IMG/VR virus record: IMGVR_UViG_3300020045_002497 | Span: 1 to 26,852 of that record | Strand: one strand, 5' to 3' | Length of the DNA stretch: 26,852 nt | DNA from: a virus | Lineage: Duplodnaviria; Heunggongvirae; Uroviricota; Caudoviricetes | In this document: piece after piece, positions 1 to 26,852 of the stretch | Layout of the letters: each line of letters begins with the position of its first letter | Position numbering within the stretch: the stretch's first letter is position 1 | The notes under the pieces: model-generated | The model's database searches: none | What the model was told of the DNA's origin: nothing | Seen by the model: only the letters and a program-made list of their open reading frames with translations | Translations under genes and position numbers: made by a program

Positions 1-51
1 TTAATTTATGAACCTATAATCAAAGTATTATTGTATAAGCTTAAAATTTAA
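1..51 (+). CDS. 3' end of a gene entering the window (LIYEPIIKVLLYKLKI*), possibly carrying the shared C-terminal tag
   Basis: Open frame from base 1 to TAA at 49-51; sequence resembles the YEYLIPLLKEL-type tails of downstream small ORFs. Confidence 0.4.
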   Translation, partial: LIYEPIIKVLLYKLKI

Positions 52-72
52 TTATTGCTGTCGATAGCAAAT

Positions 73-98
73 AACCACTTAGAGAAATCTAGGTGGTT
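73..98 (+). terminator. Intergenic stem-loop, possible intrinsic terminator or processing hairpin
   Basis: AACCACTTAG (73-82) / CTAGGTGGTT (89-98), 10-bp stem with one G-U, 6-nt loop, followed by TATTAT; U-tract is weak. Confidence 0.5.
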
Positions 99-132
99 TA
101 TTATAAAAACTAATCACTAAAACAAAAAAATT

Positions 133-306
133 ATGAAAACATTATTATTATTTATTTTAAAACTAACATTATCATATACTGCAATATATGGATTAGGTTA
201 TTTTTTAACAAACGAAGTTAACCCAATGATTTGGAGTATTTCAGCTAAAATTTGGTTTATACTATTTTTATTATTAACAACTTATACAAATATTGAAGAT
301 TTATGA
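133..306 (+). CDS. Small membrane protein, 57 aa (not in ORF track)
   Basis: ATG at 133 after A-rich leader; MKTLLLFILKLTLSYTAIYGLGYFL...IWFILFLLLTTY has two hydrophobic stretches; TGA overlaps next ATG (ATGA). Confidence 0.7.
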   Translation: MKTLLLFILKLTLSYTAIYGLGYFLTNEVNPMIWSISAKIWFILFLLLTTYTNIEDL

Positions 307-683
307 CACTAATATCGAATAAACAAACTATTAAACAACTTAATTCACAATTAAGTGTGTTAGAAGGTAATCGTAAAGCTTTAAATATTCAATGCGCTCA
401 AATTCAACAAAATTTATCTGAAAATAAAAAACAAATTAATATTCTTGCTAACAATATTAAAAAACTAGAATTACAAGAATCTCAAGAATTAAATGTTACA
501 GAACATGCATTACTGAGATATTGTGAAAGAGTTTTAGATATTGATATTGAAGAAATTAAAAAAGAATTACTTTCAGATAATACTAAAAAATTAGTTAACA
601 CATTAGGTTCTACTGGAGTTTATCCTTATAAGGAATTTAAACTTAAAATTATTAATAATTCAATTATAACCCTTTTAAAATAA
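303..683 (+). CDS. Hypothetical protein: N-terminal coiled coil plus VTEHALLRYCER-type C-terminal domain
   Basis: Heptad-like Q/N/K/L N-half; VTEHALLRYCERV resembles a HAxxRyxER motif recurrent in small phage proteins. Confidence 0.75.
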   Translation: MTLISNKQTIKQLNSQLSVLEGNRKALNIQCAQIQQNLSENKKQINILANNIKKLELQESQELNVTEHALLRYCERVLDIDIEEIKKELLSDNTKKLVNTLGSTGVYPYKEFKLKIINNSIITLLK

Positions 684-689
684 TCTATT

Positions 690-1028
690 ATGAACAAATT
701 ACTTGATCAATATTATCGCATGCTTTACTTCTGTAAAGGTAAACCTACTACATTAGGTCAAATGAGTAATTGGGAATTACAAGGTATTTTATTACTTATT
801 ACTAAATATCCTCAAGGATTATTAAATGGTTATTCTAAAGAATTATATGTTGAAGCTGTTAATTACATTATTCAATGTAGAGCTAATGCTAAAAATCAAA
901 GAGTAACTAACATTGAAACTATATATGCTAATAATGCATTAGAAAGAGCTAATAAACTAGCTGATGCAATATTAATATGTATGTTAAATACTGAAAAACA
1001 ATATAAAAATAAATTAATATTTACTTAA
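690..1028 (+). CDS. Hypothetical protein, 112 aa
   Basis: ORF in operon-like packing; no motif recognised. Confidence 0.7.
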   Translation: MNKLLDQYYRMLYFCKGKPTTLGQMSNWELQGILLLITKYPQGLLNGYSKELYVEAVNYIIQCRANAKNQRVTNIETIYANNALERANKLADAILICMLNTEKQYKNKLIFT

Positions 1029-1029
1029 T

Positions 1030-1377
1030 ATGGAATTAAATGATATAATAGGTGGAAAATATTATGCTGCACATTATATAGGTGAAAATCACCCTACAAT
1101 TATTAAAGCTTTACATGATAAATCTTTTAGACGTTCTACTGGTTTATATACAAGAAATAAAGAATTACAATATCGTTTTATTAAAAGTAATTCATTTGAA
1201 TGTGAAAATCATATAAGATTAGCTACACTAGAGGAAGGTCATTGGTTAAGTTGTTGTATAAATAATGATAAATATATATCTTATAAAGAAGCAATGTTAA
1301 CATTTGTAGACAAATCAATTAATTATCAACAAGATCCTGAATATAATAACATATTAATTAAATTATTAACAACATGA
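1030..1377 (+). CDS. Small paralog family A, with ILIKLL C-terminal tag
   Basis: RLATLEEGHWLSCC...YISYKEAMLTF; ends QQDPEYNNILIKLLTT. Confidence 0.85.
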   Translation: MELNDIIGGKYYAAHYIGENHPTIIKALHDKSFRRSTGLYTRNKELQYRFIKSNSFECENHIRLATLEEGHWLSCCINNDKYISYKEAMLTFVDKSINYQQDPEYNNILIKLLTT

Positions 1378-1724
1378 TAAGAAATGAAGATTTAATTGAA
1401 AATACTTATTATTATTCAGAAAAGTATTCAGGTACACTAAATAATAATTTTATTTTAAAATATGAAAAAGATGTAACAAGTTGTTCATTTATTCCAGATT
1501 TTATGAATAAGAATTCACATGCTGATTTTCATAATGATGGAACTTTTAATCATAGAATTACAAGATTAGCAACAGATGAAGAAATACATTGGTTTAAAAT
1601 ATGTTTTGAAGCTAAATCCTATATTAAATATGAAGAAGCTATGAAAACATTTAATCAAATTAAACCTACAATCCAAGATGATCCTAATTTAGGAGAAATA
1701 TTAATAAAATTATTAAATAATTAA
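1374..1724 (+). CDS. Small paralog family A, with ILIKLL tag
   Basis: RLATDEEIHWFKIC...YIKYEEAMKTF; ends QDDPNLGEILIKLLNN. Confidence 0.85.
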   Translation: MIRNEDLIENTYYYSEKYSGTLNNNFILKYEKDVTSCSFIPDFMNKNSHADFHNDGTFNHRITRLATDEEIHWFKICFEAKSYIKYEEAMKTFNQIKPTIQDDPNLGEILIKLLNN

Positions 1725-1725
1725 A

Positions 1726-2091
1726 ATGAAATTAAAAGATTGTAAACATGGAAAAGTATATTATTGGACAACAGGATATAATCATTCACACGGTTATTTA
1801 AATTTATTTCAAAATATACCAGGAGAATCTAATAATATTGAATGTTATATTACTAATGATATAAATCAAAAAAATAATAATGTTGATAGATTATTTTATA
1901 AAAATTCATCAAATAGCTCACCATATGATATTCGTGAAGCTACTCCAGAAGAAGAACATTGGTTGTTAACTTGTAAAGAAGCTAATACGTTTGTAGAATA
2001 TAAAACTGCAATGTTAAGTTTTAGACAACCTAATGTAATAACTAAAGATAGTTCTGACATTAATGAAATACTAATAAAATTATTATCATGA
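1726..2091 (+). CDS. Small paralog family A, with ILIKLL tag
   Basis: REATPEEEHWLLTC...FVEYKTAMLSF; ends KDSSDINEILIKLLS. Confidence 0.85.
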   Translation: MKLKDCKHGKVYYWTTGYNHSHGYLNLFQNIPGESNNIECYITNDINQKNNNVDRLFYKNSSNSSPYDIREATPEEEHWLLTCKEANTFVEYKTAMLSFRQPNVITKDSSDINEILIKLLS

Positions 2092-2414
2092 AATTACCAA
2101 AATTAATTAATGGGGAAATATATTATTGCAATGTATTTAGTAATCCTTATTTGTTTAAAATGCAAAAAAATAAGTCAGATATTAAACATTTACAATGTAA
2201 TAAAGAATATTTTTCAAATTGGGGATGGGATTTTTGGACTGATAGTACACTTACAGAAATTCAAATAGCTTCAGTAGAACAAAAACATTGGTTAAATGAA
2301 TGTATTAAAATCAATGAATACATTTCATATGATGATGCAATGTTATCATTTACTTTAAATATCAAAGATGATCCTGAATTAGGAAATATTCTAATTAAAC
2401 TATTAACTCAATAA
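2088..2414 (+). CDS. Small paralog family A, with ILIKLL tag
   Basis: QIASVEQKHWLNEC...YISYDDAMLSF; ends KDDPELGNILIKLLTQ. Confidence 0.85.
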   Translation: MKLPKLINGEIYYCNVFSNPYLFKMQKNKSDIKHLQCNKEYFSNWGWDFWTDSTLTEIQIASVEQKHWLNECIKINEYISYDDAMLSFTLNIKDDPELGNILIKLLTQ

Positions 2415-2417
2415 ATT

Positions 2418-2651
2418 ATGAAAGGTCATAGACTAAATAAAAGACAACCATTGTCTGAAGCAATTAAACAACATGCTAAATTACATGCTAAATATAAAGA
2501 ATATTCTTTAAAAACTATTCCAGAATTAGAAGAAATGTTACCATTATTAGGTGGTGGATATAAAGAAGTCTGTTTGTCTGTAATGAAAGAAAAGTTTGTA
2601 AATAACTTAAAAGATCAACAAACTCAAGAATTACCTGAAGGAGAAGCTTAA
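2418..2651 (+). CDS. Hypothetical protein, 77 aa
   Basis: ORF fills the gap between packed genes; no tag, no motif. Confidence 0.65.
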   Translation: MKGHRLNKRQPLSEAIKQHAKLHAKYKEYSLKTIPELEEMLPLLGGGYKEVCLSVMKEKFVNNLKDQQTQELPEGEA

Positions 2652-2652
2652 T

Positions 2653-2943
2653 ATGGAAAAGTTTGTATTACCAGAAAAATGGTTTATCAAAAGAACATTT
2701 GATAATGCTGATATTGTAAATGCTTGGATATGTAAAGAAAGAAATAATTCAAATGCTGCATTTTTAACTGATACCGCTACTGTTTTAAGTAATACTAAAT
2801 ATCATAGTTTTCCTGATTCAAATTATACTAATGGTTATACAGAATTAACATTTGAACAATTTTTAGAATATGTTATAAATAAAAAACCAATAATTCAAGA
2901 TAGTACTGAATTAAATAAAATATTAATTAAATTATTAAGTTAA
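2653..2943 (+). CDS. Small paralog family B, with ILIKLL tag
   Basis: FVLPEKWFIK...NAW...YTELTFEQFLEYV; ends QDSTELNKILIKLLS. Confidence 0.85.
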   Translation: MEKFVLPEKWFIKRTFDNADIVNAWICKERNNSNAAFLTDTATVLSNTKYHSFPDSNYTNGYTELTFEQFLEYVINKKPIIQDSTELNKILIKLLS

Positions 2944-3227
2944 TGGAATCTTTTAAATTACCTGAACAATGGGCTATTAAACAAAATCGTAAAGAAATAA
3001 ATGATTGGTTAAATATTCATAAACAAACCAATTCAAATTATAATTCTGTAGATGGTATACATTTGGTACATTATCCTGAATATAATAAATGTCATTTATA
3101 TAGTAAAATTAAACCTGGTTATACTGAAATAACTTTTGAAGAATTTGAAATTTATGTTTTAAAAACTAAAATATATATCCAAGATACAGAATTAAATCAA
3201 ATACTTATTAAACTTTTAACTGAATGA
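2943..3227 (+). CDS. Small paralog family B, with ILIKLL tag
   Basis: FKLPEQWAIK...INDW...YTEITFEEFEIYV; ends QDTELNQILIKLLTE. Confidence 0.85.
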   Translation: MESFKLPEQWAIKQNRKEINDWLNIHKQTNSNYNSVDGIHLVHYPEYNKCHLYSKIKPGYTEITFEEFEIYVLKTKIYIQDTELNQILIKLLTE

Positions 3228-3436
3228 TAACAAAAGATAGAGTGTTAGAAATTATTAATTCTACTAATCCAGGAGAATTAGAACAAATACATGTTATAAC
3301 CAGATATATTTTTGACAAAACTCAATCAGATATATCTGGTATTAATATAAATCCACCACAACATCAAGGTATGATTATATTAATGCATAATATGTATCAA
3401 ACTGCAAAGCAACATTATAGAACTAATGGACAATGA
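3224..3436 (+). CDS. Hypothetical protein, 70 aa
   Basis: ATGA-coupled to the previous gene; overlaps the polymerase start. Confidence 0.65.
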   Translation: MITKDRVLEIINSTNPGELEQIHVITRYIFDKTQSDISGININPPQHQGMIILMHNMYQTAKQHYRTNGQ

Positions 3437-5390
3437 TGCATTATTAAAAGCTTTACAAAATATACCATCTAGTAAGTGGCAAAAAGTTATTTGTGATGTT
3501 GAAGTATATCCTAATGTATTTTTATTAGGTATACAAGATGTTGATACTAAAGAAAAAATTGTTTATGAAATATCAGATAGATTAAATGAATATAATGAAG
3601 TAGTAAAATTTGTTACTACTTTTAATCAATATTTAATAACATTTAACGGAATACATTATGATATTCCTATTTTACTGTATATTGTAAACAATAAATTAGA
3701 AGATGTTAAAGAATATCTTCAAAAATTAAAAGAATGGTCAGATTATATAATTAATAATGACTTTTGGTGGAATGATAGTGAATTAAAAAAATATAAATAT
3801 CAAAACAGATGGATAGACATTGATTTATATTTATATTGGTCTAAAATGCTTAGACTTAGTAAAAAAATAAGCTTAAAAGGACTTGCTATTCAAATGAATT
3901 ATCCTGTAGTACAGGAATTACCATTTGATCCTTCAATGAGCTTAAATCATGCTCAAATTGATGAATTAAGGCATTATAATAGTGTACATGATTTAAGTAT
4001 TACTGATTTATTGTTTACTCAATTTACAGGTAAAGGAACTATTCCTTTAGGTAATTTAGGAACTGTACAATTAAGAGCTAAAGTTAAAGAGAAATATGGA
4101 ATTAACGCAATGTCTTTTGATGCTCCTAAAATAGCATCTGAAGTAATGCTTTACAAATATTGTCAAAAAACTAATCAAAATTTAAAAGTTTTTAAAAAAC
4201 AAAGATTTGAAAAAACACCTTTTCAATTTAAAGATTTATTTAGTGGTTATAAATTTGAATTTAAAACAAAAGTTTTAAAAGATATTTATAATAAATGGAT
4301 GAATAGTTATGATACATTTAATGAAACTTTTACTTGTTTTACTAAAGATCAAGAAGAAGGAATAAAATTATCTGTTGGTGTTGGAGGAATACACAATATT
4401 GTTAAAAATGAAATGTATGAAGCAAATGAAGAATATGAAATTTGTGATATAGATATAGAATCTTTATATCCTACATTTATATTAGGATTACATTGTTTTA
4501 GATTTAAAGAATTAGAAGAAACTTATGAAGAATTTAAACATTTAAGAGTTACTGAATCTAAACCTAATATTAAAAAGTTTAAAGGAACTGATAAAGAACA
4601 ATTCTGGAAAGAAGAAGATGCTTTTAATAAGGTTATTTTAAATGGATTATCTGGACATATTGATCAAGAACATTCTCCATTATATAATAATATTGGTGCA
4701 ATGAAAATGAGATGTATGGGACAATTAGTTCTATTAACAATTATTGAAAAAATACATGAAAAAAATATTAAAATAATACAAGTTAATACTGACGGTTTAA
4801 CTGTATTATTACCTAAATATAAAAAAGATTTATTTGTATCTATTGTTCAAGACACTGAAAAATTATATAGTGTTAAATTTGAATATGGTTATTATCAAAA
4901 AATGATACTTGCAAATGTTAACAATTATTTGGCCCAAGATTTATCTGGTTCAATTAAACAAAAAGGATTATTTGTTGATAAACCAGAACTTGGAAATAGT
5001 GTAGATTATTTAATTATACCTAAAGCATTAAAAGCTTATTATATTGAGAATATACCTGTTAAACAATTTGTTGAATCACATACTAATATCTTGGATTTCT
5101 GTTGTTCACAAAAAGTAGATAAATCCTATCATATAGAGTGGACCAGTCCTCAGTTTATTAAATCTAAACAACAAAGATTAAATAGATTTTATGCATCAAC
5201 TAAAGGTGGTTATATTTATAAATGTAGAAATGGTAAACAAAATCATTTATTGAAAGAATCTGGAGTAATGATTTACAATAATCATAATCCTAATGTATTT
5301 CCTACAGATATTAACTATAAATTCTATATTGCTCAAATAAATAAAATAATAAATGAAATAAATAATAAAAATCAATTAACACTATTTTAA
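3426..5390 (+). CDS. polB: Family B DNA polymerase with 3'-5' exonuclease domain
   Basis: ExoI CDVEVY, ExoII FNGIHYD, motif A DIDIESLYP, motif B KVILNGLSG, motif C QVNTDG; 654 aa. Confidence 0.93.
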   Translation: MDNDALLKALQNIPSSKWQKVICDVEVYPNVFLLGIQDVDTKEKIVYEISDRLNEYNEVVKFVTTFNQYLITFNGIHYDIPILLYIVNNKLEDVKEYLQKLKEWSDYIINNDFWWNDSELKKYKYQNRWIDIDLYLYWSKMLRLSKKISLKGLAIQMNYPVVQELPFDPSMSLNHAQIDELRHYNSVHDLSITDLLFTQFTGKGTIPLGNLGTVQLRAKVKEKYGINAMSFDAPKIASEVMLYKYCQKTNQNLKVFKKQRFEKTPFQFKDLFSGYKFEFKTKVLKDIYNKWMNSYDTFNETFTCFTKDQEEGIKLSVGVGGIHNIVKNEMYEANEEYEICDIDIESLYPTFILGLHCFRFKELEETYEEFKHLRVTESKPNIKKFKGTDKEQFWKEEDAFNKVILNGLSGHIDQEHSPLYNNIGAMKMRCMGQLVLLTIIEKIHEKNIKIIQVNTDGLTVLLPKYKKDLFVSIVQDTEKLYSVKFEYGYYQKMILANVNNYLAQDLSGSIKQKGLFVDKPELGNSVDYLIIPKALKAYYIENIPVKQFVESHTNILDFCCSQKVDKSYHIEWTSPQFIKSKQQRLNRFYASTKGGYIYKCRNGKQNHLLKESGVMIYNNHNPNVFPTDINYKFYIAQINKIINEINNKNQLTLF

Positions 5391-5391
5391 A

Positions 5392-5727
5392 ATGGAAAAA
5401 TATGGATTTATAATTGGAAATTGGTACAAATATATTGAAAATGATAAAAGTGCTTATTATATAAAAATAGAAAATGTTACAGACACAAGTAATTCAAATG
5501 GTATTTTTCGTAAAATATTTTATTCTGAAAAAATTCAAAATAATAAACATTTAATTTATGCTGGATACTGGGCAAATACAGAAATGGAAACTATCGCGTT
5601 AGAAAATCCAGTTGATATTTCTGAAATAATAGAATTTTTACCTAAAGATCATCCTGATTTATTAAAAATAACTAAACAATCCTATGATTATTTAATACCA
5701 ATATTAACTAAATTAAATACAACTTAA
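5392..5727 (+). CDS. Hypothetical protein with SYDYLIPIL-type C-terminal tag
   Basis: Ends KQSYDYLIPILTKLNTT. Confidence 0.8.
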   Translation: MEKYGFIIGNWYKYIENDKSAYYIKIENVTDTSNSNGIFRKIFYSEKIQNNKHLIYAGYWANTEMETIALENPVDISEIIEFLPKDHPDLLKITKQSYDYLIPILTKLNTT

Positions 5728-5728
5728 T

Positions 5729-6004
5729 ATGTACAAAGTAGTAAATACTAAAACTCAAGAAGAATGGGATATTGTTACTAAAACTTTAGATTACAAATGG
5801 ACAAGAGTTAATAATTTTAAATCTTACGGTACTAATACTTGTATTAATCTTACTTCTAGAGGATATGGAAATTTAAAATTTTATAAAAATGAAAATTCAT
5901 TAATTTATACTTTTGAAGAATGGTGTACATTAAATACAAAATCTAATGCTACAGATGATCTATCATATCTTACTGAATTTTTAATTAAAAATGAAATAAC
6001 ATGA
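5729..6004 (+). CDS. Small protein related to family B, with DDLSYL-type tag
   Basis: TKTQEEWD...TCI.L...GY...YTFEEW; ends TDDLSYLTEFLIKNEIT. Confidence 0.8.
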   Translation: MYKVVNTKTQEEWDIVTKTLDYKWTRVNNFKSYGTNTCINLTSRGYGNLKFYKNENSLIYTFEEWCTLNTKSNATDDLSYLTEFLIKNEIT

Positions 6005-7302
6005 TGTTAGAATGTGTACATGTAACTACTCAGGAAGAAGCTGATGAAGTATTAGAATTTATAGGTACTTGGAGACATGAAAATATGATTAAAAATACTG
6101 GAGAATGTATTATTTATTTAGATGATTCTGGATATGATAGACTTGATAGATATAAAGAACCAAAAGTATATGAAAAATATAACTTAATTACATTTGAAGA
6201 ATTTTTAGAAAAATATAAACATATAAAAACAAATAAACAATCAATGGAAAAACAAATGCTTGATGTCTTAAATAAGACATATGACAATTTACATTTAAGA
6301 AGAACAACAGTACCTCTGTTTATGTCAAATCCTGGAATAGGTAAAACTAGTATTATCCAGAAATTTGCTAAAGATAAAGGTGTTAAATTAGTGAAAATTA
6401 CTTTAAGTCAAAGAATGCCTAACGAGGTAGTAGGTATGGTTATGCCTGATGTAATTAGTAAAGCCTTATTAGTATTTAATAGTCATGAACTTGAACAGTT
6501 AAATGATGGAGATGTACTATTCTTTGATGAAGTATTTAATGGTACTTTAAAACAAACATTAGATGCTTTATTAAATCTATTAGAAGATAGAACATTACCT
6601 ACAGGTAAGAAATTAGCAGATGTAATGATTGTTGCAGCTAGTAATCCTCAAGGACTGATTAACTTAACTCCTCAGATTAAACAACGTTTTGAAAGAGAAG
6701 ATTTGAAATTTAATGCTGAAGAATTCCAAGTTTATTTGAAAAATAAATATGGTATGCCAGAATCTATTTCATCTCATCTTTGTACATTAATTAATAAAGA
6801 GAAATTTGAACCGAATGATTGGAACTTTGTAACACCTAGAAGTGTTGAGAAAGCTATCAATAAAATTGGTTGTGAATTAAAATCAAACTATGATGATGTT
6901 TTACTTCCATTTTTAACTAAAACTATTGAATCTCCTATGGATATTTCAAAATTAAATGTTAAAAAAGGTGATCAAGTAGAATATTTAAATATTTTGAAAT
7001 TATTAATTGCTAATTCAAATGTTAAATTAAGAGATACTGAAGAAGTTAAGTATCCTGAATTAAAAGTGAAAAGACTTAAAGCTGAAGAAATAGCTAAAGA
7101 ATTAGCAGAAAAAGAAGCTGCTAGAGAAAAAGCTGTTGCAGAATTTAAAGCAAAAGAAGCCGTTGATGCTGCAGCACAATTAGCTGCTGAACAAACAAAA
7201 ACTACATCTACAAAAAATAAATCTAAAAAACCAACACAAGCAAAAGATGATTCAACAAATCACAAGCAAGAAAGTGGAGTTACCAGTAATCTTCTTAATT
7301 GA
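6001..7302 (+). CDS. MoxR-like AAA+ ATPase with an N-terminal small-protein-like domain (probable internal start ATG 6244) and an A/E/K-rich C-terminal extension
   Basis: Walker A SNPGIGKT, Walker B LFFDE, sensor-1 AASNP, RF arginine finger (KQRFE), TPRS sensor-2; VWA gene immediately downstream. Confidence 0.85.
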   Translation: MMLECVHVTTQEEADEVLEFIGTWRHENMIKNTGECIIYLDDSGYDRLDRYKEPKVYEKYNLITFEEFLEKYKHIKTNKQSMEKQMLDVLNKTYDNLHLRRTTVPLFMSNPGIGKTSIIQKFAKDKGVKLVKITLSQRMPNEVVGMVMPDVISKALLVFNSHELEQLNDGDVLFFDEVFNGTLKQTLDALLNLLEDRTLPTGKKLADVMIVAASNPQGLINLTPQIKQRFEREDLKFNAEEFQVYLKNKYGMPESISSHLCTLINKEKFEPNDWNFVTPRSVEKAINKIGCELKSNYDDVLLPFLTKTIESPMDISKLNVKKGDQVEYLNILKLLIANSNVKLRDTEEVKYPELKVKRLKAEEIAKELAEKEAAREKAVAEFKAKEAVDAAAQLAAEQTKTTSTKNKSKKPTQAKDDSTNHKQESGVTSNLLN

Positions 7303-8182
7303 GGATGAAGCTGACTTCCAACAATTACCCAAAGGATTACCTTATGTTATAGGTAAACAATCTGAACTTCCGTTCATTACTCTTTTCTTGGAATTTCAAG
7401 TTTTATACAGATCTTGTATGAAAACTTTAATTCCTATTAAATGGTTAGATTGTTTAACTAAAATTGGATATGGTAATTCTCTCCGTAAGTATGAACTAAA
7501 ATCAGGTGGTGTCTATGGTGCTGGTGATAATGGTCAATATCTTTTAAAAAAAGAAGATTTTATTACAGATCAATATTTAGTTGATTTTGATAAATTATCT
7601 GAATTAAAGATTTTACCAGTATGGTTAGAAGACTTAAAAGCTTCTATTGAAACTAACATTATTGATGAAGTAATGTTTGATCCAACAGGCTTTAATAAAC
7701 AATTAGGAATGAACATTGGTGCAGCAGGACTTAAACACAATTTGAAGAATCTATTAATTTTAGATATTTCTTCTTCAATGCCAAAATCAGTAGTATTAAC
7801 TATTACTAATTTAGCTAAATTGATGTCTAAAAAGTTCTATGCAGATGTAATCTTAACAGGTAGAAGAAGCTATCTAGTAGATTATGAAGAAGTCCCTAAT
7901 ACAGACATCGTAGGTGCAGTAGCATCTTATGGTGGAGGTAATGAAGGTGACATGTACAAAGAAATTGTAAAACAACCTAAAGAATATGGTACAGTAATAT
8001 CATTTGGTGATAATGATTGTCCAGGTATTGAAAAAGGAGATAAAGATATGAATTTTAAAGTTCATACATTATATTCTTTACATACTGAAGGTAATCGCAC
8101 TAGTAATATTACTGGTTATGCTAGAGGATTTGATCCTGTAGAAACCTTTATCGTTAAGGACTGGATCTCAACAATTCAATAA
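7247..8182 (+). CDS. VWA-domain protein (MoxR partner)
   Basis: MIDAS-type ILDISSSM (DxSxS), later GGGN and VISFGD; overlaps the ATPase gene by 56 nt. Confidence 0.8.
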   Translation: MIQQITSKKVELPVIFLIEDEADFQQLPKGLPYVIGKQSELPFITLFLEFQVLYRSCMKTLIPIKWLDCLTKIGYGNSLRKYELKSGGVYGAGDNGQYLLKKEDFITDQYLVDFDKLSELKILPVWLEDLKASIETNIIDEVMFDPTGFNKQLGMNIGAAGLKHNLKNLLILDISSSMPKSVVLTITNLAKLMSKKFYADVILTGRRSYLVDYEEVPNTDIVGAVASYGGGNEGDMYKEIVKQPKEYGTVISFGDNDCPGIEKGDKDMNFKVHTLYSLHTEGNRTSNITGYARGFDPVETFIVKDWISTIQ

Positions 8183-8209
8183 ATTAAAGAGTAAAAAAAA
8201 GTAAACCCC

Positions 8210-8235
8210 GTGTAGATACCTATCAGTATTTACAC
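8210..8235 (+). promoter_or_regulatory. Intergenic hairpin upstream of a long A-rich leader
   Basis: GTGTAGATAC (8210-8219) / GTATTTACAC (8226-8235), 10-bp stem with one G-U, 6-nt loop; no U-tract on the + strand. Confidence 0.5.
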
Positions 8236-8275
8236 ACTAAATAAAATAAATAACAATTAAAAAAAAACAAAAAAC

Positions 8276-8767
8276 ATGGAATTTTTAACAGTAAAAGAAT
8301 TAGCATTAAATCCTGCAGGTTACTTAATCAGCGCAACATCTAAAAAACCAGTAACTCACCCAGCATTTGTTGCTCAACAAAAAAATGCAGAGTACACTGT
8401 AAAATTAGCTGACGCTATTAAAGGTAAAACTTTCAAATGTGGTAAAACTGATGATTTGGATAAAATCAAAGCTGAAGTATTAGCAGCAATTAACGCTAAA
8501 AACGTTAAGCAATTTGTTGCTACTCCTGAAAAACCAAAAAGTGCAGTACAAGATGAATTAGTTCAACATGCTTTAAACTTTGCTAACTACGAAGTTAAAA
8601 AAGGAGAAGTTGCAAAAATTAATGAAGTTATGGCTGAATTTGAAGCTATTACTGCAGTTGAAGAAGTTGGTGATTATTTCTCTGAAGGTTTAGTTAAATT
8701 AACTAAAATCTATACTACAGAAGAAATTTTAGCAGCTGTTCAAGCTACTGCTGAAACATTGAAATAA
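8276..8767 (+). CDS. Ala/Lys/Glu-rich helical hypothetical protein, probably highly expressed
   Basis: 163 aa; visibly uses AAC/TAC/TTC/ATC/GCT codons more than neighbours; long A-rich leader. Confidence 0.85.
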   Translation: MEFLTVKELALNPAGYLISATSKKPVTHPAFVAQQKNAEYTVKLADAIKGKTFKCGKTDDLDKIKAEVLAAINAKNVKQFVATPEKPKSAVQDELVQHALNFANYEVKKGEVAKINEVMAEFEAITAVEEVGDYFSEGLVKLTKIYTTEEILAAVQATAETLK

Positions 8768-8773
8768 TAAATT

Positions 8774-8843
8774 AAATAAATAATAGGTGTCAAATATTGG
8801 CAGTTGATTAAATGTTGTGACAACAACAGCCTATTATTTATTT
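8774..8843 (+). other. Structured intergenic element, copy A
   Basis: Perfect 14-bp inverted repeat AAATAAATAATAGG / CCTATTATTTATTT enclosing 42 nt; similar to 17496-17562. Confidence 0.65.
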
Positions 8844-8857
8844 TAAATTTAAAAAAC

Positions 8858-9601
8858 ATGCGTGAACATTTTGAGAATGCTATTGAATTATTAAAAAAAC
8901 AACAAATTAATGGATGTATTACAGGTTCTTGTATGCTTGAATTCAATGAAAGTTGGAATCAAGACATAGATTTATTTGTATATGATAAAGCTAGCTTTAC
9001 TAAAATACTTTGGTTTATGTATTATAATCCAATGTTTAATATTCTAGATCCATTAGAAAATCATAAATTCAAAGATTTTGTAGATAATGATAAATCATCA
9101 TTAGAGCAACTTGGTTTGATAACAATAAAATTTAAATATAATCTATTGATAGATGTCAATGTTATATTTAAGAAATTTCATAAAACATGTTTTGATGTAA
9201 TAAGTAATTTTGATTTAGATCTAATTGCTACAGCTTATGACATTAAAACAGGAAAAACAATCTCTTTAAGAGAAACAACAGGATTAGAAGGTACTTGGAA
9301 CAAATGGAATCCAACTTTCTATCAACATGAATTCTGGTCAACAAAGCGTCTATTAAGACAATTTGAACGTGTAATTAAATACACAGAAAGAGGTTATGAT
9401 CTATCTACAGTTACTGATAAGTATATATTAATAGTAGAAGAAATCATTCAATCAGAGAATTTTTATAAAACAGAGAAAGGAACAAAGTACTTTGAAGATA
9501 ATATTGAAACCTTTGAAGTAGTATTAAAAATATTGCAAGAGTGGAAGAAGACTAAATCTATCTCACCTGCTGAATTACTCACACTTAAAACGTTGATTTA
9601 A
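8858..9601 (+). CDS. Nucleotidyltransferase, Pol-beta superfamily (CCA/poly(A) polymerase head-like); start revised from 8804 to ATG 8858
   Basis: GCITGS...QDIDLF (hGS..DhD), third Asp in IDVN, ISNFDLD at the position of the RRDFT motif. Confidence 0.7.
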   Translation: MREHFENAIELLKKQQINGCITGSCMLEFNESWNQDIDLFVYDKASFTKILWFMYYNPMFNILDPLENHKFKDFVDNDKSSLEQLGLITIKFKYNLLIDVNVIFKKFHKTCFDVISNFDLDLIATAYDIKTGKTISLRETTGLEGTWNKWNPTFYQHEFWSTKRLLRQFERVIKYTERGYDLSTVTDKYILIVEEIIQSENFYKTEKGTKYFEDNIETFEVVLKILQEWKKTKSISPAELLTLKTLI

Positions 9602-9902
9602 TGGACGATTTTATATTACCTGATACTTGGTGTATAAAAATAACTGAAGATAATCGTAAAATTATAAATGATTGGAAAATAAAACAACCAGTTTTAAATG
9701 ATGATTTATTTAAACATTTACAATATATATATGTTAATCATGGACGGTGGTTGGATCAGATGATCATTACAAAAAACAAGAATTATCAATTGAAGAATTT
9801 ATACAATATGTATTAAAACAAGAGATTGAAGTTAAACAAAAATCAATTAAGGAAGATACTACTTATCTCATTAATTTTTTAAAACAAAATAATATTACAT
9901 AA
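9601..9902 (+). pseudogene. Family B small gene with a -1 frameshift near 9738-9760
   Basis: Frame 1 gives FILPDTWCIKITEDNRKIINDW; the shifted frame continues SDDHYKKQELSIEEFIQYVL...KEDTTYLINFLKQNNIT* (TAA 9900-9902), restoring the family motif and tag. Confidence 0.75.
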
Positions 9903-9903
9903 T

Positions 9904-10086
9904 ATGTCATCAGAGATGGATAAACTCCTTGAGGAGTTAAGAGCAATGAAAAAAACTGGCCCTACATTTAATGCTAAAACTGTATGGGATGGTATTGCAC
10001 AAAGAAAAGATTTCTCAGAAATGGGATTTAAATCAATTGAGGAATTTGAACAATGGATTTCAGATAATCCTTACGCTAATTTATAA
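9904..10086 (+). CDS. Hypothetical protein, 60 aa
   Basis: Packed ORF with plausible composition. Confidence 0.65.
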   Translation: MSSEMDKLLEELRAMKKTGPTFNAKTVWDGIAQRKDFSEMGFKSIEEFEQWISDNPYANL

Positions 10087-10089
10087 GAT

Positions 10090-10341
10090 ATGAAAAAGTT
10101 TATAAAAGATAACCACCTATCATTTGGTGAAGGGATGAGAAATTCTACAGTTACCGTACTTATCGGGTATTCTCAACATTTAGGATTATCTCAAAATGAT
10201 TTAGAAGTAGAATTATCTGATGAAATAGAAGCAGATAGTTTTATTCAAGAAGAAATAAATAGATTATGGATTTATTGTAAAAGAAATGATTACAAGAAAT
10301 TCTGGAAAACAGCTCAGGCTAAAAAACAATATACATTTTAA
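10090..10341 (+). CDS. Stand-alone PriCT (primase C-terminal)-like helical domain
   Basis: FGEGMRNSTVTVLIGYSQHLG matches the EGxRNxxLxxLxGxL..G pattern of PriCT-1; lies near a Prim-Pol domain gene. Confidence 0.55.
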   Translation: MKKFIKDNHLSFGEGMRNSTVTVLIGYSQHLGLSQNDLEVELSDEIEADSFIQEEINRLWIYCKRNDYKKFWKTAQAKKQYTF

Positions 10342-10351
10342 ATTAAAAATT

Positions 10352-10654
10352 ATGATAAGACAACCAATTAATTCAGTAATAGGAATAAAATTTAGAAGTT
10401 GCACTGATTACTATACAGGTAAAAAAGAATCTAAGACATATGGTTATGTTGAATTAAATAATGGTATCTTAGAAATTTCTAAATTTAAAAATGCAGGTAA
10501 ATTAAATATTGAACTTCGTGTAATGAGGGGTAATACATTAAAACCTGAATTGAAGAAAATAGTAAATTCTTATTCAGATATTAGACATTATGTTAAGGAA
10601 TTAAACTATGAAGACATGTCTGAATTACAAAATCTATTATCTGAAATACAATGA
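10352..10654 (+). CDS. Hypothetical protein, 100 aa (start revised from 10286), with tag-like end
   Basis: ATG 10352 after A-rich leader; ends YEDMSELQNLLSEIQ, aligning with KEDLSYLIPLLKDLQ. Confidence 0.7.
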   Translation: MIRQPINSVIGIKFRSCTDYYTGKKESKTYGYVELNNGILEISKFKNAGKLNIELRVMRGNTLKPELKKIVNSYSDIRHYVKELNYEDMSELQNLLSEIQ

Positions 10655-11127
10655 AATCATTCCTATTAAATAAAGCAACAAATACACCTATTGTTCGCTG
10701 GAGTCTTGTACCTAACAATTGTTTTTTTGAAGGAGCTATTCCTGAAGGTTATGCTTTAGCAGTAGCTCCATCAGAAAATTATATTGTGTTAGATGTAGAT
10801 AAAAAAAATGGTAAAAATGGATTTGCGAGTATTCCAATTCACATATCTGGATTATTAGAACATACTTTTTATTATTATACTAAATCAGGTGGTGCTCATT
10901 ATTGGATTAAGTACACTGGAGATAAAGTATTATTAAATACATCTACTAAATACGGTTTAGATTTACGCATAGGAGCTAAACCAGGTAATAGTGGTGGATA
11001 TGTCAAATATCCTCATAATGTAGACATTAGACAATGTATTCAGTTAATTAAAGAATCTTCTTCAGAGTTAAATGTGTGGTTAGAATCATTATTTTGTGGA
11101 GTAAATCATGAAAAATATGGAAAATAA
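10651..11127 (+). CDS. Bifunctional DNA primase/polymerase N-terminal (Prim-Pol, AEP) domain
   Basis: IVLDVD (motif I), TKSGGAHYW (motif II), LDLR..GGYVKYP (motif III). Confidence 0.8.
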   Translation: MKSFLLNKATNTPIVRWSLVPNNCFFEGAIPEGYALAVAPSENYIVLDVDKKNGKNGFASIPIHISGLLEHTFYYYTKSGGAHYWIKYTGDKVLLNTSTKYGLDLRIGAKPGNSGGYVKYPHNVDIRQCIQLIKESSSELNVWLESLFCGVNHEKYGK

Positions 11128-11461
11128 CAATTTTAAAAAGGGAGATTATGTAGTTTTATTAAGTGGATGTGATGGTACAAATACATGGCCTGATGTAATA
11201 CCTATAAATTATTGTTATAAATTAAGAGAAGACTCTAATGATTTAACATTTAGAGTTGCTAGAGATACACGAGGAAGTAAATCCAATGGTTGGTATACTA
11301 CTCCACCATATGATAGTAAACTTTTATTAAGAGCTGCTACATCATCTGAAATTAAATTATATGAAGAATTTGGTAAACCATTTAGTGTTTCTATTTATAT
11401 TCCTGAATCTTATGAATATTTAATTCCATTACTTAAAGAATTAGATAATGAAACTACATGA
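11108..11461 (+). CDS. Small protein, family A-like (RAAT..EI), with SYEYLIPLL tag
   Basis: LRAATSSEIKLY; ends PESYEYLIPLLKELDNETT. Confidence 0.8.
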   Translation: MKNMENNNFKKGDYVVLLSGCDGTNTWPDVIPINYCYKLREDSNDLTFRVARDTRGSKSNGWYTTPPYDSKLLLRAATSSEIKLYEEFGKPFSVSIYIPESYEYLIPLLKELDNETT

Positions 11462-11864
11462 TATTAAACAAGATATAGAAAAATTAATTCCTGGAATTGA
11501 TTATTCTACATTTGTTGGACACATGTCTATTCAACGTAAATCTTATAAATTTAAATTAGAAGAAATGAAAGAAGAAATAGAAAGTGATGTAAAAATTGGT
11601 GATTTTATACAATATGTACAGGGTGGTAGACATAATTCAGATGTTGTTCCTAGATACTCATCTACATTTCAACAACATGAAATAGGTAATTATACTTATA
11701 TTTTAGATATTGTTGAAGATACTAAAGGAAAATTAGGATATAAAGTTCAATGTGAACGTGGAATTACATATATAAGAAGAGAAGCTTTTAAACTTGTTCT
11801 TAATGCTCCACAACCTAAAGAAGACCTATCTTACCTTATTCCACTATTAAAAGATTTACAATGA
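11448..11864 (+). CDS. Hypothetical protein with EDLSYLIPLL tag
   Basis: Ends PKEDLSYLIPLLKDLQ. Confidence 0.8.
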   Translation: MKLHDIKQDIEKLIPGIDYSTFVGHMSIQRKSYKFKLEEMKEEIESDVKIGDFIQYVQGGRHNSDVVPRYSSTFQQHEIGNYTYILDIVEDTKGKLGYKVQCERGITYIRREAFKLVLNAPQPKEDLSYLIPLLKDLQ

Positions 11865-12184
11865 AAAAGAGATTTAGTTTACCTACAAATTGGTGTGTGA
11901 TAATAACTGAAGAAAATCGAGAGATGCTTGAAAGTTATAGAGTAACTATGAATTGTAATAATTCTGACGGTAATACATGTTTAGATGATGATGCGTTAAA
12001 TAAATATTTAATAGCTAACGATTTATATAGTGATAATATGTATTGGGGATTTGAACAACCTGATGAATATGTTTTAATTTCATTTGAGGATTTTCAAAAA
12101 TATATTTTAAAAAAGAACCCTAATGTTCCAAAAGAAGATTTAATATTCTTAAAAAATTTATTAATTCAAAATGGTATAAACTAA
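11861..12184 (+). CDS. Small paralog family B, with EDL-type tag
   Basis: FSLPTNWCVIITEENREML...YVLISFEDFQKYIL; ends PKEDLIFLKNLLIQNGIN. Confidence 0.85.
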   Translation: MKKRFSLPTNWCVIITEENREMLESYRVTMNCNNSDGNTCLDDDALNKYLIANDLYSDNMYWGFEQPDEYVLISFEDFQKYILKKNPNVPKEDLIFLKNLLIQNGIN

Positions 12185-12477
12185 TGGAAGAAGAATTTAT
12201 ATTACCTAATTTATGGTGGTTAAAAGCAGATGAAAATAATTATAATTTAATTGATAAATGGAGAAATGATTCTTTTAAAGGTAGAACACCATTTGATAGA
12301 AATTATCATTATGTATCTTATAGTGGTTGAGGTTCTACTCCAGAAAAAGATGGTTTTATAATAACTACAAATCAATTTATAAAATATGTACTCAATATTG
12401 AAGAACCAATTACCAATAATACACCAGAAGATTTATCATATCTGATAGATTTATTTAAACAACAACAAATAATTTAA
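12184..12477 (+). pseudogene. Family B small gene interrupted by an in-frame TGA (12328-12330); not in ORF track
   Basis: MEEEFILPNLWWLKADENNYNLIDKW...SYSG*GST...NQFIKYVL...PEDLSYLIDLFKQQQII* with TAA 12475-12477; TAATG-coupled to the upstream gene. Confidence 0.8.
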
Positions 12478-12478
12478 T

Positions 12479-12673
12479 ATGGAAACATTAGTTAAAAAAC
12501 CAACAATAGAAGTATCTAAAGCTAAATTAACAGCAATGGTAGATTCTGGATTAAAGAAAGAACAAATTGCAGAATGTTTTGGATTAAACATGGCTCAAAC
12601 AACTAAATTATTAAAATCTGCTGGATTGAAAATTCGTAAATTTCATTCTCCGGCATTTATATTGACAGCGTAA
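12479..12673 (+). CDS. Small helix-turn-helix protein
   Basis: GLKKEQIAECFGLNMAQTTKLLKSAG has an HTH pattern. Confidence 0.65.
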   Translation: METLVKKPTIEVSKAKLTAMVDSGLKKEQIAECFGLNMAQTTKLLKSAGLKIRKFHSPAFILTA

Positions 12674-12674
12674 T

Positions 12675-13760
12675 ATGACAACTAGGTCGGATATTCAAAA
12701 TAAAGTACTTGACATTTTAAAAGATGTTAATAGGGGTACAGTAGCTCTTTCAGGCTCAGGAGGTAAAACACTAATAGGATTAAGACATATGGATTCTGTT
12801 CAATCAGGACATTTTAAATTTTTAGTTGTTGCTCCTAAGAAATCAATATTTGAATCTTGGAAAGATGAAGCTATTAAATTTAAATTTGAACATCTTCTTA
12901 GTGATATTACTTTTTCAACATATTTATCTTTAAGTAAACAAGATATAAACAGTTATGATGTTATTTATTTGGATGAATGTCATTCACTTACGTTAACTTG
13001 TAATTCAATATTGAGTAAATTTAAAGGTAAAATTATAGGACTTACTGGTACACCACCAACTAACTCTAAATCAGAGAAATGGTTTATGGTAGATAAGTAT
13101 TGTCCTATAGTCTATTCTTATAATACTGATGAAGCTATAGACCATTCAATTTTGAATGACTATAGAATCATTGTTCATTATGTAGACTTAGATACAGAAA
13201 AAAACATTAAGGTTGTGAAACCTACTGCAACTTGGATGACAAGTGAAACTGCAATCTATAATTACTGGTCAAATAGAGTAGAAACTTCTTTTGGTAAGAT
13301 GAAACAAATAGCAGCTATACAACGCATGAAGGCTATGCAAGCATTTAAATCTAAAGAGTTAAAAGCTACTTACCTATTAAATAGTATTGGAATGTATAGT
13401 AAATGTCTTTGCTTTGCAAGTACTCAAGAGCAATCAGCTAGAATCTGTCCAATAACTTATCACTCAAAGAATAAGTTTTCAGAATCAAATTTAGAGTCTT
13501 TTAAACAAGGAAAATTACTGAAATTATGTGCTGTAGAACAATTAAATGAAGGAATCAATATACCTAATCTTAAATATGGTGTGATAATGCACTCTTACGG
13601 CAATGAGAGAAAAGCTAGTCAAAAGATATTTAGATTTCTTAGATTAAATCCAGATGATTGTGCAACAGTTCATATATTATGTTTTAAAAATACTATTGAT
13701 GAACAATGGGTGAAATCAGCATTGGGAGGATTCAAACAAAGCAAAATTGTTTATGTCTAA
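12675..13760 (+). CDS. Superfamily 2 (DExH) helicase
   Basis: SGSGGKT, LVVAP, LDECH, GLTGT, EGINIPNL, QKIFRFLR. Confidence 0.88.
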   Translation: MTTRSDIQNKVLDILKDVNRGTVALSGSGGKTLIGLRHMDSVQSGHFKFLVVAPKKSIFESWKDEAIKFKFEHLLSDITFSTYLSLSKQDINSYDVIYLDECHSLTLTCNSILSKFKGKIIGLTGTPPTNSKSEKWFMVDKYCPIVYSYNTDEAIDHSILNDYRIIVHYVDLDTEKNIKVVKPTATWMTSETAIYNYWSNRVETSFGKMKQIAAIQRMKAMQAFKSKELKATYLLNSIGMYSKCLCFASTQEQSARICPITYHSKNKFSESNLESFKQGKLLKLCAVEQLNEGINIPNLKYGVIMHSYGNERKASQKIFRFLRLNPDDCATVHILCFKNTIDEQWVKSALGGFKQSKIVYV

Positions 13761-13777
13761 GATTATGTCTATATTTG
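13747..13777 (+). promoter_or_regulatory. Candidate Bacteroidota housekeeping-sigma promoter for the homing endonuclease
   Basis: TATATTTG (13770-13777) fits TAnnTTTG; TTG at 13747-13749 lies 20 nt upstream; the motif is short and the genome AT-rich. Confidence 0.45.
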
Positions 13778-13781
13778 TATT

Positions 13782-14555
13782 ATGAAAGAACAAATAAATA
13801 CTTTAGGTTTTATATACATGATAACAAGTCCAACAGGTAGATTATATGTTGGATCAACTATCAATATTAAAAATAGATTAAAAAGTTATAAAAGTAGTCC
13901 TTCTAAAGGACAGGTAAAACTTTATAATTCTTTTAAAAAGTATGGATTTGAAAAACATATATTTGAAGTAATTATGACTTGTTCTATTAATGAAATGTAT
14001 AAATATGAAACATTAATAGGATTTGGATTCAACGTACTTGAACCTGAAAATTTAAATTTAAAATTACCTAAATTAAATAATGAATATTCTTCTATGAGTG
14101 AAGAAACAAAAATTAAAATAGGTTTAAAAAATAAAGGTAAAATACATACAGATGAATTTAAAAATAGATTACGAAATGCAAATTTAGGTAGGATTATGTC
14201 AGACGCAACAAAAGAAAAAATAAGTAAAGCTAATAAAAATCCATCAAAAGAAATAAGATTGAGAAAAAGTAAATCTCAATTAGGTAGAATTTTTTCACAA
14301 GAAGTTCGAGATAAAATAAGTAATTCTCATAAAGGTAAAAAATTAAGTATTGCACATAAAGAAAATATAGGTAAAACTAAATATATACCAATTAATCAAT
14401 ATGATTTGAATGATAATTTTATTAAAGAATGGGAAAGTATTAAATCTGCAAGTATTGATTTAAAAATAGCTAATATAAGTATTTCTTTATGTTGTAAAGG
14501 TAGAAGAAAAACAGCAGGAAAATTTAAATGGAAATACAACAATGGAACAACTTAA
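13782..14555 (+). mobile_element. Free-standing GIY-YIG homing endonuclease (HEG1) with NUMOD3-like repeats and a NUMOD1-like C-terminus
   Basis: GFIYMIT...LYVGST...R; repeats such as SEETKIKIG and SDATKEKIS; QYDLNDNFIKEWESIKSA...FKWKY. Confidence 0.9.
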
Positions 14556-15141
14556 TATTGATTTACAAAAGCTATTAGAAAATAAACTTAAAATTGAGGA
14601 TTATTTTGTATTATTTTGTTTAGTTTACGACAATGAAGAAATGTTAATGAAGTATATTACTACTTGTGGTAGAATAGAAACAGTAATATTTCAAAGATTA
14701 AGAGATTCAGGTTTTATTATCTTAAAAGATGAGTTAAATATTCTTTTTAATGAGATTAAAGTAACAGACCAGGCTAAAAATTTATTTAATGCTCAGAACA
14801 ACAATGTTGATTTTGAACCACTATTTAAAGAACTACTGTCTACTTATCCAAAATCTGTTAAAAGAGTTACTGGTGGTACTAGACCACTACACAATGACTT
14901 ACAAAGATGTAAGAAATTATATAAATCGACGATATTGAGTATTGGTTTGGTTAATAAAGAATTACATCAAAAGATTTTATTGTGTGTGCAAAAGTATTAT
15001 CGGGATCATCTTAAAGATAATAAACAGGAATTTATGCAATTATTAGCTACTTTTTTATCCCAAAGAACTTGGGAACAATATCTAGAAGATGTTAGCAACA
15101 TTCAAGAATTACCTAAACCACAAGATTATGACGCAATTTAA
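14542..15141 (+). CDS. Putative replication initiator / helicase-loader-type protein
   Basis: wHTH-like N-half; F..L...YP.. motif typical of phage initiator C-termini; overlaps the DnaB start. Confidence 0.5.
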   Translation: MEQLNIDLQKLLENKLKIEDYFVLFCLVYDNEEMLMKYITTCGRIETVIFQRLRDSGFIILKDELNILFNEIKVTDQAKNLFNAQNNNVDFEPLFKELLSTYPKSVKRVTGGTRPLHNDLQRCKKLYKSTILSIGLVNKELHQKILLCVQKYYRDHLKDNKQEFMQLLATFLSQRTWEQYLEDVSNIQELPKPQDYDAI

Positions 15142-16186
15142 ACAAAGAATTGAACAGGGGTTATTAGGTGAATATCAAGGATTAGCTAATGGTTTTAATA
15201 GAATTAATAAGTATATATACAATATACAAAGAGGTTGTTACAGTTTAATTGGAGGCTTGTCAGGAAGCTCTAAAACAACGTTATGTGATTTTATATTATT
15301 AAATGGATTACAGGATGCTATTGCAAAAAATATCCCATTTAATGTAACTTATTACTCTTGGGAAATTGATGAAGTAAGTAAGAAAGCTAATTGGTTATCT
15401 GTTTTAATTTATAACAAATATGACAGAGTTATATCACCTCAAACTATTAAAGGTTTAGGTGATTCTAGATTAACAGAAGAAGAACAAGAGATTGTTTATA
15501 GTATGTTACCAGAATTAGAAGATTTATTTTCTAAAATAACTTGGCATTGGGTACCTACAAATCCTACTGGATTATATTCAGAATGGTGGAAAACAATGTC
15601 TGCTAAAGGTAAATTTAATACTGTACCTTATGTAGATGAAAATGGGGATAATAAAGATAGAATAGTTAGTTGGACAGCTGATAATAAAGAAGAGTACAAT
15701 ATTGTAATATTAGATCACTTAGCATTAGGACGACTAGAAAGAGGATTTACACTTAAGCAGAATATTGATAAAATATCTGAATATATTGTAGGATGTAGAA
15801 ATATGTTTAATATGACATTTTATATTGTAGCTCAATTTAATCAAGGATTAAGTTCAATAGAAAGATTAAAATTTAAAGGTGCAGATATTTCTCCACAACA
15901 AACAGATTTTAAAGATTCTACTTCCCCTTATCAAGATGCTGACGTAGTGATGGGCTTATTAAACGCCTATAAAATGGATTTAGAAACAAGTCTAAATTAC
16001 AATATTAAAGTAGATGGATTTCCTAATAATTTAAAGGGAAAATATAGACTTTTAAAAATTATCAAAAATCGGTTAGGTCAAGATAATATCTCTATTGGTT
16101 TATATACTAAACCAGAAGCAGGATATTTTGAAGAATTACCTAAAGAAATGACATCAGAAGATTACTTAATGTATCAAAAGAAGTAG
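15128..16186 (+). CDS. dnaB: DnaB-like (SF4) replicative helicase, RecA domain only; start revised from 15089
   Basis: GGLSGSSKTT, YSWEI, ILDHL, VAQFNQ, DFKDS...QDADVVMGL, IIKNRLG. Confidence 0.87.
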   Translation: MTQFKQRIEQGLLGEYQGLANGFNRINKYIYNIQRGCYSLIGGLSGSSKTTLCDFILLNGLQDAIAKNIPFNVTYYSWEIDEVSKKANWLSVLIYNKYDRVISPQTIKGLGDSRLTEEEQEIVYSMLPELEDLFSKITWHWVPTNPTGLYSEWWKTMSAKGKFNTVPYVDENGDNKDRIVSWTADNKEEYNIVILDHLALGRLERGFTLKQNIDKISEYIVGCRNMFNMTFYIVAQFNQGLSSIERLKFKGADISPQQTDFKDSTSPYQDADVVMGLLNAYKMDLETSLNYNIKVDGFPNNLKGKYRLLKIIKNRLGQDNISIGLYTKPEAGYFEELPKEMTSEDYLMYQKK

Positions 16187-16187
16187 A

Positions 16188-16856
16188 ATGGGAAGAATTA
16201 TATTAACCATTGGTGAACCTGGAACAGGAAAGTCAAGAGGAATATTAAATTTAGATGAGAATACAACTCTATTAATTAAACCTAATAGAAAAGAGCTACC
16301 TTTTAAAGGTGGTGCTGTGAAATACAGTGTAGAAAAAGGTAATGTTGTAAATTGTACAACATTTCCAGTATTAAAAGAAATACTAACTAAAGCAAATGCT
16401 GGTACAAAATTTAAAACTATTATAGTTGAAGATTTTACACATTTACTTACTGCTAGAGTTATGGCTGATGCTAAAATTACAGGTTTTGGTAAGTGGAGTG
16501 ATTTGGCGGTTGATGTATTTCAAGGATTAATAAAAATAGAAGAGCAATTACGTGATGATTTAAATGTGATAGTAATTGGACATACAGAAAGAAATACTGA
16601 TGTAAATGGTAATAGTGTTATTACTTTACAAACAGTAGGGAAGTTATTAGATAATCAAATCAAAATACCTTCATACTTTACTTATGTTCTTCATACTGAT
16701 GTGAAAGAAGTGAATGGAAAAATGGAATATTCATTATTAACTAATAGTGATGGTCTTAGATTAGCTAAATCTCCTGAAGGGTGTTTAGATAAATTTGAAC
16801 CTAACGATTATGCGTTAATATTGAATAAAATACACAGATATCAATTAGGAGAGTAA
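16188..16856 (+). CDS. AAA_24 / Sak4-like ATPase (single-strand annealing or recombination)
   Basis: IGEPGTGKS Walker A, IIVED Walker B, VIGH, LAKSP; adjacent to an SSB-like gene as in Sak4 loci. Confidence 0.8.
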   Translation: MGRIILTIGEPGTGKSRGILNLDENTTLLIKPNRKELPFKGGAVKYSVEKGNVVNCTTFPVLKEILTKANAGTKFKTIIVEDFTHLLTARVMADAKITGFGKWSDLAVDVFQGLIKIEEQLRDDLNVIVIGHTERNTDVNGNSVITLQTVGKLLDNQIKIPSYFTYVLHTDVKEVNGKMEYSLLTNSDGLRLAKSPEGCLDKFEPNDYALILNKIHRYQLGE

Positions 16857-16893
16857 TTTCCCTAATAAATTTAAATTAAAAATATATAAAATT

Positions 16894-17487
16894 ATGTTCG
16901 GTTTTGAAAATGCAGAAGTATCTAAAGGTAATTATAAAGAAACAATTAAACCTGGAATCAACCTTGTTAAAGTTGTTAAAATTGAAAATGGATTAAGTTC
17001 TAAAGCTCAAGCTCCACAAATTACATTTACAGTAAATGATAATCATGGTGCTGAGTTAGTACAAATTTATTCATTAAATACAACAATTAATCCAGGTAAA
17101 AAAATGTCTGGATGGGATGTTACTAAAAATGCAATCTTATCAATGGTTGCTGCGGCATTATCTTTAGATGAGGTTTCCGCCAAAACTAAAATGCCAAATG
17201 CTAAATCTGCTGAAGAATTAGCTCAAAAATTATCTGTTTTATTAGCAGGTAAAGAATTCAAATTAAAAGTTGTAGGAGAAGAAAGAATTTCTCAAAAAGG
17301 AACTAAATATGTAGCTTCTTCTTTTGGAAATGGAGTATTCTGTGAATCTAAATCAGTTTCTGCAGATGATACTAAATTATTCTTTAGTCCTGAAAAGAAC
17401 ATTAAGAAGTTAGACATTGAACCAGCAACTAATGATGCTTCAAAAGAAGGATTTTCTGCACCTACATCACCAGTTGATTTCGGATAA
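16894..17487 (+). CDS. Putative single-stranded DNA-binding protein (DUF669-like)
   Basis: Position after the Sak4-like ATPase; IKPG...VKVVKIE beta-rich N-terminus; flexible C-terminal tail ending in DFG. Confidence 0.6.
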   Translation: MFGFENAEVSKGNYKETIKPGINLVKVVKIENGLSSKAQAPQITFTVNDNHGAELVQIYSLNTTINPGKKMSGWDVTKNAILSMVAAALSLDEVSAKTKMPNAKSAEELAQKLSVLLAGKEFKLKVVGEERISQKGTKYVASSFGNGVFCESKSVSADDTKLFFSPEKNIKKLDIEPATNDASKEGFSAPTSPVDFG

Positions 17488-17495
17488 TAACAATT

Positions 17496-17562
17496 AAGTA
17501 ATAATAGGTACCCATGGCCACCGGGAGTAAATGGAAGTAGTATTCTCAGCCTATTGTTATTT
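17496..17562 (+). other. Structured intergenic element, copy B
   Basis: AAGTAATAATAGG / CCTATTGTTATTT 13-bp stem (two G-U) enclosing 41 nt; shares TAAATG and CAGCCTATT with copy A. Confidence 0.65.
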
Positions 17563-17577
17563 TTTAAAATCAAATTT

Positions 17578-17751
17578 ATGCAAAGTTGGAAATTTAATAG
17601 TACTGCAAGATCAATTTTAATGGAATGTATTGCAGCTAGTTTAAAAATACCATATACTGATATTTATAAAACAATTAGAAGAATGAACTCTAATTTTATT
17701 GAAACAAAAGATGGTAAAATTTATAAAGTTATTTTACAAGAAGTATTTTAA
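17578..17751 (+). CDS. Hypothetical protein, 57 aa (start revised from 17554)
   Basis: ATG 17578; the track start lies inside the intergenic stem. Confidence 0.65.
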   Translation: MQSWKFNSTARSILMECIAASLKIPYTDIYKTIRRMNSNFIETKDGKIYKVILQEVF

Positions 17752-17754
17752 TAT

Positions 17755-18747
17755 ATGTTTAACTTTGATAATGCTAGTTTACAAATAACAAAAGAAGAAA
17801 TACTTAAATACATTACAGAATTACAGATATTAGAAAGATACTGTAGTAATTATCAATCATTAGATTCTAGTTTTAAATCAGAGTTTTATACTGATAAAAA
17901 TGGAAGCTGTAGAATAGTAATTAGTGCATCAGGAATACCTTATTACACAGATTATGGGAATGGAGATTACTTTCTAGCATTTGATTATGTAAGTAAAAAG
18001 TATGGTTCTAATTATCATGAAACTTGTAATATTATTGCTAATGACTTTGGATTAAAGAGAACTAATTTGAGTGTAACACCTCAATTGCTATTAGTTAATG
18101 ATACTCCTAAACTAGTTAAAGTTAAATCTAATATTAAAGTAATTGTTAAACCATTTAGTTTAATAGACTATGAATATTGGAATCAATATCATATTTCATT
18201 AACTACTTTACAATTCTTTAACGTAAAAGCTGTAAGTCATGTTTATTTAAATAAAAGAGATAGACATTATGTATTTGAGTATAAAAATAATCAACCTTTA
18301 TATTCCTATAGATTCTTTAAGAATGCTTGTGAATATTTAAAGATTTATAATCCTTATTCACCAACTAAAGAGGGTAAGTGGTTAACTAACGTAGGTTCAG
18401 ATTGTCTAGGTGGATATGACCAACTGCCAGAAACAGGAGATTTGTTGATTATTACAAAAAGTTTAAAAGATACAATGAGTTATTATGAATTACAATATAA
18501 TTCAGTATCTTTACAAGCAGAAACTAATAAAATAAGTAAGAAATCTTGGAATGAATTAAATAAGAGATTTAAAAGAGTTGTTATCAACCTTGATGCTGAC
18601 GATCAAGGATATACATCTACTGGTGATTTATTATTAGAATATGATATAGAATTTTTCTTTATTAATCAGGAAAAAGATATATCTGATTATATCAAAAAAT
18701 ATGGCTTAAAGAAAGCTGAAAAATTAATTAAAAATAAATTAATATGA
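17755..18747 (+). CDS. dnaG: DnaG-like primase (TOPRIM), Crassvirales-type
   Basis: YYTDYG..G..D.F..V, KIYNP, GYDQLP, LIITKSLKD, INLDADDQG (DxD). Confidence 0.85.
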   Translation: MFNFDNASLQITKEEILKYITELQILERYCSNYQSLDSSFKSEFYTDKNGSCRIVISASGIPYYTDYGNGDYFLAFDYVSKKYGSNYHETCNIIANDFGLKRTNLSVTPQLLLVNDTPKLVKVKSNIKVIVKPFSLIDYEYWNQYHISLTTLQFFNVKAVSHVYLNKRDRHYVFEYKNNQPLYSYRFFKNACEYLKIYNPYSPTKEGKWLTNVGSDCLGGYDQLPETGDLLIITKSLKDTMSYYELQYNSVSLQAETNKISKKSWNELNKRFKRVVINLDADDQGYTSTGDLLLEYDIEFFFINQEKDISDYIKKYGLKKAEKLIKNKLI

Positions 18748-18977
18748 AAGATACTAGCAAACAATTTAATATTGTATCCCTATCTAAAGATGATTTATTA
18801 GGATTAAAAACTATTGATAAAAACGATAATATTAAACCTAAATTTTCAAAATCTAAAATTATGAAATTATCTAATACTGATATGGAAAAAATAGCATCTA
18901 AACTTTGTGATGATTATTGTGATCAATTATATTGGTCAAGTTTAGAAATTATTGCAGATAATATAATAAATCGTTAA
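18744..18977 (+). CDS. Hypothetical protein, 77 aa
   Basis: ATGA-coupled ORF. Confidence 0.7.
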   Translation: MKDTSKQFNIVSLSKDDLLGLKTIDKNDNIKPKFSKSKIMKLSNTDMEKIASKLCDDYCDQLYWSSLEIIADNIINR

Positions 18978-18979
18978 AT

Positions 18980-19285
18980 ATGGAAATTTTAAAAATTAAT
19001 TGGACACAATTTTGTGATAAGTATTCACCAATTAAGAATACTTTAGAAACAAACACTCCATGTGATGGATTTTTATTTCTAGATAAAGATCAATTAAGAG
19101 ATATTGAAGCAAATAGAATATGGACATTAATTGAGAATCCTATTAACAATGATATGTACATTACTAATGGAGCTCATATTATTAACTCACATGGATGGAT
19201 AGTATCTAGACATATATGGCTTACAATAGATGGGCCTATTGAAGTTAGATTAGAAGAATCAGATATTAAAAAAGAAGAAATATGA
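18980..19285 (+). CDS. Hypothetical phage protein, 101 aa
   Basis: Packed ORF; KY.PIKN, IWT and G.H.IN..G patterns look family-like but are not named. Confidence 0.75.
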   Translation: MEILKINWTQFCDKYSPIKNTLETNTPCDGFLFLDKDQLRDIEANRIWTLIENPINNDMYITNGAHIINSHGWIVSRHIWLTIDGPIEVRLEESDIKKEEI

Positions 19286-19728
19286 AAGAAGCTAAATTAA
19301 TAGGTTATTATATAACCTCAGAGCATCGAGATGCTGGAACAAATGAATATCAAGATCATGATGAAGGTAATACTACTTATCATTTTGTTGTAAAATTAGA
19401 TGGAGAACATTATGTATTTTCTGCAGAAGATGAGTATGGAAGTTGTGGTTCTGGATATTGTGGAGCTACTTGGGCTAATATTAATAATAGTCTAAGTAAT
19501 TATGTAGGTAATATTGAATCTTTAACTAAACCTCAAAAAGAAATATTTTTAAATGTTCATAGTTTACAAATTCAAATTACAGAAAAAGATCAAAGTCAAT
19601 CTTGGGATCCTACTATAACTCAAGTACTAACTACTAATGAAGAAGTACTTGTAAGTTCTACTGGAGATGGTGGTTGTAATTATTATCCTTCAGGAGTATT
19701 AACTTTTAATAATGATTTATTTAAATAA
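19282..19728 (+). CDS. Hypothetical phage protein, 148 aa
   Basis: Gly/Cys motifs GSCGSGYCGATW and DGGCNYYPSG. Confidence 0.75.
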   Translation: MKEAKLIGYYITSEHRDAGTNEYQDHDEGNTTYHFVVKLDGEHYVFSAEDEYGSCGSGYCGATWANINNSLSNYVGNIESLTKPQKEIFLNVHSLQIQITEKDQSQSWDPTITQVLTTNEEVLVSSTGDGGCNYYPSGVLTFNNDLFK

Positions 19729-19730
19729 TT

Positions 19731-20168
19731 ATGAGTTTAGAAAAAATTAAAATATCCTTTGAACCAACTGAAATTTGGAATCATGAAGATTTTAGACAGT
19801 TGATTAAAGGTATTAAAGAAAATGATTATTGTTCTAAAGGATTTGAATATGAATTATGGATTATCACTACAAATGATAGTTTTAATTATATTGATGCTAT
19901 AGCTCAACAATTTAGTATCCCTTCAAATAGAGTGATTATGTGTTTAAATGATGCTAGTAAAGTAGCAGCTATCGCATTAAATGCTGATATTCATTTTGAT
20001 GGCGAACAAACTATTATTACTGATGTAAATGCTACAACAGCTGTAGGTATTTTAGTAGATAGAAAAATAGATTATCCAGGTATGGGACTTAAATATATTA
20101 AGAATTTAGATACTTGGACAACAGCAATTTTAAGAGAAAGAAATGGTGAGAAGACAAAACCTTGCTAA
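19731..20168 (+). CDS. HAD-fold-like protein, apparently lacking the catalytic DxD
   Basis: KISFEPTE, ELWIITT, K, IHFDG occur in the order of HAD motifs I-IV. Confidence 0.5.
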   Translation: MSLEKIKISFEPTEIWNHEDFRQLIKGIKENDYCSKGFEYELWIITTNDSFNYIDAIAQQFSIPSNRVIMCLNDASKVAAIALNADIHFDGEQTIITDVNATTAVGILVDRKIDYPGMGLKYIKNLDTWTTAILRERNGEKTKPC

Positions 20169-20718
20169 AAAGTTTAAGGTTACTTCAAAACCTAAGAAAA
20201 AAGCAGTTCCTCACGGAGTTCCTACTATTCATGATGGAGTTCAACTAAGATCTGGATTAGAGAAAATATGTTATCAAGCCTTACAAAAAGCTGGTATAAC
20301 AGACTTTAACTATGAAGATGATGTGTTTGAGCTTCAACCTAAATTCACTGCATCAGGAGTCAGTTATCAGCTTTACAAGCGTATGATGACTTATGATGAA
20401 GCTAAAGAATTAGGAATTAATGCTAGATTTAAAGATAAAAAGAAAGCAAAGTATGTTTATCAATTTGGAGAAGTTACCAATAATTTAAGAGCAATTACTA
20501 TTAAACCTGATTTTAGTAGATTAAATAAGGATACTAAAACTGGATTTATAATTGAAACTAAAGGTCTTTATTCTGGTGAATATCTATTAAAATTGCGTAT
20601 CTTTAAGCACTGGTTAACAGTTAATGGTTGGAATATTGACTATTTTGCACCAAACAACCAAACTACAGTGAATAAGTCTATTGCAATTATAAAAGCTAAA
20701 TATTATGAAAATAAATAA
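20143..20718 (+). CDS. T7 endonuclease I-like PD-(D/E)XK nuclease / Holliday junction resolvase
   Basis: RSGLEK, FNYE, KPDF, IIETKG. Confidence 0.85.
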   Translation: MVRRQNLAKKFKVTSKPKKKAVPHGVPTIHDGVQLRSGLEKICYQALQKAGITDFNYEDDVFELQPKFTASGVSYQLYKRMMTYDEAKELGINARFKDKKKAKYVYQFGEVTNNLRAITIKPDFSRLNKDTKTGFIIETKGLYSGEYLLKLRIFKHWLTVNGWNIDYFAPNNQTTVNKSIAIIKAKYYENK

Positions 20719-21382
20719 AATTGGTTACATTTATATGATTACTAATCCTACAGGAAGATTGTATGTTGGAAGTACTATTAATATTCAAAATAGATGGAAA
20801 CAATATTATTTATTAAAATGTAAATCTCAATCAAAATTATATAAATCATTAATTAAATATACTCCTGAAAAACACAAATTTGAAATAATTTGGCAAGGTT
20901 CAGTTGATACTATGTATAAATATGAAACTATGATTGGTTGGGGATTTAATGTATTAGAAAAAGAACACTTAAATTGTAGATTACCTAAATTAGGTGACAT
21001 TTATTCAGTAATGAGTTGTGATACAAAATTAAAAATTGGTATTAAAAATAAAGGTACTGTTATGACTCAAAATCAAAAAGATAAATTAAGTATTATTAAT
21101 TTAGGTAAAAAGTTATCAACAGAAACTTGTATTAAAATGGGAAAATCTCGTTTAGGAAATAAATACGCTTTAGGTAAAACTAGATCTAAAGAATTTAAAC
21201 TTACAATGAATTCTCATAATTTTAAACTTATACTACAATATGATTTAAATATGAATTTTATTAAAGAATGGAAAAGTATTAAATCTGCTTCAGAACAATT
21301 AAAAATTAATTCAGGACATATTGGTCAAGTATGTAAAAATAATAGAGGATCCGCGGGTGGGTTTAAGTGGAAGTATAAATAA
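20705..21382 (+). mobile_element. Free-standing GIY-YIG homing endonuclease (HEG2)
   Basis: GYIYMIT...LYVGST...R; NUMOD-like repeats; QYDLNMNFIKEW...GFKWKY. Confidence 0.9.
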
Positions 21383-21411
21383 GTGTATAAAAATAATTAA
21401 AAACAAATATT

Positions 21412-21903
21412 ATGGATTATAGAACTAAATTTAAAAAAAGTAAAATAGCTTTCATTATAACAGTAAGTGTTTTAGGATTAACTTTAGGTTGGACTATTGG
21501 TATGCAATTAGACTTTTTAAAATCTAAAGAACAACCATTGTTACCTAAACCTGTATCTTATACAGATACTGTTAAAATAGAAGGATTTAGTGAAGCTAAA
21601 TTGATGCAATTTATGGAAGATGTTGAAATGCAATTTCCTAATATTGTAATGCATCAAGCTAAACTAGAAACTGGTAATTTTACTTCTCCAAGATTTATAA
21701 AATATAATGCTTTATTTGGATTTCAAACTTCAGATACAGATGTTATTAAATATAAATCTTGGAAAGAATCAGTAATTGCATATAAAGCTTGGCAAATGAA
21801 AAGATTAAAAACTAATGAAGATTATCATCAATTTCTGATTAGGGTACATTACGCTGCTGATAGTAATTATATTAAAAAATTAAAAAAATTTAAAGATGCC
21901 TAA
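21412..21903 (+). CDS. GH73 (glucosaminidase-like) peptidoglycan hydrolase with an N-terminal transmembrane anchor
   Basis: TM IAFIITVSVLGLTLGWTIG; QAKLETG, NALFG, YKSWKESV..Y, YAADSNYIKKL. Confidence 0.75.
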   Translation: MDYRTKFKKSKIAFIITVSVLGLTLGWTIGMQLDFLKSKEQPLLPKPVSYTDTVKIEGFSEAKLMQFMEDVEMQFPNIVMHQAKLETGNFTSPRFIKYNALFGFQTSDTDVIKYKSWKESVIAYKAWQMKRLKTNEDYHQFLIRVHYAADSNYIKKLKKFKDA

Positions 21904-22072
21904 AGTAAACTATGCCGATTTAGAATCTATAACAAAATTTTTAGATAAAATTGCAAAAATTTTAGTATTTGAAAAACATAATACCGAAGCAATTAAATTA
22001 TCTAAAATGATCAAAGATAAATACACAGAAATTAAACCACATTACCACAATGAAAAATTGGTTAAAGAATAA
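21896..22072 (+). CDS. Hypothetical protein, 58 aa (not in ORF track)
   Basis: ATG 21896 to TAA 22070-22072; overlaps both neighbours. Confidence 0.55.
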   Translation: MPKVNYADLESITKFLDKIAKILVFEKHNTEAIKLSKMIKDKYTEIKPHYHNEKLVKE

Positions 22073-22208
22073 TTGGATATGGATATTTGCAATAATAACT
22101 TTTTTAATTGGACTATATTTAGTTCCTGTAGGAAGAGGTATTGCTTATATATTTGCTATGGCATCAATAGCATTAACTATGATTTATATTAATAAAATTA
22201 GTAAATGA
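22050..22208 (+). CDS. Small two-TM membrane protein, 52 aa (holin-like candidate; not in ORF track)
   Basis: MKNWLKNNWIWIFAIITFLIGLYLVPVGRGIAYIFAMASIALTMIYINKISK*; ATGA-coupled to the exonuclease. Confidence 0.65.
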   Translation: MKNWLKNNWIWIFAIITFLIGLYLVPVGRGIAYIFAMASIALTMIYINKISK

Positions 22209-22951
22209 TAGGACTAATTGATGCAGATCATATACCATACATAGTATGTTATAATAAAATAGGTGAACCTGAAAAAACCCTTGAAGATGCTATTAAACAA
22301 GCAAATAATTATCTTCAAGGGTTACTTAATGGTGCAAATGTTGAAGAATTTATTTTATTCTTCACAATAGGAAAAAACTTTAGATATGATATATATCCAG
22401 AGTATAAAGCTAATAGAAAGTTTAATGAAAAACCACCCTTCTTTAATGAAGTAAGAGATTACTTAGTTAAAGAATATAATGGTATTCATGGTTATAATTT
22501 AGAAGCTGATGACGTACTTAATATTTATAAAAATAAGTACATTGCTGAACAAGTAAATTATATTGTAATATCTACTGATAAAGATATTAACAATTTATTT
22601 GGACTAAACTACGATATTAAAAATAATGTTGCAAGACTAGTGGATCAAGAATTTGCTGATCAATATTTCTGGGGATCTGTAATAACCGGAGATACAGCAG
22701 ATAATATTAAAGGAGTACCTGGTAAAGGACCTGCTTTTATTAAAAAATTATGGGAAAGTACTAAAGAAATAAATTTATTTAAAAGTAAAGTAATTTGTGA
22801 ATACATAAACTATTTTGGTGAAGAAGTTGGAATTGAGGAATTTTACAAAAATTATAAATGCTTAAAAATCCTTGATAATTATGAAGGAATTGTGTATATT
22901 GCACCTATTAAAAGTGAAAAAGTCCAATTTAACATACTCGGGAATTTATAA
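22205..22951 (+). CDS. 5'-3' exonuclease / flap endonuclease (T7 gp6 / T4 RNase H type)
   Basis: LIDAD, YKANR, LEADD, STDKD, GDTADNIKGVPGKG. Confidence 0.92.
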   Translation: MIGLIDADHIPYIVCYNKIGEPEKTLEDAIKQANNYLQGLLNGANVEEFILFFTIGKNFRYDIYPEYKANRKFNEKPPFFNEVRDYLVKEYNGIHGYNLEADDVLNIYKNKYIAEQVNYIVISTDKDINNLFGLNYDIKNNVARLVDQEFADQYFWGSVITGDTADNIKGVPGKGPAFIKKLWESTKEINLFKSKVICEYINYFGEEVGIEEFYKNYKCLKILDNYEGIVYIAPIKSEKVQFNILGNL

Positions 22952-23585
22952 AATTACAAACATTATAAATAATAAAATTTATATTGGTTCTGCTATTAAT
23001 TTTTATAAAAGATTTTATTTACATTTAAATATGTTAAATAATAATAAACATCATTCCAAATATCTTCAAAAATCTTGGAATAAATACGGTAAAGAAAACT
23101 TTAAATTTGAAATATTAGTAAAATGTCCACCTGAATATTGTATAAAACTAGAACAATGGTTTTTAAATAATTTAAATACCGAATATAATATTTGTAAAAC
23201 AGCAGGTAGTTTATTAGGATTTAAAAAATCTGAAGAATCAAAATTAAAACAATCTATGGCAATTAAAGGTAGAAAACAAAGTTTAGAACATATCAGAAAT
23301 AAAAGTATTGCTTTAAAAGGTAGAAAATGTTCAGAATTAACTAAACAAATTACTGGAGCAAGATATAGAGGAATTAAAAGATCTAAAGAATTTATTGATA
23401 ATTGGACTTTAAAAAAATATAAAAAAGTTTATCAGTATGATTTAAATATGAATTTTATTAAAGAGTGGAATAGTATAAAAGAAGCAAATGAATTTTATAA
23501 AACTACAGTAATATCACAATGTTGTAAACATAAATTAAAAACGTGTAAAGGATTTAAATGGGAATATTGTAAAATGGGTGTCTAA
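22881..23585 (+). mobile_element. Free-standing GIY-YIG homing endonuclease (HEG3); start ATG 22881 or GTG 22914
   Basis: SGIYKI...IYIGSA...R, LEQ, YNI; NUMOD3 repeats; QYDLNMNFIKEW...GFKWEY. Confidence 0.9.
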
Positions 23586-23645
23586 AAATAAAAGACTCAT
23601 ATGAAGGTATGGAGTTTATAAATCCTATAAAAAGTACACTAGTTT

Positions 23646-24242
23646 ATGCAAAAACGCTTGGAATGGCTGAGTAACTTTGGTTACGTAGAAGACAGTTCTG
23701 TAAGAAGAACTAGAACAACACTGTTTCTAATGCCCTTAATAGGTGTATCAGAAGCAAAAATTATGGATCATCATCCTAAAATGTTTATAAATGCATACAT
23801 TGATGACCCTATTGATAAAAATATTGTGTTAGTATTAAATAAATTAGATTTTCCTGAAGAATCTACTATATTTATTTTACTACAAAGCTTAAATGAAAAT
23901 TTTATTGAATGTATAGAAGATGAAGAAGAGTATTTACTTTATTATAAAGTACCTCAACATTTTCATGAAGATTTTGACAAGATTATTGAAGGTAAGTATT
24001 CTAAAACAACAGATGGTTATAAAAGTGTAATACTTAATATCTATGGTGTTGAAAGAAATACTAAAGACCATATACCATATATGCATGATTGTTTATATCC
24101 TGATGATATTAAACGTAAACTTTATGCAAATTATTTAAATGTAGATGTGTGTTTAATAGATGAAGTATCTAGTAAACCACGTTTAAAAGAATATGAATTA
24201 TTTAGAACAATTAACCAATTAAATGAAGATTATGAATCATAG
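23646..24242 (+). CDS. Hypothetical protein, 198 aa
   Basis: Long packed ORF; no motif recognised. Confidence 0.8.
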   Translation: MQKRLEWLSNFGYVEDSSVRRTRTTLFLMPLIGVSEAKIMDHHPKMFINAYIDDPIDKNIVLVLNKLDFPEESTIFILLQSLNENFIECIEDEEEYLLYYKVPQHFHEDFDKIIEGKYSKTTDGYKSVILNIYGVERNTKDHIPYMHDCLYPDDIKRKLYANYLNVDVCLIDEVSSKPRLKEYELFRTINQLNEDYES

Positions 24243-24447
24243 TGAGAGAGTAGAAAAGATTGTAAATTCTAGTAATGAAAATCACGAAAGAATGTTTCCT
24301 ATTTTAAATAAAGTTGATAGAATTTGGATGGCTAATCCAGAATTACAATTTTGTGAATTAGTTAAATTAATTGTATTGGATAGTAAAAACGACTTAGAAT
24401 TTACAAAAAAATTAGATGAATATATAGATGAACACAACATTAAATAA
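24223..24447 (+). CDS. Hypothetical protein, weakly DUF1040/YihD-like
   Basis: IL..V..IW..NPELQF.ELV pattern; similarity by eye only. Confidence 0.55.
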   Translation: MKIMNHSERVEKIVNSSNENHERMFPILNKVDRIWMANPELQFCELVKLIVLDSKNDLEFTKKLDEYIDEHNIK

Positions 24448-25234
24448 TTATACGATAGAAGATTTTATTAAATTTAAAACTCCTATTTACAATCATTGTG
24501 TAAGATTAACTAGAAAAAAAGAAGATGATTATTTTCATAGAGATATGAGTGACGCTGATGATTTATTTCAGGAAACATATCTCTATGTTTATAATCAATA
24601 CTTTAATACACCTAAACAACCATTAACAGATAGACATTTTATTAATACTATGAAGAAATGTGTTGAGTTTGCATATCATCGTAGAATTACTACTAAAAAT
24701 CATAAAGTGTATTTTTATGCTGATCACTATCAAGATACTGAAAAATCTGAATATTTATTTACAACTCAATTAGTTGAGCAACCTAAAGTATTTGAAGATA
24801 TTAGAGATAATCCTGATTATAATACATACATGAAAGGTTTAAAATTTAGTGAAAGACTTGTTGTAGATTATATTTTAAAAGGTTATTCTAAATCTGATAT
24901 TGGTAAAATATTTAAAAAACAAGCTAATTTTGTAGATAGAACAATAACTAAAATTAAAAATAATGTTTTTAAAGAAGGATTCTATAAAACACCTGTTGCA
25001 AATAAAGTGTTGAAAGTTAAAAAAGAAGGTGTGATAGATGATTTAGCGTTTGTTAAATCAAAAGTTAAAGACTTTGAGATTATTTTTAAAACAGATAAAC
25101 TTGTTAAATTATATTCATTATATTTACAAGGTTTTGATCATAAAATAATAGCTAAAGATTTAAATAAATCAGTATCTCAAGTTAATGTTGAGATATATAG
25201 AATTAATCAGAAAATTAAAAAATATGCAATCTGA
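24428..25234 (+). CDS. ECF-like sigma-70 factor with two region-4-like HTH units
   Basis: Region 2 DADDLFQET; region 4 ERLVVDYILKGYSKSDIGKIF and LYLQGFDHKIIAKDLNKSVSQV...IYRI. Confidence 0.7.
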   Translation: MNTTLNNYTIEDFIKFKTPIYNHCVRLTRKKEDDYFHRDMSDADDLFQETYLYVYNQYFNTPKQPLTDRHFINTMKKCVEFAYHRRITTKNHKVYFYADHYQDTEKSEYLFTTQLVEQPKVFEDIRDNPDYNTYMKGLKFSERLVVDYILKGYSKSDIGKIFKKQANFVDRTITKIKNNVFKEGFYKTPVANKVLKVKKEGVIDDLAFVKSKVKDFEIIFKTDKLVKLYSLYLQGFDHKIIAKDLNKSVSQVNVEIYRINQKIKKYAI

Positions 25235-25589
25235 TAATACAGATTTGATTGCTCAAACTAAGAAATTAGATGAGATAAAAGAAACATTAAAATTTGATGA
25301 AGGTAAACCTTGTATGAGTGATATACCTCAATTAAGTTTAATGTCAGTAGCTAAAGTATTTAATTACGGAGCTAAAAAATATAGTAAATTTAATTATAGT
25401 GGAGGAACAGATTGGTTAAGATATTATGATGCTGCACAAAGACATATGAATACTTGGATGACAGGGGAAGACATTGATGAGTCTTCCCATAATCACATTG
25501 ATCATGCTATTGCTAGTTTGATGATGTTAAGAGAGAATATGCATCTAAGTACAGGTGTAGATAATAGAAACCCAATTTATAAAAAATGA
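25224..25589 (+). CDS. dATP/dGTP diphosphohydrolase (DUF5664-like); start revised from 25185
   Basis: KFDEGKP, VAKVFNYGAKKY, AAQRH, W..GEDID.S, HIDHA. Confidence 0.85.
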   Translation: MQSDNTDLIAQTKKLDEIKETLKFDEGKPCMSDIPQLSLMSVAKVFNYGAKKYSKFNYSGGTDWLRYYDAAQRHMNTWMTGEDIDESSHNHIDHAIASLMMLRENMHLSTGVDNRNPIYKK

Positions 25590-26026
25590 TTTTATTTAAA
25601 AAGAAAAGAGTTGAATTAGGTAAAGGACATATAAATGCTTATGTTTTATTTGAATCTAAACATTTATTTTCAATTATTTTATATAATTGGAAAACAATAG
25701 AACAAAATAGATTTCATACTCATGCTTTTTCCGCTATTGCTTTTTTATTAAAAGGTGGATACGTTGAAGAAAAAATTATTGATAGAAAAATTGTAATAAA
25801 TAATGTAAATAATAAATTTATTCCAAGATATTTACCTAAAAATTATTGTCATAGAATATTAAAAGCAGAACCTAAAACATGGACTATTATATTTGTAGGG
25901 CCTTGGATTAAGTATTGGTATGAATATTTTCAAGATAGTAAAAAATGGATTAGATATACTTGGGGTAGAAAAAAAATATCAGAATATCAAGGTGATGAAA
26001 CCGATATTCATTTTTCAAAACAATAA
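25586..26026 (+). CDS. Cupin-fold protein
   Basis: FHTHAF...KGGYVEE...CHRI...WTIIFVGP (HxH..E..H metal site). Confidence 0.7.
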   Translation: MILFKKKRVELGKGHINAYVLFESKHLFSIILYNWKTIEQNRFHTHAFSAIAFLLKGGYVEEKIIDRKIVINNVNNKFIPRYLPKNYCHRILKAEPKTWTIIFVGPWIKYWYEYFQDSKKWIRYTWGRKKISEYQGDETDIHFSKQ

Positions 26027-26033
26027 TTCAAGT

Positions 26034-26852
26034 ATGAAGTTAAGTAAAATACAAAAACCAATATTAAACTGGATATTGGAAAATCCAGGTTATTTAAAAA
26101 CTAGTCCTAAAGTAGTAGCTAAATATTATCCTAAAAAAGTATCTTCTAAAGATATTCAAATTGCTTTAGAACAAGCTAGAATTGTAAGTAAAGCACAAGT
26201 TGAAAAAATTAGTACTAATGCGATTAAACTATTACCTAAAGTTACTATGTTAAAATCTACATTAAAATCAACTAATATTAACAATATTCTTGTCATAGCT
26301 GATATGCATGAACCATTTTGTAAGAAAGGTTATTTAGAACATTGTATAGCAATTAAAGATAAATATCAATGTGGTAGAATTATATTAATTGGTGATGAAG
26401 TAGATTTATGTGGTGTAAGTCAATGGGAAAAAGATCCTGATGGATTTAGTGCTGGTACTGAAGCAGAATTAGCTCAAGCTAAAATGAAAGTTTGGTATAC
26501 AGCATTTCCTGAAGCTTTTGTTTGCATAGGAAATCATACTGCTAGACCATTTAGACAAGCTAAAGCTAATGGTGTACCTAAAAAGTTTATTAAATCTTAT
26601 GAAGAAGCTTGGGAAGCTCCAAAAACTTGGAAATGGGCTGATTCTTGGGAATTTAATAATGTACATTTTACTCATGGTACAGGACATTCTGGACCAAATG
26701 CCGCTATTAAAATTGCTACTAGACACCGACAAAATACTGTTATAGGACATATTCATAGTGAAGCAGGTATTCAATACTCAGCAAGTAAAATAGATTTAGT
26801 TTGGGGTATGCAAGTTGGTGGAGCATTAGATGATAAATCATATGCTGCACAT
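26034..26852 (+). CDS. Calcineurin-like metallophosphoesterase, truncated by the window end (not in ORF track)
   Basis: ADMH, GDEVD, GNH, THG, GHIH in one open frame from ATG 26034 to the last base. Confidence 0.88.
   Translation, partial: MKLSKIQKPILNWILENPGYLKTSPKVVAKYYPKKVSSKDIQIALEQARIVSKAQVEKISTNAIKLLPKVTMLKSTLKSTNINNILVIADMHEPFCKKGYLEHCIAIKDKYQCGRIILIGDEVDLCGVSQWEKDPDGFSAGTEAELAQAKMKVWYTAFPEAFVCIGNHTARPFRQAKANGVPKKFIKSYEEAWEAPKTWKWADSWEFNNVHFTHGTGHSGPNAAIKIATRHRQNTVIGHIHSEAGIQYSASKIDLVWGMQVGGALDDKSYAAH

Follow-up and report, generated by a model that had tools for sequence, protein, structure and literature searches.

A single short peptide, the capsid targeting sequence, sends the unrelated accessory proteins IPI–III and Alt of phage T4 to one destination. 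In the ClpX adaptor SspB, a flexible linker joins the body that binds substrates to a short C-terminal peptide that docks on ClpX. AAA+/VWA machines capture clients, as CbbQ–CbbO does on Rubisco and the MIDAS of Rea1/Midasin does on the UBL domains of Ytm1 and Rsa4; the MIDAS grips an acidic residue of the client, and the handle can be common to different clients. The principles of MIDAS-mediated client capture are reportedly set out in a study of NorQ/NorD. Tethering by SspB is described in a preprint (bioRxiv 10.1101/2022.11.06.515074). In phage T4, gp43, gp33 and gp55 dock on the gp45 clamp through interchangeable hydrophobic–acidic C-terminal tails on flexible linkers (PMC2988020), and in ternary MoxR–vWA systems the third component, encoded upstream of MoxR, combines variable N-terminal heads with a constant C-terminal part (PMC7159879).

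We analysed a window of 26,852 nucleotides from a crAss-like phage, in which 14 small accessory proteins with several unrelated bodies share one short helical C-terminal tail (Table 1). The earlier note had placed such tails on about 14 ORFs, and all 14 were found in place on the plus strand, two of them in broken genes. The tail consists of a variable Pro/Lys/Glu-rich linker, an acidic cap (E/D, then D/N) and an amphipathic helix of three to four turns (approximately 11–14 residues; mean hydrophobic moment, 0.44; mean net charge of the 12-mer, −0.8). Its consensus is ..E-D-[LY]-x-[YI]-L-I-x-[LF]-L, often with ..LNI[KT] at the end, and one to nine variable residues follow the core before the chain ends. 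Position −9 is E/D in 95 and position −8 is D/N in 84 of 135 distinct tails; both positions lay outside the regex by which tails were selected.

Two classes of tail can be distinguished, class 1 (..ILIKLL, then one or two residues) and class 2 ([ED][DY]xx[YF]L[IT]x[LF][LF], then four to eight residues). Profiles of the two classes do not recover each other, and the classes are linked only via body family B, which carries both at the same position, and via intermediate forms in relatives (ALIKLLK, PLVKLLN). Two non-matching classes in one genome may correspond to two sites or two partners.

The tails exceed chance expectation. The tail-core regex has 13 matches in the six-frame ORFs of the complete 90.8-kb genome; 12 of them fall no more than 22 aa from a stop, and 11 belong to genes listed in Table 1. 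We also built an independent profile, trained only on 91 tails of distant relatives (VWA identity of 75% or less), and compared it with 12,200 shuffled C-termini (maximum, 11.1 bits; 99.9th percentile, 8.3; 99th percentile, 4.6). Ten of the 14 tails score 11.0–17.4 bits, at or near the shuffled maximum. The other four (1726, 2088, 1374 and 11861) reach 5.1–7.3 bits, above the 99th percentile, and are intermixed with three non-tail ORFs scoring in the same range. None of the 779 minus-strand ORFs in the window and 15 loci scored as tailed; in this set, tails are carried only by small accessory proteins of the replication-side module.

Table 1. Tailed genes and the adjacent ATPase/VWA pair. Bits refer to the independent profile from the tails of distant relatives
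Product	Coordinates	Strand	Length (aa)	Tail class	Tail	Tail position (nt)	Bits or other evidence
Body family A	1030..1377	+	115	1	DPEYNNILIKLLTT	1333–1374	11.3
Body family A	1374..1724	+	116	1	DPNLGEILIKLLNN	1680–1721	5.8
Body family A	1726..2091	+	121	1	SSDINEILIKLLS	2050–2088	7.3
Body family A	2088..2414	+	108	1	DPELGNILIKLLTQ	2370–2411	6.3
Body family B	2653..2943	+	96	1	STELNKILIKLLS	2902–2940	13.0
Body family B	2943..3227	+	94	1	DTELNQILIKLLTE	3183–3224	11.5
N-part a distant relative of family A	5392..5727	+	111	2	TKQSYDYLIPILTKLNTT	5671–5724	13.2
Body B'	5729..6004	+	91	2	ATDDLSYLTEFLIKNEIT	5948–6001	11.1
MoxR-type AAA+ ATPase	6001..7302	+	433				Pfam AAA_5 4e-10, AAA 3e-9
VWA protein	7247..8182	+	311				DxSxS MIDAS motif (D173, S175, S177)
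Family B, frameshifted (9601/9747)	9601..9902	+		2	IKEDTTYLINFLKQNNIT	9846–9899	17.4
Singleton body	10352..10654	+	~100	2	NYEDMSELQNLLSEIQ	10604–10651	11.0
Own N-domain	11108..11461	+	117	2	IPESYEYLIPLLKELDNETT	11399–11458	15.0
Own body	11448..11864	+	138	2	PKEDLSYLIPLLKDLQ	11814–11861	16.7
Family B	11861..12184	+	107	2	PKEDLIFLKNLLIQNGIN	12128–12181	5.1
Family B, in-frame TGA 12328–12330 (12184/12331)	12184..12477	+		2	TPEDLSYLIDLFKQQQII	12421–12474	14.6

The ATPase comprises an N-domain of type B' (residues 1–80), the AAA+ core, a tail-like helix (GDQVEYLNILKLLIANSN, nt 6967–7020) and a charged C-terminal extension; in an alignment, the helix ends nine residues before the stop in short homologues. 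The claim that no recognisable enzyme is tagged must therefore be qualified by this internal helix. Most homologues of the ATPase carry PF20030 bpMoxR, and the N-domain is optional (73 of 120 homologues have it, 47 lack it). Gene 5729 encodes a B' body with a tail and is paralogous to the N-terminal domain of its neighbour, the ATPase (blastp 2e-5, residues 2–68 of the ATPase); an iterated profile finds five ATPases at 1e-27 to 1e-33. In the relatives L004 and L007, where the ATPase has no N-domain, a tailed 148-aa gene lies directly upstream.

The gene of the VWA protein overlaps that of the ATPase by 56 nt. Among 67 homologues, D173 and S175 of the MIDAS are invariant and S177 is at least 90% conserved. 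The protein sequence has no match in Pfam; the AF2 model (pLDDT 73.3) matches vWF A3, integrin I domains and Ro60/TROVE in a Foldseek search of the PDB (E 3e-4 to 5e-3, prob 0.95–1.0), and its atlas clusters are TROVE/VWA_CoxE/vWA_Ro60 (0.94). The ATPase may be a reader or co-worker of the tails, and the VWA protein may be a reader.

Compared with the described systems, the T4 capsid targeting sequence is N-terminal and cleaved, whereas the tail is C-terminal and belongs to a replication-side module rather than to late genes. As in SspB, a body, a linker and a short C-terminal peptide would dock on an AAA+ machine, but the ATPase class and the motif differ, and an arsenal takes the place of one adaptor. 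Like MIDAS clients, the tails carry an acidic residue, a conserved E/D immediately ahead of the helix; a MIDAS–tail contact is conjectural here, the co-fold described below having given no interface. The likeness to the gp45-binding tails of T4 lies in the highly similar short C-terminal motifs with divergent linkers on different-family proteins of one phage (PMC2988020). Whereas T4 has three clients of known function and a known hub, 14–18 small accessory proteins per genome are involved here, the motif is longer, helical and followed by extra residues, and the hub is a candidate only; searches of this phage with beta-clamp, gp45 and PCNA profiles detected no clamp gene. With the VMAP–MoxR–vWA systems (Kaur, Burroughs, Iyer, Aravind 2020, PMC7159879), the locus shares the order of tailed gene, MoxR and vWA and the MoxR class of the ATPase (PF20030 in the phage ATPases). 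In contrast, VMAP-C is a large alpha+beta domain and not a tail of 12–18 residues; those systems are cellular with one VMAP each, whereas a phage genome here holds many small tailed genes, and their vWA protein bears effector domains that the bare 311-aa VWA protein lacks. The view that no named system matches goes too far where the principle is concerned, which is known from T4 clamp-binding tails and has a parallel in MoxR–vWA; we found no description in the literature of this particular tag, its scale or its link to MoxR/VWA.

The tail is a unit that is separable from the bodies and exchanged between them. A family B profile finds 2302 proteins, and the best 150 comprise 114 long and 36 short (200 aa or less) proteins. 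The 114 long ones have two to seven B domains and no tail-like match of at least 9 bits; 23 of the 36 short ones are above the profile cut-off, and nearly all are tailed by eye. Body domains A and B both occur in long multi-repeat phage proteins, all of them tailless; P0010, for instance, is a fusion of one A and two B domains without tails. Removing the tails from 80 tailed ORFs leaves 19 blastp clusters, or approximately 14 once false regex hits are dropped. P0001 is an orthologue of the gene 11861 product (80% identical) with a different tail variant, ENYDYLIPLLKNII. Between the window and L016, whose VWA proteins are 97% identical, the bodies of positional counterparts are 23–51% identical and the last 20 residues 40–95%. 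The AF2 model of the gene 11861 product (pLDDT 76.6) has a body (1–82), a coil (83–94) and a tail helix (95–103), and its shape matches in the ESM Atlas span residues 3–85 only.

The tail is kept by selection at the level of protein, not DNA. Across the 14 tails, the invariant Leu is written with five different codons (TTA ×7, CTT ×3, CTA ×2, CTC ×1 and CTG ×1), more varied than the genome, where 77% of Leu is TTA, and this argues that selection acts on the tail protein. Every variable site inside ILIKLL is synonymous, in agreement with the conservation first noticed there.

These results bear on two explanations that deny the tail an independent role. It could be the last helix of one old superfamily, packing on its own body; families A, B and B' do have a similar strand–helix element (I[ST][YF]xE[FA]..) just before the linker, and the AF2 pLDDT of the tail helix is approximately 75–84. 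However, A and B domains stand without the tail in the 114 long proteins, the shape matches stop short of it, bodies without detectable similarity carry it, near-identical bodies carry swapped variants, and tail class tracks genome position rather than body family, so that we consider this improbable. It is scarcely credible that the peptide is a by-product of 3' ends serving as recombination joints for cassettes or as AT-rich translation leaders. The tight gene coupling (ATGA and TAATG overlaps), the replacement of bodies in close relatives while the 3' ends persist, and the pure A/T codons at most tail residues would fit such an element; the codon evidence above speaks against it, as do the conserved E, D, S and P residues, which require G/C, and an amino-acid order retained across relatives whose core genes are 56–97% identical.

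Tailed genes are concentrated just upstream of the ATPase/VWA pair. Of the 37 small ORFs that lie between the genes for the polymerase and the ATPase, 36 are tailed, as against 98 of 488 elsewhere (Fisher 2.6e-22). In 17 of 25 distinct loci, among them the rearranged L045, a tailed gene immediately precedes the ATPase gene. Since the genomes compared all belong to one phage clade (VWA identity of at least 56%), these synteny counts are not independent events. In six other relatives the upstream gene is untailed, and L048 has the ATPase/VWA pair with no tailed ORF in 14 kb. Tailed genes also lie away from the ATPase, at 1030–3227 upstream of the polymerase and at 10352–12477 downstream.

We tentatively favour, with somewhat less than even confidence, a common docking handle on a partner; the most likely partner would be the phage's own MoxR/VWA pair, in itself a doubtful assignment. 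On this reading, the tail would be a portable docking helix, borne on a flexible linker and acquired by a rapidly changing repertoire of small single-domain accessory proteins; it would tether each of them to the common partner, and different heads could thereby use a single machine. The small tailed proteins would correspond, in detachable form, to the N-domain that many of these ATPases carry covalently. The tail would be held by the ATPase ring itself or by the VWA protein, in the latter case possibly through contact of the MIDAS with the conserved acidic residue. The turnover of the heads and a Gad2-like neighbour lead us to guess at a role in counter-defence or host takeover. The partner may instead be a host hub such as the clamp, RNA polymerase, a protease or division proteins.

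The modelled-complex check was run for the VWA protein, ATPase residues 82–345 and the gene 11861 product with Mg. The co-fold scored 0.40, compared with 0.14 for the best of three controls, the one with the VWA chain replaced; at least 30% of contacts recur between runs, and the pLDDT of the partner is at least 66. Of 80 solved complexes, 58 reach this mark, as do 2 of 110 mismatched pairs; with a score of 0.60 or lower, only 7 of the 80 do so, along with both of the mismatches that passed. These counts are only roughly valid given the custom alignments and the riding Mg. The model thus lends weak support to a complex of MoxR/VWA with the tailed protein, and by calibration a pass of this kind is wrong in the majority of cases, save where the proposed complex was likely beforehand. 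Since no interface was returned, contact by the tail does not follow. Of the portable signal to one partner put forward in the earlier note, the separate, selected and exchanged unit stands; the single partner is only weakly backed by the co-fold.

Several other roles would use the same helix differently. Tails might bundle into homo- or hetero-oligomers of single-domain proteins, and so match, without covalent linkage, the long phage proteins in which two to seven A/B domains share one chain; the same domains occur either in tandem without a tail or singly with one, which fits multivalency by two routes, and the helix is amphipathic. It is short for a stable coiled coil, however, several tails have a Pro in the core (YLIPLL), and the conserved acidic cap and ..NI[KT] end rather resemble features of a peptide that a pocket recognises; we consider self-assembly rather unlikely. 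An exposed hydrophobic C-terminal element on a flexible linker, confined to small accessory proteins of the replication-side module and adjoining a phage-encoded AAA+ ATPase, would also suit a degron that marks these early or middle accessory proteins, either to be removed at a set time by a host AAA+ protease (Lon, FtsH or ClpXP) or to be unfolded by the phage's own ATPase. We give this little credence: known C-terminal degrons are read at the extreme chain end, whereas variable residues follow the tail core, and MoxR ATPases are not known to act as unfoldase partners of proteases. Recruitment to the inner membrane, of the kind known for MinD and FtsA, is very improbable; a short amphipathic C-terminal helix after a flexible linker, with Lys-rich versions in some lineages (e.g., YLIKFLKKLNIK in L045), would be apt, but the net negative charge and the conserved acidic −9 and −8 positions are unfavourable on anionic bacterial membranes.

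Gene 1374 was placed in family A by blastp (1e-8 to 1e-11, tails removed), and the family B signature, as seen in gene 2653, is F.LP..W.IK ... ITFEQF..YV. Gene 10352 has a further open ATG upstream at 10286, and its homologues (approximately 100 aa) in L017, L020 and L031 have EDMSALQNLL-type ends. The N-domain of gene 11108 is joined to a B domain in L013 (12435–13010). Gene 9601 reads in frame 1 to approximately 9746 and in frame 3 from 9747, so that a change near 9745–9750 is needed. The counterpart of gene 12184 is intact in the close relative L016 (13904–14194), and the two agree at 19 of their final 20 residues.

All 14 gene ends listed in the earlier note are present in the window, and the shared tails that they carry are real. 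They fall into two classes, six genes in class 1 and eight in class 2, and one to nine variable residues follow the tail core. A loose regular expression for this core gives 13 matches in all six-frame ORFs of the whole genome; 12 of the 13 lie no more than 22 residues from a stop and 11 belong to the tailed genes listed here. The fairest test uses a profile trained on 91 tails, all from distant relatives. With this profile, 10 of the 14 window tails score 11.0–17.4 bits and the remaining four score 5.1–7.3 bits, with three non-tail ORFs mixed in at 5–7 bits. For comparison, 12,200 shuffled C-termini reach a maximum of 11.1 bits (99.9th percentile, 8.3; 99th percentile, 4.6). The earlier note had allowed that the tails might score no better than random C-termini; because of the scores of the distant-relative profile against the shuffles, this is not the case. 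Profiles of the two classes do not find each other, and we therefore claim no sequence-level proof of a single motif; the forms ALIKLLK and PLVKLLN bridge the classes. The C-terminal peptide of FtsZ, the SSB tail and the β-clamp motif QL[SD]LF were considered as possible likenesses and rejected, as Pro is absent from most tails and the registers do not fit.

Tailed genes and other features, with coordinates in the window unless a related locus is named
Feature	Position	Strand	Description
Class-1 tailed genes (six)	starts 1030, 1374, 1726, 2088, 2653, 2943	+	upstream of polymerase gene; end in ..[DE]-L-x-x-ILIKLL + 1-2 residues, e.g. DTELNQILIKLLTE
Class-2 tailed genes (eight)	starts 5392, 5729, 9601, 10352, 11108, 11448, 11861, 12184	+	downstream of polymerase gene; end in [ED][DY]xx[YF]L[IT]x[LF][LF] + 4-8 residues, e.g. 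PKEDLSYLIPLLKDLQ
Tailed B' gene	5729-6004	+	
MoxR-type AAA+ ATPase	6001-7302		AAA_5 (4e-10), AAA (3e-9)
Tail-like helix of the ATPase	6967-7020		aa 323-340, after the lid domain; GDQVEYLNILKLLIANSN
VWA protein	7247-8182		DxSxS MIDAS motif
Overlap of ATPase and VWA genes	7247-7302		
Conserved 245-265-aa protein	8804-9601 (or from ATG 8858)		ends in ..SPAELLTLKTLI
Tailed family-B gene, split	9601-9902	+	frame change near 9745-9750 (CGGTGGTTGG)
Tailed family-B gene g11861	11861-12184	+	107 aa
Tailed family-B gene, interrupted	12184-12477	+	in-frame TGA at 12328-12330
GIY-YIG-like genes (three paralogues)	13782-14555; 20705-21382; 22872-23585		N-termini ..IYMITxPTGRLYVGST..
Small genes with another shared ending	L001:4684-5556; L007:6238-6875		..INSLNKQD, ..KFKNKQD, ..EKTDKQD, ..LLNKQII
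Long proteins P0002 and P0003	L051:10001-15591		
Long protein P0010	L052:2950-4617		

Conservation at the protein level, which the earlier note had suggested, is borne out by codon usage. At the invariant Leu of the 14 tails, five codons occur (TTA 7, CTT 3, CTA 2, CTC 1 and CTG 1), in a genome in which TTA makes up 77% of Leu codons, and all six variable sites within ILIKLL are synonymous (6/6). It is therefore the peptide that is under selection, rather than a promoter, recombination joint or leader in the DNA.

When the tails are removed, four of the proteins of the window fall into family A and five into family B, the latter carrying class-1 tails in two cases and class-2 tails in three; gene 5729 represents B', and there are four other bodies, of which that of gene 5392 is tied to A by profile only and those of genes 11108 and 11448 have their own N-domains. 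Among 80 tailed ORFs the bodies form about 14 blastp clusters, and the linkers between body and tail vary in length and sequence. A word-indexed homologue search with the family-B gene g11861 gave one relative only, and an exhaustive profile search of 1.84 billion representatives was used instead, which returned 2302 family-B proteins. Within the best 150 of these 2302, 114 are long (201–960 aa), contain 2–7 tandem B domains and show no tail-like match (0/114); the other 36 are short, and ..EDLSYLIxxLxxLNI[KT] is the ending of nearly every one of them, with 23 of the 36 above the profile cut-off. One of the long proteins, P0010, combines an A domain and B domains in one chain without tails. 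The AF2 model of g11861 (pLDDT 76.6) has a β-α body up to residue 82, a coil (residues 83–94) and a tail helix (residues 95–103), and shape matches to this model in the ESM Atlas span residues 3–85 only. P0001, an orthologue with 80% identity to g11861, carries a different tail variant. Between the window and the related locus L016, which have VWA proteins of 97% identity, the bodies of positional counterparts are 23–51% identical and their last 20 residues 40–95%. The long untailed forms, the model, the tail swap and the comparison with L016 thus identify the tail as a separate, apparently exchangeable unit on fast-changing bodies, and the proposal that it is a portable tag is supported by its separability from several unrelated bodies.

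The family-B model gave no informative match in the PDB (Foldseek, VIA), AFDB clusters or the Atlas, with the best E value above 2 and a Z score of 2.5; its best TM score (0.59, to an unnamed viral protein) is also uninformative. Pfam and PHROGs searches with ten tailed proteins yielded nothing significant. Pfam has no family for domains A and B, although both modules are widespread in phages. The long proteins P0002, P0003 and P0010 (555–960 aa) consist of 2–7 B copies, with domain A present in P0010; their contigs, L051 and L052, are phage-like, encode small unannotated genes and lack a MoxR/VWA pair within 10 kb.

Two of the family-B tailed genes are damaged. The split gene at 9601 has no counterpart at its position in the relatives examined. 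The gene at 12184 has an intact counterpart of 96 aa in L016, with an Asp in place of the TGA, and its interruption probably reflects either recent pseudogene formation or an error in sequencing, as opposed to recoding. Reading of this TGA as Trp was rejected since many genes end in TGA (ATGA overlaps) and long ORFs are intact under table 11, with the lack of tRNA genes and the Asp of the L016 counterpart as further reasons.

The virus record in IMG/VR is complete (90,852 bp, direct terminal repeats, 27% G+C), the window being its first 26.8 kb. We place the virus with the crAss-like phages by its gene layout and its family-A DNA polymerase, a protein only ∼29% identical to the polymerases of crAss-like phages. 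The standard genetic code applies, a minus-strand ORF encodes 3759 aa, no tRNA genes were found in the phage, and megablast of the region against GenBank phages gave no match. The three GIY-YIG-like genes probably encode homing endonucleases and would be insertions among the replication genes; a counterpart on the related locus L017 carries PF01541.

IMG/VR and other assemblies supplied 50 related loci, with identities of 56–94% for the polymerase and 56–97% for the VWA protein; the VWA-alignment search reached this one clade only, and the locus counts are not independent because all loci come from it. The loci contain 135 distinct tails. Two positions outside the selection pattern are also conserved: of the 135 tails, 95 have E/D at −9 and 84 have D/N at −8. 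Exactly six residues follow the core in 60/135, often ..NIK or ..NIT. The order of class 1 upstream and class 2 downstream of the polymerase gene is kept in several relatives. The number of tails per locus ranges from 0–3 (L007 type and L048) to 18 (L017). L048 (IMGVR_UViG_3300020049_006510) has the ATPase gene (265 aa, without N-domain) and the VWA gene, and none of its 26 small ORFs in 14 kb is tailed. In the tail-poor relatives L001 and L007, another ending recurs among small genes that lie a long way upstream of the polymerase gene, and it may be a second shared tail.

Four observations, namely synteny, fusion, a tail-like helix in the ATPase and a co-fold, point to the MoxR/VWA pair as a candidate reader of the tails. 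Homologues of the ATPase carry PF20030 (bpMoxR). In the VWA protein, encoded directly after the MoxR gene, D173 and S175 are invariant and S177 is at least 90% conserved among homologues, and Foldseek matches its model to vWF A3, integrin I domains and Ro60/TROVE; neither this protein nor the ATPase had a match in a PDB sequence search. In the interval from the polymerase gene to the ATPase gene, 36 of 37 small ORFs carry a tail, compared with 98/488 elsewhere, all within one clade. A tailed gene immediately precedes that of the ATPase in 17 of 25 distinct loci, one of these 17 having a rearranged gene order. Gene 5729 encodes B' and a tail, and its product is paralogous to the N-domain of the ATPase encoded next to it. 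Of 120 ATPases, 73 carry this N-domain and 47 lack it, and relatives without it have a tailed 148-aa gene immediately upstream. This suggests one kind of head in two arrangements, fused (the ATPase N-domain) or tethered (the tail). The tail-like amphipathic helix that follows the lid domain is conserved in 120 homologues as G[DE]xVEYLxLLKLIIKN and lies 9 residues from the stop in short forms; in the window ATPase, a ∼90-aa Ala/Glu/Lys-rich extension continues beyond it and overlaps the VWA start. The first helix of the ATPase (MEKQMLDVLNK) was also considered as a relative of the tail and was rejected; its spacing from the B' domain equals that of the tail, but its tail-profile score is not significant.

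A co-fold of the VWA protein, ATPase residues 82–345, g11861 and Mg gave weak support. It scored 0.40, compared with 0.14 for the best of three controls, the one with the VWA chain replaced; the score came with no interface and so bears on the complex as a whole, not on the tail as its point of contact. Of 80 solved complexes 58 attain this mark, as do 2 of 110 mismatched pairs; passes at or below 0.60 come from only 7 of the 80 solved complexes and from both of the mismatches that passed. At least 30% of contacts recur between runs, with a partner pLDDT of at least 66.

We consider docking of the tails on a common partner plausible, at somewhat less than an even chance, and the identity of this partner with the MoxR/VWA pair a tentative and rather doubtful proposal. 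Both estimates are held down because the loci come from one clade, tailed genes are also found away from the ATPase, L048 has the pair but no tailed ORF in 14 kb, a host protein could be the hub, and no clamp gene was detected in the phage by profile. Assembly of the tails with each other is improbable: it would account for the existence of both multi-repeat and single-domain forms, but against it stand the shortness of the helix and the frequent presence of Pro. A role as degron is less probable again, as C-terminal degrons of the ssrA type have their recognition element at the extreme C-terminus and confer tag-dependent instability, whereas here variable residues follow the core. We regard it as just as unlikely that the tail is simply a structural helix of one superfamily, an explanation contradicted by the long untailed proteins, the tail swaps and the unrelated bodies. 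The tail helix is amphipathic (moment 0.44), but a membrane-targeting helix of the MinD/FtsA type requires a net positive polar face and the tails have a mean net charge of −0.8 and a conserved acidic cap, which makes membrane targeting very improbable. An element acting at the DNA level is contradicted by the codon usage, and we give it hardly any credence.

Docking on a common partner has a precedent in phage T4, where gp43, gp33 and gp55 bind the gp45 clamp through interchangeable hydrophobic-acidic C-terminal motifs on flexible linkers (PMC2988020). The earlier statement that no named system matches thus does not hold for the principle, but it stands for this particular tag, as we found no description of a shared tag in the literature on crAss-like phages. 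As in T4, one short C-terminal motif, recognized by an independent profile, sits on unrelated bodies behind a variable linker. Natural swaps occur here (P0001 versus g11861), with tail class following gene position and not family, and the motifs may be interchangeable between clients. No phage clamp was detected, and the co-folded VWA protein and ATPase are a candidate for the place of the gp45 hub.

Cellular VMAP-MoxR-vWA systems have the gene order third component, MoxR, vWA (PMC7159879). The phage locus resembles them in having a MoxR-class ATPase followed by a MIDAS-bearing vWA protein, with a tailed gene in front of MoxR. In contrast to VMAP systems, the upstream genes encode proteins of 90–190 aa with a 12–18-residue tail, and VMAP-C, the defining feature, was not found in Pfam and PHROGs searches. 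The phage locus may therefore work like a VMAP system but is not a member. More speculatively, and in our view improbably, the tails could be handles of a phage-encoded modular machine that remodels host targets through interchangeable heads. A MoxR AAA+ ring with its VWA partner would pick up any of a dozen or more small heads, joined to it by fusion as the ATPase N-domain or by tail docking. Each head would recognize a different host target, for instance a defence protein, which the ATPase would remodel or dismantle. The heads would turn over in an arms race, and the machine would be a viral counterpart of the cellular conflict systems.

To our knowledge, most small non-structural genes of the abundant crAss-like phages have no known role. 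The tag marks 14–18 such genes per genome as one functional group, conserved across the clade with more than 130 distinct tail sequences, and offers an experimental handle on a putative common partner. The tag is also set apart from domains A and B, which are widespread in phages and have unknown functions; for B, the databases hold over 2300 relatives. Should the MoxR/VWA pair prove to be the partner, the tailed proteins would be a first client set for a phage MoxR system and would illustrate adaptor logic, with a variable head and a constant handle, in phage–host conflict.

The conserved protein encoded between the VWA gene and the split gene at 9601 gave nothing at E ≤ 0.01 in a Pfam scan of the window copy. 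Its homologues in L016 and L017 have a precomputed assignment to PF26128 (Gad2, anti-Gabija family), and a second paralogue in L007 ends in a similar way (..ELLTLKTLA).

Follow-up and report, generated by a model that had tools for sequence, protein, structure and literature searches.

Why do small phage proteins with unrelated bodies end in similar short helices, and why does the version of that helix depend on the side of the DNA polymerase gene on which the protein is encoded? The question is raised by the window (the whole 26,852-nt stretch of DNA analyzed here, from an uncultured crAss-like phage), which encodes 14 small early proteins consisting of a small body, a flexible linker and a short C-terminal helix (Table 1). 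Upstream of the DNA polymerase, a tandem run of six genes (1030–3227), four with A bodies (motif RxATxEExHW) and two with B bodies (motif FxLPxxW), carries the T1 tail, ILIKLL followed by 1–2 residues. Eight genes downstream of the polymerase (5392–12477), with B, A-like and four other bodies, carry the T2 tail, [ED]D.x[YF]L[ITK]x[LF][LF] followed by 3–7 residues.

Tail type matched position for 6/6 and 8/8 window genes (exact probability 1/3003) and was not associated with A or B body (A: 4 T1, 1 T2; B: 2 T1, 3 T2). In related metagenomic phages, T1 was upstream of the polymerase in 24/24 cases and T2 or T3 downstream in 56/62, the exceptions being a single rearranged genome and two false positives of the pattern. 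The T1/T2 split persists across genomes in which the VWA-type protein is only 60%–84% identical and two different polymerase gene types occur. The claim of the initial annotation that tail variant follows genomic position and not protein family therefore held, both in the window and in relatives. Left unstated there were the disruption of two of the eight T2 genes and the F that replaces Y of the T2 pattern in the B4 tail. The B3 ORF joins its tail, which lies in ORF 9747–9902, only via the −1 shift, while the counterpart at the same position in L019 (12675–12968) is intact. The B5 ORF joins its tail only by readthrough of the TGA, and the orthologue in L104 is intact, with Trp at this codon. 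The E tail is a weaker T2 variant, EDMSELQNLL, and the E gene is always immediately upstream of PrimPol, including in its orthologous loci.

Table 1. Tagged genes and the AAA+ and VWA-type genes of the window, with the basis for each entry
Feature	Positions	Strand	Basis or remarks
A1: A-type body, T1 tail (..DPEYNNILIKLLTT)	1030..1377	+	ORF and tail; on A-body tree with L019_4480, L001_4990, L002_10001
A2: A-type body, T1 tail (..DDPNLGEILIKLLNN)	1374..1724	+	ORF, tail, AlphaFold2 model mde66048d31da
A3: A-type body, T1 tail (..SSDINEILIKLLS)	1726..2091	+	A-body tree
A4: A-type body, T1 tail (..DDPELGNILIKLLTQ)	2088..2414	+	ORF and tail
B1: B-type body, T1 tail (..KKPIIQDSTELNKILIKLLS)	2653..2943	+	AlphaFold2 model mb221d527955d; 13 orthologues
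B2: B-type body, T1 tail (..IQDTELNQILIKLLTE)	2943..3227	+	Body tree, body identity
C: IIGNWY-type body, T2 tail (..QSYDYLIPILTKLNTT)	5392..5727	+	ORF, tail; body also in fused multi-domain proteins
D1: D-type body, T2 tail (..TDDLSYLTEFLIKNEIT)	5729..6004	+	Body comparison across loci
MoxR-like AAA+ ATPase, D-type N-domain (residues 1–81)	6001..7302	+	Pfam AAA_5 4e-10; candidate hub for tags
Probable VWA-type partner of AAA+ ATPase, DISSSMP motif	7247..8182	+	Invariant D173, S175, S177
B3: B-type body, T2 tail (..EDTTYLINFLKQNNIT), −1 frameshift near 9753	9601..9902	+	ORFs
E: body, weak T2-like tail (..NYEDMSELQNLLSEIQ)	10286..10654	+	Orthologues in L008, L019, L079
A5: A-like body (FKKGDYVV..RAATSSE), T2 tail (..ESYEYLIPLLKELDNETT)	11108..11461	+	Iterative search
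F: body, T2 tail (..KEDLSYLIPLLKDLQ)	11448..11864	+	ORF and tail
B4 chimera: B-type body to 12115, linker and tail 12116–12184 (..KEDLIFLKNLLIQNGIN)	11861..12184	+	L104 comparison
B5: B-type body, T2 tail (..PEDLSYLIDLFKQQQII), in-frame TGA 12328–12330	12184..12477	+	L104 orthologue

The tag is a 12–20-residue amphipathic helix with a Phi-L-x-x-L-L core, located at the C terminus after a flexible linker, and the genes that carry it lie on either side of the DNA polymerase and of the AAA+/VWA/primase block. In the AlphaFold2 model of A2 (pLDDT 86), five strands (residues 11–65) and two helices are followed by a linker (94–103) and the tail helix (104–115). In that of B1, the body occupies about residues 1–75, residues 79–84 have pLDDT <50 and the tail helix spans residues 85–95. 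In A and B proteins alike, the helix at the end is thus preceded by a linker modelled with low confidence. A scoring matrix from 58 distinct T2 tails gave 1 internal match in 285,839 internal sites, compared with 3 in shuffled proteins. The tag is strictly C-terminal, and is a separate module found on at least six unrelated bodies. B-domain hits in a library of 1.84 billion proteins numbered 2567, mostly multi-domain; the tag was present on 29/29 small B-domain representatives fetched from it. T1 and T2 align in register over the common core and intermediate tails, such as ..PLIKLLKxI.., are present in relatives, so the two are variants of one motif family and not two unrelated tags.

Among the 13 B1 orthologues, mean pairwise identity of the bodies is 43%, while ELNxILIKLL is invariant. 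The six ILIKLL cores of the window have a synonymous codon diversity of 0.37, versus 0.47 expected at saturation, and no amino-acid changes. The tag is under purifying selection that is much stronger than that on the bodies, and T1 is far more constrained than T2. A and B tails read ILIKLL in the window and L019 and IYK[KR]LL in L001, L002 and L008; across genomes, the T1 variant switches in concert in non-orthologous paralogues (ILIKLL versus I[YLI]K[KR]LL). In L030, which represents another phage lineage, four tandem small genes upstream of the polymerase, including those with B and A5-type bodies, share another terminal tag, ..[IV]N[ND][DN]Y[ENS]IF.

The histories of bodies and tails disagree when separate phylogenies are compared. 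Congruence, which would have refuted the earlier proposal of a modular body and tail with tails exchanged by recombination near gene ends, was not found, and the proposal is supported. On the A-body tree, A3 is sister to L008_8369 (support 99/96), although their tails differ (ILIKLL versus IYKRLL). Tail state needs 5 changes on this tree, about the same as for shuffled labels, and an ILIKLL clade is rejected (AU test, p 2e-8). The B-body tree is too poorly resolved to separate upstream and downstream B bodies as clades. In the window, a B2-type body is paired with T1 and encoded upstream of the polymerase; in L105, this body type carries T2 and is encoded downstream of PrimPol; and fused inside an L027 protein, it has no tail. 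The closest relative of the B2 body on the tree is the second B domain in this fused protein (97/98, 55% identity), and the B2 body is 56% identical to P0150, a T2-tailed protein.

Exchange was resolved to the nucleotide by comparison with the near-identical contig L104. The B4 body is identical to L104 gene 101–412 at 277/300 nt of the compared stretch, and the last 56 nt of B4 correspond to the tail of the L104 gene that follows (54/56 identical), with no real match to the tail of its own orthologue. The junction (12115/12116) is 69 nt before the stop codon; breakpoints had been predicted about 50–60 nt before stops. B4 is a chimera bearing the tail of a neighboring paralogue. For B5, the body DNA is 73% identical to that of L104 with 31 gaps, and identity is 93% from the YVLN codons onward (tail and downstream DNA). 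Bodies and tags have been reassorted by recombination in conserved codons at the body-linker junction, and tail exchange between neighbors by unequal recombination is a demonstrated cause of the position dependence. A second cause, in which T1 and T2 address different sites or partners, is possible; the suggestion of the initial annotation that each cluster is tuned to a different partner was not shown. Recent gene conversion as the source of the identical ILIKLL was not supported by the synonymous diversity (0.37 versus 0.47 at saturation). Codon choices in the tail are also common to orthologues in different genomes.

The same A, B, C, D and A5 bodies occur in other phages without tags, in fused proteins of 300–960 amino acids. 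Fusions in related phages link A and B domains in the order A-B-x-B, and the domains in fused forms stop at AM..F or YVL. No recognizable enzymatic or catalytic domain was found in the fused relatives. In the loci examined, the D-type body occurs elsewhere only as the N-domain of the AAA+ ATPase or inside fused proteins, and iterative searches connected A5 with both A2 (3e-9) and the L023 AAA+ N-domain (1e-20); D-type and A5-type bodies are the N-domain of the ATPase in different relatives. This N-domain varies among relatives, some of which lack it, and the core begins at M82. In L069 and L088, the ATPase has no N-domain and the gene immediately upstream is T2-tagged. Tags were seen only at loci with an AAA-VWA block in which the VWA is ≥56% identical to that of the window; this co-occurrence is confounded by shared ancestry. 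Against a link to the ATPase, a distant AAA-VWA pair is present without tags in L065 and L099–L103, and L035 contains T1 genes with no AAA-VWA block in the 17 kb covered. The VWA-type protein had no Pfam match, and the three invariant residues in Table 1 are conserved in 8 relatives.

Docking to a shared partner is the reading of the tag favored here, by inference and by a modest margin, although binding has not been demonstrated. Each free small domain would be tethered by its tag to a shared hub on which the domains are interchangeable, and tethering would replace the covalent link of the same domains in other phages, whether in fused proteins or at the AAA+ N terminus. The likeliest T2 hub would be the MoxR-like AAA+ ATPase, working with its probable VWA partner, and the tagged proteins would act as interchangeable, trans-acting N-domains or adaptors of this ATPase. 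Identification of the partner as the AAA+/VWA machine is likewise inferred without binding evidence, and the odds are against it. Nothing ties T1 to a particular partner; its conserved neighbors g690, g2418 and g3224 also occur without T1 genes. No recognizable fold or family was found for the bodies, which leaves the cargo or target side of the docking model blank. No description of this tag system was found in the literature searched, and the tag set is, with fair probability, an undescribed docking-tag system, its function being inferred and its binding partner unproven.

A complex of AAA+ residues 1–345, the VWA-type protein and Mg was predicted with A5 as the partner chain. It scored 0.42, 0.43 and 0.37, with 0.00 in each of three controls, including one with the AAA+ chain replaced; contact agreement between runs was at least 46%, partner pLDDT was at least 66, and the verdict was "weak support." In calibration, the pass mark was met by 58/80 solved complexes and 2/110 mismatched pairs; passes at 0.60 or under consisted of only 7 of the 80 solved complexes and both mismatches. 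The scores sit in a band where, absent a good prior, passes are more often wrong than right, and the support from this model is weak. No interface was reported, so any contact with the ATPase cannot be attributed to the tag.

The alternative that survives best, and remains possible, is history alone: T1 and T2 are equivalent, local tails spread by tandem duplication and unequal recombination, and there is no second partner and no tuning. This view is compatible with docking and disputes only the two-partner claim. In its favor, B4 demonstrably bears the tail of its neighbor, T1 and T2 are in register with intermediates, and conserved junction codons of tandem paralogues can serve as recombination sites. 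Against it, the T1/T2 split has held despite the VWA divergence and two polymerase types described above, where equivalent tags would be expected to blur; T1 is the far more constrained tag; and the tag on a B2-type body differs with location, being T1 upstream and T2 downstream.

Self-assembly is an unlikely alternative. Here the hydrophobic helices would bundle, making separate domains into a non-covalent multi-domain protein, with T1 forming one complex and T2 another, and the concerted change of T1 variant would reflect mutual compatibility. Consistent with this, A and B domains are covalently joined (A-B-x-B) in related phages, the T1 helix, read from sequence, is hydrophobic over more than half its circumference, and one variant is common to all paralogues of a genome. 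However, L069 and L088 each have a single tagged gene and L098 has two, so the tag cannot serve hetero-assembly in these genomes; L030 has, in the same architectural role, a six-residue IF-type tag that is too short for bundling; and the tag helix makes only about three turns.

A sorting or turnover signal (a host-protease degron, a membrane-targeting helix or a virion-packaging signal for injection with DNA) is very unlikely. In its favor, the tag is confined to C termini, where AlphaFold2 models expose it on a low-confidence linker, and there is a loose resemblance of the multi-domain relatives to polyvalent proteins, for which injection is predicted (PMC5512222). Against this, the residues after the core vary in number (T1 1–2, T2 3–7) and identity, which argues against recognition of a free C-terminal carboxylate; acidic residues precede the tag, and membrane-targeting helices are usually cationic; the tagged genes are in the replication region, not among late genes; and the fused relatives lack a recognizable enzymatic domain. 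A DNA- or RNA-level element (promoter, translation-initiation region or recombination site at gene ends), with peptide conservation as a by-product, would fit the position of tag-coding DNA just before the next start codon in a tightly packed region and the use of junction codons as recombination sites, but is all but excluded, as synonymous positions vary freely while amino acids are fixed (the codon data already contradict it), tags are tied to the end of the upstream gene and not the start of the next, no tag precedes A1 or B1 while one precedes untagged genes 2418 and 3224, and consensus scans gave fewer promoter-like sites than in shuffles and no plus-strand terminators.

The docking model was compared with known systems. 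Poxvirus ankyrin-repeat/PRANC (F-box-like) and similar families join variable target-binding bodies to a short conserved C-terminal motif that enters one cellular machine, and their genes expand and turn over by duplication and recombination. The phage genes are likewise an expanded viral family with variable bodies, a common C-terminal motif and such turnover; the poxvirus proteins differ in belonging to eukaryotic viruses, using a host ubiquitin ligase as hub and having one body type, whereas the phage has many unrelated bodies. SSB tips (..DDDIPF) and the clamp-binding tails of T4 gp43, gp33 and gp55 are short terminal peptides that converge on one hub. The phage tags similarly end different proteins in a replication setting, and the L030-lineage tag ..NDYEIF resembles the acidic-aromatic SSB tip; T1 and T2, however, lack both the glutamine of the bacterial clamp motif (QL[SD]LF) and the SSB acidic-aromatic terminus, and the tagged proteins are not recognizable replication enzymes. 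Polyvalent proteins are defined by a combination of unlike domains, most of them enzymatic, and their packaging is predicted (Iyer et al. 2017, PMC5512222). The A, B, C, D and A5 domains are similarly strung together, with stand-alone versions alongside, but no catalytic domain was recognized in the phage fusions and PMC5512222 describes no tag system.

As in the MoxR AAA+/VWA pairs NorQ/NorD, CbbQ/CbbO and RavA/ViaA (PMC9976466), an AAA_5-type ATPase gene is followed by a DxSxS-motif gene. The MIDAS site of the VWA protein in these pairs binds an acidic target residue (PMC9976466); most phage tags have Asp or Glu just before the helix, although not all T2 tails have an acidic residue (for example, ..INMKYLIKLF). 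Unlike the known pairs, the phage ATPase varies in its N-domain, which comes from the same repertoire as the tagged bodies, and no target is known. The same layout as the tagged proteins is found in SspB-type tethering adaptors of AAA+ machines, such as E. coli SspB, which acts with ClpX: the body binds substrate, and a short peptide at the C terminus, reached through a flexible linker, tethers the adaptor to the AAA+ enzyme (PMC9963277). The systems share no sequence similarity; the candidate phage ATPase is of the MoxR type, has a probable VWA partner and lacks a protease, and a phage genome encodes as many as 14 adaptors, with two classes of tag on at least six families of bodies, binding not being shown. 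The phage tags also follow linkers, here modelled with low confidence, and the phage bodies double as AAA+ N-domains.

The window spans the first 26.8 kb of a phage contig of 90,852 bp (27% G+C). Its family-A DNA polymerase was ~29% identical to crAss-like phage polymerases; no near DNA match to the window was found among GenBank phages, and neither of the two proteins used as queries (the probable VWA protein and one A-family protein) had a match in 50,697 GenBank phage records. Between 1 and 12.7 kb every gene was on the + strand, with tight packing and frequent ATGA overlaps. Six tandem genes upstream of the polymerase each ended in ILIKLL plus one or two residues (the T1 tail, for example ..DSTELNKILIKLLS); the RxATxEExHW body (A) was present in four and the FxLPxxW body (B) in two. 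Eight genes downstream ended in [ED]D.x[YF]L[ITK]x[LF][LF] plus three to seven residues (the T2 tail, for example ..PKEDLSYLIPLLKDLQ), and surrounded a block made up of the AAA+ ATPase, the probable VWA protein, g8276, g8858 and PrimPol.

The initial annotation had proposed that the tail variant tracks genomic position and not protein family, and this held: the window gave 6/6 upstream and 8/8 downstream (exact probability 1/3003), with no association between tail type and A or B body. IMG/VR was searched with A, B and VWA profiles, yielding 103 loci. Close relatives (VWA 56–92% identical) retained the layout, with T1-type tails (I[LIY][IK][KR]LL) upstream of the polymerase in 24/24 cases and T2 tails or T3 tails (a further variant) downstream of it in 56/62; the exceptions to the downstream rule were two pattern false positives and one rearranged genome. 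In L105 a B2-type body with 56% identity to window B2 was found on the downstream side of PrimPol and carried a T2 tail; one body type thus takes the tag of its neighbourhood. Because T1 and T2 were aligned in register by MAFFT on a common Phi-L-x-x-L-L core, and intermediate tails such as ..PLIKLLKxI.. were found in relatives, the two are variants of one motif family.

Coordinates of tagged genes, neighbouring genes and local features in the window and in related loci
Sequence	Feature	Position (nt)	Strand	Tail
Window	A1, A body	1030 (start)	+	T1
Window	A2, A body	1374 (start)	+	T1
Window	A3, A body	1726 (start)	+	T1
Window	A4, A body	2088 (start)	+	T1
Window	B1, B body	2653 (start)	+	T1
Window	B2, B body	2943 (start)	+	T1
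Window	DNA polymerase	3426-5390	+	
Window	C, other body	5392 (start)	+	T2
Window	D1, other body (D-type)	5729-6004	+	T2
Window	AAA+ ATPase	6001-7302	+	
Window	ATPase N-domain (D-type)	6001-6245		
Window	ATPase residues 231-233	6691-6699		
Window	ATPase/VWA overlap	7247-7302		
Window	probable VWA protein	7247-8182	+	
Window	g8276	8276 (start)	+	
Window	g8858	8858 (start)	+	
Window	g8858 C-terminus	9560-9601		
Window	B3, B body	9601-9902	+	T2
Window	B3 ORFs	9601-9816, 9747-9902		
Window	B3 frameshift	near 9753		
Window	E, other body	10286 (start)	+	T2
Window	PrimPol C-terminus	11040-11127		
Window	A5, A-like body	11108 (start)	+	T2
Window	F, other body	11448 (start)	+	T2
Window	L104-like DNA	11812-12580		
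Window	B4, B body	11861 (start)	+	T2
Window	B4 junction	12115/12116		
Window	B5, B body	12184 (start)	+	T2
Window	B5 in-frame TGA	12328-12330		
L001	DNA polymerase	6513-8399		
L001	AAA+ gene, two pieces	8747-9169, 9635-10237		
L008	DNA polymerase	10050-12044		
L019	DNA polymerase	6441-8333		
L019	intact gene at B3-equivalent position	12675-12968		
L030	four tandem small genes	1357-2382		..[IV]N[ND][DN]Y[ENS]IF
L096	one gene	7483-8007		L030-type
L104	gene matching B4 body	101-412		

A matrix made from 58 distinct T2 tails scored a median of 28.5 bits on those tails and found one internal site of ≥12 bits among 285,839, with three in shuffled proteins; as internal matches were no commoner than in shuffles, the T2 motif is strictly C-terminal. 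The B domain had 2567 representative matches in a 1.84-billion-protein library, most of them 300–960 residues long with several B copies, while the small B-domain proteins fetched from it all ended in a T1, T2 or T3 tail (29/29). AlphaFold2 models predicted a folded body, flexible linker and terminal peptide for both B1 (from family alignments; body ~residues 1–75, residues 79–84 below pLDDT 50, helix 85–95) and A2 (five-stranded sheet or barrel plus two helices, linker 94–103, helix 104–115). In more distant phages, A and B bodies were domains of single proteins, in the order A-B-x-B, and the fused domains stopped exactly at AM..F or YVL, without the tag; the second B domain of one fused protein (in L027) was the sister of window B2 (97/98 support, 55% identity). 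The tag occurred on at least six body families, with the terminal peptide conserved more than the bodies.

When ten tagged proteins and seven fused relatives were scanned against Pfam and PHROG, no family exceeded the threshold; the fused relatives (454–881 aa) were made of repeated small domains of the A, B, C and D types. No significant fold match was obtained with Foldseek against the PDB (A and B models) or a wide VIA-align search (B model), the best Z for B being 2.7 and A giving only weak PWWP- or chromo-like rows with E above 1. The ESM Atlas returned no named cluster for B1.

Within a genome, the T1 variant was uniform across non-orthologous paralogues in the window and L019 (ILIKLL) and in L001, L002 and L008 (IYK[KR]LL), with other or mixed forms in L035, L079 and L080 (ILIKLL with ILKRLL; ILKKLL; IIKKLL with IYKRLL). 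On the A-body tree, window A3 paired with L008_8369 (99/96) although their tails differ, tail state required five changes, equal to shuffled labels, and an ILIKLL clade was rejected by the AU test (delta lnL 69.7, p 2e-8). Congruent body and tail trees, which would have refuted tail swapping, were thus not obtained. The B-body tree, built to ask whether upstream and downstream B bodies form separate clades, was almost unresolved, and some rows were imperfectly cut.

Junctions were located by comparison with L104, a 1.1-kb Logan contig whose DNA was 92–93% identical to the window wherever alignable and which has two genes at the place of one window gene. The body of B4 matched one L104 gene (277/300 nt over the compared stretch), while its last 56 nt corresponded to the tail of the L104 gene that follows (54/56), with no alignment to that of the orthologue. 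The junction lay in the YILKK codons, 69 nt before the stop, where a breakpoint near 50–60 nt had been anticipated; it is a deletion or unequal exchange between tandem paralogues. For B5, the first 26 nt were nearly identical to L104, the bodies were only 73% identical with 31 gaps, and identity rose again to 93% at the YVLN codons, staying there across the tail and into the following gene; the pattern looks like replacement of a body between conserved edges. In both genes the nearest relative switched abruptly at the body-tail junction, as in recombinational tail exchange. The modular, recombining body-plus-tag architecture, proposed from sequence alone, was therefore upheld by tree incongruence and the B4 and B5 junctions.

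The accompanying suggestion, local homogenisation by gene conversion at gene ends, failed for recent conversion. Among the six window ILIKLL cores, 33/90 pairwise codon comparisons differed, all synonymously, a synonymous difference of 0.37 versus the 0.47 expected with codons drawn from the genome's usage (saturation). As the DNA tracts were not near-identical at synonymous sites, recent conversion between paralogues was ruled out. An unusual CTT..CTT choice was common to B2 orthologues in three genomes, so tails descend with their genes. In 13 B1 orthologues, mean body identity was 43% and ELNxILIKLL was invariant.

Several local irregularities were recorded. The B3 gene was split by a −1 frameshift, with an intact gene at the equivalent position in L019; it may be a real pseudogene or an assembly error. 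B5 contained an in-frame TGA where its intact L104 orthologue has Trp (GQGWGG). Some crAss-like phages recode stop codons; apart from this TGA no sign of recoding was seen here, TGA elsewhere in this region being a normal stop (ATGA overlaps), and a suppressor tRNA was rejected since the 90.8-kb contig gave no tRNA with aragorn. The likely explanation is either a TGG-to-TGA nonsense change or an error in sequencing. A promoter and terminator scan of 1–13000 was uninformative. When the polymerases of the window, L019, L008 and L001 were compared, two very different forms (C-termini ..NKNQLTLF or ..ITISDCWTK) were found among close relatives sharing flanking genes, and the gene appears to move as a cassette among genomes that are syntenic in other respects.

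The AAA+ ATPase matched Pfam AAA_5 (4e-10) and AAA (3e-9), and its GIGKT and DEVFNG were conserved in 15 relatives; it has an AAA_5/MoxR-type module with Walker A. In the probable VWA protein, D173, S175 and S177 (DISSSMP) were invariant in 8 relatives, with no Pfam VWA match reaching E 0.01. Among the loci examined, the D-type body of D1 occurred otherwise only as the ATPase N-domain or inside fused proteins, and the A5-type body was the ATPase N-domain in L023; in L069 and L088 the ATPase began at its core (M82) and was immediately preceded by a T2-tagged gene. Only loci with the close form of the AAA-VWA block were seen to have tags, which were absent from loci with distant AAA-VWA pairs. 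Complex prediction (AAA+ residues 1–345, VWA, A5 partner, Mg) scored 0.42, 0.43 and 0.37 (contact agreement ≥46%, partner pLDDT ≥66), with all controls, including the one in which the ATPase was replaced, at 0.00. The pass mark was reached by 58/80 solved complexes and 2/110 mismatches; scores of 0.60 or under included 7/80 and both mismatches. The result was graded as weak support and no interface was reported. VWA had been included as a possible partner; the score disappeared when the AAA+ chain was replaced, so nothing points to VWA, whose role was not scored separately. The prediction is compatible with the fusion evidence, but for the tag itself it has no value as proof.

Other features of the ATPase were noted. 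Its frame overlaps that of VWA by 56 nt, and its C-terminus (..NHKQESGVTSNLLN) was conserved in several relatives, possibly reflecting the overlapping VWA N-terminus and not a role of its own. Residues 231–233, just after QIKQRF, were ERE in the window and L019, both ILIKLL genomes with ATPase sequence, and I[RK][YI], mostly IRY, in all 13 other relatives (not phylogeny-corrected); shared ancestry could account for this split. Two D-type domains lie in tandem. The N-domain of the window ATPase resembles those of L008 and L078; D1 is less like it than like the corresponding ATPase domains of L019, L066 and L002 (MYKVVxxKTQEEWD). The former N-domain may thus have survived an allele replacement as a tagged gene. 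The AAA+ gene of L001 was split into two parts ~470 nt apart; an intron, a mobile insertion or a disruption is possible.

Free domains were tagged and covalently attached domains untagged, so the tag may replace a covalent tether, acting as a docking peptide that holds free small domains to a shared hub, with the AAA+/VWA machine as leading candidate. The docking function is inferred, and we lean towards it; identification of the hub with the phage AAA+/VWA machine is weakly supported and remains doubtful. A bolder reading, no more than possible, is a plug-in adaptor system, in which interchangeable small recognition domains would be clipped by a C-terminal helix to a MoxR-like AAA+/VWA machine. 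Each domain would here have its own gene, where elsewhere it is part of a multi-domain protein or of the ATPase itself. T1 and T2 would each serve a docking site or a hub of their own, and the phage could rapidly vary its specificities through recombination at the conserved junction of body and tag.

Self-assembly of the tag helices is a possible alternative to docking, although it is disfavoured by the genomes that have only one tagged gene. The further proposal that each cluster is tuned to a different partner was not established: no T1 partner was found, and position-dependence has a demonstrated historical cause, neighbours swapping tails, and is therefore not by itself proof of two partners. 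The window genes g690, g2418 and g3224 were rejected as obligate T1 partners, being present without any T1 gene in L069, L078 and L098 (co-occurrence was one-way only). T1 docking on the DNA polymerase is unlikely, as T1 clusters lie beside polymerases of two types that have diverged beyond the reach of phmmer: a search with the window enzyme misses the other type. The bacterial beta-clamp-binding motif has the consensus QL[SD]LF or QLxLxL; the glutamine-led pattern was absent from all 14 window tails. Derivation of the T2 tag from the first helix of the AAA+ module (MEKQMLDVLNK) and mimicry of the conserved ATPase C-terminal helix (VEYLNILKLLI) were both rejected by negative scores on the T2 matrix.

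Returning to the docking reading, a further terminal peptide was observed in another lineage. The four L030 genes, also upstream of the polymerase, end in ..INDYNIF, ..INNNYEIF, ..INNDYSIF and ..VVNDYEIF, on different bodies including a B and an A5-type body, and one L096 gene carries the same type of tag. Finding this architecture again with another terminal peptide adds weight to the view that such termini are exchangeable docking signals. Separately, the 158-aa PrimPol ends in ..SSSELNVWLESLFCGVNHEKYGK, with an ELNxWLExLF helix conserved in all relatives, even tag-less L065; it is tag-like by eye and was left out of the tag set. The 247-aa g8858 protein ends in ..SPAELLTLKTLI in all relatives, and L069 and L078 have a second protein, of 239 aa, with the same ..ELLTLKTLA end, making this a further C-terminal helix common to different proteins.

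The tagged genes display evolution in progress, with domains fused, split and tagged, and re-tagged by recombination mappable to a few codons. If the tags dock, they would provide an experimental handle on ~14 proteins of unknown function per genome, one peptide leading to the hub and each body to a target, and a first functional lead for the MoxR-like AAA+/VWA pair in the phage replication module. The plug-in system, if real, would give phages an equivalent of the viral adaptor families in which a single hijacked machine is turned on many targets.

Full-text literature searches turned up no account of a tag family of this kind in phages, crAss-like or otherwise. Shared docking peptides on diverse proteins are a familiar organising principle (AAA+ adaptors, SSB tips, clamp-binding tails, viral F-box-like families). 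Polyvalent proteins combine disparate, mostly enzymatic domains (PMC5512222), whereas the fused phage relatives do not meet this description, no Pfam family having been found in the seven. The third tag, of L030 and L096, is extreme C-terminal and resembles the SSB-type acidic-aromatic tip. MoxR/VWA pairs are known remodelling machines in which the VWA site binds acidic residues of targets (PMC9976466), and SspB, a tethering adaptor on ClpX, has the same layout as the phage tagged proteins: a body, a flexible linker and a short terminal peptide (PMC9963277).

Follow-up and report, generated by a model that had tools for sequence, protein, structure and literature searches.

An uncatalogued three-way-junction RNA recurs between genes of a crAss-like phage and in many unrelated phages

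Two intergenic elements in a 26,852-nt stretch of DNA (the window) from a 90.9-kb crAss-like phage, copy A (8774-8843) and copy B (17496-17562), are instances of a single RNA motif that forms a three-way junction. The motif constitutes an uncatalogued, widespread, gene-independent phage RNA family, present in well over 100 sequences from uncultured phages and in one Flavobacterium phage that has been cultured. We tentatively read it, with a probability of roughly 40%, as a portable RNA module that in the window phage caps a terminator-like intercistronic hairpin.

A sequence-only reading of the window had described two matching stems whose inserts contain TAAATG and a final CAG, and both stems and strings are confirmed. 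In copy A, positions 8774-8787 pair without a mismatch with 8830-8843, making 14 bp, and enclose an insert of 42 nt (8788-8829); in copy B, 17496-17508 and 17550-17562 form 13 bp, two of them G·U, and the insert is 41 nt long (17509-17549). Each insert begins with T and ends with CAG, with TAAATG at 8809-8814 in copy A and 17528-17533 in copy B (Table 1). The elements exceed chance, in that the string AATAGG-N-CCTATT occurs in the 90,852-bp genome only at these two sites, against none for a backwards control. The copy number of the motif is exactly two, both on the gene strand, and a covariance model (R2) derived from 90 diverse relatives finds only copy A (E 4e-16) and copy B (E 2e-12) in the genome, matches that are partly by construction because both window copies sat in the seed alignment. 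By fold energy alone, copy A is significant (z -5.25) and copy B is not (z -1.2); RNAfold lengthens the stem of copy A downward to 8768. Among the inner helices proposed in the sequence-only reading, TGTTG/CAACA (copy A, P3) and CCC/GGG (copy B, P2) are backed by the comparative data, and TGTCA/TGACA (copy A) and GGGAGTA/TATTCTC (copy B) are not; P2 of copy A is instead GUCAA/UUGAU. In a contig from sequencing run X5, an Illumina adapter is joined 8 nt before position 8826, within P3 of copy A, which is a fragment-end hint at most; the sequencing-run data are Logan contigs of relatives, at 88-99% identity and with a small share of words.

Table 1. Parts of the two motif copies and the genes 5' of them
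Feature	Position	Strand	Sequence or remark
Gene 5' of copy A	8276..8767	+	163-aa protein, no Pfam or PHROG match
Copy A, P1 5' arm and U8788	8774..8788	+	AAATAAATAATAGG; U8788 pairs with G8829
Copy A, P2 hairpin	8789..8808	+	GUCAA / loop AUAUUGGCAG / UUGAU (8789-8793 with 8804-8808)
Copy A, junction strand UAAA	8809..8812	+	Same in all pattern-selected members, partly by construction
Copy A, P3 hairpin and G8829	8813..8829	+	UGUUGU / GACA / ACAACA
Copy A, P1 3' arm into U-rich tail	8830..8851	+	CCTATTATTTATTT; ATG of next gene at 8858
Gene 5' of copy B	16894..17487	+	197-aa probable ssDNA-binding protein
Copy B, P1 5' arm and U17509	17496..17509	+	AAGTAATAATAGG; U17509 pairs with G17549
Copy B, P2 hairpin	17510..17527	+	CCC / AUGGCCACC / GGG; flanked by A and AG
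Copy B, junction strand UAAA	17528..17531	+	Seen in sequence
Copy B, third arm and G17549	17532..17549	+	UG GAA / GUAGUA / UUC(U)CA; read from sequence
Copy B, P1 3' arm and U6 run	17550..17565	+	CCTATTGTTATTT; ATG of next gene at 17578

In the consensus, the top of P1 is fixed as AGG/CCU plus a U·G pair, P2 is a variable hairpin that commonly opens with G·U and C-G, the junction strand comprises 3-4 nt, (U)UAAA, and a variable third arm in a UG...CA frame is followed by G; the core string is AGGU-[P2]-(U)UAAAUG-[arm]-CAGCCU. Conserved nucleotides cluster at the helical junction, and the stems are free in length and sequence: P1 is mostly 5-10 bp across the family, P3 is optional, and the loops of the third arm are not T-loop-like. 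A mini-ORF starting at the conserved AUG was rejected, as such ORFs range between 1 and 29 codons in size and the length of the third arm has no mod-3 bias.

The fold is borne out by comparison. Among 20 relatives, 84.8% of cells are paired, versus at most 51% when the pairing is slid, and covariation is 0.344 versus 0.157 in shuffles (0/500); among 90 diverse members, the corresponding values are 78.4% versus at most 46%, and 0.365 versus 0.134 (0/500). Pairs of P1 and P2 take 5-6 pair types in the 90 members (six each for P2 pairs 3-4). The P2 helix, between AGGU and (U)UAAAUG, is 92.8% paired in the same set and P1 pairs 1-4 past AGG/CCU are paired in 65-84% of members, both window copies qualifying in each case; for all P1 pairs past AGG/CCU together with the inner P2 pairs, which the search pattern left out, the range is 65-88%. 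In relatives of copy A, P2 occurs as the fully compensated variants GGCAA/UUGCU and GGAGA/UCUCU, and an inner U-A pair of P3 becomes C-G (L106); at copy B, ATAGG/CCTAT of P1 becomes ACAGG/CCTGT (L004, L005, and L021), and CCC/GGG of P2 becomes GCU/AGC (L003) or UCCCA/UGGGA (L021). The junction strand has a variant, UAAG, in L007. The third arm of copy B (17532..17549) is without covariation evidence because it is unvarying in five close relatives. Conserved and covarying in related phages, most strongly in P1 and P2, and matching no Rfam family at E ≤10, the motif is an undescribed structured RNA, as the sequence-only reading had proposed; that reading had named lack of conservation and covariation as counting against it, an objection that falls away because both are found.

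The motif acts as RNA, since it lies on the gene strand and its G·U pairs suit that strand alone: the minus-strand model score is 30.7 versus 73.9 bits, and the many G·U pairs in the alignment of 90 members turn into A·C mismatches when read on the opposite strand. We regard as extremely improbable a DNA-level signal, be it a linker for recombination between gene modules or a structure that primes replication (a cruciform or a hairpin in single-stranded DNA). Its attraction is that the probable SSB gene and a primase gene flank copy B, that the gene content of relatives switches exactly at the element, and that the homology of one relative's contig ends at 17509/17510, the boundary between AGG and U. 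However, even the invariant U·G and G·U pairs are among those lost on the opposite strand, the orientation of the motif tracks transcription, and the spacing of its conserved blocks varies by tens of nucleotides; strand-symmetric conservation and equal antisense frequency both already look untrue.

No family in Rfam 15 reaches the gathering threshold, and a search at E ≤10 with 81-91-nt stretches and seven whole loci (25 kb in total), which took in pistol, hatchet, hammerhead, twister, and riboswitches, returned no relevant match. We found no description of the motif in the literature, and a string search with the core motif gave nothing relevant. ARAGORN detects no tRNA within the window, and a tRNA-like element was rejected, as the motif has three helices and only its strand topology recalls the acceptor/D/T layout. 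A self-cleaving ribozyme, quite unlikely in our estimate, would suit a motif with conserved nucleotides at the junction and stems free to vary, and also one that diverse phages carry between genes, in sense orientation and independently of gene identity, the type of distribution seen for hammerhead, twister, pistol, and hatchet ribozymes (PMC10085705; PMC6154101). Yet no ribozyme model was matched in the Rfam search, pseudoknot pairing of the P2 loop with the third arm or with CAGCCU shows no excess over shuffles, only about four unpaired conserved nucleotides are left, known ribozymes are absent from 150 kb of flanks, and the topology is no permutation of that of pistol. In the env25 pistol, the strings AGGUGC and GUUAAAU likewise flank the G-U cleavage site and follow P1, which serves as a lead only.

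About 90 further distinct members came from pattern scans, in phage contigs that are unrelated. In five related phages of 86-91 kb, 1-2 copies occupy the two sites used in the window phage. Of 79 members, 50 are flanked by co-directional genes on the motif's own strand and only 3 are antisense; 8 members occupy convergent gene ends. The motif is not tied to particular neighbor genes, those downstream belonging to 26 unrelated Pfam families and including primase, scaffold, capsid, UDG, tRNAs, and small ORFs. Its carriers range from crAss-like phages of Bacteroidota with 27% G+C to G+C-rich contigs with Shine-Dalgarno sites, and because their genomes are so different, its function should be self-contained or aimed at something universal. 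The interval from CCTATT to the next ATG, which the sequence-only reading had stressed as identical, is indeed exactly 22 nt at both copies, but this is not a rule, being 18-22 nt in close relatives and 5 to >100 nt family-wide. The motif commonly ends 16-30 nt 5' of the next start codon, a position that would suit a cis-acting sensor (a riboswitch-like aptamer or protein operator) controlling the downstream gene, with the P1 3' arm and U tract, or the nearby start region, as its expression platform. The junction-centered conservation recalls three-way-junction aptamers, and P1 formation in the window phage would finish a terminator-like hairpin. Nevertheless, such a sensor is very unlikely: the unrelated downstream genes show no association with a single pathway, P1 is 13-22 bp here and should form without ligand, and the members at convergent gene ends fit poorly.

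Look-ups of cultured phages by flanking proteins or DNA were negative except for elemo phages, and the cultured carrier is phage vB_FspP_elemoE_6-9C of Flavobacterium sp. BAL314, in which the motif lies between a TAnnTTTG-type box and tRNA-Met; the ORF call gp88 overlaps the motif and tRNA-Met and is probably spurious. The motif is absent from the crAss-like Cellulophaga phage phi14:2, for which transcriptomics are published in a paper that does not report terminator or hairpin signals. The core pattern matches 0 of 401 genomes from the phylum of a Flavobacteriaceae genome, where about one match is expected by chance, a result that says no more than that the motif is uncommon in host chromosomes. 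Matches in genome_contigs were mostly to a Nostocales repeat adjoining ORFs of 156 and 481 aa, which is a pattern-made match with no real P2 and was judged unrelated. The cultured carrier makes the function of the motif directly testable at the bench, and the motif accounts for the "empty" gaps that annotation repeatedly leaves 3' of SSB-type genes.

At least six independent members lie 4-18 nt 5' of a same-strand tRNA (L285, L301, L206, L308, L325, and L143), and others (L319, L332, L354, and L337) lie 33-43 nt past a tRNA or within arrays, which suggests a discrete small RNA and speaks against the terminator reading. A stable small RNA gene within messages, excised or ended by its flanks and then working in trans (for instance as partner to, or decoy of, some conserved factor from host or phage), is possible although somewhat unlikely; its ends would come from the long P1 duplex and U-run here and from RNase P at the adjacent tRNA elsewhere. 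The closing P1 stem with variable flanks, the 1-2 copies per genome, the lack of any gene-family link, and the placement of the elemoE copy all accord with it, but most members lie between protein genes and show no recognizable promoter of their own; only 7 of 77 have a TAnnTTTG box in the preceding 60 nt, in some cases within coding sequence. Sigma-70-like promoter matches in the window are fewer than the shuffle expectation. Small RNAs that are untied to genes and have a conserved junction and covarying stems have repeatedly proved to be ribozymes or ligand- or protein-binding RNAs. We think it unlikely that the motif is an autonomous junction RNA serving many unrelated phages, either a new class of self-cleaving ribozyme or a punctuation RNA recruiting a universal host enzyme (e.g., the tRNA-processing machinery) that would cut polycistronic phage messages at defined points.

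The reading that we prefer, that of a module capping a terminator-like hairpin, draws on the genes around the two copies and on what relatives hold in their place. The motif is found 3' of the 163-aa-protein gene in each of the four large relatives that were compared, and also in other contigs. The 197-aa gene is flanked by a Sak4-like gene and the primase gene; searches of Pfam and PHROG with its product gave no significant match, and its identity as an SSB, suggested in the sequence-only reading, is plausible from 28% identity (E 3e-8) to a protein of a relative with the SSB-type C-terminal tail DLPF. Of 22 relatives, 7 (L008 and L015-L020) replace the motif after the probable SSB gene with a GC hairpin and U6, and L011 and L017 have identical flanks with the hairpin modules exchanged. 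Because close relatives hold an ordinary intrinsic terminator at the exact position, the module most likely marks a transcript boundary. In the window phage, the junction would cap a long AU-rich hairpin that starts directly past the stop codon of one gene, leads into a U tract, and stands about 15 nt ahead of the next start. Part of the RNA polymerases may stop or pause at the module, the upstream message (encoding the 163-aa protein or the probable SSB) would gain a nuclease-resistant 3' end, and the downstream enzyme genes would be expressed at lower levels.

Canonical terminators are used elsewhere in the genome, so the host-type signal is a hairpin plus a U-run. Both copies have a U-rich tail on their 3' side; their stems are AU-rich and branched, and a terminator consensus scan called neither. 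Three traits belong to the lineage of the window phage in particular: a long, AU-rich P1, the U-run, and spacing of 22 nt. Some members (L106) have no U tract and directly precede a start codon. Because the family has no enrichment of U-runs after P1 and its P1 is short, termination is not the function that conserves the junction, and an attenuator, as in the sequence-only reading, or a terminator would fit the window lineage only, some of whose relatives have a plain terminator. As most carriers are without the long stem and U tract, the junction should have a function common to all, putatively as the core around which the RNA folds or as the site where some widely conserved factor binds. The RNase III site also envisaged in the sequence-only reading would suit copy A at best: against a yardstick of about two turns (at least about 20 bp) of near-continuous duplex, the longest duplex is about 20-22 bp with a 2-nt bulge in copy A and about 13-14 bp in copy B. 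A split ribosome-binding site (AGGUG, hairpin, AUG; compare T4 gene 38) was rejected, as AGG is paired in P1 and the ORF is unconserved; it is also disfavored by the motif being equally common in phages of Bacteroidota, hosts that rarely use Shine-Dalgarno pairing.

Several known systems share features with the motif. Pistol (RF02679), hatchet (RF02678), hammerhead, and twister ribozymes have a similar size of about 50-80 nt, a conserved junction with varying stems, and gene-independent intergenic occurrence in phages, but the motif has neither an Rfam match nor a detected pseudoknot, and a catalytic-core signature such as CUGAUGA...GAAA is absent from it. T7 R1.1-type RNase III sites are irregular intercistronic hairpins after an abundant early or middle gene, a kind of gene that the copies here may likewise follow, and copy A approaches them in duplex length, whereas copy B and the family at large fall short and a conserved junction sequence is not among the features of such sites. 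T4 rnaC/rnaD ("species 1 and 2"), GOLLD, and ROOL are, like the motif, orphan structured phage RNAs, and some members abut or sit within tRNA arrays; the motif is much smaller than these, and most of its copies, including both here, lie between protein genes and away from tRNAs. Intrinsic terminators and mRNA-stabilizing hairpins (REP in malE-malF; phiX174 T_J) differ from the motif in that its stem is AU-rich and branched, its junction is common to unrelated phages, and P1 is short and the U tract missing in most of its members, but they share with the copies described here a stem followed by a U tract and a place after a gene that is probably highly expressed and before an enzyme gene.

The two intergenic elements of the window, copies A and B, are built as the sequence-only reading had described them. 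In copy A, an inverted repeat of 14 perfectly matched base pairs encloses 42 nt, and in copy B, a 13-bp stem that includes two G.U pairs encloses 41 nt; each insert has T as its first letter, TAAATG within it, and CAG at its end, and in each case 22 nt lie between CCTATT and the next ATG. The phage genome, of which the window forms the first 26.9 kb, is 90,852 bp long, with terminal repeats and 27% G+C, and throughout it the arrangement AATAGG-N-CCTATT is confined to these two copies (a control pattern gave 0 matches).

Coordinates and composition of the motif and of features near or resembling it
Feature	Position	Composition
Copy A, outer stem	window 8774-8787 with 8830-8843	
Copy B, outer stem	window 17496-17508 with 17550-17562	
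P1 (outer closing stem)		top is AGG/CCU plus a U.G pair
P2 (variable hairpin)		begins directly after the U of the U.G pair; usually opens G.U, C-G
Junction strand		(U)UAAA
Third arm (P3 where a hairpin forms)		framed by UG...CA, then G, then P1 3' strand
Gap before 163-aa gene	window 8183-8275	93 nt
Homology break in metatranscriptome contig	window 17509/17510	AGG|U boundary of copy B
Homology return (primase start)	window 17754	
Extra non-coding sequence	L009/L010:3086-3330	~230 nt
Palindrome after SSB-like stop codon	L008, L011-L020: ~3095-3126	TTTGTCACA-N14-TGTGACAA with TATATTTG box
Group I intron matches	L022:882-1095, 1230-1442, 2047-2078	
Motif in phage elemoE	record 9589-9653, minus strand	
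KNV12_gp88	NC_055854.1:9543-9659; L382:1244-1360	
Nostocales repeat, example	L196:5957-6012	40-nt repeat

Comparison of relatives fixes the fold as a three-way junction, and the conservation and covariation looked for in related phages were both found, at scores above those of slid and shuffled controls. Among 20 relatives, 84.8% of cells are paired (at most 51% when partners are slid), and covariation scores 0.344, compared with 0.157 in shuffles (0/500); for 90 diverse members, the corresponding values are 78.4% against 30 to 46% and 0.365 versus 0.134 (0/500), with five or six pair types at each of the P1 pairs beyond AGG/CCU and at P2 pairs 3 and 4. Roughly half of the members fold the third arm into a hairpin; in the others it is unstructured. 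Selection of members by pattern accounts in part for AGGU, UAAAUG, and CAGCCU being invariant; the variants GGGU, UAAAUC, and UAAG at orthologous sites indicate that some drift is tolerated. One sub-family (L149, L290, L294, L315, L354, L358, and L362) has in common the P2 loop AUAGYGRGGCU and the third-arm sequence UGAGGYGUAAAUGAGGAACUAACA, which is unstructured; this extra conservation suggests an added tertiary contact or partner.

On the opposite strand, A.C mismatches would replace the invariant U.G and G.U pairs along with numerous other wobbles, and the covariance-model score is far lower on the minus strand. Of 79 members, 50 have co-directional genes on both sides, in the motif's own orientation; the other settings include eight convergent ends, five divergent starts, and only three antisense positions. 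Judged from these sequence features, the motif acts as RNA, sense to the genes; that it is instead a signal read at the DNA level is very improbable.

Scanning viral contigs with the core pattern AGGTGC-N(8-38)-GTTAAATG-N(6-20)-CAGCCT returned, among the matches listed, more than 111 contig stretches and approximately 90 distinct sequences; although the pattern does not demand P2, a clean hairpin forms there in nearly all of them. A metagenome scan using an AT-rich form added 28 distinct members. Carrier contigs span 5 to 200 kb and range from AT-rich to G+C-rich, many with downstream Shine-Dalgarno sites, which implies that carriers are not only crAss-like phages. The core pattern occurs in none of 401 genomes in the phylum of a Flavobacteriaceae genome. 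A recurrent repeat in Nostocales genomes (L164-L196; Anabaena, Dolichospermum, and Nostoc) has the same conserved strings, AATAGGTG...ATTAAATG...CAGCCTATT, and adjoins ORFs of 156 and 481 aa that run on the opposite strand; lacking P2 and picked up by the pattern itself, it was judged unrelated and is possibly an insertion-sequence end.

Both window sites are conserved. A covariance model finds one or two copies per genome in five 86- to 91-kb phages (eight copies in 0.45 Mb), each on the gene strand and at one of these two sites. In each of the four large relatives that were examined, the element comes after the gene of the 163-aa protein, which in the window lies upstream of copy A. The window's gap before this gene contains a long A-rich leader and a 10-bp hairpin, GTGTAGATAC/GTATTTACAC, in which two pairs are G.U; it may provide the promoter and leader for a gene that is highly expressed and transcribed on its own. 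Upstream of copy B, a gene encodes a 197-aa SSB-like protein whose homologues occur in 23 viral contigs. Past its stop codon, 12 of 22 loci have an element of this kind, and three others have divergent variants. There, the outer stem shows the compensatory change ATAGG/CCTAT to ACAGG/CCTGT, and the inner hairpin shows CCC/GGG to GCU/AGC to UCCCA/UGGGA as well as CUAGA/UCUAG to CUAGG/CCUAG.

The surroundings of the copy-B site vary among relatives. A contig of a relative, from a wastewater metatranscriptome, is homologous up to a point inside the element, continues with 70 differing letters, and resumes at the primase start, thus without the 57-aa ORF; from this alignment, exchange of gene modules seems to break at the element. 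In L009/L010, strongly folding extra sequence (-47.6 kcal/mol) separates the SSB-like gene from a variant motif (GGGU...UAAAUC...CAGCCU); this extra sequence starts with the motif-like string AGGUGCUUAA and could represent a second RNA. The tabulated palindrome, conserved before the terminator or motif in many relatives and absent from the window, may serve as an operator or as a -7 promoter element of the Bacteroidota type. One related contig has matches to Group I introns ahead of its SSB-like gene, at 58.8 bits and thus above the gathering score; one or more introns therefore probably split a replication-region gene in that relative.

At 7 of the 22 copy-B loci, a plain GC hairpin followed by U6 occupies exactly the element's place, and two relatives (L011 and L017) have identical flanks around a branched element in one and a plain terminator in the other. 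For both window copies, we tentatively favor a transcript-boundary role (probability roughly 0.4), in which the junction would cap a terminator-like hairpin in place of the relatives' plain terminator; with the capped hairpin in place, fewer transcripts would run on into the enzyme genes downstream, and the message upstream would have a protected 3' end. Canonical terminators (GC hairpin plus U8) are used elsewhere in the same genome. The long AU-rich P1 (13 to 22 bp), the U tract, and the ~22-nt distance to ATG are lineage-specific traits; family-wide, P1 is mostly 5 to 10 bp, and no U enrichment follows it. A transcript-boundary role cannot account for conservation of the junction throughout the family.

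Members typically start 5 to 50 nt past a stop codon and end 16 to 30 nt ahead of the next start. The genes on either side belong to many unrelated Pfam families, upstream (portal, methylase, ParB, and ssDNA-binding proteins) and downstream (Toprim primase in 6 cases, scaffold in 3, capsid, and UDG), and a sensor acting in cis is improbable. At least six independent members lie 4 to 18 nt upstream of a same-strand tRNA gene, and further members lie 33 to 43 nt after one or within tRNA arrays; ARAGORN found no tRNA within the window. One of the tRNA-adjacent members is in the cultured Flavobacterium phage vB_FspP_elemoE_6-9C (elemoE), where the motif is 7 nt upstream of tRNA-Met, under a small annotated ORF (KNV12_gp88) that overlaps both and is probably a spurious gene call. 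This tRNA adjacency favors excision of the motif as a stable small RNA, a reading we consider possible, if less so than the boundary role.

The proposal that the RNA is undescribed held: no Rfam 15 family matches at its gathering score, and relaxing the cutoff to E ≤ 10 brought up nothing relevant, not even for stretches of 81 to 91 nt, and a literature string search with motif sequences gave no match. AGGUGC and GUUAAAU are reminiscent of two parts of the env25 pistol ribozyme, the strand with its cleavage site and the linker that follows P1. A self-cleaving ribozyme, which would be of a new class, is unlikely, though less so than a sensor; a pseudoknot was tested and is unsupported, and the motif's topology is not a permutation of pistol's. 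We are confident that this is a real, new, and widespread phage RNA motif.
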